IMG/VR virus record: IMGVR_UViG_3300025126_000012
DNA length: 64,000 bases
Source of the DNA: an uncultured virus (IMG/VR IMGVR_UViG_3300025126_000012)
Lineage: Duplodnaviria > Heunggongvirae > Uroviricota > Caudoviricetes
Reading direction: 5' to 3' (one strand)
Numbering within the stretch: position 1 is the first letter of the stretch; each line of letters begins with the position of its first letter. A program made the position numbers and the translations under genes. This document shows positions 1-64,000 of the stretch, in pieces. The notes beneath the pieces were generated by a model that saw nothing but the letters and a program-made list of their open reading frames with translations, searched no databases and was not told the DNA's origin.

Positions 1-15
1 CAAAATATTAAAAAA

Positions 16-1203
16 ATGAGAGATGTCACTACAAAGACTAATTCTCAAAATGCTATCATAGTAGATAAGGTGGAAGAATATTATCTATACAACGAAAATG
101 GATTCGGTGTTGGGAAGAATACACAAGGAACAGGTTCAAATACAATAAGCAATTTACAAATTAGTCCTGATGCAATAATATATATTACAAGTGGTCTAAT
201 TGACCAAAATACCGGCATGATTCTTGGGCATCTCAATAAGGCAATCAGGCCAATCAATCAACTTAGAATGTTGGAAGATGCAACTGTTGTTTATTTTATA
301 GCTCGTGCACCAGAACGTAGAGTATTCTATGTCGATGTCGGTAATCTACCAAAACATAAAGCAGAACAATATTTGAAAGATATTGCTAATCGTTATCGCA
401 ATAAAATGGTATATGATGCTAAGACAGGTGACATAAAAAACGACAAGAAATATATGTCAATGTTAGAAGATTTTTGGATGCCACGCAGGGACGGTGGTAA
501 AGGAACAGAAATTACTACACTCCAAGGTGCTCAGAATGTTACTGGTTATCTTGATTCGCTCGAGTGGTTTAAAGAAAAGATGTATGAAGCACTGAATATA
601 CCCAAGAGCAGATTAAAAGAAGATACTGGGTTTAGTATAGGGCAATCTCAGTCCATATCAAGGGATGAAGTAAAGTTTCAAAAATTTATTGATAGGCTTC
701 GTAATAGATTCGGTCAATTATTGTTAGATTCTCTAAAGACACAGCTGACTCTTACACAGGTGTGCAATATTGAAGAATGGGAGGATTTAAAGCAATATAT
801 CAAACTTGATTTTCAAAAGGATAATTTCTTTACTGAATTAAAAAATCAAGAAGTGATGACAAGTCGTTTTGCCATGGTACAACAACTTGATGATTATTTA
901 CAAAAATATGTATCAAAAGAATGGATTCAACGGAATGTCCTTATGATGGCTGAGGATGAAATTAAAACAGAATCTATCAGAATGAAAAAAGAAAAATCTG
1001 ATATAAGCGCACAACCTAATTGGAAGATTCAAGGGCAATTTCAGCAAGACCAACAAGCTGAAATGATGCAACAACAAGCTGCTCAACAACCAGATGCTGA
1101 TGCTGGTGCTGAAGATGCAAATGCTCCTGCACAGGATACAGGTCAATCACAACAAGGTGAACAATATCCAGAGTATGACCCACAGAATTACCGGAAGCAA
1201 TAA
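16..1203 (+). CDS. gp20: Portal vertex protein, 5'-truncated by the window edge
   Basis: T4 gp20 motifs NQLRMLED, RAPERRVFYVDVGNLP, EDFWMPRRDGGKGTEITTL; first gene of the head cluster. Confidence 0.95.
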   Translation: MRDVTTKTNSQNAIIVDKVEEYYLYNENGFGVGKNTQGTGSNTISNLQISPDAIIYITSGLIDQNTGMILGHLNKAIRPINQLRMLEDATVVYFIARAPERRVFYVDVGNLPKHKAEQYLKDIANRYRNKMVYDAKTGDIKNDKKYMSMLEDFWMPRRDGGKGTEITTLQGAQNVTGYLDSLEWFKEKMYEALNIPKSRLKEDTGFSIGQSQSISRDEVKFQKFIDRLRNRFGQLLLDSLKTQLTLTQVCNIEEWEDLKQYIKLDFQKDNFFTELKNQEVMTSRFAMVQQLDDYLQKYVSKEWIQRNVLMMAEDEIKTESIRMKKEKSDISAQPNWKIQGQFQQDQQAEMMQQQAAQQPDADAGAEDANAPAQDTGQSQQGEQYPEYDPQNYRKQ

Positions 1204-1234
1204 ATAATTATCATGATTTCAAAGGAGCAATAAA

Positions 1235-1789
1235 ATGTCAGTAGAACAATTAATTTCACAAATTTCTGAAGGTTCAGAAGATGCTAAGGTTACTTTAGAA
1301 TCTATTCTAATGTCAAAAATAGCATATAAATTAGATGAATTAAAAATGAATGTGATGAGTGAAGCATTCCCATCCTCATCAAAAGATGATGACGAGGATG
1401 ATGATGATGCCGACGATTCTGATGACGAAAAAGACAAGTCGATTATAGGTTCTGGTAAAAAAGACGAAGTAGAAATAAAAGAAAGTGTAACATCACCACA
1501 TAATTTAAATAATTATGATGTAATGAATAGATTGCATGCAGCAGGACATCCTATAAAGATAGATGCTGAAGATGATAATTCTAGGAATATGAGGGTGCAC
1601 TGGAAAAATTATGCAAAAGAATTCGGTTTAAAAACTCGAGAACAAGTTGCTGCTCATGTTGACCAAGCAGATAACAATTCTGACCCTTACGATGGCGGGA
1701 TGGGGGGTGAAGATAAAAATGGAAAAGCAACAGGGAATCACAACGAAATTGAACGCATTCATATTCAACATTTAGGTGGGCACGAATAA
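1235..1789 (+). CDS. Prohead core protein gp67-like with an extra C-terminal domain
   Basis: Position between gp20 and gp21; helical N-terminus followed by a D/E-rich tract as in gp67. Confidence 0.6.
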   Translation: MSVEQLISQISEGSEDAKVTLESILMSKIAYKLDELKMNVMSEAFPSSSKDDDEDDDDADDSDDEKDKSIIGSGKKDEVEIKESVTSPHNLNNYDVMNRLHAAGHPIKIDAEDDNSRNMRVHWKNYAKEFGLKTREQVAAHVDQADNNSDPYDGGMGGEDKNGKATGNHNEIERIHIQHLGGHE

Positions 1790-1798
1790 GGAATAAAC

Positions 1799-2434
1799 AT
1801 GAAGTTAATAACTGAAACCTACTTAGAGGGTATCGAATCTTTAGTAGAAAATACGTCTACTGGAAAAACATATAAGATTGAAGGCCCCTTTGCTACTTAT
1901 AATAAAGTAAATGCAAATAAGAGGATGTATACTGAATCTGTTATGACTCCAGCAATGAAAAAATACATTACAGAAAAAGTTTCAAATGGTAGAGGCTTTG
2001 GCGAGTTAAATCATCCTCAATCGCCTCAAATTAATTTCGAGAGAGTTGTAATGGTAATCGAATCTTTGAAAGATAATTCTAATGGACATTGGATTGGTAA
2101 AGGCAAAATCATTAATGAAGGTATGGGAAAGATTGTAACTGCTATCATGGAAGCCGGGGGTAAAGTAGGTGTTTCTACTAGAGCGCTTGGCACAGTTCGG
2201 ATGCAAGAAGGTATAACATATGTCAATAACGATTTGATTTTCTCTGCTATTGATGTGGTGAGCGAGCCCTCGGGACCGGGATGTTTTGTCAATGGTATCA
2301 TGGAATCTGTTACTTATGACATGGTAGAAGACGGTACTATAATTGAATTAGTAGTAGATTCTGTTAAGAACAAAATAACAGAAGAGAAAGCACTCAAAGC
2401 ATGGGGAGACCTAATGCTTAAATTTGGAAAATAA
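1799..2434 (+). CDS. gp21: Prohead protease
   Basis: MKLITE start, N-x-N-x-R-x-Y, GELNHP, GVSTRALG motifs. Confidence 0.95.
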   Translation: MKLITETYLEGIESLVENTSTGKTYKIEGPFATYNKVNANKRMYTESVMTPAMKKYITEKVSNGRGFGELNHPQSPQINFERVVMVIESLKDNSNGHWIGKGKIINEGMGKIVTAIMEAGGKVGVSTRALGTVRMQEGITYVNNDLIFSAIDVVSEPSGPGCFVNGIMESVTYDMVEDGTIIELVVDSVKNKITEEKALKAWGDLMLKFGK

Positions 2435-2737
2435 TTATAGATGAGTTTCGTGAGAATAGCGACTGAAAAAAGCGATTTCAATAAATAAGTATGATATATG
2501 AATTCAAATCGCTCAATCGGTATTGACCTTGATGGTTTAGAGAAAACCAATCTAAACTAAAAAGAGCACAGCAACATTAACATCGGCCGAATTGGTCGAT
2601 TACAAACGCAGAGAAGCAGTTAGTCCCGATTATGGTGTTCTGCACCAAAATTTGGCATCTTTGATGAAGCGTTTAGCAAAAGTAAACTTTTGTAAAGTTT
2701 ACGGTTATGCATAATTATGATAATAAGGGAGTATTAA

Positions 2738-3742
2738 ATGCAACTCGACGATAAAATTAAGGCAATCTTAGCAGAAGGGTCTTCCGTACCTGGAACTGAT
2801 GCTACTCTTGGCACTAAACAATCTGAAACACTTAAATCAGCAGACTCAGAAGAAGGAGATTGTGGCAAGACTGCTAAAATTACTGCTAAATACAAATCAA
2901 CTAAAGGAGAAAAGTTAGTTGATGATGGTAAAAAAGGAGAGACAGATTCTAAAGCTAAAGAAGAAACTGCAAAAATTAAAGAAAAATATGTTTCTGGTTC
3001 ACAAGATAAACTAAAAGAAGAAGCATTTGATGCTTTATTTTCGGGTGAATCCTTAACAGAAGAATTCCAATTGAAAGCAAAAGCAATTTTTGAAGCAGCA
3101 GTTGAACAGGTATCAGAATCAAAAATTGAAGAATTACAAGAAGAATACCAGTTTAAACTGGACGAAGCAGTAGAAGAAGTAAAGGGAGAGCTAGTCGAAC
3201 AAATTGATGGATACCTCGATTATGTTATCGAGCAGTGGTTGCAAGACAATGCAGTAGCCCTTGAGAGCGGTATAAAAGTAGAAATGATGTCTAGCTTTAT
3301 GGAAAATCTCAAAAATGTGTTTGAACAACATTATATAGATGTACCAGAAAGCAAGGTTGATATTGTTGAAAATCAAGTTTCTCAAATTGAAGAACTTGAA
3401 GACCAACTCAAAGAAGCACAAGAAGCAGTTACACAAGCTACCGTTGAAGTTCAAATTATGAAAGCAGAAGCAATCATTGCTGAAGCTCAATCTGATTTGA
3501 CTGCAATTGAAGCAGAAAAACTATATTCTCTCGCTGAAAATATTAACTTTGAGACAGAAGAAGAGTTCAAATCTAAAGTTGCGGTGCTTAAAGAATCTTT
3601 TTTCCGCAAGCAATCAACACCGATGGATACTAGAATATCTCAAGATGGAGCAGACACTATCACTGAATCTAAACATTCAGATGTTGAAGCTGTATTAAAG
3701 GCCTTGCGCCAAGATTCAAAATTAATTCGTAGTTCTAACTAA
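2738..3742 (+). CDS. gp22: Prohead core scaffold protein
   Basis: Acidic coiled coil, KAKAIFEAAV, DGYLDYV..W, synteny before gp23. Confidence 0.9.
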   Translation: MQLDDKIKAILAEGSSVPGTDATLGTKQSETLKSADSEEGDCGKTAKITAKYKSTKGEKLVDDGKKGETDSKAKEETAKIKEKYVSGSQDKLKEEAFDALFSGESLTEEFQLKAKAIFEAAVEQVSESKIEELQEEYQFKLDEAVEEVKGELVEQIDGYLDYVIEQWLQDNAVALESGIKVEMMSSFMENLKNVFEQHYIDVPESKVDIVENQVSQIEELEDQLKEAQEAVTQATVEVQIMKAEAIIAEAQSDLTAIEAEKLYSLAENINFETEEEFKSKVAVLKESFFRKQSTPMDTRISQDGADTITESKHSDVEAVLKALRQDSKLIRSSN

Positions 3743-3753
3743 AAGGGAAAAAT

Positions 3754-5070
3754 ATGTCATATCTAAATGAAGCAATGAAAAAATGGGCTCCTGTTCTCGA
3801 TGATGAACAGACAGTAGCCGAACACGGTGCTCTTACAGGTGACCGTAGACGTGTAACAGCGATTGTTATGGAAAACACAATCCGTGAGCAACAAAAATCT
3901 GCTCAGGCCTTGCAAGAAGCAATTCCATCGTCTAACACATCCAATACAGCTAATTATGACCCGGTCATCGTTGGTCTACTTCGCCGTGCGATGCCTAAGC
4001 TAATTGCGTATGACTTCGCTGGTGTTCAACCAATGACCATGCCTACCGGCTTGATTTTTGCTGCTCGCAATCGTTATACAAGCAAGACTGGTGCAGAAGC
4101 CCTGTTCAATGAAGCAGATGCTAGCTTCTCTGCTGGTGGTGTTACAACTGCTGCTGCTGGTACAAACCCAGTAGATGCAGTGGATGGCCTATCTCCATGG
4201 GATGCAACACCTGGTTTTACTACTCCAGCCGGGTTGACAACTGCACAAGGTGAGGATTTCGGTGGAGCTACAACTCTTAACGAAATGACTTTCACAATCG
4301 AGAAACACACGGTTACTGCGGTCGAACGTGGATTGCAAGCTGGATATACTGTTGAATTAGCACAAGACCTAAAAGCAGTTCATGGTCTGGATGCTGAAAC
4401 AGAACTATCTAACCTCCTAAGCAATCAAATCATTGCTGAAATGAACCGTGAAATTGTTCGTACCCTTTATAAGGTATCTACAACTGGTGCAGAATTAACT
4501 GCAACACCTGGTACATTTGACCTTGATGTTGATGCAAATGGTCGGTGGTCTGTTGAACGCTTCAAGGGTTTGATGTTCCAAATTGAACGTGAAGCTAATC
4601 GCATCGCTCAAACAACTCGTTTGGGTCGTGGTAATGTATTGTTGGTGTCTGCTGATGTGGCTTCGGCATTGGCAATGACTGGCAAGTTGGACATCGGTGG
4701 CATTAAATCTGGCGAAACATTGACTGTTGATGATACTGGTGCAACATTTGTTGGTACATTGAACAATAAGTATAAAGTGTTTATTGACCCATATATGGCA
4801 AACGGTGATGCAAATCAATTTGTGGTTGTTGGTTACAAGGGTGATGGTCTAGGTAAGGCTGGCATGTTCTATTGCCCGTACGTTCCATTGACTAAACATA
4901 ATGCGATTGACCCAAATACCTTTCAACCAAAAATTGCATTTAAGACACGCTATGCACTTGCTGGTAATCCAATGAACGGTAATAACGCTGCTGATGCAGG
5001 TCCTGCATTTACATTGGCTGCGAAATCGAATGCATTTTTTCGAATTCTACGCGTAGCTAATATAGCGTAA
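3754..5070 (+). CDS. gp23: Major capsid protein
   Basis: GVQPMTMPTGLIFA, ELAQDLKAVHGLDAETEL, FYCPYVPL, FQPKIAFKTRY. Confidence 0.98.
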   Translation: MSYLNEAMKKWAPVLDDEQTVAEHGALTGDRRRVTAIVMENTIREQQKSAQALQEAIPSSNTSNTANYDPVIVGLLRRAMPKLIAYDFAGVQPMTMPTGLIFAARNRYTSKTGAEALFNEADASFSAGGVTTAAAGTNPVDAVDGLSPWDATPGFTTPAGLTTAQGEDFGGATTLNEMTFTIEKHTVTAVERGLQAGYTVELAQDLKAVHGLDAETELSNLLSNQIIAEMNREIVRTLYKVSTTGAELTATPGTFDLDVDANGRWSVERFKGLMFQIEREANRIAQTTRLGRGNVLLVSADVASALAMTGKLDIGGIKSGETLTVDDTGATFVGTLNNKYKVFIDPYMANGDANQFVVVGYKGDGLGKAGMFYCPYVPLTKHNAIDPNTFQPKIAFKTRYALAGNPMNGNNAADAGPAFTLAAKSNAFFRILRVANIA

Positions 5071-5094
5071 GCAATTAGGGGGTATCAAATAGAG

Positions 5095-5118
5095 AACCTC
5101 GCTTCGGCGAGGTTTTTT
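5095..5118 (+). terminator. Rho-independent terminator after gp23 (second copy at 6249-6272)
   Basis: AACCTCGC-TTCG-GCGAGGTT hairpin followed by a T run. Confidence 0.9.
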
Positions 5119-5198
5119 GTGTCTATTTAAAGAGCGATGTTTATTACTCAGAAATACAGTTCACATAAATACAAATATCATAATATTATCATATTAAA

Positions 5199-6224
5199 AT
5201 GTCATCTATATTCATTAATAACAAATATACAAAAATTTACATAAATTTAATTGAAAAAGCAAAATTAAAAGAGAAATCAGAATATTCTGAAATTCATCAC
5301 ATAATACCTAGTTCTATTGGGGGAACAGATGATATAGAAAATTTAATATCACTATCACTCAGAGAACATTATATTGTACATTTATTGTTAGTAAAAATGT
5401 TAAAAAGCACTAAACATAAAATGAAAATGGTATATGCATTAGGAATGCTTTCTAATAGATGTACACATTTTAATAGTAGATTATATGAACAATTGAAGAT
5501 AAAACACATTCAACGAGGAATCACTAAGACATATTATAACAAGGTAACTGATAAAATAATAATGATATATGATGACGATTATATTCCTGATGGTTTCATT
5601 CGAGGCACTAGACCTTTTAGTGAGGAACACAAAAATAAAATGATGAAACCAAAAACAAAAGAACATGCTGAAAATATAGGAAAATCATCAAAAGGGAAAC
5701 ATCATTTTCTCAATAAAGAAACTGGGGAAGCTAGATTTCTTTATGAAAAACCAAATACAGGAAAGTGGATTAGAGAATGTGTAAATAAAGGCAAAAAGAA
5801 AATACCTACTATTTTCTATCATAATCCTGATAAAACAGAACATAAGAGATTTAAGATTACTGATATTATACCAAAAGGTTGGATTAAAGGCAGAATTACT
5901 TCTCCAAAACAGCTCGCCGCAGCCCATAAGAATCTGTTATTATCAATAGAAGCGAGTTCTATTAAAAATAAAAACACAATACATTGTTATGACCCAATAA
6001 CATTAAAAGAAAGGAAACTCAAATGCATTGATGATATACCAAAGGGCTGGGTTAAAGGTCGCTCTCCTAAAAATATAAGAACTGGATGGAGTCAAACTGA
6101 AAATCAAAAACAAAAAGCTAGGGAAATAGGTTTAAATAACAAAGGAAAAGCACCTGGGAATAAAGGTAAAAAAATGATAATAGATGAAAATGGAAAAAGA
6201 AGATACGTAGCTAATATAGCGTAA
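5199..6224 (+). CDS. Free-standing HNH homing endonuclease with repeated DNA-binding motifs
   Basis: EIHHIIP..GG.D..NL..L..REH..H core; repeated IP.GW.KGR motifs; NUMOD3-like SEEHK.KM. Confidence 0.85.
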   Translation: MSSIFINNKYTKIYINLIEKAKLKEKSEYSEIHHIIPSSIGGTDDIENLISLSLREHYIVHLLLVKMLKSTKHKMKMVYALGMLSNRCTHFNSRLYEQLKIKHIQRGITKTYYNKVTDKIIMIYDDDYIPDGFIRGTRPFSEEHKNKMMKPKTKEHAENIGKSSKGKHHFLNKETGEARFLYEKPNTGKWIRECVNKGKKKIPTIFYHNPDKTEHKRFKITDIIPKGWIKGRITSPKQLAAAHKNLLLSIEASSIKNKNTIHCYDPITLKERKLKCIDDIPKGWVKGRSPKNIRTGWSQTENQKQKAREIGLNNKGKAPGNKGKKMIIDENGKRRYVANIA

Positions 6225-6313
6225 GCAATTAGGGTGTTTCAAATAGAGAACCTCGCTTCGGCGAGGTTTTTTGTGTCTAATAAATATGTACATAACAACC
6301 CAAGGTTAGATAC

Positions 6314-7822
6314 ATGTACAATCGAGATTTGAAACTCGCCATAGGCGACATCAACGACAAGAAAAATATGATTTCTATAAGTCTCACAAAATCAATTAGA
6401 CAAGAAATTGAAGCCGCCACGCGCTGGTTGGATACATTATACCCAAAGGTGCCTTTGAAAATTAGATGTTTAATAATCTTGAATGATACCGTACAAGAAA
6501 ACATTAAAAGGTGCCCAAACTGCGATAAACCAGCCGGATTCGACAAGACTAATGGATTCAACAAATTTTGTTCAGACGCATGTTCAAAATTGTATGGTAG
6601 ATTGCCTCAAGCAACTAAATCATTATTGAATGATTATCAATGGCTTTACAATAAGCGAATAAATGAAAGAATGTCCTATACTCGCATCGCAGAATTATTG
6701 CATTGTTCTGGTAATCCCATAATACAAGCATGTAAAAGACTGAATATACCAAAAATCAATTTGACGGAAAGTGACTATACCATAAAAGAAAAATTAAACG
6801 ATAAAGACTGGTTGCTGACAAATTACAAAGAAGACCATAAGACGTTGGTGAACATTGCAGAAGAAATTAATTCAAGCAAATCGACACTGTCGTTGGCGAT
6901 TAAAAAACACGGAATTGAAGCAAATCCAACAAACTCGTATAATAGAGGGCATGTAGAGGTGTCAGGTGAATGCATGGAAGTCTATGAGTACATTAAAGAA
7001 ATCTTACCAGAAAACACAGAAATTAAATTGAATGATAGAACTATCTTGAATGGTAGAGAAATTGACATTTTGATACCGGCACTGGCTGTTGGGTTCGAGT
7101 ACAATGGAATTTATCATCACATCCACAAGCACTCAGAAAATACTATCAACAAGACTAAGAGTTACCATCTGGACAAAACAATAGATGCACGTAATGCCGG
7201 GATAAAATTATTCCACATTTTCAGCGATGATTGGATGCTAAATAAAGATGTCGTAAAAGATTTTATCAGTGCGAAATTGGGCAAATTATCCTCGGTAGTT
7301 TTTGCTAGAAAATGTGAAATTGCTATACCATCTCTTACTGAGAAAATTAAATTCATGTCAGAAAACCACCTCCAAGGCAAGGACAAATCTTCCATTGTTA
7401 TAGGATTGAAATTCGGTGATGACTTTGTTTCAATGATGACTTTTTGCAAATCTAGGTACAACAAAAATTATATGTGGGAATTATCCAGATACGCTGTAAA
7501 AAGAAACACTAATGTCGTAGGTGGATTTAGTAGATTACTGACAAATTTTAGACAAAATCACTCCGGTTCAATTATTTCTTACGCAGATAGGTCTTATAGC
7601 AACGGTGATGTTTATTACAAAAACGGATTCAAATTGATTAAAACAAATCCACCGTCTTACAAGTACGTCAATTTAGGAAAAAGTATTAAAAGGATGCACA
7701 GAGCAAATTTCATGAAAAAGAAGTTGGCACCTGGTGATAGTAGACCTGAATGGAAAGTCATGTTTGATGCTGGTTATAAGCAGATTTTTGATTGTGGCAC
7801 ATTATCATTCTGCATCGCATAA
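6314..7822 (+). CDS. Hef-like putative homing endonuclease
   Basis: Zn-finger-like CPNC/FCS..CS, HTH-like segments, EIDI..P..GFEYNG.Y.H nuclease motif, C-terminal ELSRY..GGFSRLL..ISYADR..G..Y..GF. Confidence 0.65.
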   Translation: MYNRDLKLAIGDINDKKNMISISLTKSIRQEIEAATRWLDTLYPKVPLKIRCLIILNDTVQENIKRCPNCDKPAGFDKTNGFNKFCSDACSKLYGRLPQATKSLLNDYQWLYNKRINERMSYTRIAELLHCSGNPIIQACKRLNIPKINLTESDYTIKEKLNDKDWLLTNYKEDHKTLVNIAEEINSSKSTLSLAIKKHGIEANPTNSYNRGHVEVSGECMEVYEYIKEILPENTEIKLNDRTILNGREIDILIPALAVGFEYNGIYHHIHKHSENTINKTKSYHLDKTIDARNAGIKLFHIFSDDWMLNKDVVKDFISAKLGKLSSVVFARKCEIAIPSLTEKIKFMSENHLQGKDKSSIVIGLKFGDDFVSMMTFCKSRYNKNYMWELSRYAVKRNTNVVGGFSRLLTNFRQNHSGSIISYADRSYSNGDVYYKNGFKLIKTNPPSYKYVNLGKSIKRMHRANFMKKKLAPGDSRPEWKVMFDAGYKQIFDCGTLSFCIA

Positions 7823-7853
7823 ATAATCTTACAACATACATCGAAAGAATTAA

Positions 7854-8387
7854 ATGACAATAGTAAATTTAAATGATGTCAATACAATTGGGTCTGCTAC
7901 CATGCAGAATGGTGATTTATTGACATTTGACCCTCTTATCATTAATAAATTTTCACTGATTATACCGAATCAGGAGAATGTTACTTTCTTTTTACAACAA
8001 TTCTCTTTACCTTCAGTTGGCGTTAATGAAGTCGTTGTTAATACTAGATATGTTGATATGAATGAGATAGGAGAGAAATTAAATTTCTTACCGTTCACTG
8101 TCAATTTTCTAGTAGACAAATATTGCAGGAATTGGTCTGCTATATATAATTGGATGAAGCAGATGACTGTAGATGGTACAATTGTTGGCAAGACAGAAGA
8201 TATTATCCTCATGATTGATGGTAAAGAATTCATACGGTTTTATGGTTGTTGGCCAACAAATTTAAGTGGTATGAATATGGATTCTACCATCGAAAGAGTT
8301 CAGTATCTAAAAGCGTCAATAGTATTTAATTATGATTACTTTGATTTACTAGGAAGTTTTACAACAACTGATTCAGCATATCTTTAA
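7854..8387 (+). CDS. Tail completion / sheath stabilizer (gp3-like, tail-tube fold)
   Basis: FFLQ..LPSV, GEKL.F..F.V.FLVD..NW..Y.WM, F.GCWP..LS; position before uvsY. Confidence 0.75.
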   Translation: MTIVNLNDVNTIGSATMQNGDLLTFDPLIINKFSLIIPNQENVTFFLQQFSLPSVGVNEVVVNTRYVDMNEIGEKLNFLPFTVNFLVDKYCRNWSAIYNWMKQMTVDGTIVGKTEDIILMIDGKEFIRFYGCWPTNLSGMNMDSTIERVQYLKASIVFNYDYFDLLGSFTTTDSAYL

Positions 8388-8435
8388 TTAACATCTTTGA
8401 GTATCTTTCATTTATCAGTTTAAACTCTTTGTTTA

Positions 8436-8514
8436 ATTCATTTATCTATTCATTTATCTATTCATTTATCTATTCATTTATCTATTCATTTATCTATTCA
8501 TTTATCTATTCATT
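8436..8514. repeat. Tandem 12-bp repeat ATTCATTTATCT, six copies plus a partial
   Basis: Read directly from the sequence. Confidence 0.95.
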
Positions 8515-8675
8515 AAACCCTTATAAGTATCATTTAATCTTTATTTAATAGTAGAATATCATCGAGGCACAGTCTAATTTTGAACGGTTGTCAAGAATTT
8601 GTCAACTATTTCATATTTTTTGACACATATTTATACTATCTATATAATTAATTTAACTAATTATAAAAGATAATC

Positions 8676-9122
8676 ATGACTACCATATCAACAGAAGAGA
8701 TGTTAAATGAATGGAAGAAAGATGCCATCATTAACGAAGCAGAATTGTCGAAAGAAATCATCCGTGTACCAATGCTTCATTCAAAATATCTTGAATATTA
8801 TATTCATTTCAAACGTCTGCTGTCTAAGGCAGAATCTGCAAAAAACAAGCTTGGGTGGATAAAGAGAAAATATTTTAGAGGTGAAATGGACCAGAGTGAT
8901 TTAAAAAAACATGGTTGGTCTCAGTGGAATGGATTAAAACCATCATCAGTTGAATTAAATCAATTATTAGAATTCGACTCCGATATGAATGATGCGGCGC
9001 GTGTGGTATCAGAATTCAAAACATCAGTATCAGGCTGTGAATATATAATGAATCAGTTGAAGAGTAGAGAGTATTCACTTAAGACTGTATTTGAATATCA
9101 AAAATATTTAAGTGGTAATTGA
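8676..9122 (+). CDS. uvsY: Recombination mediator UvsY
   Basis: W.KD..I....L......P.LHSKYL; upstream of uvsW. Confidence 0.85.
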   Translation: MTTISTEEMLNEWKKDAIINEAELSKEIIRVPMLHSKYLEYYIHFKRLLSKAESAKNKLGWIKRKYFRGEMDQSDLKKHGWSQWNGLKPSSVELNQLLEFDSDMNDAARVVSEFKTSVSGCEYIMNQLKSREYSLKTVFEYQKYLSGN

Positions 9123-9123
9123 C

Positions 9124-10635
9124 ATGGCCGACGTAATCATATCCAAGAAAAATGAAACCTTCATCAACATAGATTGTGATTTGGGAATACTTCAAGAACT
9201 TTCTGATTTCTTTACTTTTTATGTCGAAGGCTACAAACATATGCCTCGTTATCGTGCTGGTGTATGGGATGGTAAAATAAGACTTCTTGATATGAGATTT
9301 GGCACATTGCCAGCAGGACTTACCCCTGAACTTGTTGAGTACTCTAGCAAACTGGGGTATTCGGTTTCATTTAACACCAATAACTTTGGTGTTCCAAATG
9401 AAAAAACAATGGTAGATATAGAAACCCTAAAAAAGTGGATATTTGACCTAAATATTCATACTACAATCAATGGGTTAGACACACGAATTGACGTTAGAGA
9501 TTATCAGGTGCAAGCAATTTATAACTGCATCCATAACCAACGACAAGTATCTATTACTCCGACTGGTGGTGGAAAATCAGTAATAGCTTATTGTTTATAT
9601 AGATGGTATATGGAACATGGCATGAAGCATTTCTTGATTGTTGTACCTACACTTGGTCTCGTAAAACAGATATATTCAGATTTTAAAGAATACAGCAATG
9701 GATTCGACTTTGAAGCAAATTCGCAGATTATCACAGGTGAGACAGATAAGAATATAAGTAAAAGTATTATAATATCTACGTGGCAGTCACTTTATAAAAT
9801 GCCAAGCAAGTGGTTTAATAGTATTGATGTTATATTAATGGATGAGTGCCATCAGTGTAAATCTGATGCTATCAAGGGTATATTCGAGAAAGCAACAAAT
9901 GTAAAATATAGATTTGGCATGACAGGGTCTTTAGATAAATCTGCTGTCAATAAATTAGTAATTAAGGGCATGATTGGAGAAATATCTAAGGCAAAAACAA
10001 CACGTGAATTAATAGATGAAGGGCATTTATCTGATATAAAGATAACCTGCGTAATATTACGATACAATAAAGAATCAAAGGCATTAATTAAATCAGCTGA
10101 TTATCAGACAGAGCTTGAGTTTCTTTGTCAGCACAAAAATAGAAATACTTTCATAAGCAAATTAGCACTTAAACAAACGGGAAATTCTCTTGTACTTTTT
10201 AACTATGTAGAAAAACATGGAAAGCCATTATATGAAGAAATCAAAAATCTTGCAACAACGCAGAAGGTGCACTTTGTATCTGGCAAGGTTGAAGCAGATG
10301 ACAGAGAAGAAATACGATTATTGGTACAAGCTTCCACTGAAAGTAACATCATCGTAGCATCCGTAGGAACTTTCAGCACCGGAGTCAATCTCCCCCGTAT
10401 TCATAACATCATATTCGCCACTCCAACAAAATCAGTCATACGAGTAATGCAATCTATTGGTAGAGGACTTAGAAAATCCTCGGATAAAGAGTATTTAAAA
10501 TTGTATGATATTGCCGATAATATTGTTCCTTCTAAACATAAACCAAATATCACTATGCGGCATTTTTTGGAACGATTGAGGATATACAACGAAGAAAAAC
10601 ATCCATATAAAATAATAGAGGCAAACATAGAATGA
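9124..10635 (+). CDS. uvsW: SF2 DNA helicase UvsW
   Basis: WDGKIRL, RDYQ, PTGGGKS, DECH, QSIGRGLR. Confidence 0.95.
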   Translation: MADVIISKKNETFINIDCDLGILQELSDFFTFYVEGYKHMPRYRAGVWDGKIRLLDMRFGTLPAGLTPELVEYSSKLGYSVSFNTNNFGVPNEKTMVDIETLKKWIFDLNIHTTINGLDTRIDVRDYQVQAIYNCIHNQRQVSITPTGGGKSVIAYCLYRWYMEHGMKHFLIVVPTLGLVKQIYSDFKEYSNGFDFEANSQIITGETDKNISKSIIISTWQSLYKMPSKWFNSIDVILMDECHQCKSDAIKGIFEKATNVKYRFGMTGSLDKSAVNKLVIKGMIGEISKAKTTRELIDEGHLSDIKITCVILRYNKESKALIKSADYQTELEFLCQHKNRNTFISKLALKQTGNSLVLFNYVEKHGKPLYEEIKNLATTQKVHFVSGKVEADDREEIRLLVQASTESNIIVASVGTFSTGVNLPRIHNIIFATPTKSVIRVMQSIGRGLRKSSDKEYLKLYDIADNIVPSKHKPNITMRHFLERLRIYNEEKHPYKIIEANIE

Positions 10636-11063
10636 GTATGACGTTGATGATAGTCAAACTAATAACAGGTGAAACATTACTTACTGAATTGTTTGTTGAC
10701 AAAGAACATAGTCGATATGCCTTTTTGAACCCTTTAGTTTTGGTCAGAGTGCAAACTCAAGAAGGAGAGACTACTATTGCGATTCAGTACATGCCGGGAA
10801 TGTTTGATGATGTGATTTTTGTGAGATTTGATTCTGTTATAACATTATGCGAGGCTAGTCATTTTTACCGAAAATTGTACGGTTCTGCTCTTTTTAGAGC
10901 TTACATTCAACATGAATCACAACAGATGACTGCAGTCGGGGGCAAGGATACTGATGACAAATTCATCGAGAAGATTAAATTGAAAGAAGTTGAAATCCTT
11001 GCTCATTATGGTATGATTGATGAGGAAGAAGCTGATTCACTTACAACAGGATTATTACATTGA
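10632..11063 (+). CDS. Hypothetical protein (Sm-like N-terminus)
   Basis: IVKLITGETLL start; coupled to its neighbours. Confidence 0.6.
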   Translation: MSMTLMIVKLITGETLLTELFVDKEHSRYAFLNPLVLVRVQTQEGETTIAIQYMPGMFDDVIFVRFDSVITLCEASHFYRKLYGSALFRAYIQHESQQMTAVGGKDTDDKFIEKIKLKEVEILAHYGMIDEEEADSLTTGLLH

Positions 11064-11641
11064 ATGATACAAACGAAAAAACATTTTACGTATCCAACAA
11101 AAAATTGTACGAAGAATATGTGCAATGGTACATAAAGATAAAAGAAGCAGAATCTGCGGGTAAAGAGAGACCGCAGATACCTCCTTTCATTGTTGATGCA
11201 ATGATGAAAATTGCAAAAAGATTGACTTATAGTTACAAATTCATTAATTATACATTCAAAGAAGACATGATTAGTGACGCACTATATGATTGCATTAGAT
11301 TCGCATCCAAATTCAAAGAAACTTATTTCTCTAAAACGAAGGGAAGAATCGAACAGGGGAATCCATTCAGTTATATTACTACCATTTGCTTTCGAGCATT
11401 CCTCAGAAGAATCGATAAAGAAAAGACACAGAGGTATATCAAAACCAAATTAGTAGCACAATCTCCTGATAGTGACTTCATTGATAATCAATTAGGCGAT
11501 AATGATAATGAATATACGAATCAATATATTGACTTCCTTAGAGAAATTGGATATTCCGAGGACTCTGTACCAATGAGCATTAAACGGGGCAAAAAATCTA
11601 GATTGCTTGGTGTAAAAGGACCATTAGATGAGTTCGAATAA
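11060..11641 (+). CDS. gp55: Late transcription sigma factor
   Basis: YVSNK.LY, KIA..L....F.NYT..EDMISD, NPFSYIT.IC..AFLRRI.KEK. Confidence 0.92.
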   Translation: MNDTNEKTFYVSNKKLYEEYVQWYIKIKEAESAGKERPQIPPFIVDAMMKIAKRLTYSYKFINYTFKEDMISDALYDCIRFASKFKETYFSKTKGRIEQGNPFSYITTICFRAFLRRIDKEKTQRYIKTKLVAQSPDSDFIDNQLGDNDNEYTNQYIDFLREIGYSEDSVPMSIKRGKKSRLLGVKGPLDEFE

Positions 11642-12686
11642 CCCTTTTATCATCTTGGGCGATATACACATAGGAGCTAGAAATGCATCGATGATATTGT
11701 GTGAATATCAAATTAAGTTCTTTGAAAATGAACTTTTTCCATATATGGAAAAACATAATATCACTCATATATTACAATTGGGCGATATGTTTGATTCGAG
11801 GAAATTTTCAAATCATATAATATTACATCAATGGAAAACAAGAGTGTTTGATTTAATGCAAGCTAAGGGGTATTCTTTTATAACATTGATAGGAAATCAT
11901 GATACCGCTACAAGGAATTCTCTTCTAGTAAATTCGCCGAGTCTGTTTCTTTCCGATTATGACAATGTAAAAATAATTGATACTACAACCGAAGTGATAT
12001 TAGGCGGCAATACTTTTTTGATTGTACCTTGGATATGCATTGAAAATGAAGAGGAGAGTAAATCTTTAGTTTCATCTACTTCTGCTATATATTGTGCGGG
12101 GCATTTTGAATTTAATGGATTTAATATGCAAAAGGGCATATCAGCGCGCGGCGGCACAGATACAAAGGAGTTTAATAAATTTGATTTAGTATTATCTGGT
12201 CATTATCACACTAGGAGCAAGAAACATAATATATTATATACTGGAGTTCCTTATGAAATGACCTGGGCGGATTATGGAGACCAAAAAGGATTTCATGTAT
12301 TTGACCCAATGAAGCATGATGTTAAATTTATCAAAACAAAAAATACATTATTCAATAGATTCGAATATAATGACAAAAACAATGAACCAAAAGTACCAAA
12401 GAATTTAAAAGGCACATATGTCAAGATAGTCGTAATTAATAAAACTGACCCATATAAATTTGAAAAATACATTAATAATATAAATATTCAATCTCCAGCA
12501 GATTTGAAAATAACTGATATTGATGTCGATTTTTCTGATGTTGATATTGATGATGAATTAGAATTAGAAGATACAAAGACTTTAATTGATAATTTTATTA
12601 AACAATTGGATACTGATATGAATAGAGATAAATTAAAGGACATGATGCAGGGACTTTATTTGAGAGCATTGGAGACTGTTGAATGA
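11628..12686 (+). CDS. gp47: Recombination endonuclease subunit (Mre11/SbcD-like)
   Basis: GDIHIG, LGDMFD.R, GNHD, GHFE, SGHYH. Confidence 0.95.
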   Translation: MSSNNPFIILGDIHIGARNASMILCEYQIKFFENELFPYMEKHNITHILQLGDMFDSRKFSNHIILHQWKTRVFDLMQAKGYSFITLIGNHDTATRNSLLVNSPSLFLSDYDNVKIIDTTTEVILGGNTFLIVPWICIENEEESKSLVSSTSAIYCAGHFEFNGFNMQKGISARGGTDTKEFNKFDLVLSGHYHTRSKKHNILYTGVPYEMTWADYGDQKGFHVFDPMKHDVKFIKTKNTLFNRFEYNDKNNEPKVPKNLKGTYVKIVVINKTDPYKFEKYINNINIQSPADLKITDIDVDFSDVDIDDELELEDTKTLIDNFIKQLDTDMNRDKLKDMMQGLYLRALETVE

Positions 12687-12922
12687 AGGTAATTTTTAAA
12701 AATATTGAATATTCAAATTTTCGTTCTATAGGTAACACCCCAGTCAAAATCAATCTAAATAAAGACAAAACAACCCTCATTAGTGGAACAAACGGTGCTG
12801 GGAAATGCGTTTCATCAACTACTATTGTAAGAATAAAAAACAGAAAAACCGGTGAAATTAAAGAAATTACAATAGGAGATTTATATGCGCAAGAGAAACA
12901 AGGTACTTTGTTAAATGCTTAA
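12683..12922 (+). CDS. gp46: gp46 N-extein (41 aa) plus short N-intein (38 aa, from Cys at 12806)
   Basis: NFRSIGN..GTNGAGK Walker A followed directly by intein block A CVSSTT.V. Confidence 0.85.
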   Translation: MKVIFKNIEYSNFRSIGNTPVKINLNKDKTTLISGTNGAGKCVSSTTIVRIKNRKTGEIKEITIGDLYAQEKQGTLLNA

Positions 12923-14882
12923 AATTTCTGACAATGTAGAACGTAAGTTCGTAGATTCAGTCGTAGTCACAGATTGGGATATTGACACTGACCGTGGATG
13001 GTGCCCAATTTTAGCTGTACATAAAACTATTGAATATGCTGAATACAAAATAACAACAATAGATGGAAGTATTATAGAATGCGCAGACACTCATATTTTA
13101 TTTGACGAGAATATGCAAGAAATTTTTGCTAAGGATGTTAAACCTGGTTATACATATGTGATGCTGAGGTCTGGACCTTCATTAGTCGATTCAATTTCGG
13201 AGAACGGCAAATCTTCCAATATGTTCGATATTGAAGTAGATTCTAGTGACCATAGATATTATACAGGTAATTTTCTATCTCATAATACATCTTTGTTGTC
13301 TGCTATTTGCTTTGGTTTATTTGGTAGAGGTTATGGGGCAATCAATAAACCAGCTTTAGTCAATAGCATCAATCAAAAGAAACTTATGGTCGAACTTGAG
13401 TTCAGTATCGGCAAAAAAGAATATAAGATTCGTAGAGGAATGAAGCCAAATGTTTTCGAAATTTATGAAAATAATAAATTAATCAATCAAGACCCGAGTA
13501 TCAAAGATTATCAGAAGGTATTAGAACAGCATATTCTGAAGTTCAATTATCGCGCATTCACTCAAGTAGTGGCTGTTGGTGGCGGTGCAGATTATACACC
13601 ATTCATGAGATTATCAGCCAAAGATCGGAGAGAATTTATCGAGGATTTATTGGATATTAGAGTATTCTCAATAATGAATTCAATTATAAAAGAGGACACA
13701 AAAAATATAAAAGATAGATTGAAAGAGTATGATTTTATGCTCAAATCTATAAAAGATAAAGTTGCACTCCAACATTCATTTGTTACGAAATTGAAAAAAG
13801 ATAAAAAAGAATCTTCTGATAAAATCATCAAGTCAATCGAACTGTTTAAAACACAAAATATTACATTAAAAGCAAAATTAGAAGAACTGAAATCGAAAGT
13901 TGCAATATGTGATACAAAATTACAAGAACATACTAAATTAGATGATGCTCTGAGTGACATGAGACTCGCAAATAAACAGCTTCAAAGTAGATTGAATAAA
14001 TCAAAAGAACAAAGTAAAAATTATGAAAACATGTCAGTGTGCCCTACTTGTTCTCAAAGTTTACCGGAAAAACACAAAGAAGACGTTATATCTGAATATA
14101 CAAAAGAAACTAATATTATATTAAACGAGATAATCGAACTTGAACAAAAGGAGAAAGAAGTATTTGCTCTAATGGGCACGTACAATGAATATATCAATCA
14201 ATATCAATTATATTCTGATGCAATATCTGATATTCAAAATGAGTTATTCGCTAATAACAAAGCGATAAAATATTCAAATGAACAACTCGAATATAATCAG
14301 AATGACAATAATAGCATAACAACTGAAGAGGATAAATTAAAAGAAATATCAATTGAATATGTAAAAACTGAATCAAAAAAGAAAAAAACATTAGAAACAC
14401 GACAATATCAGGAACTTATACAACAAATTTTATCTGACTCTGGTATAAAATCTAAAATAATTAAGCAATATATTCCAACTATAAACAAATTAATTAATAA
14501 ATATTTAGATGATTTTGAGTTATTTTTGTCAATGAGTTTAGATGATACATTCAATGAAACATTTAAATCCAGATACAGAGATTCATTTACTTATGAAAAT
14601 TTTTCAGAAGGACAGAAGAGACGAATTGACATATCGATATTATTGACTTGGATTGAAATTGCTAGAGCAAAGAATGCATTACATACTAATGTTGCATTCT
14701 TCGATGAATTTGATTCGATGTTGGATAAAGAAGGGTCTGATTTATTTCTATCAGCACTAAAAAACATATCTTGCGATAATGTGTTCATTATTAGTCATAA
14801 AACAGATATTTTAATGGATAAAGCAGACAATGTCATTGAATTTAGATTACATAATAACTTCACCGAGGTTGTAAGTGATTGA
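12915..14882 (+). CDS. gp46: Long C-intein (124 aa, ends SHN at 13286) plus gp46 C-extein (Rad50/SbcC-like)
   Basis: Intein block B CADTH, block F/G MFDIEV..YY....SHN/T; then CPTC zinc hook, FSEGQ signature, FFDE, IISH. Confidence 0.9.
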   Translation: MLKISDNVERKFVDSVVVTDWDIDTDRGWCPILAVHKTIEYAEYKITTIDGSIIECADTHILFDENMQEIFAKDVKPGYTYVMLRSGPSLVDSISENGKSSNMFDIEVDSSDHRYYTGNFLSHNTSLLSAICFGLFGRGYGAINKPALVNSINQKKLMVELEFSIGKKEYKIRRGMKPNVFEIYENNKLINQDPSIKDYQKVLEQHILKFNYRAFTQVVAVGGGADYTPFMRLSAKDRREFIEDLLDIRVFSIMNSIIKEDTKNIKDRLKEYDFMLKSIKDKVALQHSFVTKLKKDKKESSDKIIKSIELFKTQNITLKAKLEELKSKVAICDTKLQEHTKLDDALSDMRLANKQLQSRLNKSKEQSKNYENMSVCPTCSQSLPEKHKEDVISEYTKETNIILNEIIELEQKEKEVFALMGTYNEYINQYQLYSDAISDIQNELFANNKAIKYSNEQLEYNQNDNNSITTEEDKLKEISIEYVKTESKKKKTLETRQYQELIQQILSDSGIKSKIIKQYIPTINKLINKYLDDFELFLSMSLDDTFNETFKSRYRDSFTYENFSEGQKRRIDISILLTWIEIARAKNALHTNVAFFDEFDSMLDKEGSDLFLSALKNISCDNVFIISHKTDILMDKADNVIEFRLHNNFTEVVSD

Positions 14883-14923
14883 TTTATTTCTGCATTTGAC
14901 ATTTAATTGATGTGTGGTATAAT
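14872..14923 (+). promoter_or_regulatory. Sigma70-type early promoter with upstream IHF-consensus box (family member)
   Basis: TAAGTGATTGATT-N11-TTGACA-N16-TATAAT; related copies start at 15819, 17546, 30779, 37835, 38219, 49362, 54011, 55394, 57310, 61393, 61511. Confidence 0.85.
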
Positions 14924-14955
14924 GTATTCCTCAATTAAACAACACGGTGAAGAAA

Positions 14956-15402
14956 ATGAAAACATACGAAGTCGAGGTTCATAAAAATGGCGACAAATAT
15001 TGGTACCTGAATGGGCAATATCACCGTGAAGACGGTCCGGCGATTGAATATGCTAATGGCACTAAATTCTGGTATATTCACAATGATTGTCATCGGGAAG
15101 ACGGTCCTGCGATTGAATATGCTGATGGCACTAAATTCTGGTATATTCACAATGATTATCATCGGGAAGACGGCCCTGCTGCTGAACATGCTAATGGAGA
15201 CAAATTCTGGTATCTGAATGGTGAACTACACCGTAAAAACGGCCCTGCGATTGAATATGCTACCGGCGCAAAACACTGGTACCTGAATGGTGTAGAATAC
15301 ACCGAAGCAGAGTTCAATGCAAAGATGCATCCTGCAAAGGAATTGTCTGTTGCTGACATCGAAAACCTACTTGGTTTTAAAGTGAAGATTGTAAAGGAAT
15401 AA
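14956..15402 (+). CDS. REDGPA-repeat protein A1 (4 repeats plus tail)
   Basis: MKTYEV head, 23-aa repeats, KELSVADIENLLGFKVKIVKE tail. Confidence 0.85.
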   Translation: MKTYEVEVHKNGDKYWYLNGQYHREDGPAIEYANGTKFWYIHNDCHREDGPAIEYADGTKFWYIHNDYHREDGPAAEHANGDKFWYLNGELHRKNGPAIEYATGAKHWYLNGVEYTEAEFNAKMHPAKELSVADIENLLGFKVKIVKE

Positions 15403-15403
15403 A

Positions 15404-15784
15404 ATGAAAACATACGAAGTCAAGGTTCACGCTACTGGAGACAAATTCTGGTGCCTGAACGGCAAACTGCATCGTGAAGACGGTCCTGCTGTTGAATATG
15501 CTAATGGAAACAAATTCTGGTATCTGAATGGTAAACTTCACCGTGAAGCAGGCCCTGCCATTGAATTCGCCAATGGAGACAAACTCTGGTGTCTGAATGG
15601 TAAACACCACCGTGAAGACGGCCCTGCTGCTGAACATGCTAATGGAGACAAATTCTGGTATCTGAATGGTCAACTTCACCGTGAAGACAGTCCTGCTATT
15701 GAATATGCTAATGGAAACAAATACTGGTATCTGTACGATAGAGAATACACAGAAGCAAAATTCAATGCAAAAAAAGCAGCATAG
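15404..15784 (+). CDS. REDGPA-repeat protein A2 (4 repeats, no tail)
   Basis: Same family; ends FNAKKAA. Confidence 0.85.
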   Translation: MKTYEVKVHATGDKFWCLNGKLHREDGPAVEYANGNKFWYLNGKLHREAGPAIEFANGDKLWCLNGKHHREDGPAAEHANGDKFWYLNGQLHREDSPAIEYANGNKYWYLYDREYTEAKFNAKKAA

Positions 15785-15902
15785 GTGGCGTTTTCAACTA
15801 TCTCGAACAGGATTTAGATAAGTAATTGATTTATTTCGGCATTTGACATTTAATTGATGTGTGGTATAATGTATTCCTCAATTAAACAACACGGTGAAGA
15901 AA

Positions 15903-16151
15903 ATGAAAACATACGAAGTCAAGGTGCATGATAATGGCGACAACTTCTGGTATCTGAATGGTAAACACCATCGTGAGGACGGTCCTGCCATTGAAACTGC
16001 TAATGGAAACAAATATTGGTATCTGAATGGAAAACTTCACCGTGAAGACGGCCCTGCCATTGAACTTGCCTCCGGAGACAAATTCTGGTACCTGAATGGT
16101 GCAAGATATACAGAAGCAGAATTCAAGACAAAGATGTATCCTGTAAAGTAA
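15903..16151 (+). CDS. REDGPA-repeat protein A3 (2 repeats; tail cut off by GAA>TAA)
   Basis: Tail-coding DNA continues in frame to 16211. Confidence 0.8.
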   Translation: MKTYEVKVHDNGDNFWYLNGKHHREDGPAIETANGNKYWYLNGKLHREDGPAIELASGDKFWYLNGARYTEAEFKTKMYPVK

Positions 16152-16212
16152 TTGTCTGTTGCTGACATCGAAAAACTACTCGGCTTTAAAGTGAAGATTG
16201 TAAAGGAATAAA

Positions 16213-16521
16213 ATGAAAACATACGAAGTCAAGGTGCATGATAATGGAAACAAATATTGGCACCTGAATGGTAAACTTCACCGTGAAGACGGCCCTGCCA
16301 TTGAGTTTGTCAATGGAGGCAAATTCTGGTACCTGAATGGTCTGCTTCATCGTGAAGACGGCCCTGCAGCTGTATTTGCTAATGGATACAACTACTGGTA
16401 CCTGAATGGTGTAGAATACACCGAAGCAGAGTTCAATGCAAAGATGCATCCTGCAAAGGAATTGTCTGTTGCTGACATCGAAAACCTACTTGGTTTTAAA
16501 GTGAAGATTGTAAAGGAATAA
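16213..16521 (+). CDS. REDGPA-repeat protein A4 (2 repeats plus tail)
   Basis: Same family. Confidence 0.85.
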   Translation: MKTYEVKVHDNGNKYWHLNGKLHREDGPAIEFVNGGKFWYLNGLLHREDGPAAVFANGYNYWYLNGVEYTEAEFNAKMHPAKELSVADIENLLGFKVKIVKE

Positions 16522-16522
16522 A

Positions 16523-16762
16523 ATGAAAACATACGAAGTCAAGGTGCATGATAATGGCGACATTTATTGGTACCTGAATGGGCAATATCACCGTGAAGAC
16601 GGTCCGGCGATTGAATTTGCCAATGGAGACATTTATTGGTATCTGAATGGTTTAGAATACACAGAATCACAATTTAATGCAAAGATGCATCCTGTGAAGG
16701 AATTATCTATTGCTGATATCGAAAAGCTCCTTGGGTATAACGTGAAAATTGTTAAGGACTAA
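16523..16762 (+). CDS. REDGPA-repeat protein A5 (1 repeat plus tail)
   Basis: Same family. Confidence 0.85.
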   Translation: MKTYEVKVHDNGDIYWYLNGQYHREDGPAIEFANGDIYWYLNGLEYTESQFNAKMHPVKELSIADIEKLLGYNVKIVKD

Positions 16763-16763
16763 A

Positions 16764-17552
16764 ATGAAAACATACGAAGTCAATGTCCATGCTAATGGAG
16801 ACACATTTTGGAATCTGAACGGAAAACTACATCGTAAAAATGGACCGGCGGTTGAATATGCTGATGGAGACAAATTCTGGTATCGGAATGGTGAACTACA
16901 CCGTGAAGACGGTCCTGCTGCTGAATATGCTAATGGAGACAAATTCTGGTATCTGAATGGTGAACTACACCGTAAAGACGGTCCTGCTGCTGAATATGCT
17001 GATGGTTCCAAAATCTGGTACCTGAATGGTCTGCTTCATCGTGAGGACGGCCCTGCGGTTGAATATGCTAATGGAGATAAAGTCTGGTACCTGAACGGTA
17101 GCCGGCATCGTGAAGACGGTCCTGCTGCTGAATACGCTGATGGTTACAAAAGTTGGTATCTGAATGGTCAACTTCACCGTGAAGACGGTCCTGCTATTGA
17201 ACTTGCTAATGGAAACAAATACTGGTATCTGAATGGTGAACTACACCGTGAAGACGGTCCTGCTGCTGAATATGCTAATGGAGACAAATTCTGGTATCTG
17301 AATGGTGAACTACACCGTGAAGACGGTCCTGCTGCTGAATACGCTGATGGTTACAAAAGTTGGTATCTGAATGGTCAACTTCACCGTGAAGACGGTCCTG
17401 CTATTGAACTTGCTAATGGAAACAAATACTGGTATCTGAATGATGTAAGATACACCGAAGCAGAGTTCAATGCAAAGATGAATTCTGTAAAGGAATTGTC
17501 TATAGCTGACATCGAAAAGCTTCTTGGATGCAGAGTGAAGATTGTTAAGTAA
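16764..17552 (+). CDS. REDGPA-repeat protein A6 (9 repeats plus tail)
   Basis: Same family. Confidence 0.85.
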   Translation: MKTYEVNVHANGDTFWNLNGKLHRKNGPAVEYADGDKFWYRNGELHREDGPAAEYANGDKFWYLNGELHRKDGPAAEYADGSKIWYLNGLLHREDGPAVEYANGDKVWYLNGSRHREDGPAAEYADGYKSWYLNGQLHREDGPAIELANGNKYWYLNGELHREDGPAAEYANGDKFWYLNGELHREDGPAAEYADGYKSWYLNGQLHREDGPAIELANGNKYWYLNDVRYTEAEFNAKMNSVKELSIADIEKLLGCRVKIVK

Positions 17553-17640
17553 TTGATTCATTTAGGTGTTTGACATTTAATTGATGTATGGTATAATGTA
17601 TACCTTGATTGATAACTTGTGAAGAAAGAGAGATTTTATT

Positions 17641-17805
17641 ATGGTTAAAATGAACATGACTCCCCGCTTTGATTCCCGTGTTACTGTTGATGTCTATGCT
17701 GGTAGAATCAGCAAACGTCGTGCAAAGCGCACTGTCACCACAATCGCTGCTGGTTCTAAGGCGGTATTCAATAAAGAAATGCGCGCGATTTTCAATGGTC
17801 GATAA
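17641..17805 (+). CDS. Small basic hypothetical protein (54 aa, not in the ORF track)
   Basis: MVKMNMTPRFDSRVTVDVYAGRISKRRAKR...; directly follows the early promoter at 17546-17597. Confidence 0.55.
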   Translation: MVKMNMTPRFDSRVTVDVYAGRISKRRAKRTVTTIAAGSKAVFNKEMRAIFNGR

Positions 17806-18016
17806 TAGAGTCGGAGAGTTTGTTCGACTTCGCGGCATCGAACATTCAAAATCTATCTTCGAAGAATTATTTGGAATCAAGGGGTACGAGTTTCTTTTGA
17901 TGTCAGAAATACTCAGAATTCCAGCAGAGATTATATCAGCTTCGACTGCTGGATTCTGTTGCATCAAGGTAATCGGCTTGTACTTTGACCAAATTTCTAT
18001 ACAGCATATCAAGTAA
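17795..18016 (+). CDS. Hypothetical protein
   Basis: ATG overlapping the end of the previous ORF; 3' part of track ORF 17669-18016. Confidence 0.45.
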   Translation: MVDNRVGEFVRLRGIEHSKSIFEELFGIKGYEFLLMSEILRIPAEIISASTAGFCCIKVIGLYFDQISIQHIK

Positions 18017-18039
18017 CATTTCACAGTGAGCTAAATGTC

Positions 18040-20124
18040 ATGATTATCGATAATACATCACACGTAAAAACCAGTTTGCGCAATTCTGTGGAATTTTCTG
18101 TTTCAGAAGATTCTGCAAAAATTTTCAGTTTTCTATCCAACTTCCTATATAAAGACAAAGAACGTTCTGTAATTACAGAACTTTGTTCTAATGCTCTTGA
18201 TGCTCATAAAATGTTAGACAAAGACTCTACCCCAATTCGAGTACATTTGCCTACTGAATTCCAAAAAGAATTTCGAGTTCGAGATTTTGGTCCCGGGTTG
18301 ACAGAGGCGCAAGTGCATGAATTCCTGACTAAATATGGTGCTTCGTCAAAGAACGAGTCAAACGATTTCATCGGTGGCTTTGGCATCGGTTCTAAATCTC
18401 CTGCGGCGGTCACAGATACTTGGACAATCAATTCATTTAATAATGGGTATGAAACATCATACTTGATTCATGTAAACGAAAGAGGAATTCCAAGTATTAA
18501 CACTCTTTATAAAATGCCCACTACGGATAGTGGACTAGAAGTTGTGGTACCCACAAAAACCGTGGCTCCTTGGCACACCGCGGCTATTAATGTATTTGAA
18601 GTGTATGATGTTATGCCAGAGTTAAAACATGCATCTAATCCAATTAATAAGAAAGAATTTAGTAAAATAGATGGACTCGATTTAATCATGTTCGACAATA
18701 ATAGCAGTGATATGCGGTATTATCACAGACGAGAAATTGATGTTATCATGAATCGTAGACTCTATAAATTGGACACAAAAAAAATTGGACTTGATGAAAC
18801 ATTCGAGTACCAGTGTTATCTCCCTTTTGATACTTCCGAATTAAGTGTGAGTCTTTCTAGGGAGGATTTGCAATATGATACTAAAACCATTTCAAAGATT
18901 AAATCACGATTTGAGGCAATTAATGGTGCTTTGCAATCGTTATGGAAAAATAATGTATCGGTGTGTACTAATGTGGTTGAATATCAGCTCGCTGCATGTG
19001 CATTCAAGAAAAAATACAATTTAACACCGAGTGCAGCGTATTCTTTTGCGCAAAAAATGAAAGATGAATTTTTGACAAATGTCGATTTTTTTAATTTAAA
19101 ATTATTTAAATTTAATGTTCCTATTGCAGATTCGAAAGTCCAATATCACGACGCCGAAAAAGCAGTAACTCTGAAAGCGGGCAGATATGCAAAGGGATTT
19201 AATTCAATCTCAATAGCCCCCCCTATTAGTTACAGTAAAGCCCAATATCAATGTCAATATCAATGTATATCGTTTGTATGTGATGATGTAGATAAATTGA
19301 TATTTGTTCTTCGTGATACTACTGCAGTTTTAAACCGAGTTAAATTAGAACTTTCAAAGCATTCGCGTATGTTTGCTGTAATATTAGATAAAGAATGGTA
19401 TGATTGTGTTCCAGTAGGGTTTAAAAAAATACTCGCGAGTACGCTGGAGCGACCTAAAATCGAAAGAACAAAAAAGGATAAAGTAATTTCAGAGTTGTTT
19501 CAAGCTGCAGGAAATCACTTCAATAAAGTATTAGAAGGAGAGTGTTCTAAAGTTGATGCAGTATATATTACAATGTCGAACGCCAACACAATCAGTTCAA
19601 TTGTAAATGAAGTTGATGCGAAAGTATTTAAAGAATTTAGATATGATGCTAATTTCGTATTTATCAAGAAAGATACTATTCCACCAAAATGGGCAATATC
19701 TTGCACAGAATGGATAAAAAACAAATATAATTCCTTATGTGCAATGAAAGATGAAATCATTCGAGCTAAAAAATGTAAGATGATTGATCAGTTATATTAT
19801 GGGAGTTTAATTGATAGAATGATTAAAACCCCAAATTTGTTTATTGATATTCCTATTAATAGTGTGGCAAGTCAAATTATGTCAGAAATTCATGCCATAA
19901 AGAAAAATAAACTAAATTTGACTGCCCTTGCACAATATGATACATTATATAAATGTGCAAAAATTTTAAATAAAACAATAGATGATGACGTTAACACAGT
20001 GCGTGAGTATAAAGATCGTATGTTCTTAGCATATCCTATGTTGGAATTTGTTAGTTATGGAGGTAATTTAAATGATATATCTTCTCGTAAGGTGGTTGAT
20101 TATATTAAACTTTGTGGAATGTGA
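18040..20124 (+). CDS. rIIA: rIIA protein (GHKL ATPase-like N-terminus)
   Basis: LY.DK..SVI.EL.SNA.DAH, VRDFG.GL, IGGFGIGSKSP. Confidence 0.92.
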   Translation: MIIDNTSHVKTSLRNSVEFSVSEDSAKIFSFLSNFLYKDKERSVITELCSNALDAHKMLDKDSTPIRVHLPTEFQKEFRVRDFGPGLTEAQVHEFLTKYGASSKNESNDFIGGFGIGSKSPAAVTDTWTINSFNNGYETSYLIHVNERGIPSINTLYKMPTTDSGLEVVVPTKTVAPWHTAAINVFEVYDVMPELKHASNPINKKEFSKIDGLDLIMFDNNSSDMRYYHRREIDVIMNRRLYKLDTKKIGLDETFEYQCYLPFDTSELSVSLSREDLQYDTKTISKIKSRFEAINGALQSLWKNNVSVCTNVVEYQLAACAFKKKYNLTPSAAYSFAQKMKDEFLTNVDFFNLKLFKFNVPIADSKVQYHDAEKAVTLKAGRYAKGFNSISIAPPISYSKAQYQCQYQCISFVCDDVDKLIFVLRDTTAVLNRVKLELSKHSRMFAVILDKEWYDCVPVGFKKILASTLERPKIERTKKDKVISELFQAAGNHFNKVLEGECSKVDAVYITMSNANTISSIVNEVDAKVFKEFRYDANFVFIKKDTIPPKWAISCTEWIKNKYNSLCAMKDEIIRAKKCKMIDQLYYGSLIDRMIKTPNLFIDIPINSVASQIMSEIHAIKKNKLNLTALAQYDTLYKCAKILNKTIDDDVNTVREYKDRMFLAYPMLEFVSYGGNLNDISSRKVVDYIKLCGM

Positions 20125-20139
20125 TTAAAGGAGAAACAA

Positions 20140-21027
20140 ATGCAATATGTAAATGTAGTAACAGATGATTCCATTCTTGTTTTGAACATCGAAAACGGTG
20201 AACAGGTCAAATTTTATAGCGATGACAATAGGTATCAGCTCGCATTGGAATTATTGCAAGAGGAAGATTATGAGTCCATTTTTGAAATGGACATTAAATC
20301 AGTCGTAACAAACTTCTTTCAAACCGACAAATACGGCGATATCTCAGTTAAAATTGAGGATGGCACCGGGGTTGTTCATTTTGGGCGAGATAATACAACT
20401 GTGCCATTGCATCCTGCGATTGCCCAGCGGATTCTAAAGATGAATGAACAAGGATTAGATTCTCTTGCACTTGTCAATTTTATTTCTAATTTATATGACA
20501 ATCCGAGTAAGACCGCGGTAGATGAACTATATCTTTTTATCGAAGCATGTGAACTGCCTATCACGGATGATGGATGTTTTATTGCTTATAAAATCGTCAG
20601 GGAGGATTATAAAGATATTTTTAGCGGTACAATGGATAACAGCATCGGCCAAACACTGAAAATGCCGAGAAATATGGTAGATGATAACCGAAATCGCACT
20701 TGTTCTGCTGGTCTTCACTTTTGCTCAAAAGATTATTTATCTTATTATGGCAAGGTAAATAACAGTAGATGCATTCTTGTAAAAATCAATCCAGCTGATG
20801 TAGTTTCTATTCCTTCCGATTACAATAATGCGAAGGGCAGGACGTGGCAATACACTGTTGTAGGCGAAGTAGAAGACCCGGACTGGAGAGCAAAACTTTC
20901 TGTAGCCGACTACACAAATGATGCTGTTGTTGATTCTACTGGGTGTTCTAAATCTGAAAAAGGATATTATGAGAGCGACTATGAGGACGACTATGAGGCA
21001 GATGATGTATACTGCGATGAAGAATAA
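20140..21027 (+). CDS. rIIB: rIIB protein
   Basis: NPS..AV.ELY.F, ITDDG.F.AYK, CS.GLH, P.DVVSIP.DY. Confidence 0.93.
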   Translation: MQYVNVVTDDSILVLNIENGEQVKFYSDDNRYQLALELLQEEDYESIFEMDIKSVVTNFFQTDKYGDISVKIEDGTGVVHFGRDNTTVPLHPAIAQRILKMNEQGLDSLALVNFISNLYDNPSKTAVDELYLFIEACELPITDDGCFIAYKIVREDYKDIFSGTMDNSIGQTLKMPRNMVDDNRNRTCSAGLHFCSKDYLSYYGKVNNSRCILVKINPADVVSIPSDYNNAKGRTWQYTVVGEVEDPDWRAKLSVADYTNDAVVDSTGCSKSEKGYYESDYEDDYEADDVYCDEE

Positions 21028-21055
21028 TTTGCAACTTACAAAGAAAGAAATTTAA

Positions 21056-21346
21056 ATGGCTACTACTAAAATTAGGAAAAAGACTCCGATGAAGAATAGG
21101 ACATGTCTTTGGAGAAAGATTGCAAAGAAGCAGGAAGATGGTAGCAGAACAGGTAGAGCACTACGGAATGCAATTGTGTCGACTGTGTCGAATAAAAAGT
21201 TTTTACTACCAATTCATGCTCAATTGTTCAAACGAGCGGGCATAAAAACGCCAGAATTTGACAAACTGTATCAGATGGTAGATAATAAGTCAATCGGTGA
21301 TGAAAATAATCAAATTATTGAAGGAGAAGCTAATGTTGTTGTCTAA
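21056..21346 (+). CDS. Basic hypothetical protein
   Basis: ORF in operon context. Confidence 0.55.
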   Translation: MATTKIRKKTPMKNRTCLWRKIAKKQEDGSRTGRALRNAIVSTVSNKKFLLPIHAQLFKRAGIKTPEFDKLYQMVDNKSIGDENNQIIEGEANVVV

Positions 21347-22010
21347 AGAAACAGTTGAAGTATTGAAGAATTTTAATGGAATTAATTCAAATCTTGTAAT
21401 TAATGTTGGTAATAAAATTGAGACAGTATCGGTAGCAAAAGATATTATTGCATCGTATGTGTCCGAAGATGAATTCGATAAACAAATGTCTATATACAAC
21501 CTAGGAGAATTCCTTGGAGTATTATCTGCATTTGAGCAACCTGACCTTCTATTAGATACAAAGTCTGTAACATTTAAATCCGGTAAACAGAAAGTGAATT
21601 ATATCTATGCAGATTCTTCACTCTTGGTTACTCCACCTACAAATCGAGATAAAATCACTAAAGCACTCAGTTCACCTGCGGTTGAATTTTTATTGAGTGG
21701 GTCTACTTTGACAAAACTCCAGCGCATGGCTTCTATCCTGAACGTAGAAGACCTTAGTGTATATGGCGATGGGAAGACAATTAAGCTCAGGGTATTCGAC
21801 AAAGCAATCACTAAAGGCAATGATTTTGAGTTAGATACTGAAGAAAAAACAAAAGAAAAATTTAATATTCTATTTAAGATTTCAAAGATAAAGTTGATTG
21901 ATGGGTCTTATAAAGTAGAGATTTCTGATAAAATGATTTCTCGATTTACTCATGATAGCATTAATCTCAACTATATCATCGCAGTAGAATCTGATAGCAC
22001 ATTTTCTTGA
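21333..22010 (+). CDS. gp45: Sliding clamp
   Basis: LSKET..LKNF..IN, IY.L.EFL; AAGGAG RBS before 21333. Confidence 0.92.
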   Translation: MLLSKETVEVLKNFNGINSNLVINVGNKIETVSVAKDIIASYVSEDEFDKQMSIYNLGEFLGVLSAFEQPDLLLDTKSVTFKSGKQKVNYIYADSSLLVTPPTNRDKITKALSSPAVEFLLSGSTLTKLQRMASILNVEDLSVYGDGKTIKLRVFDKAITKGNDFELDTEEKTKEKFNILFKISKIKLIDGSYKVEISDKMISRFTHDSINLNYIIAVESDSTFS

Positions 22011-22090
22011 AAGAATACCGATGTCTTGGGCAAATATCGGGTGAATTGATTGCCCATTTTTTAACATTGTTTAATTATAAGGAGTAGTAT

Positions 22091-22273
22091 ATGGCACAAA
22101 AGCAAAAAGTTCATTCTCATGGCACAGATGGTAATCGGTATTTCTGGGCAGTAAATGTTCATGGAGAAGAAGGAGGTGTTTATCGCAGCCGTCATGCAAA
22201 AGCCAAATCTGTAATAGCAGAATTCGCAAAGAATGGTAAGAAGATTACAGGCATTCGTGCATATGCAGGGTAA
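22091..22273 (+). CDS. Small hypothetical protein
   Basis: Strong AAGGAG RBS. Confidence 0.65.
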   Translation: MAQKQKVHSHGTDGNRYFWAVNVHGEEGGVYRSRHAKAKSVIAEFAKNGKKITGIRAYAG

Positions 22274-22343
22274 GTTTAAGACATTGTTTTAAGTAATGTA
22301 GTCCTGAACAAGACTGAAAACTGTTCATTAAATTTATTATGAG

Positions 22344-23285
22344 GTGAGTATGGAAGACGTGTTGGCTGAGAAATATAGACCTAAAACAATCGATGAGTGC
22401 GTTCTACCGGATGCGACTAAAGAGCAGATTCGTGGTCTAATTTCATCTGGGAATCTCCCATCAATGTTATTCGTGGGGAGTGCTGGTTGTGGTAAGACAA
22501 CATTAGCAAAAGCCATCGCTAATGAAATGGGAGCGGATTTATTATTCATTAATGCGTCCAAGGACGGGAATGTTGATATGATTCGTACGCGTTTAACACA
22601 ATTCGCATCCACCGTGTCATTTAATGATGCAAGAAAAATAACAGTATTGGATGAGGCAGACGGTCTAACTCAACAGGCTCAACAGGCACTTAGGGGATTT
22701 ATCGAGGAATTTGGCAAGAATCATAGCATCATATTTACTGCTAACTTCGCATCAAAAATCATTGACCCGATTCATTCTAGATGTAAGGTGGTTGATTTTA
22801 AAATATCTGCTGCGGAGAAACCAAAGATTGCATCGAAGTTTCTAAAGCGAGTATTTTCTATACTGAAAGCAGAATCTATTGAGTATGACAAAGAAGCGGT
22901 AGCAGGTTTGGTGATGAAAAAGTTTCCAGATTTTCGTTCTGTGTTGAATGAATTGCAAGGATACGCGGCTGGTGGCAAAATCGATTCGGGCATCTTGCTT
23001 AATTTATCAGATGAAGCATTCTCTACATTGATTGTAGCATTAAAGCACAAGAAATTTAATGATGTTCGCAAATGGGTGGCTGACCACATTGATTTAGATT
23101 CTCAATATCTATTTCGTATGTTTTATGATACTGCCGTGGCGAAGATGGAACAAAAATCAATTCCAGAACTCATTTTACAGTTAGCAGAGTATTCATATAA
23201 AGAATCTTTTGTTGCTGATGTAGAGATAAATCGAATGGCATTTTTAATTACTATTATGATGTCGCCCTCAATCGTGTGGAAATAA
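22344..23285 (+). CDS. gp44: Clamp loader large subunit
   Basis: EKYRP, G.AG.GKTT, DEAD, SRC, FPDFR. Confidence 0.96.
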   Translation: MSMEDVLAEKYRPKTIDECVLPDATKEQIRGLISSGNLPSMLFVGSAGCGKTTLAKAIANEMGADLLFINASKDGNVDMIRTRLTQFASTVSFNDARKITVLDEADGLTQQAQQALRGFIEEFGKNHSIIFTANFASKIIDPIHSRCKVVDFKISAAEKPKIASKFLKRVFSILKAESIEYDKEAVAGLVMKKFPDFRSVLNELQGYAAGGKIDSGILLNLSDEAFSTLIVALKHKKFNDVRKWVADHIDLDSQYLFRMFYDTAVAKMEQKSIPELILQLAEYSYKESFVADVEINRMAFLITIMMSPSIVWK

Positions 23286-23303
23286 TTTACGTTAAGGTTC
23301 AAA

Positions 23304-23675
23304 ATGGCTACATTGTGGGATATAGTTAAACACATTAATGAGAAAATACCACTAGAATTTACTGATACAGAATATTCAGCATGGATGGTAAATCGTGTTT
23401 TTTCTAATACGATTGACACTTTATTTTATGCTGAAGCAATGAATAGAGCATCACATCTAGACAGAGACATTCAACACGATTTTTATTATTATGCTTTGCC
23501 TAAAGCCAAACGATACGGCAAATATCATAAAGCAGAGGCAATAAATAATTATGTTGAAATGATGATGAATTTGTATCAAGTCAACCGAAGAGTAGCAGAA
23601 TCGTACGTAAAGTGTATGAGCGAAGCTACATTGAAACAATTAAAAGAAAAAATGGTTGAAGGTGGTAAAAAATGA
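23304..23675 (+). CDS. gp62: Clamp loader small subunit
   Basis: Y..WMVNR.FS..DT..YA..MN; synteny 44-62-regA. Confidence 0.85.
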   Translation: MATLWDIVKHINEKIPLEFTDTEYSAWMVNRVFSNTIDTLFYAEAMNRASHLDRDIQHDFYYYALPKAKRYGKYHKAEAINNYVEMMMNLYQVNRRVAESYVKCMSEATLKQLKEKMVEGGKK

Positions 23676-24076
23676 ACGAAGAATTTCCTTATGGAGTAAA
23701 GATTAAACTCAAAGATCCGGAATCATTTCTCTTGGTGAAAGAGACTTTAACTAGACTTGGTGTTGCATCAAACAAGAATAAAGTTTTATATCAAAGTGCT
23801 CATATCTTACACAAACATGGGGATTATTATATAGTCCATTTTAAAGAAATGTTTGCGATAGATGGCAAATATTCTGATATAAATGAAGAAGATATTCAAA
23901 GACGAAATTTGATTATTAAATTAATTAAAGAGTGGGGGCTGATAGAGGTGATTGATGAAGCGAAAGCATCAAATATTGCATCGATGTCTGCTGTAAAGAT
24001 TTTATCGTTCAAAGATAAAAATGAGTGGCAATTAATTGCCAAATATACAATTGGTAACAAACGAAAGGGAGTATAA
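23672..24076 (+). CDS. regA: Translational repressor RegA
   Basis: FL.VKETLTR.GVAS, LYQS.HILHK.G.YYIVHFKE. Confidence 0.96.
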   Translation: MNEEFPYGVKIKLKDPESFLLVKETLTRLGVASNKNKVLYQSAHILHKHGDYYIVHFKEMFAIDGKYSDINEEDIQRRNLIIKLIKEWGLIEVIDEAKASNIASMSAVKILSFKDKNEWQLIAKYTIGNKRKGV

Positions 24077-24279
24077 TGTCTGAAAACAACACAATTAGCT
24101 TTACCGTAGATGAAGTAAATAAAATTCTCAATTATCTTGCTGAAGTACCTGCAAAATATTCAATGGATTTAATTAATTTCATCGCAGAAAAATCTCGTGC
24201 CCAAGGTGCGGCGACGGCCCCAGTTGAGCAGGAGAATGCAGAATCTATTCAACCTCACCTTGAAGCGAAGGAAGAATAA
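24076..24279 (+). CDS. Hypothetical protein
   Basis: RBS GGAG; coupled to regA. Confidence 0.65.
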   Translation: MSENNTISFTVDEVNKILNYLAEVPAKYSMDLINFIAEKSRAQGAATAPVEQENAESIQPHLEAKEE

Positions 24280-24280
24280 C

Positions 24281-24598
24281 ATGGCACTCATTGGCACATA
24301 CACAGATGCTACTGGCACATATAACAATGTATGTGCCAAAATAACACGAATTTGGGGCTCTAAAATCGAACACTGGAATGCATGGGTTGCCGTGTTTAAA
24401 AATTCCACAGCAGTTGAACCCATCACGACTTTTTCTATTCAAGCAGAATATGTAGAAGGAGAGAATCCTTATATAGCATTATATACAGCATTATCGAAAA
24501 TGGAATATTTTTCTAATGTGACATCAGACATTTTGCCGAAAAGCGAAGTTAATATAATTGTAGAAAATGTCAAACCAAAAAAGAAAACAAGAAAATAA
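24281..24598 (+). CDS. Hypothetical protein
   Basis: ATG right after the previous stop. Confidence 0.6.
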   Translation: MALIGTYTDATGTYNNVCAKITRIWGSKIEHWNAWVAVFKNSTAVEPITTFSIQAEYVEGENPYIALYTALSKMEYFSNVTSDILPKSEVNIIVENVKPKKKTRK

Positions 24599-24803
24599 TT
24601 TTAAAATTTTTGTTATAGATGCGAAAAGGAATGAAATTGTTTTTCATATATCTTCAAATAATTATGATGGGGCTGTATACATTATTGCTAAAAGTGATAA
24701 GTATAGCTACTTTAGAATCAAATGTTTTCTTAATACTCAATCAGCAAGAAAATGGTGTGATGATATGGTTGACGCAGCAAGGATTGTTGACAGTGCCCCA
24801 TGA
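24567..24803 (+). CDS. Hypothetical protein
   Basis: Fills the gap; ATGA overlap with the next ORF. Confidence 0.45.
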   Translation: MSNQKRKQENNFKIFVIDAKRNEIVFHISSNNYDGAVYIIAKSDKYSYFRIKCFLNTQSARKWCDDMVDAARIVDSAP

Positions 24804-25060
24804 ATAAATTACAATTGAATAATGGTAAAGACATTAACGTAATTGGAGAAGTTAATGTAGAAGGTAGACAGAATTTTATTTGTCCTGTTACGGCGTTTTA
24901 CTGGAACGATATTTTAATAACTCACGTCCTAATTAGTACCGATAAGTTCAATATCAATCGTGATTATGTGGAAGTATTAAATAATGAGCAAACTGTACAT
25001 AGCGGAAAAATACCTGAAGATAATAAGTCCTCGTCTCCTCAGGTTCAAGGAGAAGGGTAA
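24800..25060 (+). CDS. Hypothetical protein
   Basis: ORF; 3' part overlaps the primase start. Confidence 0.4.
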   Translation: MNKLQLNNGKDINVIGEVNVEGRQNFICPVTAFYWNDILITHVLISTDKFNINRDYVEVLNNEQTVHSGKIPEDNKSSSPQVQGEG

Positions 25061-25988
25061 TCACGTCTGGAATTGCAGATGCCCTTACTGTGGAGATTCA
25101 AAAAAGAAGGCATCACTAGCAAGAGGATATTTTACCCAAAAAATGGGTGCTTTGAATTATTATTGTCATAATTGTTCAATGTCAGTATCTTTTGGTTCTT
25201 TCTTGAAATGGTTCGACCCGAATTTATTTCAAGAGTATTCATTAGAAGTCTTTAAAGAAAAGATGCATAAAGAGATTGCATTCATCGAAAAAGAACCCCC
25301 AATAACTCATCGATACATTCCTAATATATTTTCAGATTTAAAACTAGTCAGAGAATTATCAAAAGACTCTGTAGCTTATAAATTTTGTGTTGGTAGAAAA
25401 CTACCAATTGATACATTCGACATTTATTATGTCGAGAGTTTTATCAAATGGACTAGGGGGCACACTGATAAATTCAAAGATTGGTCTACAAAAGACGACC
25501 ATCCTCGAATTGTTTTACCATTTAAAACTAAAGATGGTATGATTTTTGGTTATACAGCTAGAGCACTCGATGACAAAGAAACCCACAAATATTATAGACT
25601 GATACTCGATGACACAGTGAAGGAAAAATTCTTTGGGATGGACAGACTAGATGCTACTACACAAGTGTATGTCCTTGAAGGTGAAATAGATTCTCTTATG
25701 ATTCCAAATGCTATCGCTGTATCAAATGGCAAATTACATTCTTATTTTAATAAAGATGCAATCTATATTCCAGATTGTGATATTCGTAATAAACACATCA
25801 TGAAAAATGTATCAGATATGATTGCGTTAGGACTTAAAGTTTGTATGATGCCACCAGATTTACCCGGCAAAGACCTTAATGAATTAGTTAAGCAAGGATG
25901 GACAAGTGAAGACTTAATTGATATAATTAATTCTAACACTTATGAAGGTCTAGCTGCACAATTAAACTTTAAATCATGGAAATTATAA
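24984..25988 (+). CDS. gp61: DNA primase
   Basis: NCRCPYCGDS...ARG, YYCHNC zinc finger; EG.IDS TOPRIM; KDLNE. Confidence 0.95.
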   Translation: MSKLYIAEKYLKIISPRLLRFKEKGNHVWNCRCPYCGDSKKKASLARGYFTQKMGALNYYCHNCSMSVSFGSFLKWFDPNLFQEYSLEVFKEKMHKEIAFIEKEPPITHRYIPNIFSDLKLVRELSKDSVAYKFCVGRKLPIDTFDIYYVESFIKWTRGHTDKFKDWSTKDDHPRIVLPFKTKDGMIFGYTARALDDKETHKYYRLILDDTVKEKFFGMDRLDATTQVYVLEGEIDSLMIPNAIAVSNGKLHSYFNKDAIYIPDCDIRNKHIMKNVSDMIALGLKVCMMPPDLPGKDLNELVKQGWTSEDLIDIINSNTYEGLAAQLNFKSWKL

Positions 25989-26671
25989 TGCGCATCATAC
26001 CCCCCAGTTTTGAAATACTATCCTCTACCCCAAATATGGAACTTTTAATAGAAAATGCGATAAGGTGCGCATACAAATCAGAGGATAGAATTGAAGAAGG
26101 CAGTGCAGCAAAAATCATTGAACACATAAAATCACTAAAACATGAGTCGACGCTAGAACACACCGCTATTACAGTAAAATTTATCACTGACCGCGGTGTT
26201 ACACATGAGCTCGTTAGACATCGTATCTGCTCTTTTACCCAGGAATCTACTAGGTATTGTAATTATAGTAAAGGGAAATTCGGCGGCGAAATAACTGTAA
26301 TTGAACCGTTCTTCTGGGCAGGGGGAGATGAATATTCAGAGTCGAAATACGACGTATGGAAAAATGCATGTTTATCAGCAGAGGCTATGTACCTCAGCTT
26401 ATTAGTTCAAGGTGCTAAAGCACAAGAAGCTCGTTCCGTTTTACCTAACTCTTTGAAGACTGAAATTGTAGTAACAGCGAACGTGCGGGAGTGGCGAAAG
26501 ATTTTTTCACTTCGGACATCGAAAGAGGCGCATCCGCAGATTAGGCAAATCATGTGCCCATTGCTAGGCGTTATGAGGAAGCGGTGGCCTACATTATTTT
26601 GCGATGTAGGCGACACATCACACGATAGACCAGCGCATAATTTAGAAGTTAAACATGAAAATAGGAGATAA
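25976..26671 (+). CDS. thyX: FAD-dependent thymidylate synthase
   Basis: HES.LEH, HELVRHR..SF.QESTRY, ARSVLP, AHPQIR. Confidence 0.95.
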   Translation: MEIIMRIIPPSFEILSSTPNMELLIENAIRCAYKSEDRIEEGSAAKIIEHIKSLKHESTLEHTAITVKFITDRGVTHELVRHRICSFTQESTRYCNYSKGKFGGEITVIEPFFWAGGDEYSESKYDVWKNACLSAEAMYLSLLVQGAKAQEARSVLPNSLKTEIVVTANVREWRKIFSLRTSKEAHPQIRQIMCPLLGVMRKRWPTLFCDVGDTSHDRPAHNLEVKHENRR

Positions 26672-26990
26672 AAATATGATTTTGAATAATTTAAAATTAC
26701 TTGTACGATTGAAGAAGTATCTAATGAACTCTAATGAATTTTTAGATAGTATACCGAATGAAATAAGCGCTGCATTCTTCGATAATTCTCATGTCAATAA
26801 TGTCTTCACTATGGTAGATGAATTAATCAAAGCGCATTTTGGCGCTGATGCAGAAGAAGTTTTTTGGTTTTTATATGAGTGGGATGGCAAAGAACAAACG
26901 ACTGTATTCGATTTCAATAATAAAGAACACGTGGTAAATTCAATCGATGAATACATTGAATTTTTAAAAATTTCTTATAAGGATAGATAA
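26655..26990 (+). CDS. Hypothetical protein
   Basis: ORF in operon. Confidence 0.55.
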   Translation: MKIGDKNMILNNLKLLVRLKKYLMNSNEFLDSIPNEISAAFFDNSHVNNVFTMVDELIKAHFGADAEEVFWFLYEWDGKEQTTVFDFNNKEHVVNSIDEYIEFLKISYKDR

Positions 26991-27256
26991 TGGCGAGGAA
27001 ATTGCTCAACCCAACCGGCGCATCTATATTATACTTCGGCAGCCATGAAGATGTGGCTGATATGCATGATTATAGAAAGCGACCGAGTATTGTTTCAGCT
27101 AGACAAATTGATGAATCATTTAGAGTCGATACAAATGATTATAACTATATACAAGGCAGACCCGGGGATTATTTGATAAAAGCACTCGACGGTGAATTGA
27201 GTGTGTGTGATAAAGATATTTTCGAATTACTTTATGACCCAGTTGAATTAGAATGA
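26990..27256 (+). CDS. Hypothetical protein (PGDY-type motif)
   Basis: G.PGDYLI....GE...C..DIF...Y. Confidence 0.6.
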   Translation: MARKLLNPTGASILYFGSHEDVADMHDYRKRPSIVSARQIDESFRVDTNDYNYIQGRPGDYLIKALDGELSVCDKDIFELLYDPVELE

Positions 27257-27312
27257 GCATACCGATGCCGATTGATATGTTAAATTATCGTCTTGATTAA
27301 AAAGGAAATAAA

Positions 27313-27666
27313 ATGGAAATTAAATATGATGAAATGGTTCTAGCATTAGTTAAACCAGGAGATGATATTATCGCATCTTTGACGCCAGAAAAAGCACATG
27401 TGTTGCATATGGCAGTTGGCATTTCTGGAGAATCAGGAGAACTACTCGACGCAATCAAAAAGCATGTAATTTACAATAAAGAATTGGACAGGGAAAACGT
27501 GATTGAGGAACTTGGGGACATTGAATTTTACATGGAAGGGTTACGACAAGGATTAAATATCCGGCGGGAAGAAGTACTCTCCCATAACATAGCAAAATTG
27601 GGGGCTCGATATGCTGATATGAGATATACAGATGCCGCGGCGCAGCAGCGCGCGGATAAACAGTGA
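27313..27666 (+). CDS. MazG-like nucleotide pyrophosphohydrolase
   Basis: G..GE.GE..D.IKK, EELGD..FY, N..KL..RY. Confidence 0.88.
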   Translation: MEIKYDEMVLALVKPGDDIIASLTPEKAHVLHMAVGISGESGELLDAIKKHVIYNKELDRENVIEELGDIEFYMEGLRQGLNIRREEVLSHNIAKLGARYADMRYTDAAAQQRADKQ

Positions 27667-27737
27667 TATTTACGCCGGCATCCTGCGCGGATGCCGATAA
27701 ATAATCTCCCAACCATAATAATTAAAAGGAATCTACA

Positions 27738-30047
27738 ATGGATGTCTCTCAAACAATTCTCTCTGAAATTACAATTTTTAACAAATATGCAAGATATATC
27801 CCTGAGCTAGCTAGACGAGAAACGTGGCAAGAGCTGTGCGAGCGCAACATGTCAATGCACATTAGTAAATATCCTATTCTTAAAAAAGAAATTAAACAAG
27901 TTTATTCTGACTTTGTTCTACCGAAAAAAGTATTGCCTTCTATGCGGTCTCTTCAATTCGGTGGCAATTCAATCGAATTGTCTAATAATCGTATGTATAA
28001 TTGTGCATATTTGCCAATAGAACATACCGATGCATTCTCGGAAACAATGTTTCTATTACTGGGCGGCACAGGGGTAGGTTTCGGTATTCAGAAGCACCAA
28101 ATCGCCAAATTACCAATCGTGATTGGGCCAAAAGATAAGACTCGAAGATTCTTAATCGGTGATTCCATTGAAGGCTGGGCGGATGCAATTAAGATTTTGG
28201 TTGAAGCTTATTTTTATAATAAGTCAGACCCTGTGTTTGATTATAGAGATATTCGTCATAAAGGAGCGCGTCTAGTTACATCTGGAGGTAAAGCACCCGG
28301 CCCTGCTCCCTTGCGTATTTGTATAGAACAAATACGATCGATATTGACTAATGCGACTGGCAGAAAGTTGCAACCAATTGAAGCACATGATATACAATGC
28401 CATATTGCTGATGCAGTTTTATCTGGTGGTATTCGTAGGGCTGCTATGATTTCATTGTTTTCACATGACGATATGGACATGTTATCTAGTAAATCCGGGG
28501 CTTGGTGGGAATTGAATCCATCCCGAGGTCGTGCTAATAATTCAGTTGTGCTAGATAGAAAAAATTTGACAGAAGAAGAATTTTTTGATATATGGGAACG
28601 TGTAGAAGAATCTGGAGCGGGGGAGCCAGGTATTTTCTGGACTAATGATATAGACTGGGGAACAAATCCTTGCTGTGTTTCAGGTGATACCAAAGTTCAA
28701 GTATCATTTAATGGTTGCCCAGTGCAAACAATGAAGTCGTCTGATGTTGTAGAATTAATTAAAGATGGTAATAAAGTTGATATACTTTCATGGAATGGCG
28801 ATACTGCCATTATGCAACATGTAATTGATGGGAGATTGACTAGAAAGAATGCAGAATTGGTTAAAGTTACTGATACAATTTCTAACAATCATATAATCTG
28901 TACTCCAGACCATCGAATATTTACAGAGAATAGGGGATATGTTAGAGCAGACGAATTGTTGTCAACTGATATTTTAAAAGAATACATGCCCCCCGATTCG
29001 ATAGAGCGTGTAAGATGCAAGAATAATATGATAGTAGTAGAAAAACTCAACTATGTAGAAGATGTATATGATTTTGAAGTAGAAGGGACTCATTGCTTTT
29101 ATGCGAATGACATTTTAGTTCATAACTGTGAAATTGCGCTGAACCCCTATCAATTCTGTAATGTTACAGAAATTAATGCATCTGATATTATAGACCAGGC
29201 AGATTTAAATTCGCGTGCAAAAGCGGCGGCATTTCTAGGAACATTGCAAGCAGGTTATACTGATTTTCATTATCTTAGGGCTGAATGGGAAGAAACAACC
29301 AAACGTGAAGCATTGATTGGTGTTGGTATGACTGGTATTGCATCCGGCGCAGTATTAAACCTAGACCTGCGCGCAGCCGCGGCGGCAGTTAAAGAAGAAA
29401 ATATTCGAGTAGCTGATTTGATTGGTGTCAATCATGCCGCTCGCAATACTACTATAAAACCGAGTGGCACTACGAGCTGCGTGCTGGGGTCTTCATCCGG
29501 CATACATGCATGGCATAATGAGTTCTACGTCCGCAGGATGCGGGTAGGTAAGAATGAACCATTGTATTCATACATGAAAGATAATTTTCCTGATTTAGTA
29601 GAAGACTGCTATCATAAACCACACATTGAAGCTGTGATGTCGTTCCCTCAAAAAGCTCCAACTGGTTCAATTGTCCGAAGCGAATCATTTATGAACTTGC
29701 TAGAACGAGTCAAACGATTCAATATCGAATGGGTGCATGAGGGACATGTTGATGGAAAAAATTATCACAATGTATCTTGCACAATCTCATTGAAAGCAAA
29801 GGAATGGGGCAAATGTGGTAGATGGATGTGGAAAAATCGAGATTTCTACACTGGAATTTCTGTTCTTCCGTACGATGGTGGGACTTATATCCAGGCGCCA
29901 TTTGAAGATATTACTGAAGAAAAATATAATGAAATGATAAAAATTCTTCAACACAATATTGACTTAAGTAATGTTATTGAACATGATGATAATACTACAC
30001 TAAAAGAACAGGTTGCCTGCGCGGGTGGGCAGTGTGAATTGCACTAA
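27738..30047 (+). CDS. nrdJ: Class II (B12-dependent) ribonucleotide reductase containing a cis mini-intein
   Basis: LPSMR, YNC, GGTGVG, RRAA, TNPC/CEI, TIKPSGT, C-terminal CAGGQC. Confidence 0.92.
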   Translation: MDVSQTILSEITIFNKYARYIPELARRETWQELCERNMSMHISKYPILKKEIKQVYSDFVLPKKVLPSMRSLQFGGNSIELSNNRMYNCAYLPIEHTDAFSETMFLLLGGTGVGFGIQKHQIAKLPIVIGPKDKTRRFLIGDSIEGWADAIKILVEAYFYNKSDPVFDYRDIRHKGARLVTSGGKAPGPAPLRICIEQIRSILTNATGRKLQPIEAHDIQCHIADAVLSGGIRRAAMISLFSHDDMDMLSSKSGAWWELNPSRGRANNSVVLDRKNLTEEEFFDIWERVEESGAGEPGIFWTNDIDWGTNPCCVSGDTKVQVSFNGCPVQTMKSSDVVELIKDGNKVDILSWNGDTAIMQHVIDGRLTRKNAELVKVTDTISNNHIICTPDHRIFTENRGYVRADELLSTDILKEYMPPDSIERVRCKNNMIVVEKLNYVEDVYDFEVEGTHCFYANDILVHNCEIALNPYQFCNVTEINASDIIDQADLNSRAKAAAFLGTLQAGYTDFHYLRAEWEETTKREALIGVGMTGIASGAVLNLDLRAAAAAVKEENIRVADLIGVNHAARNTTIKPSGTTSCVLGSSSGIHAWHNEFYVRRMRVGKNEPLYSYMKDNFPDLVEDCYHKPHIEAVMSFPQKAPTGSIVRSESFMNLLERVKRFNIEWVHEGHVDGKNYHNVSCTISLKAKEWGKCGRWMWKNRDFYTGISVLPYDGGTYIQAPFEDITEEKYNEMIKILQHNIDLSNVIEHDDNTTLKEQVACAGGQCELH
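28674..29126 (+). mobile_element. Mini-intein (151 aa, no endonuclease) in nrdJ
   Basis: CVSGDT ... CTPDH ... VYDFEVEGTHCFYANDILVHN/C. Confidence 0.92.
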
Positions 30048-30246
30048 ATTAGATTGGCCTGATTTAAAATTCGGGCCAATCAATTTGTGGTCTATGCCAC
30101 CAGCAGCGTGGTTTTACATGACGCCGGCCGAAAAACACAGAGAAGTTTATGAGGCCTCCGCGAAACCCCCCTTGCTTTGGGGAGGGGTGAATGTCAAGAG
30201 CTGACCCGTGAGTATCGAGGTTTGAATTCAACTGCAGAGTTCAAGT

Positions 30247-30684
30247 TCAAGGCGTAATTTTCTCCAATTCCGATTGTAGGTTTGGTGTTTTTGCAAACCA
30301 CGACCTTTGTATCCTAGACCTAATGTTACCATTGTAACATTTTGGGTCAAATAGAGCACCTGTAACATGTAGAAAATACTCTTCCGAGTAAGTCAATGCT
30401 GCTTTTGTACTAACAAATAATAGTATTTCTCGTTTGAAATTTAATTTGCCTTCTTTTTCGACTGTCTCGATTAATTTTGGCGATGAACTCCAATACTCCG
30501 CCCAATCAGATTCTTTTCGTATCTTTTTCTTTTTGCCATTTATGGTTTTAGTCGCCGCGCGGGTGAGTAATTTTCTTCCGATATACCACATACCGTCAAT
30601 CTCATTTGTTATCTTGTAGATAAATCCTATTGAATTTGCCGGTATATCTTCTGTTTTCAGTTCTTTTTTATTAAAAAACCACAT
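30247..30684 (-). CDS. GIY-YIG family endonuclease (endonuclease II-like)
   Basis: GFIYKITN....YIGRK, SDW..YWSS, F.REIL, YNGNI. Confidence 0.8.
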   Translation of the reverse strand: MWFFNKKELKTEDIPANSIGFIYKITNEIDGMWYIGRKLLTRAATKTINGKKKKIRKESDWAEYWSSSPKLIETVEKEGKLNFKREILLFVSTKAALTYSEEYFLHVTGALFDPKCYNGNIRSRIQRSWFAKTPNLQSELEKITP

Positions 30685-30864
30685 AATTTATTTATTTCCT
30701 GTACCATTTGATTGTTATTTATCTATGGCAATGACGATTATTTAGAAGGGATGCACAATAATTGAAGAATGGGTTCACTAAGTCATTGATATTTAATGAT
30801 ATTTGACAATTAATTAAAATTCTATATAATAGATTATGTTGATTAACTTGAAGAGGTAAATGTC

Positions 30865-31164
30865 ATGAATAAAGCACAGACAATTCTCAATCAAATCAAA
30901 TCTGGTACAGATGGGTATAATAAGGGAATCGTGCTCATGATGTGTTGGGGTTTTAACAAACCAACAAGTACTTTGAATGGCCTGAAGTTCAATGTCAAAG
31001 GCAAAAAATTAATCGGCAAAGTTGAAGTAAATTACAATGAGGGGTCAGATTTATACGATTTGGTATTTTCAAATCGAGTTGGTAGAATGATGAACACTGT
31101 TACTGATGTTTATGCCGAAGATTTAACTCGAATTATCGATTCAGTCGTAGAAAGTGGTAAATGA
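30865..31164 (+). CDS. Hypothetical early protein
   Basis: Follows an early promoter; GAGG RBS. Confidence 0.7.
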   Translation: MNKAQTILNQIKSGTDGYNKGIVLMMCWGFNKPTSTLNGLKFNVKGKKLIGKVEVNYNEGSDLYDLVFSNRVGRMMNTVTDVYAEDLTRIIDSVVESGK

Positions 31165-31379
31165 AAGTAATAGCTGACTATGTTGCCGTGTTGGGAGCAG
31201 TTTCTGGTTCTACTGTTATTTCTCTCAACATTGGAATAAACGAGGTAGGGTTTGTATTGTTTTTGCTTTCTAGCATAGCTACTATTTATTTGTTGCATAT
31301 CTCGGATGCATCTAAATCTGTGCATTTTATTACATTTTATTTTTTAATTGCCAATATAATTGGTATAATCAGAGCATGA
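31161..31379 (+). CDS. Small membrane protein
   Basis: Three hydrophobic segments. Confidence 0.6.
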   Translation: MKVIADYVAVLGAVSGSTVISLNIGINEVGFVLFLLSSIATIYLLHISDASKSVHFITFYFLIANIIGIIRA

Positions 31380-31389
31380 GGAGAAACTA

Positions 31390-31791
31390 ATGGGAACACG
31401 TTCTATCACAAAAATTCAAGATCAGTCCGGCATCGTTTACGTATGTATGTATCGACAATACGATGGCTATCTTAGTGGGCACGGCAAAGAATTATATGAT
31501 TTTTTAAGCGGTATTATATTAGTAAATGGATTCAATTCTGAAACTAAGGCTATGGCAGCAAATGGCATAGGATGTTTATCCGCGCAGATGATTGCCCACT
31601 TTAAAACTGAAATTGGGCAATTCTATATTGAACCGTCAACGACATCTCAAATAGAAGAATACAATTATACCGTAATTGTAGATAAACTGACTGGTGATAT
31701 TAGAATTGAAGTTAGCGATTATCTTAATAAAGTGTTCTTTGCCGGCACTTTACCGCAATTTTTAGTATACATCCTAGAAAGCGGTGATTGA
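31390..31791 (+). CDS. Hypothetical protein
   Basis: MGTRS..Y.QYDGY..GHG motif; GAGGAG RBS. Confidence 0.7.
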   Translation: MGTRSITKIQDQSGIVYVCMYRQYDGYLSGHGKELYDFLSGIILVNGFNSETKAMAANGIGCLSAQMIAHFKTEIGQFYIEPSTTSQIEEYNYTVIVDKLTGDIRIEVSDYLNKVFFAGTLPQFLVYILESGD

Positions 31792-32074
31792 TATGTTCCC
31801 AATTAGATTGAACTCAAAAAAGGGGCTTGAACAGTTCAATATACTCTCCGAGCAATTGCAATTTTACAAAAAAATTAACAGAGAAACTGAATTTCGGATT
31901 CGTTGCCAGCAAGACTGGAAGTATCAAGTGGATTATTTGGGATTCTTTTTGGAAGATGATAAGATGGCTAAAGAGTTTCCTATGAATGATGACGATATTG
32001 ATAATTTTGCATTATTTAATGAACAATCTGATGTTTGTACATGTCTCCGATATTTTGGTGGTGGAGTAATGTAA
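31784..32074 (+). CDS. Hypothetical protein
   Basis: ORF only. Confidence 0.45.
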   Translation: MIDMFPIRLNSKKGLEQFNILSEQLQFYKKINRETEFRIRCQQDWKYQVDYLGFFLEDDKMAKEFPMNDDDIDNFALFNEQSDVCTCLRYFGGGVM

Positions 32075-32107
32075 TGATTGCTTTCAGTACACTGAAAGGA
32101 ATATTGT

Positions 32108-32560
32108 ATGGATGATACCCGAATAATAGAAGATGTATATGCAGAAAAACGAAAGAAAGCAATCGAATATCTGGGCGAAAATTGGCTGTTGCATCCTAAG
32201 TACAAAGTCAATAAAAAGCATTCTGTATATACAGAAGAAACAAAAGAATTAACTGTAAAACAAACTAAATCGTATTCAACTGAAAGTTTAAAGGAGATAA
32301 TTATGGAAAACAATACCGCTTTACTTAAAACCAATTTACAGGAAGGTGTAGTAGAAGTAAAATTCACTAAACGCAATGGTGATATTCGTGTGATGAAGTG
32401 TACTTTGAATTTTGCACTAATTCCAACAGAACACCAACCATCGACTTCCGGTACAAGCAAAGATGATTCAAAGAATACTTCACTTCCTGTATTTGATATT
32501 GATAATCAGGAATGGAGGTCATTCATTTTTGATAAGGTAATAGAATGGAAGAAATGTTGA
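32108..32560 (+). CDS. WYL_2/SH3-like protein; probable second start at 32303
   Basis: V.FTK.NG..R.M.CTL, VFD....WRSF; AAGGAG before the internal ATG. Confidence 0.65.
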   Translation: MDDTRIIEDVYAEKRKKAIEYLGENWLLHPKYKVNKKHSVYTEETKELTVKQTKSYSTESLKEIIMENNTALLKTNLQEGVVEVKFTKRNGDIRVMKCTLNFALIPTEHQPSTSGTSKDDSKNTSLPVFDIDNQEWRSFIFDKVIEWKKC

Positions 32561-32890
32561 TTAAGACATTGTTTATCATTATTTGACATTTAATTACTAT
32601 ATGTTATAATTATTATGAATTATCATAAAGGTGAATGAGATGATTAAAGACGAAAAGTGTTATACAAAGAAATGTGATGTAATGTCTGCTTCATACAAAT
32701 TCTGGTTGAATGCCGCGATGATTCAGGAAAAGGCTGGCAATCAAAAAACAGCTGAAATATTTTTCAATTTGGCAGAGATGTATAGTCACGATTACGATTT
32801 ATGCACCTGAATTGCGAATAAATTGTATAATTTTTGACACCCGTGGTTTAATGTATTGAAATGATTATCTATCACTAAAAAGGACATAAA

Positions 32891-33157
32891 ATGACAAAAG
32901 ACGTTATCATCCCAACATCGCCTGCGGACCAAGAAACTATCCTCGATGCAATGAAAGAAGCAGATGATTCTTTGCAACGTATTGAATCTGAAAAAGAGCA
33001 AGTGAAAGCAATCGTGGATACTCTTTCAGAAAAGTTCGAAGGATTAAACAAGAAATATATCCGCAAATTGATTATGACTTATCACAAGCAAAATTTTGAT
33101 AAGATGACGGCAGAATCAGAAGATTTTGTAGAACTGTACGAAGCAATTGTAAAATGA
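32891..33157 (+). CDS. dsbA: dsDNA-binding protein DsbA-like
   Basis: KE....RIE.EK...K.I, K...RKL...YHKQ.F......F.ELY. Confidence 0.8.
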   Translation: MTKDVIIPTSPADQETILDAMKEADDSLQRIESEKEQVKAIVDTLSEKFEGLNKKYIRKLIMTYHKQNFDKMTAESEDFVELYEAIVK

Positions 33158-33204
33158 TTAGGTTGAAATTCTAATAATTATTTTACAGAATAAGGAATTA
33201 TAAG

Positions 33205-34296
33205 ATGGCTAGAACTGCTTCAGCTAAAGGTAGAGAAATTCTTAAATCTAAGGAAAAGTATCCTGAATTTAATATAATGGATTACGATATTTCGCTTCGT
33301 TCAAATCTGTTTTATTATACGTCAGAGGTGGATGATAATAAAAAGAAAAAACAATGGACTCTTGACTATTGGAAAAGTCTAAAAAAAGACATTTCGTCAG
33401 TATCGAAGATACCAGATTCTTATTTCTCTACCTCGGGGGCAGTGGCTCACATGATATATGTGAGAGAATTGCCGCTGGAAGCAAAAGACGTATCTTATCT
33501 CGATAAAAAATATATTGAATTTTCTTCAAAGCCTGCCGGGAAAGAGGAACAATTAGAGGAAATTATTTCAGAAAAAAATAGGCGGAAACAAGTGCAAGAA
33601 GCTGCGGTATTTAGTAAACATATAACAGAATTTGATATTGCTATTGATTCATATCTGGATGGCAAAACATTCGATGCTAAGAGTTATCTCATCCGCAATA
33701 ATATTAAACCAGGTACTAGCAAACATATAGCAGACCATATCAAACCAATATTAAAAGAAATCAAAGAAGCAATAAATGGAAAAGATGCACAGTTGATAGA
33801 AGCATATTCATTTTTAACAAAACGCAAATTAATTAAATATTATGAATATATCCAGTCGTTGTCAACTGCATGTGATGTTGCAACCGCGATAGTAAAAGCA
33901 TCAAAAAAACCAAAAACTACTAAAATTAAACCTCCCGGCGAATTAGTAAAAAAGGCAAAATGGTTAATATCTGATGCGACATCTAAACTAAAATCAGAGC
34001 ACCCAAGTAAGATAGTCAATAGCACCGAAGTTTGGTTATATAATGCAAAAAATCGGCGTTTATTTAAATATGTTTCGCTCAATGGGATGAAATTAACGGT
34101 TAAAGGCACCACGATTTTAAATGTCAATACAGAAAAATCTGGTGGCAAGATTATTAGAAAGCCTGAAGTAACATTAAATGGTATACAATCTTTGAGTAGT
34201 CGACCATTGAATAAACTTTATAATGACATCAGAGGAACAGAATCTAAGGCAGTAGGCAGGTTGAATGAAGACACAATAATTGTCAAATGTATATGA
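33205..34296 (+). CDS. Conserved hypothetical protein
   Basis: Long ORF with RBS; C-terminal L.VKGTT..RKPE..GRLNEDT. Confidence 0.7.
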   Translation: MARTASAKGREILKSKEKYPEFNIMDYDISLRSNLFYYTSEVDDNKKKKQWTLDYWKSLKKDISSVSKIPDSYFSTSGAVAHMIYVRELPLEAKDVSYLDKKYIEFSSKPAGKEEQLEEIISEKNRRKQVQEAAVFSKHITEFDIAIDSYLDGKTFDAKSYLIRNNIKPGTSKHIADHIKPILKEIKEAINGKDAQLIEAYSFLTKRKLIKYYEYIQSLSTACDVATAIVKASKKPKTTKIKPPGELVKKAKWLISDATSKLKSEHPSKIVNSTEVWLYNAKNRRLFKYVSLNGMKLTVKGTTILNVNTEKSGGKIIRKPEVTLNGIQSLSSRPLNKLYNDIRGTESKAVGRLNEDTIIVKCI

Positions 34297-34379
34297 TGCC
34301 GCGGTTTCTTTACTGAAAACGGCACACCAAGGAAAACAATAAAAATCAAAGGCAAGAAATAACTACAAGGAGAATTGAC

Positions 34380-34649
34380 ATGGCAGCTACAGAAAAGCAA
34401 ATATTAGCATTAATGAGAGCTAGAGAAGCTAGACGGCTAAATTCATTAAATAAAAAAGATACAACAAAGAAAAGTGAAAATAAGACTGATGTAACTACTG
34501 CTGCGGGCTTGTCAATCGATTCAGAAGTATGGGTGAAAGGACTTATCGCAGCGCTGCATACTAGAGATGTGAAGCATGAAGGAGATGTTGCAGCTTGTAC
34601 TAAACTTGCTGATGCGGTCTTGACTGCATTCAAAGAAAGATTCAAATGA
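34380..34649 (+). CDS. Hypothetical protein
   Basis: AAGGAG RBS. Confidence 0.65.
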   Translation: MAATEKQILALMRAREARRLNSLNKKDTTKKSENKTDVTTAAGLSIDSEVWVKGLIAALHTRDVKHEGDVAACTKLADAVLTAFKERFK

Positions 34650-35539
34650 GCATTGTCCTGTGTGACTTTAGTCAAATGGTTATATCTTCTGTTGCTGCTA
34701 ATGCTAAAGAATTTAAGGAAGGTGATGAAAAGAATCTAATTAAACATATTGCATTGAATCAATTGTTAGCATTAAAAAGACGCTTCAATGGTAAAGTAAT
34801 TCTTTGTTGTGATGGTAGAAACTATTGGAGAAAGACAGAATTTCAGTGGTATAAAGGTCATAGAAAACATAATAGGGCTGCTACTGGGTTAGATTGGGAA
34901 ATAGTATTTGAAACATTAAATGAACTCATTGAGGAACTTAAAGAAAATTTTCAATATATTGTGCTTAAAATTGATACCGCAGAAGCAGATGATATAATCG
35001 CATGTCTCGTCAAATATTTCGACGAAAACGAATTAGTAAATACTGGATTAATCGATGAGCCAGATGCTATTATAATTTCTTCTACTGACCACGATTTTCA
35101 ACAATTGCAGGCATATAGAAATGTGTCGCAGTGGAATAATGTAATGAAAAAACATTTGGTATGTAAGAATCCAAAACAATTCCTCATAGAACATATATGT
35201 ATTGGCGATGCAGGGGATAATATACCGTCAATTGTAAATGGAGACAATTGGGCTAGAGATAGAGCAGATAATGTAGCTACCAGAGCAAAACCATTTAAAA
35301 CAGCGAGATTCAAAGAATTTTATGACAAAGGATATGATGCATGCTTGAATGAAGAGGAACAGCGCAATTTTCGCAGGAATGAAAAGTTGATAGATTTTGA
35401 TTTTATTCCAAACCAGATATATAATAATATTATATCTGAATATATGAATTATAAAATCCTCGGCAACAAAGCCAAGGTATTCAATTATCTTAATGCACAC
35501 AGAATGAAATTGTTGCTGAATTCAGCATCTGATTTTTAA
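34646..35539 (+). CDS. rnh: RNase H (5'-3' exonuclease)
   Basis: DFSQ, YWR..F..YK..R, EADDII, S.D.DF.QL, GD.GDNIP. Confidence 0.94.
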   Translation: MSIVLCDFSQMVISSVAANAKEFKEGDEKNLIKHIALNQLLALKRRFNGKVILCCDGRNYWRKTEFQWYKGHRKHNRAATGLDWEIVFETLNELIEELKENFQYIVLKIDTAEADDIIACLVKYFDENELVNTGLIDEPDAIIISSTDHDFQQLQAYRNVSQWNNVMKKHLVCKNPKQFLIEHICIGDAGDNIPSIVNGDNWARDRADNVATRAKPFKTARFKEFYDKGYDACLNEEEQRNFRRNEKLIDFDFIPNQIYNNIISEYMNYKILGNKAKVFNYLNAHRMKLLLNSASDF

Positions 35540-35553
35540 CAAAGGAGAAACAA

Positions 35554-36015
35554 ATGACTGTAATCAACGGCAGAATAGTAAAACCAATTCATTGTTATGA
35601 ACAATTGGATACAATTGAAAAAGAGAAAGACGAACCACTGAAATTGAAACTCATCAAAGAATATGGAAGCCGACCCCCTTTGAATTTTATTCTCTCATTA
35701 AATTTCAACAATAGCGTTAAATTAGATTTGCCGGAAGGTATGCCACCAATAGATGCAAAAAAGCTGGATATGCTAACTCATCCAGATTTTATGGGCCAAC
35801 TTGGCTCAACAATTGCAAGATTGAAACACTGTACAGTAGACAGCGATTTAAAGAAGTTCAAAAAGGAACAGATTTTCTATGAGGTTCTTATTAATTGCCC
35901 ATTGAAGGATGCTGAGATTCTTTGCTCTGCAAAAGATAAAGCGCTGACAGAATTGTATCCATCTGTAACGGCTGAATTAGTTTCAAAGGTGTTTCCTAAC
36001 TATGTGAAAGCTTGA
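35554..36015 (+). CDS. Conserved hypothetical protein
   Basis: LPEG.PP, KKEQIF, DAEIL...KDK; follows rnh. Confidence 0.7.
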   Translation: MTVINGRIVKPIHCYEQLDTIEKEKDEPLKLKLIKEYGSRPPLNFILSLNFNNSVKLDLPEGMPPIDAKKLDMLTHPDFMGQLGSTIARLKHCTVDSDLKKFKKEQIFYEVLINCPLKDAEILCSAKDKALTELYPSVTAELVSKVFPNYVKA

Positions 36016-36087
36016 TAACCTCCTCCACCTAAAGGAGATGTTCCGGCGGCGTGCACTAAATAAAATACATGTAGAGAGACTAACTTA

Positions 36088-36378
36088 ATGCCAACATATA
36101 CCTATTTCTGCAATAAATGTGGTCACGAATTCGATTCATTTTCTAAAATATCAGATAGAAAAAAACCAGAGAGCGAAGCTTGCCCATCGTGTAATGATGT
36201 AAATTGTATCTATCAAAGATTAACTGCCCCAAGTATAACACTCTCAATTGGAATATCTAAGGCTACAAAGAATAGTTTAAATGGGTCTAAATTTCAAGAA
36301 AAACTAAATCAAATTCATAGAGACACCCCTGGCTCTCAACTCAATACATCCTCGACGATAGTGGATGTCAAAGGATGA
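36088..36378 (+). CDS. FmdB-family zinc-ribbon protein
   Basis: MPTY.Y.C..CGH.F..CP.C. Confidence 0.8.
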   Translation: MPTYTYFCNKCGHEFDSFSKISDRKKPESEACPSCNDVNCIYQRLTAPSITLSIGISKATKNSLNGSKFQEKLNQIHRDTPGSQLNTSSTIVDVKG

Positions 36379-37043
36379 TTTTCGCTCACTCTCCATTACT
36401 TAAAGCTAATTTGGAGAGAATCGATTCTCCAACCGGCAGATTATATGTTACACCAGAAGGAAACAAATACGAATCTGTTACTACTTGGTTGTCTAGAATA
36501 TCGGATAAATCTTGGATAGAAGAGTGGAAAAAGAATGTAGGCGAAGATGTAGCTAAAAAAACTTTAGAAAGAGCCTCAAAAAGAGGTACTAGACTACATG
36601 AGAACATAGAACATTATCTAAAAAATGAAAAAGTAGAAAAGCTTTCTATGCTGGATGGGATATTGTTCAAACCACTGGCTATTATAGCAGATTCACATAT
36701 TACTGATATTCACGCACTGGAATACCCACTTTATTCAGATGTAATGAAACTTGCAGGAACAGTAGATTGTGTCGCTAATTATGATGGGGTAATAGCTCTC
36801 ATAGATTTTAAAACATCAAAAAATAGAAAATCAAAAGAAGACATAAGTAGCTATTTTTTACAGACTTCCATTTATAGCATAATGATTCAGGAAATGTATG
36901 GTTTAAAAATCGATAAAATGGTTATTTTAATGGCGGTCGATAATGAAAATAAAGTATTAGTATTTGAGGAAAGTAGAAAAAATTGGTTGAATGTTTTGGT
37001 AAATAAACTAAAGGAATTTCCTACAAAAAATGAAAAAAGATAA
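36375..37043 (+). CDS. PD-(D/E)XK exonuclease
   Basis: SVTT, RGT.LH, AG.VD, IDFKTS, Y.LQ..Y. Confidence 0.88.
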   Translation: MIFAHSPLLKANLERIDSPTGRLYVTPEGNKYESVTTWLSRISDKSWIEEWKKNVGEDVAKKTLERASKRGTRLHENIEHYLKNEKVEKLSMLDGILFKPLAIIADSHITDIHALEYPLYSDVMKLAGTVDCVANYDGVIALIDFKTSKNRKSKEDISSYFLQTSIYSIMIQEMYGLKIDKMVILMAVDNENKVLVFEESRKNWLNVLVNKLKEFPTKNEKR

Positions 37044-37593
37044 AGAAGATGACAACCGTTATGAACCACAAATCGCCAATATTTATTTACTCTTCGAGAA
37101 CATTGATAATGATTCTGCCAGTAGAGTGTGCGAATGGATATTACATAATAATTACGTAAATAATCCCCAACCGGATTTTCTTAATTTAATTATCAATAGC
37201 CCGGGCGGGTCATTATTGGATGCATATGCGATTATTGACATTATGGAAAGTTCAAGAATTCCCGTTAGGACGATAGGACTTGGGTGTGTACAGAGCGCTG
37301 GATTAATGGTTTTTTTAGCGGGAGAAAAAGGACACAGAATTCTAACCCCAAATACTTCTATCATGAGTCACCAGTATTCGTGGTGCGCAGAAGGAAAGCA
37401 TAATGAACTTATTGCAATCAACAAAGAATACGAACTGACGTATTCTAGAATGTTGAATCACTACAAAAAATATACAAAGTTATCGATAACTAATATCAAA
37501 AAATACCTCTTGCCATCGGAAGACATGTATCTATCGGCAGAGGAAGCACTGAATTATAAAATATGCGATAAAATTTCATTATTGAACACTTGA
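37030..37593 (+). CDS. ClpP-like protease subunit
   Basis: INSPGG, G...SAG, M.HQ, YLSAEEAL...ICD. Confidence 0.88.
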   Translation: MKKDKEDDNRYEPQIANIYLLFENIDNDSASRVCEWILHNNYVNNPQPDFLNLIINSPGGSLLDAYAIIDIMESSRIPVRTIGLGCVQSAGLMVFLAGEKGHRILTPNTSIMSHQYSWCAEGKHNELIAINKEYELTYSRMLNHYKKYTKLSITNIKKYLLPSEDMYLSAEEALNYKICDKISLLNT

Positions 37594-37610
37594 ACAACAT
37601 GGAGAAGAAA

Positions 37611-37784
37611 ATGAAAGAACTTGAAGTTGAAAATGCCGGAGACACATACTGGTTTCTGAACGGCCAACTTCACCGTGAAGACGGTCCTGCGATTGAATCT
37701 GTTCTCGGAACCAAATATTGGTATCTGGATGATGTAGAATACACCGAAGCAGAATTCAATGCAAAGATGAAGACTGAAAAGTAA
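37611..37784 (+). CDS. REDGPA-repeat protein B1 (1 repeat; tail cut off by TAA)
   Basis: Tail DNA continues in frame to 37841. Confidence 0.75.
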   Translation: MKELEVENAGDTYWFLNGQLHREDGPAIESVLGTKYWYLDDVEYTEAEFNAKMKTEK

Positions 37785-37919
37785 TTGTCTGTTGCTGACA
37801 TCGAAAAGTTACTTGGGTTTAAAGTGAAGATTGTTAAGTAATTGATTTATTTCGGCATTTGACATTTAATTGAGTCGTGGTATAATGTATACATCAATTA
37901 AACAACACGGAGAAACAAA

Positions 37920-38225
37920 ATGAAAACATACGAAGTCGAGGTTCATGCTAATGGAAACAAATTCTGGTATCTGAACGGCAAGCGGAACCGCGAAGACGGC
38001 TCAACGATTGAATATGCTAATGGAGACAAAGTCTGGTTCAAAGCTGGTAAACTTCACCGTGAAGACGGTCCTGCTGTGGAATATGCTAATGGAGACAACT
38101 ACTGGTATCTGAATGGGGTAGAATACACCGAAGCAGAATTCAATGCAAAGATGCATCCTGCGAAGGAATTATCTGTTGCTGACATCGAAAAACTACTCGG
38201 TTTTAAAGTGAAGGTTGTTAAGTGA
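37920..38225 (+). CDS. REDGPA-repeat protein B2 (2 repeats plus tail)
   Basis: Same family; has its own promoter. Confidence 0.85.
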   Translation: MKTYEVEVHANGNKFWYLNGKRNREDGSTIEYANGDKVWFKAGKLHREDGPAVEYANGDNYWYLNGVEYTEAEFNAKMHPAKELSVADIEKLLGFKVKVVK

Positions 38226-38295
38226 TTGATTCATTTGGTCATTTGACATTTAATTGAGTCGTGATATACATCAATTAAACAACATGGTGAAGAAA

Positions 38296-38670
38296 ATGAA
38301 AACATACGAAGTCAAGGTTCATGAAAATGGCGACATTTATTGGTACCTGAACGGTAAACATCACCGCGAAGACGGGCCGGCGATTGAATTTGCTAATGGA
38401 GACAAATACTGGTGTATGAACGGTAAAAATCACCGCGAAGACGGCCCGGCGATTGAATTTGCTAATGGAGACAAATTCTGGTTTCTGAACGGTAAGCGCC
38501 ATCGTGAAGACGGCCCTGCTGTGGAATATGTTAATGGAGACAACTATTGGTTGTTGAATGGTGTAGAATACACCGAAGCAGAGTTCAATGCAAAGATGAA
38601 TACTGTAAAGGAATTGTCTGTTGCTGACATCGAAAAGTTACTTGGATGTAAAGTAAAGATTGTTAAGTGA
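38296..38670 (+). CDS. REDGPA-repeat protein B3 (3 repeats plus tail)
   Basis: Same family; upstream promoter copy has a deletion in the -10 region. Confidence 0.85.
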   Translation: MKTYEVKVHENGDIYWYLNGKHHREDGPAIEFANGDKYWCMNGKNHREDGPAIEFANGDKFWFLNGKRHREDGPAVEYVNGDNYWLLNGVEYTEAEFNAKMNTVKELSVADIEKLLGCKVKIVK

Positions 38671-38710
38671 TTGATGTATCATACATCTAGATGATGGAAA
38701 AGGGCTTAAA

Positions 38711-39979
38711 ATGAGTATTCTTGATATTTTGAATGAACTGACATCTACTCCTTCAACGAATGATAAAGTTAAAATTTTAGAACGAGAGAAAGATAATAAG
38801 GTACTGAAGCGAGTATTTCAAGCAGCGTATGATAAAACACTCACATACGGCATTAAAAAAATTCCTGAATACACCGAGTATGTCACCAAAATCAGTTTAG
38901 ATAAAGCAATCGATGAATTGACGGTTTTCTCTACTAGAAAATATACTGGCAATCAAGCAATTCAATATCTTTCAAATATACTTTCCAGGCTGTCTCCTGC
39001 CTCTGCAATTGTATTGGAGCGAGTAATTCAACGGGACCTTCGATGTGGAACAAGTGATACACTAGCCGCGCGAGTGTGGCCTGGCATCGTGCCTGTATTC
39101 GATGTGATGTTAGCGCACAAAGATATTTCTGGAATCAAATACCCTTGTATTGGGCAAATTAAATTCGATGGTGCAAGATGTCATTTAATTTGGGATGGCA
39201 CAAAAGCATCAGCTTGGTCCAGAAATGGCAAGGAAATTCAGACACTAGGAGTATTTGATTCCCAGATGCAAAGTGCATTTGGTGCTGAGTGCGTTACGAT
39301 TGATGGTGAATTGCTCATCGTGCGAGATGGCAAGATTATTGATAGAAAGACCGGGAATGGTATAATCAGCAAAGCCAATAAGGGAACAATTACTAAAGAA
39401 GAGGCAGATAGTATCCGTATGGTGGCATGGGACATTGTTGATGTTACTAGCAAAATTCCTTATGATGTGAGATTGCAAACTCTCACCGAGGCAATGTCGA
39501 AAGCGCTAAATCACAATATGATTATACTTGCTGAGACCCGCAGCATAAATTCTCCTGAAGAAGCGCAAAAAATGTTTGAGGAATGTATTTCACACGGGCA
39601 CGAGGGCGCCATGATGAAGAACATCAAACAGACATGGGAACCAAAACGAGTAAAGGGGATTGGTAAAATGAAGGCGGTAGAGAGTATTGAAGTGCGAATT
39701 ACTGAGATAATCGAAGGCACGGGTAAATATGCCGGGATGCTCGGCGCATTTGAATATTCTACTGATGACGGACTCATCAAAGGCAATGTAGGTTCTGGAT
39801 TTTCAGATGACCAGCGGAGGATGTTTTTTGATAAGAAATATATTGGTGAAATTATGGAGATTCTTTATAATCAACTAATCACTGATAAGAATACTAAACA
39901 ATATAGTCTGTTTTTGCCTAGGTTTGTTGATATTAGATTTGATAAAGATATCACGTCTAAATTTGAAGAAATTAAATAA
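38711..39979 (+). CDS. gp30: ATP-dependent DNA ligase
   Basis: KFDGAR, SRNGK, IDGEL, EG.M.K, VGSGF.D..R, LFLPRF..IR.DK. Confidence 0.95.
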   Translation: MSILDILNELTSTPSTNDKVKILEREKDNKVLKRVFQAAYDKTLTYGIKKIPEYTEYVTKISLDKAIDELTVFSTRKYTGNQAIQYLSNILSRLSPASAIVLERVIQRDLRCGTSDTLAARVWPGIVPVFDVMLAHKDISGIKYPCIGQIKFDGARCHLIWDGTKASAWSRNGKEIQTLGVFDSQMQSAFGAECVTIDGELLIVRDGKIIDRKTGNGIISKANKGTITKEEADSIRMVAWDIVDVTSKIPYDVRLQTLTEAMSKALNHNMIILAETRSINSPEEAQKMFEECISHGHEGAMMKNIKQTWEPKRVKGIGKMKAVESIEVRITEIIEGTGKYAGMLGAFEYSTDDGLIKGNVGSGFSDDQRRMFFDKKYIGEIMEILYNQLITDKNTKQYSLFLPRFVDIRFDKDITSKFEEIK

Positions 39980-39993
39980 TTGGATAAAACAAA

Positions 39994-40371
39994 ATGAAAA
40001 CATACGAAGTCAAGGTTCATGGTAATGGCACCACCCACTGGTACCTGAATGGTGAACACCATCGTGAAGACGGCCCTGCTGTTGAACTTGCTAATGGAAA
40101 CAAATACTGGTATCTGAACGATACACGCCATCGTGAAGACGGTCCTGCTGCTGAATATGCTGATGGTTCCAAATTCTGGTATCTGAATGGTAAATGCCAT
40201 CGTGAAGCCGGCCCTGCCATAGAACTTTCCAATGGAGATAAATTCTGGTATCTGAATGGTTTAGAATACACCGAAGCAGAATTCAATGCAAAGATGCATC
40301 CTGTGAAGGAATTGTCTGTTGCTGACATCGAAAACCTACTTGGGTATAAAGTGAAGATTGTAAAGGAATAA
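39994..40371 (+). CDS. REDGPA-repeat protein C1 (3 repeats plus tail)
   Basis: Same family. Confidence 0.85.
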   Translation: MKTYEVKVHGNGTTHWYLNGEHHREDGPAVELANGNKYWYLNDTRHREDGPAAEYADGSKFWYLNGKCHREAGPAIELSNGDKFWYLNGLEYTEAEFNAKMHPVKELSVADIENLLGYKVKIVKE

Positions 40372-40372
40372 A

Positions 40373-40888
40373 ATGAAAACATACGAAGTTAAAGTGCAAG
40401 ACAATGGTGACAAATTCTGGTACATGAATGGTAAACAACATCGTGAGGACGGTCCGGCTGTTGAACTTGCTAATGGAAACAAATATTGGTATCTGAACGA
40501 TAAGCGCCACCGTGAAGACGGTCCTGCGATTGAAAGTGCCAATGGAAACAAATTCTGGTGCCTGAACGGTAAACGCCATCGTGAGGACGGCCCTGCTGTT
40601 GAACTTGCTAATGGAAACAAATACTGGTATCTGAACGATACACGCCATCGTGAAGACGGTCCTGCTGCTGAATATGCTGATGGTTCCAAATTCTGGTATC
40701 TGAATGGTAAATGCCATCGTGAAGCCGGCCCTGCCATAGAACTTTCCAATGGAGATAAATTCTGGTATCTGAATGGTTTAGAATACACCGAAGCAGAATT
40801 CAATGCAAAGATGCATCCTGTGAAGGAATTGTCTGTTGCTGACATCGAAAACCTACTTGGGTATAACGTGAAAATTGTTAAGGACTAA
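40373..40888 (+). CDS. REDGPA-repeat protein C2 (5 repeats plus tail)
   Basis: Same family. Confidence 0.85.
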   Translation: MKTYEVKVQDNGDKFWYMNGKQHREDGPAVELANGNKYWYLNDKRHREDGPAIESANGNKFWCLNGKRHREDGPAVELANGNKYWYLNDTRHREDGPAAEYADGSKFWYLNGKCHREAGPAIELSNGDKFWYLNGLEYTEAEFNAKMHPVKELSVADIENLLGYNVKIVKD

Positions 40889-40889
40889 A

Positions 40890-41129
40890 ATGAAAACATA
40901 CGAAGTCAAGGTTCATGGTAATGGCACCAAATTCTGGTATCTGAATGGTAAACTTCACAGTGAAGCCGGCCCGGCGATTGAATATGCTACTGGAGATAAA
41001 CATTGGTGTCTGAATGGGGTAGAATGCACCGAAGCAGAATTCAATGTAAAGATGCATCCTGTGAAGGAATTGTCTGTTGCTGACATCGAAAACCTACTCG
41101 GTTTTAAAGTGAAAATTGTAAAGGAATAG
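40890..41129 (+). CDS. REDGPA-repeat protein C3 (1 repeat plus tail)
   Basis: Same family. Confidence 0.85.
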   Translation: MKTYEVKVHGNGTKFWYLNGKLHSEAGPAIEYATGDKHWCLNGVECTEAEFNVKMHPVKELSVADIENLLGFKVKIVKE

Positions 41130-41576
41130 ATGAAACCATACGAAATCAAGATTAATGATGATGGCGGCATTTATTGGTATCTGAATTGTGAATTGCATCG
41201 TGAAGACGGCCCTGCAATTGAACTTGCCAATGGAAACAAAATCTGGTTCAAAGATGGTAAACTGCATCGTGAAGACGGCCCTGCAGTAGAACTTGCTAAT
41301 GGAAACAAACATTGGTTTTTGAATGGTAAACTGCATCGTGAAGACGGCCCTGCTGCTGAATACGCCAATGGAGATAAATTCTGGTATCTGAACGGTAAAT
41401 GCCATCGTGAAGACGGCCCGGCGATTGAATATGTCGACGGAAACAAATACTGGTATCTAGATGATATAAGATACACCGAAGCAGAATTTAATGCAATGCT
41501 CAATCCAGAAAAAGAATTGTCTGTTGCTGACATCGAAAAGCTACTTGGGTATAAAGTGAAGATTGTAAAGGAATAA
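41130..41576 (+). CDS. REDGPA-repeat protein C4 (4 repeats plus tail)
   Basis: Same family. Confidence 0.85.
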   Translation: MKPYEIKINDDGGIYWYLNCELHREDGPAIELANGNKIWFKDGKLHREDGPAVELANGNKHWFLNGKLHREDGPAAEYANGDKFWYLNGKCHREDGPAIEYVDGNKYWYLDDIRYTEAEFNAMLNPEKELSVADIEKLLGYKVKIVKE

Positions 41577-41577
41577 A

Positions 41578-41955
41578 ATGAAAACATACGAAGTTAAGGT
41601 TCATGATAATGGCGACATTTATTGGTACCTGAACGGTAAATTGCACCGTGAAGACGGCCCTGCTGCTGAATATGTCGACGGAAACAAATACTGGTACCTG
41701 AACGGTAAACGCCATCGAGAAGACGGCCCGGCGATTGAATTTGCTAATGGAGATAAACACTGGTATCTGAACGATAAACTGCGGCATGAAGACGGCCCGG
41801 CGATTGAATTTGCTAATGGAGACAATTTCTGGTATCTGAATGGTGTAATATGTACCGAAGCAGAATTCAATGCAAAGATGCATCCTGTAAAGGAATTGTC
41901 TGTTGCTGACATCGAAAACCTACTTGGTTTTAAAGTGAAGATTGTAAAGGAATAA
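41578..41955 (+). CDS. REDGPA-repeat protein C5 (3 repeats plus tail)
   Basis: Same family. Confidence 0.85.
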   Translation: MKTYEVKVHDNGDIYWYLNGKLHREDGPAAEYVDGNKYWYLNGKRHREDGPAIEFANGDKHWYLNDKLRHEDGPAIEFANGDNFWYLNGVICTEAEFNAKMHPVKELSVADIENLLGFKVKIVKE

Positions 41956-41984
41956 AATGAAATTTCTAGCTGGGGGTAGAAATT

Positions 41985-42596
41985 TTGTGCGCTGATAATA
42001 AAGATAAATTGCCCCATATTCTCATTGCTTGCCACGGTTTACCTGGGTCTGGTAAAGACACATTTGCAAATCATCTTATCCGAGATGGTGGTAATTGGTC
42101 AAAAGTATCATTTGCCGCCCCAATTAAACGAGGACTCTCGGCGATGTTCAATATCCCGATGGAAGACATTGAGAACCCAAATATCAAAAATTCCGCCCAT
42201 TATAAATTTGAGCGAAGTATCAGATACATGGCGCAAACTCTAGGTACTGAATGGGGCAGAGTATTAATTAAAGATTCCGTATGGGTCGATTTGGCCCAAG
42301 AAGGAATAGAGCATGCATGGAATAAAGGACAATCTGTTGTCAATACTGATTTACGTTTTGAGAATGAGGCTAAAAGAGTAAAAGATTTGGGGGGATTTAT
42401 TGTCCATATTATTCGCGACGATAATAAATTCGATTCTGATAATAAAATAAACGGAGCAGTCAATCACGCGTCCAATATCACGTTAGATGAAAAGTACATC
42501 GATTTTGTAATTTTCAATAATGGTACAATAGATGAGTTTCAAAGCGACATAACAAAAGTAATAAAAGAGATTACAAAAGGAGCAATAAATGAGTGA
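41985..42596 (+). CDS. Deoxynucleoside monophosphate kinase (gp1-like)
   Basis: G..GSGKDT, FA.PIK, R...Q.LGTEWGR, D.RF.NE. Confidence 0.9.
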   Translation: MCADNKDKLPHILIACHGLPGSGKDTFANHLIRDGGNWSKVSFAAPIKRGLSAMFNIPMEDIENPNIKNSAHYKFERSIRYMAQTLGTEWGRVLIKDSVWVDLAQEGIEHAWNKGQSVVNTDLRFENEAKRVKDLGGFIVHIIRDDNKFDSDNKINGAVNHASNITLDEKYIDFVIFNNGTIDEFQSDITKVIKEITKGAINE

Positions 42597-43152
42597 CACT
42601 TTTCTAATTGCAGACCAACACTTTGGCCATTGTAACATCCTCTCATTTTTAAACGAGGATGGTTCAAATTTGAGGACATTTGACTCGTGTGAAGAGATGG
42701 ACGAGACTATGGTTAATAATCATAATTCAGTTGTTGGGCCAAATGATACAGTTTATTTCTTGGGAGATGTGTGTTTTGGTGCTACTCACTTTCATAATGT
42801 CATGCCAAGATTGAATGGCGCAAAAGTCCTCATTAAAGGAAATCACGATAGTTTGAAGATGTCAGCTTATAATCAGTACTTTAAAGATGTTAGGTCTTGT
42901 CACATGCTAGACAGGATTCATTTGAGCCACATTCCAATCCACCCAGGAAGTCTAAGCAGGTGGAGGAGTAACGTGCATGGGCATTTACATTCTGGAACTG
43001 TGAAGAAGCAATTATTTTCTTTAGAACATGGTTCACCGGTCTGGACTGAAATCGACGACCCTAAGTACTTCAACGTATCTGTAGAAAGGAATAATTATAC
43101 GCCTGTTGCATTTGAAGTAATCAATAAGCATTTCAAAGATAATGGGCTGTGA
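42589..43152 (+). CDS. Calcineurin-like metallophosphoesterase
   Basis: ADQHFGH, LGDV, GNHD, HGHLH. Confidence 0.88.
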   Translation: MSDTFLIADQHFGHCNILSFLNEDGSNLRTFDSCEEMDETMVNNHNSVVGPNDTVYFLGDVCFGATHFHNVMPRLNGAKVLIKGNHDSLKMSAYNQYFKDVRSCHMLDRIHLSHIPIHPGSLSRWRSNVHGHLHSGTVKKQLFSLEHGSPVWTEIDDPKYFNVSVERNNYTPVAFEVINKHFKDNGL

Positions 43153-43247
43153 GTAATTGAGTTATTATTCTTCCTCCAAAGATTCACAAATCAAAATAAT
43201 TTGATTGTTGGCTTGACATGGTTTAAAATAATAACAGGGAGATAATT

Positions 43248-44744
43248 ATGAAATTTTACACTTATTGCCAAACTCTTGGTAATTCTATATTATATAGAGG
43301 ATATGATAAGGGCCGACAAATAATCGAAAAGATTGATTTTGGCCCTACATTATTCGTTTCCACAAAAAATAGAGACGAAAAATCTTGGAATGATTTATAC
43401 AAAAACACCCCACTCGAACCAATTCAATTCAATAATATCCGAGAAGCAAAAGATTATGTAGAAATGTATAAGGATGTCCATGGGATTGAACTTCATGGCA
43501 TGACTAAGTGGAACCTTCAATATATAAATTCAAAATTTCCAGGAGATATTGAATATGATATATCACATGTAAAAATTCACACGATAGACATCGAAACAGT
43601 AGATGAGGATTCCGAAGAAGGTTTTCCTGATATTCAGGCAGCGCGCATTCCGATTGTTCTCATATCTATACACGATAATATAACAGATAAAACGGTCGTA
43701 TTAGGATTAAAAGAGTTTGATAAAGTTGAGTCTGATGCCTTTATATATAAAAAATTTGATACTGAGAAAGAACTATTAAAGTTTTTTATCGAATTTCAGA
43801 TTGCAACAAAACCAGATGTTTGGACGGGGTGGAATACATCAGGATTCGATATACCATATATGATTAATCGAATCAAACTACTATTTGATGAGACACAAGT
43901 TAAACGGCTATCGCCATTCAATTATATTCGTGAAAAGATGGTTAATATCCGTGGAAAAGAAATTCAGACGTATGAGATTTATGGTATCATAGACTTGGAT
44001 TATCTTGAACTCTATAAGAAATTCGGCACATATTCATCGAAAGAATCGTACGCATTAGGATTTATTGCCCAAGAAGAACTTGGCGAAACAAAACTTGAAT
44101 TACCAGGGGTGTCATTCAGAGATTCTTACGTAAACCACTTCGACACTTTCGTGAGATATAATGCGATAGACTCAATTCTTGTTAAGAAATTAGAAGACAA
44201 GATGAAGTTGATTGAACTTGCTTTTGCTATGGCATATATGTATCATTGCAATCTAGGAGATGTATATCGCACTGTTGCTCCATGGGAAGCATTCATCTAT
44301 CATCACTTGAATAAGAAAAAGATTGCAGTTCCGCCTCGAAAAAATGGATTGAGGGGGGATGTAGAAGGTGCATGGGTGAAAGACGGTATACAGGGCATGT
44401 ATGGATGGTGTATGTCTTTCGACTTCTCATCCCTATATCCTTCTGTTATTCGTCAATGGAACATATCGCCGGAGACATTTAGAGCACCGGAATATGATAT
44501 TAGAGCAAGAAATTTCTTGGATAATGATGCAGATGCTATTGCTGCCATTGATTATGCAAAATCAATCAATCATACAATTGCTGCAAATGGTACAATGTAT
44601 GATAAATCCAAAAAAGGATTTCTAGCAGAATTGATGGAATATTGTATGACTGGTCGTGCAATAGCTAAAAAAGAAATGCTTCGACTAGAATCGGAATATC
44701 AAATTATAGAAAGGGAAATAAGTGAACGCGCAGCGCGACCGTAG
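43248..44744 (+). CDS. gp43: DNA polymerase B, N-terminal subunit (gp43A)
   Basis: DIET exonuclease I, GWN..GFDIPY, motif A SFDFSSLYPS; ends in the fingers domain. Confidence 0.93.
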   Translation: MKFYTYCQTLGNSILYRGYDKGRQIIEKIDFGPTLFVSTKNRDEKSWNDLYKNTPLEPIQFNNIREAKDYVEMYKDVHGIELHGMTKWNLQYINSKFPGDIEYDISHVKIHTIDIETVDEDSEEGFPDIQAARIPIVLISIHDNITDKTVVLGLKEFDKVESDAFIYKKFDTEKELLKFFIEFQIATKPDVWTGWNTSGFDIPYMINRIKLLFDETQVKRLSPFNYIREKMVNIRGKEIQTYEIYGIIDLDYLELYKKFGTYSSKESYALGFIAQEELGETKLELPGVSFRDSYVNHFDTFVRYNAIDSILVKKLEDKMKLIELAFAMAYMYHCNLGDVYRTVAPWEAFIYHHLNKKKIAVPPRKNGLRGDVEGAWVKDGIQGMYGWCMSFDFSSLYPSVIRQWNISPETFRAPEYDIRARNFLDNDADAIAAIDYAKSINHTIAANGTMYDKSKKGFLAELMEYCMTGRAIAKKEMLRLESEYQIIEREISERAARP

Positions 44745-44775
44745 AGATTGGCAATAATCATTAGAAAGGAAACAT

Positions 44776-46113
44776 ATGAATTATTCAGAAATGACTTTAG
44801 ACGAGCTTTTAGAATTGAGAAATAGTAGTAGAGCAAAAATAGCAGCATTAAAAAATAAACAACTTGCATTGAAAATCGCTTAATCGTGGGCGCAATACAA
44901 AGAAATTTGTAATTGAAAACTATGTGAATTCGGTGAACATCCCAAATTGGGACAATACCGAGCCAAGCCCTAATATGGGAAGGTGTAACGACTAGGCGAA
45001 AGCCGTAGGGTCAAGTGACTCGAAGCGCATAGCACCTGTGAAGGTGAAGAGATAGTCTGTTCTGCATAGTAATATGCAGCTATATGGGATGAAATTAACG
45101 ACTTCATTTAAACACAAAAGGCGAATTCTGCATTCGGCAGCATTGGCAATGAGGGGTTCCATTATTATGATTATCGCATGGCTGAGGCGATTACACTTAC
45201 TGGTCAACTATCAGACATCCATTTGGCAAATTTGTTGAATATGAATTTCAATAAAATATTAGAAACAAAAGATGTAGATTATATTATTGCAGGCGACACT
45301 GACTCTGTGATTATTAATTGTCAGAGAATTGTAGATAAATTTGCGTCAAACAAATCGACAGGTGATGTTGTTAAATTTTTGGATGATTTCGCTAATAAAA
45401 TATGTCAACCAATTATCAATAATAGCGTCAGTGTGATTTTTGATAAAATGAATGCTTATGATAAAATAATGGGAAGTAAGAGAGAAGCAATTGCGTCAAA
45501 GATGTTATATCGAGCAAAAAAGAACTACGCAATGTATGTATATAACTCCGAAGGGGTTGCATACAATCCACCTAAACTTAAAGTAATGGGAATTGAGATT
45601 GTAAGGTCGTCTACCCCTAAATGGTGCAGAAATAAATTAAAAGAATTATTACAGTTGATGTTTGAATCAGATGAATATACTCTACGAAAGAGATTTTTGG
45701 AACTGGAGAAAGAATTCAAAACATTGCCGCCTAGTGAAGTAGCATTCCCGCGGGGAGTGAGTGATATTGGCAAATATTTTGCAAATAATGCAATTAGAAC
45801 CGGCATGACAGTACCTATGCATGTAAGGGCAGCCTGTCTGTTCAATATGAATGCAGTTAAATTCAAACAATATCAACAAATTCAAAATGGGGACAAAATA
45901 AAATTCTTATATTTGAAGATGCCAAATCCAATTAGACAAAACGTAATAGGCTTTCCTTCTAATATTGATTTGCCTCCTGAATTTAAACTGCATGGATACT
46001 TAGATTATGATACGCAGTTTGAGAAGACAGTAGAAAATGCAATGAAATCATTGACAGATTGTGCTGGCTGGAAATTGAGAGAAGAAAGTTCATTAGAATC
46101 ATTTTTTGACTGA
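44776..46113 (+). CDS. gp43: DNA polymerase B, C-terminal subunit (gp43B), join(44776..44880,45121..46113)
   Basis: Own RBS (AAGGA); splicing restores motif B QLALKIA|ANSAFG; motif C GDTDS, KKNY, KLKVMGIE. Confidence 0.88.
44881..45120 (+). ncRNA. Group I self-splicing intron (240 nt, no ORF)
   Basis: 5' exon ends in U (CGCU pairs with IGS GGCG, giving U.G); P7 strands GACUA / UAGUC; terminal G; removal restores motif B in frame. Confidence 0.9.
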
Positions 46114-46177
46114 TAAATAATTGCATGGTATCCGACTCCATGCACAAATCAAAAGTCGTAAATGAAAGGAGAAATAC

Positions 46178-47083
46178 ATGAGTCTATTAGACAAACTTAA
46201 AGCAGTAGGTTCAATTAAAGCAGAAACAGTAGCAGCATCAAGTTTCTTTGCTCCAAAAGATTTAGTTCAAACAAATATCCCTATTATCAACGTAGCATTT
46301 AGCGGTATACTTGATGGTGGGATAGTATCAGGTCTTACAATTCTTGCAGGACCTTCAAAACACTTCAAATCTAATCTTGGTCTTGTTTGTGTAAGTTCAT
46401 ACATGAAGAAATATAAAGAGGCCGTATGTTTATTTTATGATTCTGAGTTCGGCATTACTCCTGAATATATGTTATCGCATGGAATTGACACAGAACGAGT
46501 ATTACATATTCCACTTGAACACATCGAACAATTAAAATTTGACATCACAAAGCGCCTAGCAGAAATTAAAAAAGGTGATAAGGTAATCATTTTTATCGAT
46601 TCTATTGGCAATCTTGCGTCGAAGAAAGAAGTTGAAGATGCAGAAAATGAAAAGTCAGTAGCTGATATGACTCGAGCTAAATCACTTAAGAGTTTGTTTC
46701 GTATTATTACTCCACACCTGACAGTAAAAGATTTGCCATGTATTGCAGTCAACCACGTATATGCCGAAGTGGGACCGTTCGCGCGGACGGTCGTTAGTGG
46801 TGGGTGTTTGCTTGCAGGCACACAGTTAGAAATGGCGGACGGTCAAAAGAAGACTATTGAATCTATTAATGTAGGAGATATGGTGAATACATTAAATGGG
46901 CCTAAAAAAGTAACACATACATGGAATCCAGATACGTTGTTACACGGAACCCCAGAATGTATTAGATTTACATTTGATGATGGTTATTCAGTAACAGTTT
47001 CAGAAAATCATCCATTTTTAACATCGGAGGGGTGGGTAGAAGCAAAAAATCTCACAGAAAATCATATTTTTGTGGTTAGATGA
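46178..47083 (+). CDS. uvsX: UvsX N-extein (209 aa) plus N-intein (92 aa from Cys at 46805)
   Basis: AGPSKHFKS, YDSEFG, IDSIGNLAS, VVSGG|CLLAGT, block B SENHPF. Confidence 0.92.
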   Translation: MSLLDKLKAVGSIKAETVAASSFFAPKDLVQTNIPIINVAFSGILDGGIVSGLTILAGPSKHFKSNLGLVCVSSYMKKYKEAVCLFYDSEFGITPEYMLSHGIDTERVLHIPLEHIEQLKFDITKRLAEIKKGDKVIIFIDSIGNLASKKEVEDAENEKSVADMTRAKSLKSLFRIITPHLTVKDLPCIAVNHVYAEVGPFARTVVSGGCLLAGTQLEMADGQKKTIESINVGDMVNTLNGPKKVTHTWNPDTLLHGTPECIRFTFDDGYSVTVSENHPFLTSEGWVEAKNLTENHIFVVR

Positions 47084-47196
47084 TTGACATCCTCTACAGA
47101 GGGGCAGTTAAAATAGGGTGAAAATAATCAAGGAGTGTAGCAGCGGCAAATACTATTACCGAGGCAGAATAACAAAATAGACATGGAGAAAAGAAA

Positions 47197-47724
47197 ATGA
47201 AATTAATAAAGATAGAGAATGTTGGGATTAAACCAGTATATGATATATCTGTGGAAGATGTTGAGCATTATATTCTTGAAAATGGTATTGTTACACACAA
47301 TACGGGCCTCTACTATTCCTCAAATCAGATTTTCATCATCGGCAGGTCTCAAGAAAAGGCGGGAACAGAGGTGGTAGGTTATAATTTTACAATCAACATT
47401 GAAAAATCGAGATTCGTGAAAGAAAAAAGCAAACTTCAGTTTCAGGTTATGTTCGATGGTGGTATTGATAAGTATTCTGGTTTACTTGAACTTGCATTAG
47501 AAAGCGGGTTTGTTCAAAAACCTTCTAATGGTTGGTATATAAGAGTAGATAAAAATACTGGTGAGATATTGGATGAAAAGAAAGTCAGAGAAGCAGATAC
47601 TCATAATAAAACATTTTGGGCGCCGATTTTATCTAATCCAGATTTCTATAAATTCGTGAAAAATAAATTTCAATTGTCAGTTAATCCAATGAACGCGGAG
47701 GTGAAAGATGACAAAACTATATAA
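47197..47724 (+). CDS. uvsX: C-intein (35 aa) plus UvsX C-extein
   Basis: MKLIKIE..VYDISV..HY....IVTHN|TGLYYSS..KSRFVKEKS. Confidence 0.92.
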   Translation: MKLIKIENVGIKPVYDISVEDVEHYILENGIVTHNTGLYYSSNQIFIIGRSQEKAGTEVVGYNFTINIEKSRFVKEKSKLQFQVMFDGGIDKYSGLLELALESGFVQKPSNGWYIRVDKNTGEILDEKKVREADTHNKTFWAPILSNPDFYKFVKNKFQLSVNPMNAEVKDDKTI

Positions 47725-48001
47725 AGTGCGCGAACCGACCTCTACTGGTGTTTGCCCTATTCAAATCACCGATGGTAAATTCAGTGGCATTACGTTTGCT
47801 TATGGCAGAGTAGCAGTTGAGGAAATAGAAGATGCCGCCAAATTATCATTTGTATATGATGTGTTCGAAGGTGAAATTGATAAAAATTCAACAGAAGAAT
47901 TTGAAAAGTTGACAGGAGATATATTAAAAGATATTCTTATTGAACAATTGAATGCTAACGAAGTAATTTACACTGGTGGTACTGATGGAATTAAAAATTG
48001 A
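47708..48001 (+). CDS. Hypothetical protein in the gp40 position
   Basis: Lies between uvsX and gp41. Confidence 0.6.
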   Translation: MTKLYKVREPTSTGVCPIQITDGKFSGITFAYGRVAVEEIEDAAKLSFVYDVFEGEIDKNSTEEFEKLTGDILKDILIEQLNANEVIYTGGTDGIKN

Positions 48002-49364
48002 AAATATTGTATTGGAAAATTTGATTAATAATGATGATTATTTTAGGAAAGTATTTCCTCATTTAAAAGAGGAATATTTTAGTACAAAAATAGAAAAGAC
48101 ACTGTTCAAATTCATTACCGTATTTGCTGAAAAACATAATAAAGCACCTAATCAAAAGATTTTAGGATTATTATCAAAGGAATATTCTTCTTTTACTCAA
48201 GAAGAATATATTCAAGCAGAATTGTTTGTGAAGGAATTGAACGGCAAAGAAGAAAATGTAGACTGGCTCATCGGCAGGACAGAGAAGTTTTGTAAAGATA
48301 AAGCATTCTATAATGCTGTCATGACTACAATTCAAGCAATGGATGGGAAAGACTCAAAATTGTCAGTGGAAGCTATGCCATCCTTGATGCAAGATGCACT
48401 GGCGGTATCATTTGATAATAGTGTAGGGCATGACTTCTTTGATGATATGGAATCTCGTTTTGATTTTTATCATTTAAAAGAAGATAAGATTCCATTCAGA
48501 CTGTCGTATTTTAATAAAGTTACTAAGAATGGTATTCCTCGCAAGACACTAAACGCTGTTCTAGCAGGGGTAGGGGTAGGTAAATCACTTTTCCTGTGTG
48601 ATATGGCAGCAACATCATTAAGTCAAGGCTTCAATGTGTTGTATGTCACGCTGGAGATGGCGCAAGAAAAGATAGCAGAACGCATAGACTGCAATCTACT
48701 TGACATCGATGTTGATAATTTAGGTAGATTGAACAAAGATGATTTTATCGATGGAGTTACTGGCATTAAATCCAAGACTCGTGGACAACTAATAATTAAA
48801 GAATACCCTACTGGTGGTGCTCATGTTGGGCACTTTAGGGCATTATTGGAAGAACTGAAACTCAAAAAGAATTTTCTCCCAGATGTTATTTGTATTGATT
48901 ATATCAATATTTGTGCATCACAGAAATATAAGAGCAGCAATTACAATTCTTATTTTGCTATCAAAGCAATCGCAGAAGAACTAAGAGGATTGATGGTGGA
49001 ATATAACTGTGTTGGCTGGACGGCCACTCAACTTACCAGAACAGGATTCAATGATTCGGATTTCAGTATGACAGATACATCGGAATCGTTTGGTTTGCCG
49101 GCATCTTTAGATTTCTTCATAGGTATTATACGCACCGAAGAATTGGACAAAATGAATCAGCTGATGATTAAACAGTTGAAGAGTAGATACAATGACATAA
49201 ATTATTATAACAAATTCCTCATTGGTGTTGATATAAGGAAATTTAAATTATCTGATGTAGAAGAATCCCAACAACAAACAGTCTCCGACCAAGGCATTAC
49301 AGATGATGAGTTATTCGGCAAATCCAAGAAAACACATGACTTTGCCAGCATAAATTTCGACTAA
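47985..49364 (+). CDS. gp41: Replicative DNA helicase
   Basis: AGVGVGKSL, TLEM, KEYPT, IDY.NIC, TATQ, SESFGLP, KQLKSRY. Confidence 0.96.
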   Translation: MELKIENIVLENLINNDDYFRKVFPHLKEEYFSTKIEKTLFKFITVFAEKHNKAPNQKILGLLSKEYSSFTQEEYIQAELFVKELNGKEENVDWLIGRTEKFCKDKAFYNAVMTTIQAMDGKDSKLSVEAMPSLMQDALAVSFDNSVGHDFFDDMESRFDFYHLKEDKIPFRLSYFNKVTKNGIPRKTLNAVLAGVGVGKSLFLCDMAATSLSQGFNVLYVTLEMAQEKIAERIDCNLLDIDVDNLGRLNKDDFIDGVTGIKSKTRGQLIIKEYPTGGAHVGHFRALLEELKLKKNFLPDVICIDYINICASQKYKSSNYNSYFAIKAIAEELRGLMVEYNCVGWTATQLTRTGFNDSDFSMTDTSESFGLPASLDFFIGIIRTEELDKMNQLMIKQLKSRYNDINYYNKFLIGVDIRKFKLSDVEESQQQTVSDQGITDDELFGKSKKTHDFASINFD

Positions 49365-49474
49365 GTTGTTGATTCATTTGACAGTTTGACATTTAAAATA
49401 ATGTTGGTTATGATAATAAGATGGGGCATGATGTTAAATTTGATAGCTTATAGAGCAGAAAGTGAGGTGTAAAA

Positions 49475-50323
49475 ATGAAAATTCGTGTATATAGCGATAT
49501 TCATTTGTAGTTGGACTGGTACTTTAGTGATGATATACAATTTGATGCTAATAACAGTGAAGTGAAATGCTGGAAGCCACCTGTGCTTCCTGATGACAAA
49601 GACACAATTCTAATTCTTGCTGGGGATTTATGGATTGGCACAAGATTTATTGAATTCGCGGGGTATTCATGGATTACAGAGGTCTCAACACGTTTCAAGA
49701 ACGTCTTAATCGTATTAGGCAACCACGACTATTGGCCCGGAAACAACTCCCTGACTATCACGCGTGGTGGAGATACCTGCAATGCTATGTTGCAGGATTT
49801 AGGGTGTTACAATGTAAAAGTACTGGACTGCGATACATGGGAAGACGGTGAGTATTTGTTTGTCGGTTGCACTCTTTGGACTGATATGAATAATTGTAAT
49901 GAGTTATCCATGTATAATATGCCTATGTTCATGCGATATGACGGAAAGATTCAATATGATATTGGGAGTAGATTTACATCTGAAAAATGGGTACAAACAC
50001 ATTCTAAACACCGAGCGTACATCAAACATGTAATTGAACAAAATCGAGACAAGAAAATTATTGTTATTACTCATCACCTCCCTTTGTTGACTTTGAGTGA
50101 CCCAAAATTTAAAGGTACTCAAGGCAATGATTATTTTATGAGCGATTTGAGTGAGTTAATCCTTGGCAATGAGCATATTGTAATGTGGTGCGCCGGTCAT
50201 ACACATTACGGGTCAGATACATTTTTTGAAAAAACTAGAATAATTATAAATCCGTGTGGATATACATCAGAAAAGTTAGAACAATCAGGATTAGTTGTAC
50301 ACGAAACATTGAAAGTGAGGTAA
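49475..50323 (+). pseudogene. Metallophosphoesterase with an in-frame TAG at codon 12 (49508-49510)
   Basis: GAGGT RBS, MKIRVYSDIHL*LDW..., then LAGDL, GNHD, THH.P, GHTH in the same frame. Confidence 0.75.
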
Positions 50324-50330
50324 CTGAACC

Positions 50331-50849
50331 GTGAAAAGCATAATTTATCTAGATATGGATGGTGTTTTGGCCGATTTTCGAGGATGGGCAATAGAAAATT
50401 TCGGTGAAGAGTGGAAAACAGAAATTGAAAAGCCGAATTGGGGGGCTATAAGCAACACGTCGAATCTATTCGCCAAATTAAAACCAATGGCAGACGCGTT
50501 AGAATTATACAACAATTGTGTAGACATCATCGGCGACAAAAACAGAGTGCAAATTCTTACAGCATTGCCACAAAGAATGAATATGGAATCTGCTGCAAAA
50601 GATAAGATAGAATGGGCTCACACTCACATTAGTCCTGACATTAGAGTACACTTTGGTCCTTACGCCCAAGACAAACAATACCACAAGCGACACAAATTTG
50701 ATGTGCTAATAGACGATATTGAATTGAATATTCAGCAATGGGAATCAGTCGGAGGTTATGGTATTGTTCATGAAAATTCAAAAAAGTCGACAGAAGAACT
50801 AAATTCGTTTATTATGGTTATAACAAATCAAGAAATGGGACAATTATGA
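50331..50849 (+). CDS. HAD-family 5'(3')-nucleotidase
   Basis: YLDMDGVLADF, ILTA, K..W, LIDD. Confidence 0.88.
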   Translation: MKSIIYLDMDGVLADFRGWAIENFGEEWKTEIEKPNWGAISNTSNLFAKLKPMADALELYNNCVDIIGDKNRVQILTALPQRMNMESAAKDKIEWAHTHISPDIRVHFGPYAQDKQYHKRHKFDVLIDDIELNIQQWESVGGYGIVHENSKKSTEELNSFIMVITNQEMGQL

Positions 50850-51394
50850 GTGAGGAACTTGGCATTTTAGGTAGAAAACATATTATGATTGACATCGAGA
50901 CATTAAGTTCTCGCCAAAATGCAATCATAATTCAAATCGGCGCGTGTTCTTTTACATTTGAAGACGGTATCGGCGAATCATTCCTTCACAATGTTGACAT
51001 AGAATCCTGTTTAAATGCTGGTATGCATTTTGCAAAAGATACATACGAATGGTGGATGACACAAGATGAGACAGTATTTAAGTCATGTTTAAATGATGCA
51101 AAACCCATCAGCGAGGTTCTGCATTATTTGAATACATTCATTGGTAAAGATAAAAAAACATTAGTATGGGCGCAGGGGAGTGTGTTCGACCTAGGAATTT
51201 TATCAAGTGCTTATACATTGTGTGGCATAAACAAAAGTTGGAAATATTTTCAAGAAATGGATTCTAGAACGGTATTTACATTATTGAATGTGAGGAATGA
51301 CTTGGAACGAAAGGGAGCGGTTGGTCATCATAATGCATTAAATGATGCAATTGCGCAGGCTGAAACACTTATAAAAGTTTTTAAGGAAAATTGA
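50846..51394 (+). CDS. DEDDh 3'-5' exonuclease (DexA-like)
   Basis: MIDIETL, W..G..FD, D.RT, HNAL.DA. Confidence 0.87.
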   Translation: MSEELGILGRKHIMIDIETLSSRQNAIIIQIGACSFTFEDGIGESFLHNVDIESCLNAGMHFAKDTYEWWMTQDETVFKSCLNDAKPISEVLHYLNTFIGKDKKTLVWAQGSVFDLGILSSAYTLCGINKSWKYFQEMDSRTVFTLLNVRNDLERKGAVGHHNALNDAIAQAETLIKVFKEN

Positions 51395-51693
51395 TGACTA
51401 AAATTCATGGCAGATATACAAAATTTGATACTGCAACATTAGATGATTTTATTGAGTCTAATATAGATGCAGCTCAAGTAAAAACAGAATGGGTAGGTAT
51501 GCCAGAATTCAATCAGCATAATATCGATTCTTTTGCTACTATTGTTTTTAGAGTAGTGGATGAAGAACATCTAAAAAAACTATCAGAATTGGTTGGTCAG
51601 CCATTGACACATAAAACAAAAACGGTATGGTATCCTAAACAGGGAGTTTTACCAGAACGTAGGGCATTTTATGTAGATGAGGATGATGTATGA
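51391..51693 (+). CDS. Hypothetical protein coupled to the glycosyltransferase
   Basis: EW.GMPEF..., Q.LT.KTK..WYP; ATGA overlap with the next gene. Confidence 0.65.
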   Translation: MMTKIHGRYTKFDTATLDDFIESNIDAAQVKTEWVGMPEFNQHNIDSFATIVFRVVDEEHLKKLSELVGQPLTHKTKTVWYPKQGVLPERRAFYVDEDDV

Positions 51694-52643
51694 TTGACGA
51701 ACACATGCCACAATACCCACTCTACATTGTGTCAAAAGGAAGAGCTGATAGTCGATTTACTTCCAAAACGCTAGAAGCAATGCATGTGCCATATTATATT
51801 GTCGTAGAAAAACAAGAAGTAGATATATATGAGGCAGCAATAAATCCTAAATATGGTACAGTTTTAGAACTCGACAAGAAATTTCAAGATGAATATGACA
51901 CATTTGATGATTTAGGATACACTAAGAGTAAGGGGCCAGGTCCTGCTAGAAATTTTGTATGGGAACATGCAAAATCGAATGGATTTAAACGTCACTGGGT
52001 CATGGATGATAACATCAATGGATTTTATCGATTCAATAATAACTCTAGGATAGTGTGTCTGAGTGGAGCATTATTCCGGGCAATGGAAGATTTTAATGAT
52101 AGATATACTAATCTGCCTATGTGTGGGCCTAATTATTTTTCTTTTGCTGTTCCTTGTGGCAAAAAAAATCCACCGATTATTATGAATACTCGCATTTATT
52201 CCTGTAATCTGATTGAATGCGGTACCCCTTATAGATGGAGAGGTCGTTATAACGAAGATACTGATATTTCACTTAGGATGCTGAAAGACGGCTTGTGCAC
52301 TGTACAATTTAATGCATTCTTACAGGGCAAAATCGTAACACAGGCAGTGAAAGGTGGGAATACAGCAGAATTTTATGCAAAAGAAGGAACTACACCAAAA
52401 TCTCAAATGCTTTTTGATATGCACCCAGATGTTACTAGATTGGTCACGAAATATGATAGGCCTCATCATCATGTAGATTATAATGTATTTAAGAAAAATA
52501 GATTACAACGTATCCCTGATATTATTATACCAAATAAGATAAATGAGTATGGCATGGTTTGTGTGAAAAGAGAAGAGTTAAAAGAAGAGCGCAAAGACGA
52601 TTTTATAACAAAGATGGTGAAAAACCAAAAAAAGGAAATTTAA
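51690..52643 (+). CDS. GREB1-like / TET-associated GT-A glycosyltransferase
   Basis: YP.YI.SKGR, G.GPARN, HW.MDDNI, RIYSC.LI, WRGRYNED.D.SL..L. Confidence 0.75.
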   Translation: MIDEHMPQYPLYIVSKGRADSRFTSKTLEAMHVPYYIVVEKQEVDIYEAAINPKYGTVLELDKKFQDEYDTFDDLGYTKSKGPGPARNFVWEHAKSNGFKRHWVMDDNINGFYRFNNNSRIVCLSGALFRAMEDFNDRYTNLPMCGPNYFSFAVPCGKKNPPIIMNTRIYSCNLIECGTPYRWRGRYNEDTDISLRMLKDGLCTVQFNAFLQGKIVTQAVKGGNTAEFYAKEGTTPKSQMLFDMHPDVTRLVTKYDRPHHHVDYNVFKKNRLQRIPDIIIPNKINEYGMVCVKREELKEERKDDFITKMVKNQKKEI

Positions 52644-52644
52644 A

Positions 52645-52845
52645 ATGAAAAAAGAAATTATGAGTTCTACTGGCTATCACAGCGATATACAACACATTGG
52701 TCGACCGGATTGTGTGTTTGACCAAAGGGCTAAATATACGTTTAATGGCGAAGACTTTGCAAGAGCCATGAGTGAAAAGAAATTAACCAAGACATCAACA
52801 CATGTTGAAGTCGTTGGCCCTTTGACTATTGAAGAAAATATGTGA
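52645..52845 (+). CDS. Hypothetical protein
   Basis: AAGGA RBS. Confidence 0.55.
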   Translation: MKKEIMSSTGYHSDIQHIGRPDCVFDQRAKYTFNGEDFARAMSEKKLTKTSTHVEVVGPLTIEENM

Positions 52846-53335
52846 TTGAGACTCGCGATTGTGATAAATAGTGATGTAGTTAGGATTTGATGAACTTTAG
52901 GAGATTCAAATCCAGTGGATATTGCATCCATTGTCCTACATCACAATACTATTTATCATTTGTAAAATTCTCCTAAATGTCTTAGTATGAACAGTCTACC
53001 GCAGGCATAAGCAGATTATGCCCCAAATGATGCCTGGCTTTTTGCTAAAGAACATCATCACTGGTATAGACAAAAAGTGAAATAAAAAGCTCCGGAAATG
53101 CTATGGTTGCAACCGGGAATCAGCGACACTTTGTTAAAAGAGGGTGGTATTAGCTGTAGGCGCGAGATATGCCAGCATCGTAAAAAGTCTTCACACTCGC
53201 AGACTTTACCATTTGACACATGGTTGAATCTTTTAGACCATCACTCCGACATTCGACGGAAAAATGTGGTTAGGTTCTGCTAGCCTAACCATGTCCTCTA
53301 CTCTCTGGAAACAATTAATTAATCTTTAGATTAGA

Positions 53336-53563
53336 TTAATCAATTAAAGAAGGTAAAGAATTAATCAATTAAAGAAGGTAAAGAATTAATTAATTAAAGA
53401 AGGTAAAGAATTAATCAATTAAAGAAGGTAAAGAATTAATTAATTAAAGAAGGTAAAGAATTAATCAATTAAAGAAGGTAAAGATTAATCAATTAAAGAA
53501 GGTAAAGAATTAATTAATCCTATCTATTAAAGAAGGTAAAGATTAATCTATTAAAGAAGGTAA
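53336..53563. repeat. Tandem ~25-bp repeat TTAAT(C/T)AATTAAAGAAGGTAAAGAA, about 9 copies
   Basis: Read directly; the last two copies are degenerate. Confidence 0.95.
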
Positions 53564-53591
53564 TTATTAATTACTTTGAAATGGAGTCCAA

Positions 53592-53789
53592 ATGAAACTT
53601 GAATTAGATAAATCCTATAAAACAAGAAATAACAATATCGTAAGAAGAATACTTGCTGTAGATAGAAATAATGAAGCATTTCCTGTTGTTGCTGAACTTA
53701 TGAGCGGTACTATTTTTGTGTATACAGCAGAAGGTAATTATACTTTACAGCATGAACATCCTTTTGATATTGTAGCTGAATATCAGTAA
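53592..53789 (+). CDS. Hypothetical protein
   Basis: GGAG RBS; YKTR....FPVVA....DIVAE. Confidence 0.65.
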   Translation: MKLELDKSYKTRNNNIVRRILAVDRNNEAFPVVAELMSGTIFVYTAEGNYTLQHEHPFDIVAEYQ

Positions 53790-53815
53790 AATGAAGAACT
53801 CTATTGTGTTGAATT

Positions 53816-54001
53816 ATGCCTATTAACGACTTCATTTGTATACAGTGTGGCTTTGAAATAAAAGATGTTCTTCACAAAATGTCTGAAATTCCAGTCAGAT
53901 GTCCTAATTGCGATAAAGACGGTTTGAAACGAATACTATCAACTTCTGGTATCATTTTTAAGGGTACTGGATTCTACCAGACAGATTACAAAAACAAATA
54001 A
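53816..54001 (+). CDS. FmdB-family zinc-ribbon protein
   Basis: C..CG, CP.C, FKG.GFY.TDY. Confidence 0.85.
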   Translation: MPINDFICIQCGFEIKDVLHKMSEIPVRCPNCDKDGLKRILSTSGIIFKGTGFYQTDYKNK

Positions 54002-54099
54002 CGATGGTTGTAAGTGATTGATTTATCATTACATTTGACAATTAAATGTATCAATATTATCATAGTAATATGGTTGATATGGTGAGAAATAATTAAATC

Positions 54100-54654
54100 A
54101 TGAGTTATAGAGACTTAATTCAAACAAAAACTGAAGAGATTCAAGAAAAGCTATTAGCTCTTGGTTTTGCAAAGATTCATACTCCATTTTCTATATGTAA
54201 ATTGCCAAAAGGAGTTGCTGGCAGGGCGTGGGGGTACGATAGATTCGAGATAAGCATAGATTATCTCGAAAAACATACCGACCGCATTTTATCTCGTACT
54301 GTTCCTCATGAAATTGCACACATGTACACAGCGAAGTACTATCCTCAAGCAAATGGTAAAGGTGGACATGGTAGAGAGTGGAAAAAATTCATGGAAGCAC
54401 TTGGATGCGAACAGAACAGATACCACGACATGAAATTGACAGTTGGTGCAATAAACGAGCCAACCAAGATTATTAAGCAAGATAAAGAATTTGTCGGTAT
54501 CTATGATGTTCTTTGGAACAAAGACTCACAATGCTATAATGGATTCATCAATAAATCAATTGTTGCAACTGATATAAGTTACAATAAAGTAAAGAAAATC
54601 ATGCAAGAATCTTTCGGTTGCAAGATGTTCAATGTTGTAATCCCATCATTTTAA
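54100..54654 (+). CDS. SprT-like zinc metalloprotease
   Basis: AG.A, PHEIAH, HG.EWK..M. Confidence 0.87.
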   Translation: MSYRDLIQTKTEEIQEKLLALGFAKIHTPFSICKLPKGVAGRAWGYDRFEISIDYLEKHTDRILSRTVPHEIAHMYTAKYYPQANGKGGHGREWKKFMEALGCEQNRYHDMKLTVGAINEPTKIIKQDKEFVGIYDVLWNKDSQCYNGFINKSIVATDISYNKVKKIMQESFGCKMFNVVIPSF

Positions 54655-54672
54655 TGAACAAAGGAGAATGGA

Positions 54673-55041
54673 ATGAACACTGAATTTGAAAAAGGCCAAA
54701 TTGTATTCCAAGCATGTTCGAATTTTGCAACAGTGGGAGAATCGGGGTTGAATGGTACCAAATTCAAGCCGGCAGTGAATATCGGGATTGTGATTGAACG
54801 CAAACTAAATTCCTGCAATGATGAACGTGTATTTTTTGTTGACCGTGGAGGTAATGATTTTGTTTTCGGCCGGGTGTATTACTTCGCATGGCGCGCCGAC
54901 GGCATATTCGCAACAGCTGATGAAGCCTTTGAGGCACTGCAAAGCGACGTAATCTGCCCAGACGTATACTCTGATGCAGATAAGAAATCATTCGATGATT
55001 TTCGCGGCGGTAAAATGCGCATTGCACCTGATACTAAATGA
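54673..55041 (+). CDS. Hypothetical protein
   Basis: AAGGAG RBS. Confidence 0.65.
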   Translation: MNTEFEKGQIVFQACSNFATVGESGLNGTKFKPAVNIGIVIERKLNSCNDERVFFVDRGGNDFVFGRVYYFAWRADGIFATADEAFEALQSDVICPDVYSDADKKSFDDFRGGKMRIAPDTK

Positions 55042-55274
55042 TGATTGACGAAACCGTGATGTTGCACCCGCTGCGGCAGACAAGGAGATTAGAAATGAGC
55101 GAGCATAAAGCACTATCTGCCTTCGAACAGGCGGCGATACAAGTAGAAGTTATCGAGTTGAAACAGCGGCTGAAAATGGCAACTAAAACGATAAAATCCC
55201 TAAACAAGCAAATAACAAGACTTGAGGATGTTTTGTTTTCCTCTATGACCGCCGGCAATGGCGACCGCAAATAG
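55038..55274 (+). CDS. Coiled-coil hypothetical protein
   Basis: ORF; RBS favours the internal MSEHK start. Confidence 0.5.
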   Translation: MMIDETVMLHPLRQTRRLEMSEHKALSAFEQAAIQVEVIELKQRLKMATKTIKSLNKQITRLEDVLFSSMTAGNGDRK

Positions 55275-55579
55275 CTGGAGAACCATATCACGAAGCGTGT
55301 CATTCCGTGATAAGGTCAACAAAACAATGTTTTTAAACATTGATATAATCTTATCATGAAGGATAATCTCAAAATGTAGACTATTACACCTCATAACCCA
55401 TTCATTTTAAATAAGATTTGACATTTAATTGCAAATGATTGATAATACATTATCGAATAAGGGAGTAGATGATGAAAAACTGGATTGATGCTATCGGATG
55501 CACATTGTTTTTTACTGGGATTTTTTCCCTTTTTGTTGAAGCATGGTTTCGTTTACAAGGGCTTTGAAAGGAGAATAGT

Positions 55580-55736
55580 CATGAATGGTTTTTTAATTTT
55601 TATTGATGGACAATATTTTGACGAAGTGTTTTTCCCGAAGAGTATGACAGTAAAGGAAGCTCGAGCTTCCTTGCTTGTTGAAGGATATCCTTCGAACATT
55701 GAGATTGAATCGTTTCGTACTTCGGTAGAGGACTAA
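55580..55736 (+). CDS. Small hypothetical protein (MNGFLIF...)
   Basis: AAGGAG RBS before the internal ATG of track ORF 55485. Confidence 0.5.
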
Positions 55737-55896
55737 TATGGCTAATGTTAAACAAGGTAACCTTACAAAATCGCCTCAATGGTGGAAACACCTAAAAGAT
55801 TTTAAACGGGTGTTTTGGAAAACTGAACGTCTTGCCCAAAAGAAGAACATCCGAGAACAGATACGAGAATCATAGATAATTTGGTGAATTTTAATA

Positions 55897-57009
55897 ATGA
55901 CAAATTTGAAAAAAATATCTGATATTGTGCTGAATAAACGATGGGCAGAGTTCACTGAACTCGGCATTGACATGAAGCATTATGAAGATTTGGGTATGGT
56001 TCTTTTGAACTATAATCAAATCGAAGCAATCAAGAATCATCCAATAGTAAATCTTTGCCGAGGATTGCTAATTGGATATGACGGTTCTATTATTCGCAAT
56101 GGCATGCCGCGTTTTTACAATTTGGGTGAGAATGGGGTCGACACATTCGACTTTCAAAATTCAATCACATTTGAGAAAGCCGACGGCTCACTCATGTTTA
56201 CGTACTTTTGCCTCCCAACAGGGAAGTGGGAAATCGGTACTCGCGGAACTGCTTTTGCAGAAGGACCGAAAGAATTCTTCGGGACATTCCGAGATTTTAT
56301 GCTATCAGCTATGGGCCGAACAGAAGCAGAATTTCAAGAAGACTGCACGGAATTGCTGAACAAGGAATACACATACTTGTTCGAGTGTATCGGGAAAGAT
56401 AATCGCATAGTAACTCCGTATGGAGAAAATATGCTGGTATTTCTATCTAGTGTAGAAAATGCAACCGGCAATGAATATCTTATTGGTAATCAGGAAGTAC
56501 ATAACGCTTTGCTTAATTGGAATGTCCGACCTGTTGAGGTGTTTTCATTTAATACTCAAGATGATTGTCTCAAAGTGCTTGGTGAATTGACTGGACTCAA
56601 GGAAGGGTTTGTTGTATATAACACAAAAACAAAAACACGTGTTAAAATAAAGTCGCCTACATATCTTGCAATCCATCGCCTCCGTGGCAATGGTTTGACT
56701 TTGAATTCAGTATGTGAACTTATCGTCACGCGCGAAGTGGATGAATACTTAGCTACGTTTCCTGAAGATACACATAAGTTCAATGAAGCACAATCAATGT
56801 ATGCAGTTATACAAAATGAACTCACAGATAATTATTGTAAATTCAAGACCATTGAATCACAAAAGGACTTTGCTATTGCGATTAAGGACTTGCCTTTAAG
56901 TTGCGTAATGTTTAAGGCCCGCAGCGCAAATGTTAATGACGTGTTACATGAATTCAATAAGTTTCCAGTTAACAAAAGAGCAGAATGGCTAAAGACTAGA
57001 TTGACTTAG
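55897..57009 (+). CDS. rnlA: RNA ligase 1
   Basis: CRG, RFYN.GE, EKADGSL, TY.FE, EGFVV, KIKS..Y. Confidence 0.9.
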   Translation: MTNLKKISDIVLNKRWAEFTELGIDMKHYEDLGMVLLNYNQIEAIKNHPIVNLCRGLLIGYDGSIIRNGMPRFYNLGENGVDTFDFQNSITFEKADGSLMFTYFCLPTGKWEIGTRGTAFAEGPKEFFGTFRDFMLSAMGRTEAEFQEDCTELLNKEYTYLFECIGKDNRIVTPYGENMLVFLSSVENATGNEYLIGNQEVHNALLNWNVRPVEVFSFNTQDDCLKVLGELTGLKEGFVVYNTKTKTRVKIKSPTYLAIHRLRGNGLTLNSVCELIVTREVDEYLATFPEDTHKFNEAQSMYAVIQNELTDNYCKFKTIESQKDFAIAIKDLPLSCVMFKARSANVNDVLHEFNKFPVNKRAEWLKTRLT

Positions 57010-57051
57010 TCTTGCCGTTGTTCTATGCCGTCATCACAAGGAGGTCGACCA

Positions 57052-57312
57052 ATGAAAAATCGCGAGGGAGTTGAGTATTCTTTTCAAAAAATTAACAATG
57101 ATGAGTTTAAAATAGTAGGTGACTTGAAACACTGGAGATATGGTGGTAAAGACGGGCAGGCTGAAATTGACACAAATGATTTGGGATTTGTGGACCCATC
57201 TGGAGGTCCATTCATTTCAGTCGGTTCTTTGTTGAATGGGCGTAAAGTCACGAATATTCGGATCGATGCCGACAGTTCATTCATTTTTGAACTTCAGCCC
57301 TATGCAGCATAA
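57052..57312 (+). CDS. Hypothetical protein
   Basis: AAGGAGG RBS; VDPSGGPFI. Confidence 0.65.
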   Translation: MKNREGVEYSFQKINNDEFKIVGDLKHWRYGGKDGQAEIDTNDLGFVDPSGGPFISVGSLLNGRKVTNIRIDADSSFIFELQPYAA

Positions 57313-57375
57313 GTCATTGGTTTGTATAGACATTTGACATTTTATCAGCATGTGTTTTAATGATTATATCGATAA

Positions 57376-58290
57376 ATGTGGTACGAGGAGAAATACGTGA
57401 AAAGGGCTATTATTGCAATTGGTATTTCGGGGTCGGGCAAAACCACCGAAATTGCAAAGCGGGAATATGATTACTTCGTTAGAATTGAACGTGATATTAT
57501 GCGCAAGCGCCTGCTTGGATTTGATGATGATAATTCTAGCGATAACTTCTGGTCCCTCTGGAAATTCACAAAAGAAAATGAAAACAAAGTCACTGAAATG
57601 GTGAATGAAATAATTGATGACTGCGCAAAGATGAAAGCAAACATCATTATTGGTGATACGAATTTGAATATTAAATATCGGTCACTGCTGCATACAAAAC
57701 TTGAAGAACTTGGATATACTGTTGAGTTCAAAGTCTTCCATATTGATGTGATGGAAGCAATTAAGCGTGACGAGCGCCGCCGCGATACTGTCGGTCATCA
57801 GGTTATTTGGAAGCAGTATGAACAATTTACTAAAGAATTTCCAAGTACTCGGCAGTATGTTGCAGACGTCACAAAACCAAGGGCTATCTTGGTTGATGTA
57901 GATGGAACATTGGCTCACATGAATGGTAAGCGCGGGGCGTTTGAATGGGATAAAGTCGGGCTGGATGATTGTGATGAACAAGTAAAGTTTTTGGTAAATA
58001 ACATGCCAGTGGAAGATACTGTTATAATTCTTTCTGGGAGAGATGGCATCTGTAGACCAGAAACAGAAAAGTGGCTCGATTATAATGACATTTTTTTTGA
58101 TACGTTACTCATGCGAGCAACAGGTGATATGAGAAAAGATACAGTTGTGAAAGAGGAAATTTTCTGGAGAGATATTGCTCCGAATTACAATTGTCAATTC
58201 GTTATCGATGATAGGCCTAGCGTGTGTGATAACTGGAGAGCAATGGGGCTTAAAGTTTTTCAGGTTGGCAATCCTAACATCAGATTTTGA
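57376..58290 (+). CDS. pseT: Polynucleotide 5'-kinase / 3'-phosphatase
   Basis: G.SGSGKTT, RD..R, DVDGTLA, SGR, DDR. Confidence 0.93.
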   Translation: MWYEEKYVKRAIIAIGISGSGKTTEIAKREYDYFVRIERDIMRKRLLGFDDDNSSDNFWSLWKFTKENENKVTEMVNEIIDDCAKMKANIIIGDTNLNIKYRSLLHTKLEELGYTVEFKVFHIDVMEAIKRDERRRDTVGHQVIWKQYEQFTKEFPSTRQYVADVTKPRAILVDVDGTLAHMNGKRGAFEWDKVGLDDCDEQVKFLVNNMPVEDTVIILSGRDGICRPETEKWLDYNDIFFDTLLMRATGDMRKDTVVKEEIFWRDIAPNYNCQFVIDDRPSVCDNWRAMGLKVFQVGNPNIRF

Positions 58291-58304
58291 CAGGAGATTA
58301 AATA

Positions 58305-58682
58305 ATGGAAGTCGTAATCAATGTAGATTTTGGTGGGTTTGGGGTTTCATCAGAAGTAATGCAGTATTTGATAGATAATAAATCTGATGCAATTATACTC
58401 ATGCCTGTGATGGATGCTGATCATTTTAATAAGTATACAAGTAATTACAATGATTATGGTTGTATAAAGGCGACAGGGAATTCTATTTATGTTCTGAAAT
58501 CCGGATATGATATTCGTACAAACAAGGATTTGATTAAAGCAGTTAAAATATTTGGCAAAGCAGCGAACGGGAAATATGCGTCATTGAAAATTGTAGAAAT
58601 TCCTGACGACATTTCGTGGTTTATTTCGGTGGATGACGGTGGTAGAGAACATGTTTCGGAAACTCATAGAACTTGGAGATAA
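58305..58682 (+). CDS. Hypothetical protein
   Basis: VVIN..FGGF.., LKIVEIPDD..W, E.H.TW. Confidence 0.7.
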   Translation: MEVVINVDFGGFGVSSEVMQYLIDNKSDAIILMPVMDADHFNKYTSNYNDYGCIKATGNSIYVLKSGYDIRTNKDLIKAVKIFGKAANGKYASLKIVEIPDDISWFISVDDGGREHVSETHRTWR

Positions 58683-58683
58683 A

Positions 58684-59007
58684 ATGAACTATAATATTGA
58701 GTATGAAAAAAAGTCTTTCATGAAAGCAATAGACTACATTAAAGAAAATAATCTCTATCGCAGAGGGGAGTCTAATTATGATTTGTGGTTAATTGATTTT
58801 ATCAAAAGCACGGTAAAGAGTGCTATGCATAAGTATAAAAGCGCGGGGGTATGGTCTTCTTGGTCTTCGTGCGGCGGGGTAACACTTGTGTTAACGTCAG
58901 ATAATAAAGCAACGGAAGGCTTCGATATAATTGATGTCAATATCACAGTTGAACCTAATTTTGAAAATAGTGATTATGTAACACTAAAAATTCGTGATGA
59001 AGCTTAA
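58684..59007 (+). CDS. Hypothetical protein
   Basis: ATG after the previous stop. Confidence 0.55.
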   Translation: MNYNIEYEKKSFMKAIDYIKENNLYRRGESNYDLWLIDFIKSTVKSAMHKYKSAGVWSSWSSCGGVTLVLTSDNKATEGFDIIDVNITVEPNFENSDYVTLKIRDEA

Positions 59008-59064
59008 AAATGAGTCTAGAATTAGAACAAAATAACAGGTATTACTTTTGATAAAGGGATTGAC

Positions 59065-59277
59065 ATGAATTTTATTATTACTACTCATGCGACATTTGAA
59101 CATATTTACGAAATTGATGCCCCAAATGAAAATGCCGCTGTTGAGATTGTGACGAGAACAGATGCTCAATTGGATTATCATCAAAGATTTATTGGAGAAA
59201 AAGTAGTACACATCACACTTGCCCACAATTCTATTCCTATGACGCCAGATGAATTTAGAGCATTAGGTTGTTTTTGA
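59065..59277 (+). CDS. Hypothetical protein
   Basis: ORF with RBS. Confidence 0.55.
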   Translation: MNFIITTHATFEHIYEIDAPNENAAVEIVTRTDAQLDYHQRFIGEKVVHITLAHNSIPMTPDEFRALGCF

Positions 59278-59302
59278 TAATGCCAGATTAAAGGAGATTA
59301 TT

Positions 59303-59995
59303 ATGCGAGTGGACATAGGAAAGTACAAGTATTATGTTGGGCCTTATCAGATAGCTGAAATGCTGATGTTTTGGATTCCTAAATACAATGATAAGCACGA
59401 ATATACAAAAGCATACGATAAATATGTTCATAGATTTGGTGAAATTTTAGCAGATACTCCGATAAACACTTTATGTGAATGGATTGATACTAAGCAGAAA
59501 CGTAAAATCAAAGTTAAAATCCACGATTATGACACTTGGAGTATGGATTATACATTGGCATTGATTATTTTACCTATGCTTAAAAAGCTGAAAGAGACTA
59601 AACACGGCTCGGTCATAGTTGATTTAGAAGATGTTCCACTACAGTATCGATATAGTGATGATTCAGAATATGAAAATGCTCAACGAGCATTTGACTTTTA
59701 CAATGACGAAGATAGTGTCAAAATTGAGTGCGACCATCATGTACGATGGGACTGGGTACTCGATGAAATGATTTTTGCCTTTGAAATGATTTTAAACGAT
59801 GGAAATTGGATGGATGCTTATAAAACATCATATCCAATGACCGAAGAGGAATCAAAACATCAATCAGTATTAAATAAATTGTATTCTAAAAATGTTAAAA
59901 TTGTTTATGATTGGGATAGTATCGAAAAGGTAGAAAACAGAATAACAAACGGCCTCATTTTATTCGGCAAATATTATAGAGGATTATGGTCTTGA
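59303..59995 (+). CDS. Conserved hypothetical protein
   Basis: DTWSMD.TLA.II.P.L, W.WVLDEMI.AF, G..LFGKYY..LW. Confidence 0.75.
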   Translation: MRVDIGKYKYYVGPYQIAEMLMFWIPKYNDKHEYTKAYDKYVHRFGEILADTPINTLCEWIDTKQKRKIKVKIHDYDTWSMDYTLALIILPMLKKLKETKHGSVIVDLEDVPLQYRYSDDSEYENAQRAFDFYNDEDSVKIECDHHVRWDWVLDEMIFAFEMILNDGNWMDAYKTSYPMTEEESKHQSVLNKLYSKNVKIVYDWDSIEKVENRITNGLILFGKYYRGLWS

Positions 59996-60034
59996 TGATG
60001 TGGGCTTTTGAGTTAAATCAAATATGGAGCGCAG

Positions 60035-60499
60035 ATGTTAGACATACAAACTTTACGAAATGATTTGGAGGGCGTGGCCGCACGTTTGGCGACACGCGGA
60101 TTTGTTTTGGATACCGCGAAATTCGAGCAGCTGGAAGCCGAACGCAAAAGCATCCAGGCGCGCGCGCAGGAACTGCAAGCCAAGCGCAATGTCGCATCCA
60201 AGCTAATCGGTCAGGCGAAGGCCAATGGTGAAGAAACGACCGCTATCAAGGCCAAAGTGATAGCGGTGAATGATGAGTTGAAGCAACTAGAAGCCAGGCT
60301 GCCACAAGTGCTGGGAGATATGGAGGCCTTCCTCGCCAATATCCCCAACCGGCCGCACCCCAACGTGCCCGAAGGGAAGTCGGAAGCAGATAACGTCGAG
60401 ATGTATAAGATCGGCGAGCCGAAGAAATTCGATTTCGAGGTGCAGGACCATGTCAGCATCGGCGAGGACTTGGGCGGTATGGAGAAGATTTCCAAGTGA
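60035..60499 (+). CDS. Seryl-tRNA synthetase N-terminal fragment (tRNA-binding coiled-coil arm), host-like
   Basis: MLD...LR, RG, E.LQA.RN..SK.IG.AK, IPN.PH..VP.G.SE.DN, FDF...DH; stops before the catalytic core; visibly GC-rich codon usage. Confidence 0.9.
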   Translation: MLDIQTLRNDLEGVAARLATRGFVLDTAKFEQLEAERKSIQARAQELQAKRNVASKLIGQAKANGEETTAIKAKVIAVNDELKQLEARLPQVLGDMEAFLANIPNRPHPNVPEGKSEADNVEMYKIGEPKKFDFEVQDHVSIGEDLGGMEKISK

Positions 60500-61029
60500 G
60501 CCTCATCCATCTGCTCGCCACCACCGGCCACAGACTGACGTGGCCTCTAAAGATCGTAATGTGTTTATTGATATTATCAAACACCTCCTTAGCAGATAAG
60601 CTCGTAATACCACCAGAGTATGTGATAAAATATTCAGCGAAAATGGCTTATAAAGATTTTCCAAAACAAGCAGATATTTTGGCAATAATCAGAGTAGAGT
60701 CAGCATTCAATCCGAAGGCATTCAATCCAGAGAAGAGCAAGATAAATCCTAACAGGAAAATACCCCCCTCTATTGGACTTATGCAGGTGCAGAATGGCAC
60801 GTTCAATCCGAAGCATAACATGAAGCAAGGAACTTCTCTACTTAGAGAGTATTACGTAAAGTATTGCAATCGTAGCATTGAGTGCGCCGTAAAAAGTTAT
60901 AACATCGGTCCACGAAATTTTAAACACGGGAAATTAAAAAAATCTGGAGCAATCTATTTCAATAAATACCAATATCATCGAGCGAGATACGACAAATTTG
61001 TTGAAAAGTTGACAACCCACGTTAATTAA
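60496..61029 (+). CDS. Lytic transglycosylase (SLT domain)
   Basis: AII.VES.FNP.A, GLMQV, YN.GP. Confidence 0.85.
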   Translation: MSLIHLLATTGHRLTWPLKIVMCLLILSNTSLADKLVIPPEYVIKYSAKMAYKDFPKQADILAIIRVESAFNPKAFNPEKSKINPNRKIPPSIGLMQVQNGTFNPKHNMKQGTSLLREYYVKYCNRSIECAVKSYNIGPRNFKHGKLKKSGAIYFNKYQYHRARYDKFVEKLTTHVN

Positions 61030-61066
61030 TCTATGATGGATTTTTAGAACTCAATTGGAGTAATGT

Positions 61067-61333
61067 ATGAATGTTGTTGTAATTAAGACATTAGGCGGTG
61101 AAGAGATTCTGGCAGAACTCGAATCAATATCATCAGAAGGTGATTATACCGTTACTAGACCTAGGATACTAATGGTTTCTGGCCAAAACATTGGATTAGT
61201 GCCTTATCTCATTAGTGTACCTGATGCTAATAACATCAGAATAAAAGCACATTCTATTGTAACAGCGGTGGATGCTCCGCATGAAATCGCGAATCAATAT
61301 ATCAAAACTGTAACAACTTTGATACTGGGGTAA
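61067..61333 (+). CDS. Hypothetical protein (Sm-like)
   Basis: IK...GEEILA, G.VP, Y...T; GGAG RBS. Confidence 0.65.
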   Translation: MNVVVIKTLGGEEILAELESISSEGDYTVTRPRILMVSGQNIGLVPYLISVPDANNIRIKAHSIVTAVDAPHEIANQYIKTVTTLILG

Positions 61334-61532
61334 ACGTAAGCATGAGTACTTTTATTGTTTACTTTGACATCCTCGCGAGGTTGTCAAAGGGGTAAATTGT
61401 TGTTTTTATTAGACATTTGACAATTAATTAAAAATCTATATAATTGATTATGTCGATTTAAATGTTTTGGTGAATCAATTTGTTTCATAATGAATTGGAT
61501 GAAATTTCGCCAAATCATTGATTGATAAATAA

Positions 61533-61653
61533 ATTTGACAATTAAATCGAAACTTGATATGATTGTTAGGTGGTTGTGAAACAGGCAACACTGAAAGGTG
61601 TAAATCTTTCACCATTTGACAATTAAATCGAAACTTGATATGATTGTTAGGTG
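61533..61653 (+). promoter_or_regulatory. Tandem duplicated promoters upstream of the ncRNA/tRNA cluster
   Basis: ATTTGACAATTAAATCGAAACTTGATATGATTGTTAGGTGG occurs twice, 81 nt apart. Confidence 0.8.
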
Positions 61654-62242
61654 GAATTCAATGACACATAATATCGTGTTAGCAAACAGGAATGGAACGT
61701 GGCTGCGAGGACCTGTTTAAAAACCTCTACGGGCGGATTCGGGGATGAATGGGAAACTGAAAAATCCGAATATTGGACATTCAATAGATGTTCAATCAAA
61801 AAAATTATGCATATTAATATATTAATATGTTAAGACCGTTGTTGGATACGGAGAGATTGATACAAAGTATATGGGTTCGATTCCCTTTATGAAACTGTTA
61901 ACGCAGATGGCATATACAGGTGTTCCAGAATTAAAAGGTTGGTAATCGACGTGGTGAGCAAAGCCAACATTATTTGATTGAACTTTATTGAGTGTGCTTT
62001 ATTAAGATTTTCAATGAAAAGGTTGCAGATGTAAACATCATTGGTCAAGAAATCTTAATTAAGCACATTTTACAATACTCCTGTAACGCGAAGGGAACGG
62101 TTTGATTCCGTTACGGACCGTTACGGTCCACCAAAATGCACAGCATCGCTTTATGCTGTGGTAGGAAGCCTCTGTATCCGTCGGAAACATGCATCTCAAA
62201 CTACAACGAGAGTCCTCGCAAAAGGACATAGCTTTAAATAAT

Positions 62243-62325
62243 GCCCTGATGGCGGAATTGGTAGACGCATCAGATTTAAGTCCTGACGCTTAGGCATGTC
62301 GGTTCGAGTCCGACTCGGGGTACCA
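62243..62325 (+). tRNA. tRNA-Leu(TAA)
   Basis: Cloverleaf, variable arm, TTCGA, CCA. Confidence 0.9.
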
Positions 62326-62344
62326 ACTTTGAGTTGCATATATA

Positions 62345-62420
62345 GGGCCTGTAGTTTAATGATAAAACACCGAACTCATAATTCGAGAGACTACCAGTTT
62401 GACCCTGGTCGGGCCCACCA
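62345..62420 (+). tRNA. tRNA-Met/Ile2(CAT)
   Basis: Cloverleaf, loop CTCATAA, CCA. Confidence 0.8.
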
Positions 62421-62551
62421 ATTTGGCTGAAACATATTATAAATGTCACTATGGACTAATGCCGCCGATACAACAAATGTAACAATTACAACAACGGGTT
62501 CTAAATTTACAAAAACTGCACATTAAGGAAAATAATATTATATATGATTTA

Positions 62552-62630
62552 CCGCCAGTATCACAACCGCCTTCTAAGCGGTAGCCGTGTAATTGGACCA
62601 ATGGGAGTTCGAGTCTCTCCTGGCGGACCA
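62552..62630 (+). tRNA. Atypical tRNA-Arg(TCT)-like RNA lacking a D arm
   Basis: Perfect 7-bp acceptor and 5-bp anticodon stems, T arm and CCA; only 7 nt in place of the D arm; 20-nt variable region. Confidence 0.7.
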
Positions 62631-62734
62631 AATTTGCCGACATCTACTGGTTCGAGTCCTGTCTCCGAGACCATAGAAGTTGTCTAATCGCAATATGTTT
62701 TAAGATATACCCGAGCTGAACCAAATAATGAATT

Positions 62735-62810
62735 GGGAGTATAGCTCAGCTGGAAGAGCATTCGACTTTTAATCGACAGGGTGCGAGTTCGAACCTCGCT
62801 GCTCCTACCA
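62735..62810 (+). tRNA. tRNA-Lys(TTT)
   Basis: Cloverleaf, CCA. Confidence 0.9.
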
Positions 62811-62899
62811 ATGCAATGCATGACTACACTAAGTCAGAGCATAAATTTGGGATGTTAGTGATAACGAGAGTCCTGCAAGAGGACATAGCTTTAAATAAT

Positions 62900-62973
62900 G
62901 CCCTTATCGTATAATGATATTACGGTTGACCTGTAATCAACTCATGGAGGTTTGATTCCTTCTGGGGGCACCA
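62900..62973 (+). tRNA. tRNA-Thr(TGT)
   Basis: GTTGA-CCTGTAA-TCAAC arm, CCA. Confidence 0.8.
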
Positions 62974-62992
62974 GAACAAATGTAATAAATAT

Positions 62993-63087
62993 GCTCCCCA
63001 GCATTAGTGTGCAGCGGATTTTTATAAAGTCTGGAGACTGGTCAGATAGGCTGGAACGGCACGGAGCGTAACCGTGGGGGAGTACCA
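62993..63087 (+). tRNA. Atypical tRNA-Ile(TAT)-like RNA with a long variable arm
   Basis: GCTCCCC/GGGGAGT acceptor, loop TTTATAA, T stem CACGG/CCGTG, CCA. Confidence 0.6.
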
Positions 63088-63111
63088 AACAACTTAACGC
63101 ATGTGATAAAT

Positions 63112-63197
63112 ACCCGAGTGGCGTAATGGCAGCCGCGCTGTGCTTAGAACGCAGTGTCCGTAAGGGCGTGTCGGTTCAAATCCGACCTCGGGTACCA
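63112..63197 (+). tRNA. tRNA-Leu(TAG)
   Basis: Cloverleaf with variable arm, CCA. Confidence 0.9.
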
Positions 63198-63205
63198 AAA
63201 TAATT

Positions 63206-63280
63206 GGAGATGTCATATACTGGCTATTATGCTCGGCTGTCTACCGGGACAAGACGGATCGTAACCGTTCATCTCCGCCA
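63206..63280 (+). tRNA. tRNA-Asp(GTC)
   Basis: Cloverleaf, G discriminator, CCA. Confidence 0.85.
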
Positions 63281-63286
63281 TACAAT

Positions 63287-63370
63287 GGAAGATGTGGTGC
63301 AAGGTGCAACCGGAGTTTGCTAAATTCCCGGCCAGAAAGGGCCCGACAGGTTCGATTCCTGTATCTTCCT
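63287..63370 (+). tRNA. tRNA-Ser(GCT)
   Basis: GGAGT-TTGCTAA-ATTCC, variable arm; no encoded CCA. Confidence 0.75.
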
Positions 63371-63372
63371 GT

Positions 63373-63443
63373 GCCTCGTCTGATGGACAGTGTCTAGTCT
63401 TCGAAACTGGAACAGAGCGGTTCGATACCGTTACGGGGCACCA
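63373..63443 (+). tRNA. tRNA-Arg(TCG), shortened D arm
   Basis: CTAGT-CTTCGAA-ACTGG, T arm, CCA. Confidence 0.7.
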
Positions 63444-63449
63444 AATAAT

Positions 63450-63522
63450 CGTCGTGTGGCAGAAAAGTGATGCACTGCTTTCATAATGCAGTTTCAAGCT
63501 GGCGCAATACCAGCCATGACGA
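63450..63522 (+). tRNA. tRNA-Met(CAT), degenerate
   Basis: Loop TTCATAA; atypical T loop; CCG instead of CCA. Confidence 0.65.
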
Positions 63523-63573
63523 CCGATTATTACAATTGGGCATTAGTCATCTTCTGCCAAATTCAATAATAAT

Positions 63574-63651
63574 GGTGAGTATAGCTTAATCAGTAAAGCC
63601 TCTGGCTGTGAATCAGGGAGTCCTGCGAATGCAAGTCTCGTTGCTCCCCCA
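63574..63651 (+). tRNA. tRNA-His(GTG), degenerate T arm
   Basis: G-1, loop CTGTGAA, CCA. Confidence 0.7.
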
Positions 63652-63676
63652 CAAGTTTTAGCTTTGCAAAAAATAA

Positions 63677-63751
63677 CTCTCTGAGGTGTTAATAGATGCA
63701 TGCGTGGTTTGGGACCACGAGGAGTAGGCGCGATACCTACCAGAGAGACCA
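63677..63751 (+). tRNA. tRNA-Pro(TGG)
   Basis: CGTGG-TTTGGGA-CCACG, CCA. Confidence 0.85.
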
Positions 63752-63756
63752 AAATA

Positions 63757-63828
63757 CAGTGTGTAAGTCATTGGCAGACATCCCGGCTTGGAACTGGGGA
63801 GCAGTAGGTTCGATTCCTACCACACTGA
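63757..63828 (+). tRNA. tRNA-Pro(TGG), second copy
   Basis: CCCGG-CTTGGAA-CTGGG; no CCA. Confidence 0.8.
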
Positions 63829-63865
63829 CACAAGTGAAGATGATTTTGTGTCATCTTTACACAAT

Positions 63866-63936
63866 GCGGGAGTCGTATAATGGCATTATTACAGCCTTCC
63901 AAGCTGAAGACAGGGGTTCGATTCCCCTTTCCCGCT
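63866..63936 (+). tRNA. tRNA-Gly(TCC)
   Basis: GCGGGA acceptor, loop CTTCCAA, TTCGA. Confidence 0.85.
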
Positions 63937-64000
63937 CCCTTGAGTCACAGTCAAGACTCGAACTTGTATATAGTAATATGAAAACATATTATACAATCTA

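Follow-up and report, generated by a model that had tools for sequence, protein, structure and literature searches.

Gene 43 of this uncultured virus very probably encodes a T4-like replicative family-B DNA polymerase (gp43) made of two non-covalently associated chains, the second of which, 43B, would be translated from a spliced message. The window, i.e. the whole 64,000-nt stretch of DNA that was analyzed, lies in a 129.8-kb linear virus record (IMG/VR IMGVR_UViG_3300025126_000012) that is ~73% complete, has a GC content of 36%, and contains T4-like genes for portal, major head protein, clamp, clamp loader, primase, UvsX, and helicase. A 600-nt stretch encompassing the break in gene 43 and the intron is identical in 10/10 loci tested, on nine distinct IMG/VR contigs that may represent one population, which excludes a single-contig assembly error for the split and the intron. 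Upstream of the gene for the first chain (43A) there is a candidate sigma-70-type promoter (TTGATT-17-TAAAAT, positions 43201..43229, + strand), which is weak (9/12 matches). The promoter scan returned 16 such sites vs 15.4 expected, i.e. not above chance, and the terminator scan was at chance level.

Elsewhere in the window, eight tRNA genes are clustered at 62243-63936, and a gene for a class II-type ribonucleotide reductase (27738-30047) contains a mini-intein at ~residues 330-463. Many short paralogous genes with an 'HREDGPA' repeat, interleaved around the DNA ligase gene, are found at 37920-41955 and ~14950-17550, and such genes are present too in L093, a close relative of the window phage. 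A TET-associated glycosyltransferase-like gene (51690-52643) and a divergent thymidylate-synthase-like gene (25976-26671) are also present, suggesting modified DNA bases.

The polymerase is encoded by two cistrons broken at the tip of the fingers, each of which has a start and a stop of its own. 43A (43248..44744, + strand) extends from an ATG at 43248 to a TAG ending at 44744 and encodes 498 aa comprising the 3'-5' exonuclease, palm motif A, and the first fingers helix, which is followed by a C-terminal extension of ~10 residues. It displays PolB exonuclease and N-terminal palm matches, and phrog_2062 (a 502-position model) matches it over the model length. The intercistronic gap (44745..44775, + strand) is only 31 nt long and contains no endonuclease gene. 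It harbors the ribosome-binding site of 43B, AAGGA, 5 nt ahead of the ATG at 44776, and because its length is not a multiple of 3, read-through fusion of 43A to 43B is impossible. Exon 1 of 43B (44776..44880, + strand, 35 codons) encodes a helix that forms the new N terminus (MTLDELL...), followed by the first part of motif B with the Lys that corresponds to RB69 K560. Its frame closes at a TAA at 44881. Exon 2 (45121..46113, + strand, 330 codons), which is matched by phrog_1918 (a 382-position model), encodes the remainder of motif B (ANSAFG), motif C (AGDTDS), the thumb, and the C-terminal tail. Removal of 44881-45120 in silico leaves an open 43B of 365 aa reading KQLALKIA|ANSAFG, in which N and F align with RB69 N564 and Y567. 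The anatomy that had been proposed in the sequence-only reading is therefore correct in each of these respects: gp43A stops at 44744 within the fingers (as seen from the 498-aa ORF and its domain matches), 43B starts at 44776 with a 35-codon exon (as seen from the open frame and AAGGA), the spliced motif B has a Phe at the usual Tyr, and no intein is present at the break, since Pfam finds no Hint/intein family in 43A or in either exon of 43B. The same search gave weak Hint matches in the neighboring UvsX. When exon 1 alone was used as a query against cultured phages, there was no match. The Phe was considered as a special feature and dismissed: Tyr occupies this position in 83/83 motif-bearing loci of our survey, but Phe is found in 18/144 broader motif-bearing representatives. 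A literature search for Y567F in RB69 found nothing.

The uvsX gene of the window is also split, in this case by a natural split intein. Its two parts (46178-47083 and 47197-47724) are separated by a 113-nt gap without endonuclease, the N-part ending with a Hint-like domain (GG|CLLAG...) and the C-part starting with IntC (...VTHN|TG), and PHROGs families exist for both halves (phrog_8337 and phrog_18112). In L093, uvsX (5309-7799) is intein-split as well, ~10 codons upstream of the site in the window, and a 333-aa endonuclease-like gene separates the two halves in a 'fractured gene' layout. These sister phages have different split inteins within uvsX.

The sequence interrupting motif B (44881..45120, + strand) is an ORF-less group I intron of 240 nt, which begins with TAA and ends with G45120. 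Rfam Intron_gpI matches positions 44871-45079 with 93.9 bits (gathering 50, E 7e-23), and this is the sole intron match in the window and in the whole 130-kb record. Folding of the region gives a z of -3.74, a value equaled by 0/200 shuffles. P1 (44877-80 with 44889-92), P2, P3, P4, P5, P6/6a, P7 (44988-94 with 45053-58), P7.1, P7.2, P8, P9.0, P9, and P9.2 could all be drawn on the window, and the catalytic core (P3, P4, P6, P7, and P8, with the G-binding pair in P7) is present. Across five introns (those of the window, of the related loci L014 and L142, and of the Escherichia phages vB_EcoM_G2285 and PSD2002), pairing at the 54 core pairs compared is retained in 99.3% of cells, and 21 of these pairs vary on both sides. 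This count omits P1, P2, P9.0, and the outer pairs of P5, where the alignment is unreliable. None of 500 shuffles was as good. Slid controls reached 31-41%, a contrast inflated by the fact that the window itself supplied the sequence on which the structure was drawn. Group IA2 introns are defined by the presence of P7.1 and P7.2 as additional stems between P7 and P3'. Both stems are present, with both-side changes in 2/3 and 4/5 of their pairs, respectively, so the intron is of the IA2 type. Its 3' half is ~73% identical to that of the td intron of T4, which we take to be a group IA2 intron, and the layout of P7-P7.2, P9, and P9.2 is the same, but, unlike td, it has no intron-encoded endonuclease. 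The P9.1 region is 8 nt shorter than in G2285 and PSD2002. Searches with intron-core patterns added L142 as the only PolB case, the remaining matches being introns of other genes. Related ORF-less group I introns were observed in three high-GC viral contigs (L126, L137, and L141) near the start of a ~600-codon phage gene, perhaps encoding the tail sheath.

Seven in-frame U/G pairs could serve as splice junctions, two of which give a 240-nt intron. Of these two, the junction ATCGCT|GCGAAT (KIA|AN) is preferred on the basis of its U.G register, of compensatory P1 pairs in L014, and of the Ala-Asn of intact relatives. In this register, the last base of exon 1 forms the 5' splice-site wobble (U44880.G44889) and G45120 is the terminal intron G. 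In the window, L014, and L142 alike, the last exon U is opposite intron G9, and P1 of L014 is preserved by two compensatory pairs. The corresponding motif in intact relatives reads KVM-ANAAYG (L011/L093, which share the codons GCG AAT with exon 2 of the window), KIG-ANACYG (L012/L013), or KIA-ANSCYG (P0001). A shift of both splice sites by one base, joining U44881 to C45122 and yielding KIA-SNSAFG, would likewise produce an in-frame 240-nt intron with a terminal G, and U44881 could wobble with G44888. We nevertheless consider this very unlikely, because it is the register at position 9 that is kept in the three introns, whereas position 8 is an A in L014, where the rival pairing of U+1 is U-A rather than U.G, and because every close intact relative has an Ala preceding the Asn. 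By inspection, P10 would comprise ~4 pairs with one skipped base in the window and 2 in L014. Searches with DNA patterns of the junctions returned 16 stretches for the 3' side (window copies, the contig of L014, and six chance matches) and 11 for the 5' side (nine window copies, the contig of L014, and one chance match). The claims made about the intron from the letters alone thus withstood scrutiny: the suggested search with Intron_gpI gave a match, a 240-nt group I intron opening with TAA is seen in both the Rfam match and the pairing analysis, and the predicted junction is supported by P1 covariation and the relatives' Ala-Asn. A dependence of 43B on splicing is likewise supported, since the TAA at 44881 closes exon 1 and motif B would be whole only when the exons are joined.

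We surveyed 85 non-identical loci (some contigs being counted twice), 83 of which have a visible motif B. Among the 83, 77 are intact by pattern and one more (L056) on inspection, two are truncated at contig ends, L014 is split with an intron, and L053 and L083 are split without one. Neither a split nor an intron is present in the nearest relatives of the window, i.e. L011/L093 (86% identical), P0001 (78% over exon 2), and L012/L013 (67%), all three of which have the same short tip of the fingers, LLP[KR]IAA. L014, which is only 48% identical overall, displays the same break, similar new chain ends, and an intron at exactly the same site as in the window (183/240 identical), but has a 111-codon ORF in the gap between 43A and 43B. 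L142 also has the break in the same place, similar new ends, and a related intron (186/240 identical), with two differences: a reverse-strand HNH gene occupies the gap and the intron lies 9 nt downstream. In L053 (1116-1382) and L083 (589-867), the gap contains a small ORF with a weak DUF6948 match. More broadly, 16 of the best 150 representatives are 43B-like proteins starting 28-55 residues ahead of the Asn of motif B, although some of these starts may be mis-called. In most of the 16, the helix begins with a similar (S/T)xxEL. The N terminus of one representative (P0046) reads like the translated 3' end of an intron directly before AN, a hint that it may be a third same-site case; a DNA search for it found only a 39% relative.

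The sequence-only reading had described the combination of a split polymerase gene with an ORF-less intron as unusual, and this does not hold. In Aeromonas phage 25, RefSeq (NC_008208) lists a homing endonuclease in addition to 43A and to a 43B 'split by group IA2 intron', a layout published in 2010 (Petrov, Ratnayaka and Karam) and known to us through reviews. These describe gp43 in two genes in several T4-like phages (PMC2677866), report for phage 25 that 43A and 43B co-purify and are active (PMC2988022), and state that its 43B intron, which lacks an endonuclease of its own, is predicted to rely on a free-standing enzyme (PMC2993671). As in the window, the break in phage 25 is at the fingers tip, 43A has 498 aa and ends in register, 43B is separate with a lengthened N-terminal helix, there is no intein, and an ORF-less group IA2 intron opening with TAA lies in motif B. 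By our own reading of its boundaries, that intron (25.g43B) interrupts the Leu codon of YGAL, at a position 22 nt downstream of the one used in the window, and is 347 nt long vs 240 nt. In addition, a GIY-YIG-like gene, seg43(25), is found between A and B instead of a 31-nt gap, and the two polymerases belong to distant clades. The original work on the assembly of A and B reportedly used Aeromonas phage 44RR. In this phage, as in the window, 43A and 43B are parted by a short untranslated gap alone (PMC2988022), and the description there, by which 44RR is known to us, mentions no intron, unlike in the window. The best cultured-phage matches to the intron (~73% over 200 nt) are in phages G2285 (MK327933) and PSD2002 (OK335775), which also have an ORF-less intron in gp43 motif B, but inside the Leu codon of YGAL as in phage 25, again by our own boundary reading. 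G2285, which thus already has a split gene 43 with an ORF-less 43B intron, differs further by a GIY-YIG-like gene between A and B, and PSD2002 is unsplit. The intron of JSE gene 43 was considered as a same-site case and set aside, as it is at motif A, a different place. In the portion of the literature covered by our search, to which Petrov et al. 2010 does not belong, we found no mention of the window's insertion site. This site is shared with one distant metagenomic phage (L014) and is absent from the cultured phages examined here. What is new relative to the known layout is therefore the exact position of the intron, the lack of an endonuclease gene between A and B, and the existence of a close intact sister.

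Group I introns are removed by a standard two-step route initiated by guanosine. In the system we propose, a shared mRNA would be translated into 43A (498 aa), and the 240-nt IA2 intron would excise itself by this route, joining U44880 to G45121. Only the spliced message would give the full 365-aa 43B with an intact motif B, whereas unspliced RNA would yield a 35-aa peptide ending at the first codon of the intron. 43A and 43B would then assemble without a covalent link, by analogy with the phage 25 proteins (PMC2988022). Both new ends are lengthened amphipathic helices at the fingers tip, which probably form an antiparallel pair that helps to hold the halves together. Mobility of the intron would require an endonuclease acting in trans, and such a mobilizing enzyme is hypothetical. 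Searches of the ~73% complete record for GIY-YIG and HNH_3 found none, and for HNH two matches. Two tandem endonuclease-like genes (5199-6224 and 6314-7822) are present between the major head gene and a tail-tube-like gene. The HNH protein encoded at 5199-6224, next to the capsid gene, is one of the two HNH matches and belongs to phrog_655, the family of the gap gene in L142, but is only 24% identical to the latter. These searches identified no trans-acting endonuclease.

Two other readings of this locus were also weighed. Gene callers yield a 311-aa protein from an internal ATG at 45178, as would be expected if the polymerase were decaying or mis-assembled and 43B were made from that ATG or absent. 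This is almost certainly wrong: the 311-aa protein lacks motif B, every frame is open, pairing of the intron core is complete, nine contigs have identical DNA here, and distant phages display the same layout. Alternatively, the intron could be a control point at which splicing rate or guanosine level gates the supply of polymerase, which would explain why related introns occupy three sites within 22 nt in motif B and why a stop codon opens the intron. We regard this as highly improbable, because such introns usually survive by inserting into a critical motif, as stated in PMC2988022, the nearest relatives are intronless, and split forms without an intron exist (L053 and L083).

As for the history of the two-chain gene, the split and the intron were probably gained late and laterally, a scenario favored by the fact that the closest relatives are intact while the new chain ends resemble those of L014, which is 48% identical. 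In a tree built without the junction columns, intact L011 is placed as the sister of the window (support 100), followed by intact L012, and the seven split rows of the 53-row tree require five changes. Trees constrained to group the window with L014, or with L014 and L142, were rejected (AU p 2e-4 and 2e-33, respectively; test on 17 of the 53 rows, again without the junction columns). The tail of 43A matches L014 at 17/26 residues (L093 10/26 and L013 12/26), and the head of 43B matches it at 20/22 nt, a level reached in 3/2504 windows compared. The lateral signal is short (~45 residues), and a single transferred block does not fit, because exon-1 residues 20-32 are closer to those of intact L093 (12/13) than to those of L014 (8/13), which implies two events or later recombination. 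Around the intron, 5/9 residues diverge from L093 (binomial p 0.005, for a segment chosen by eye), an argument that is weakened by the fact that intact P0001 already has KIAANS. The new chain ends align in register with the long helices in the fingers of phage 25 and of unsplit PSD2002, so they may also have converged in response to a structural need. On the other hand, the split and intron could be old in the clade and vertically inherited, with L011, P0001, and L012 each re-fused through recombination that brought in an intact allele. L014+L142, the sister group, is indeed split and intron-bearing, and the introns of the window and L014 are just 183/240 identical, so that any transfer would have come from an unsampled donor. 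We nonetheless judge an old split rather unlikely, since it needs three separate re-fusions, each restoring the tip LLP[KR]IAA, when a single gain on the short branch of the window (0.08 changes per site) would suffice. Within the late lateral gain that we favor, the A-tail, gap, and B-head might constitute a portable 'splitting module' recombining in one step into an intact short-fingered polymerase gene, with one intron lineage occupying three motif-B sites within 22 nt, an idea that we advance tentatively and hold to have slightly less than an even chance of being right. Such a module would provide a stop, a ribosome-binding site, and a start of its own, together with a pair of complementary helices.

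As a system, this polymerase adds little, because a split gp43 with an ORF-less 43B intron has been known since 2010. For annotation, a 35-codon exon is easily overlooked, and gene callers then give a 43B without motif B. The value of the locus is comparative, in that it offers a new intron site, a cassette without endonuclease, and a very close intact relative, the latter making the origin and assembly of split polymerases easier to test. If the splitting module is real, the window and its intact sister (86% identical) would offer a natural before/after comparison of how an essential enzyme is split without passing through a dead intermediate, and gp43 and uvsX of the window would both represent the end stage reached after loss of the endonuclease.
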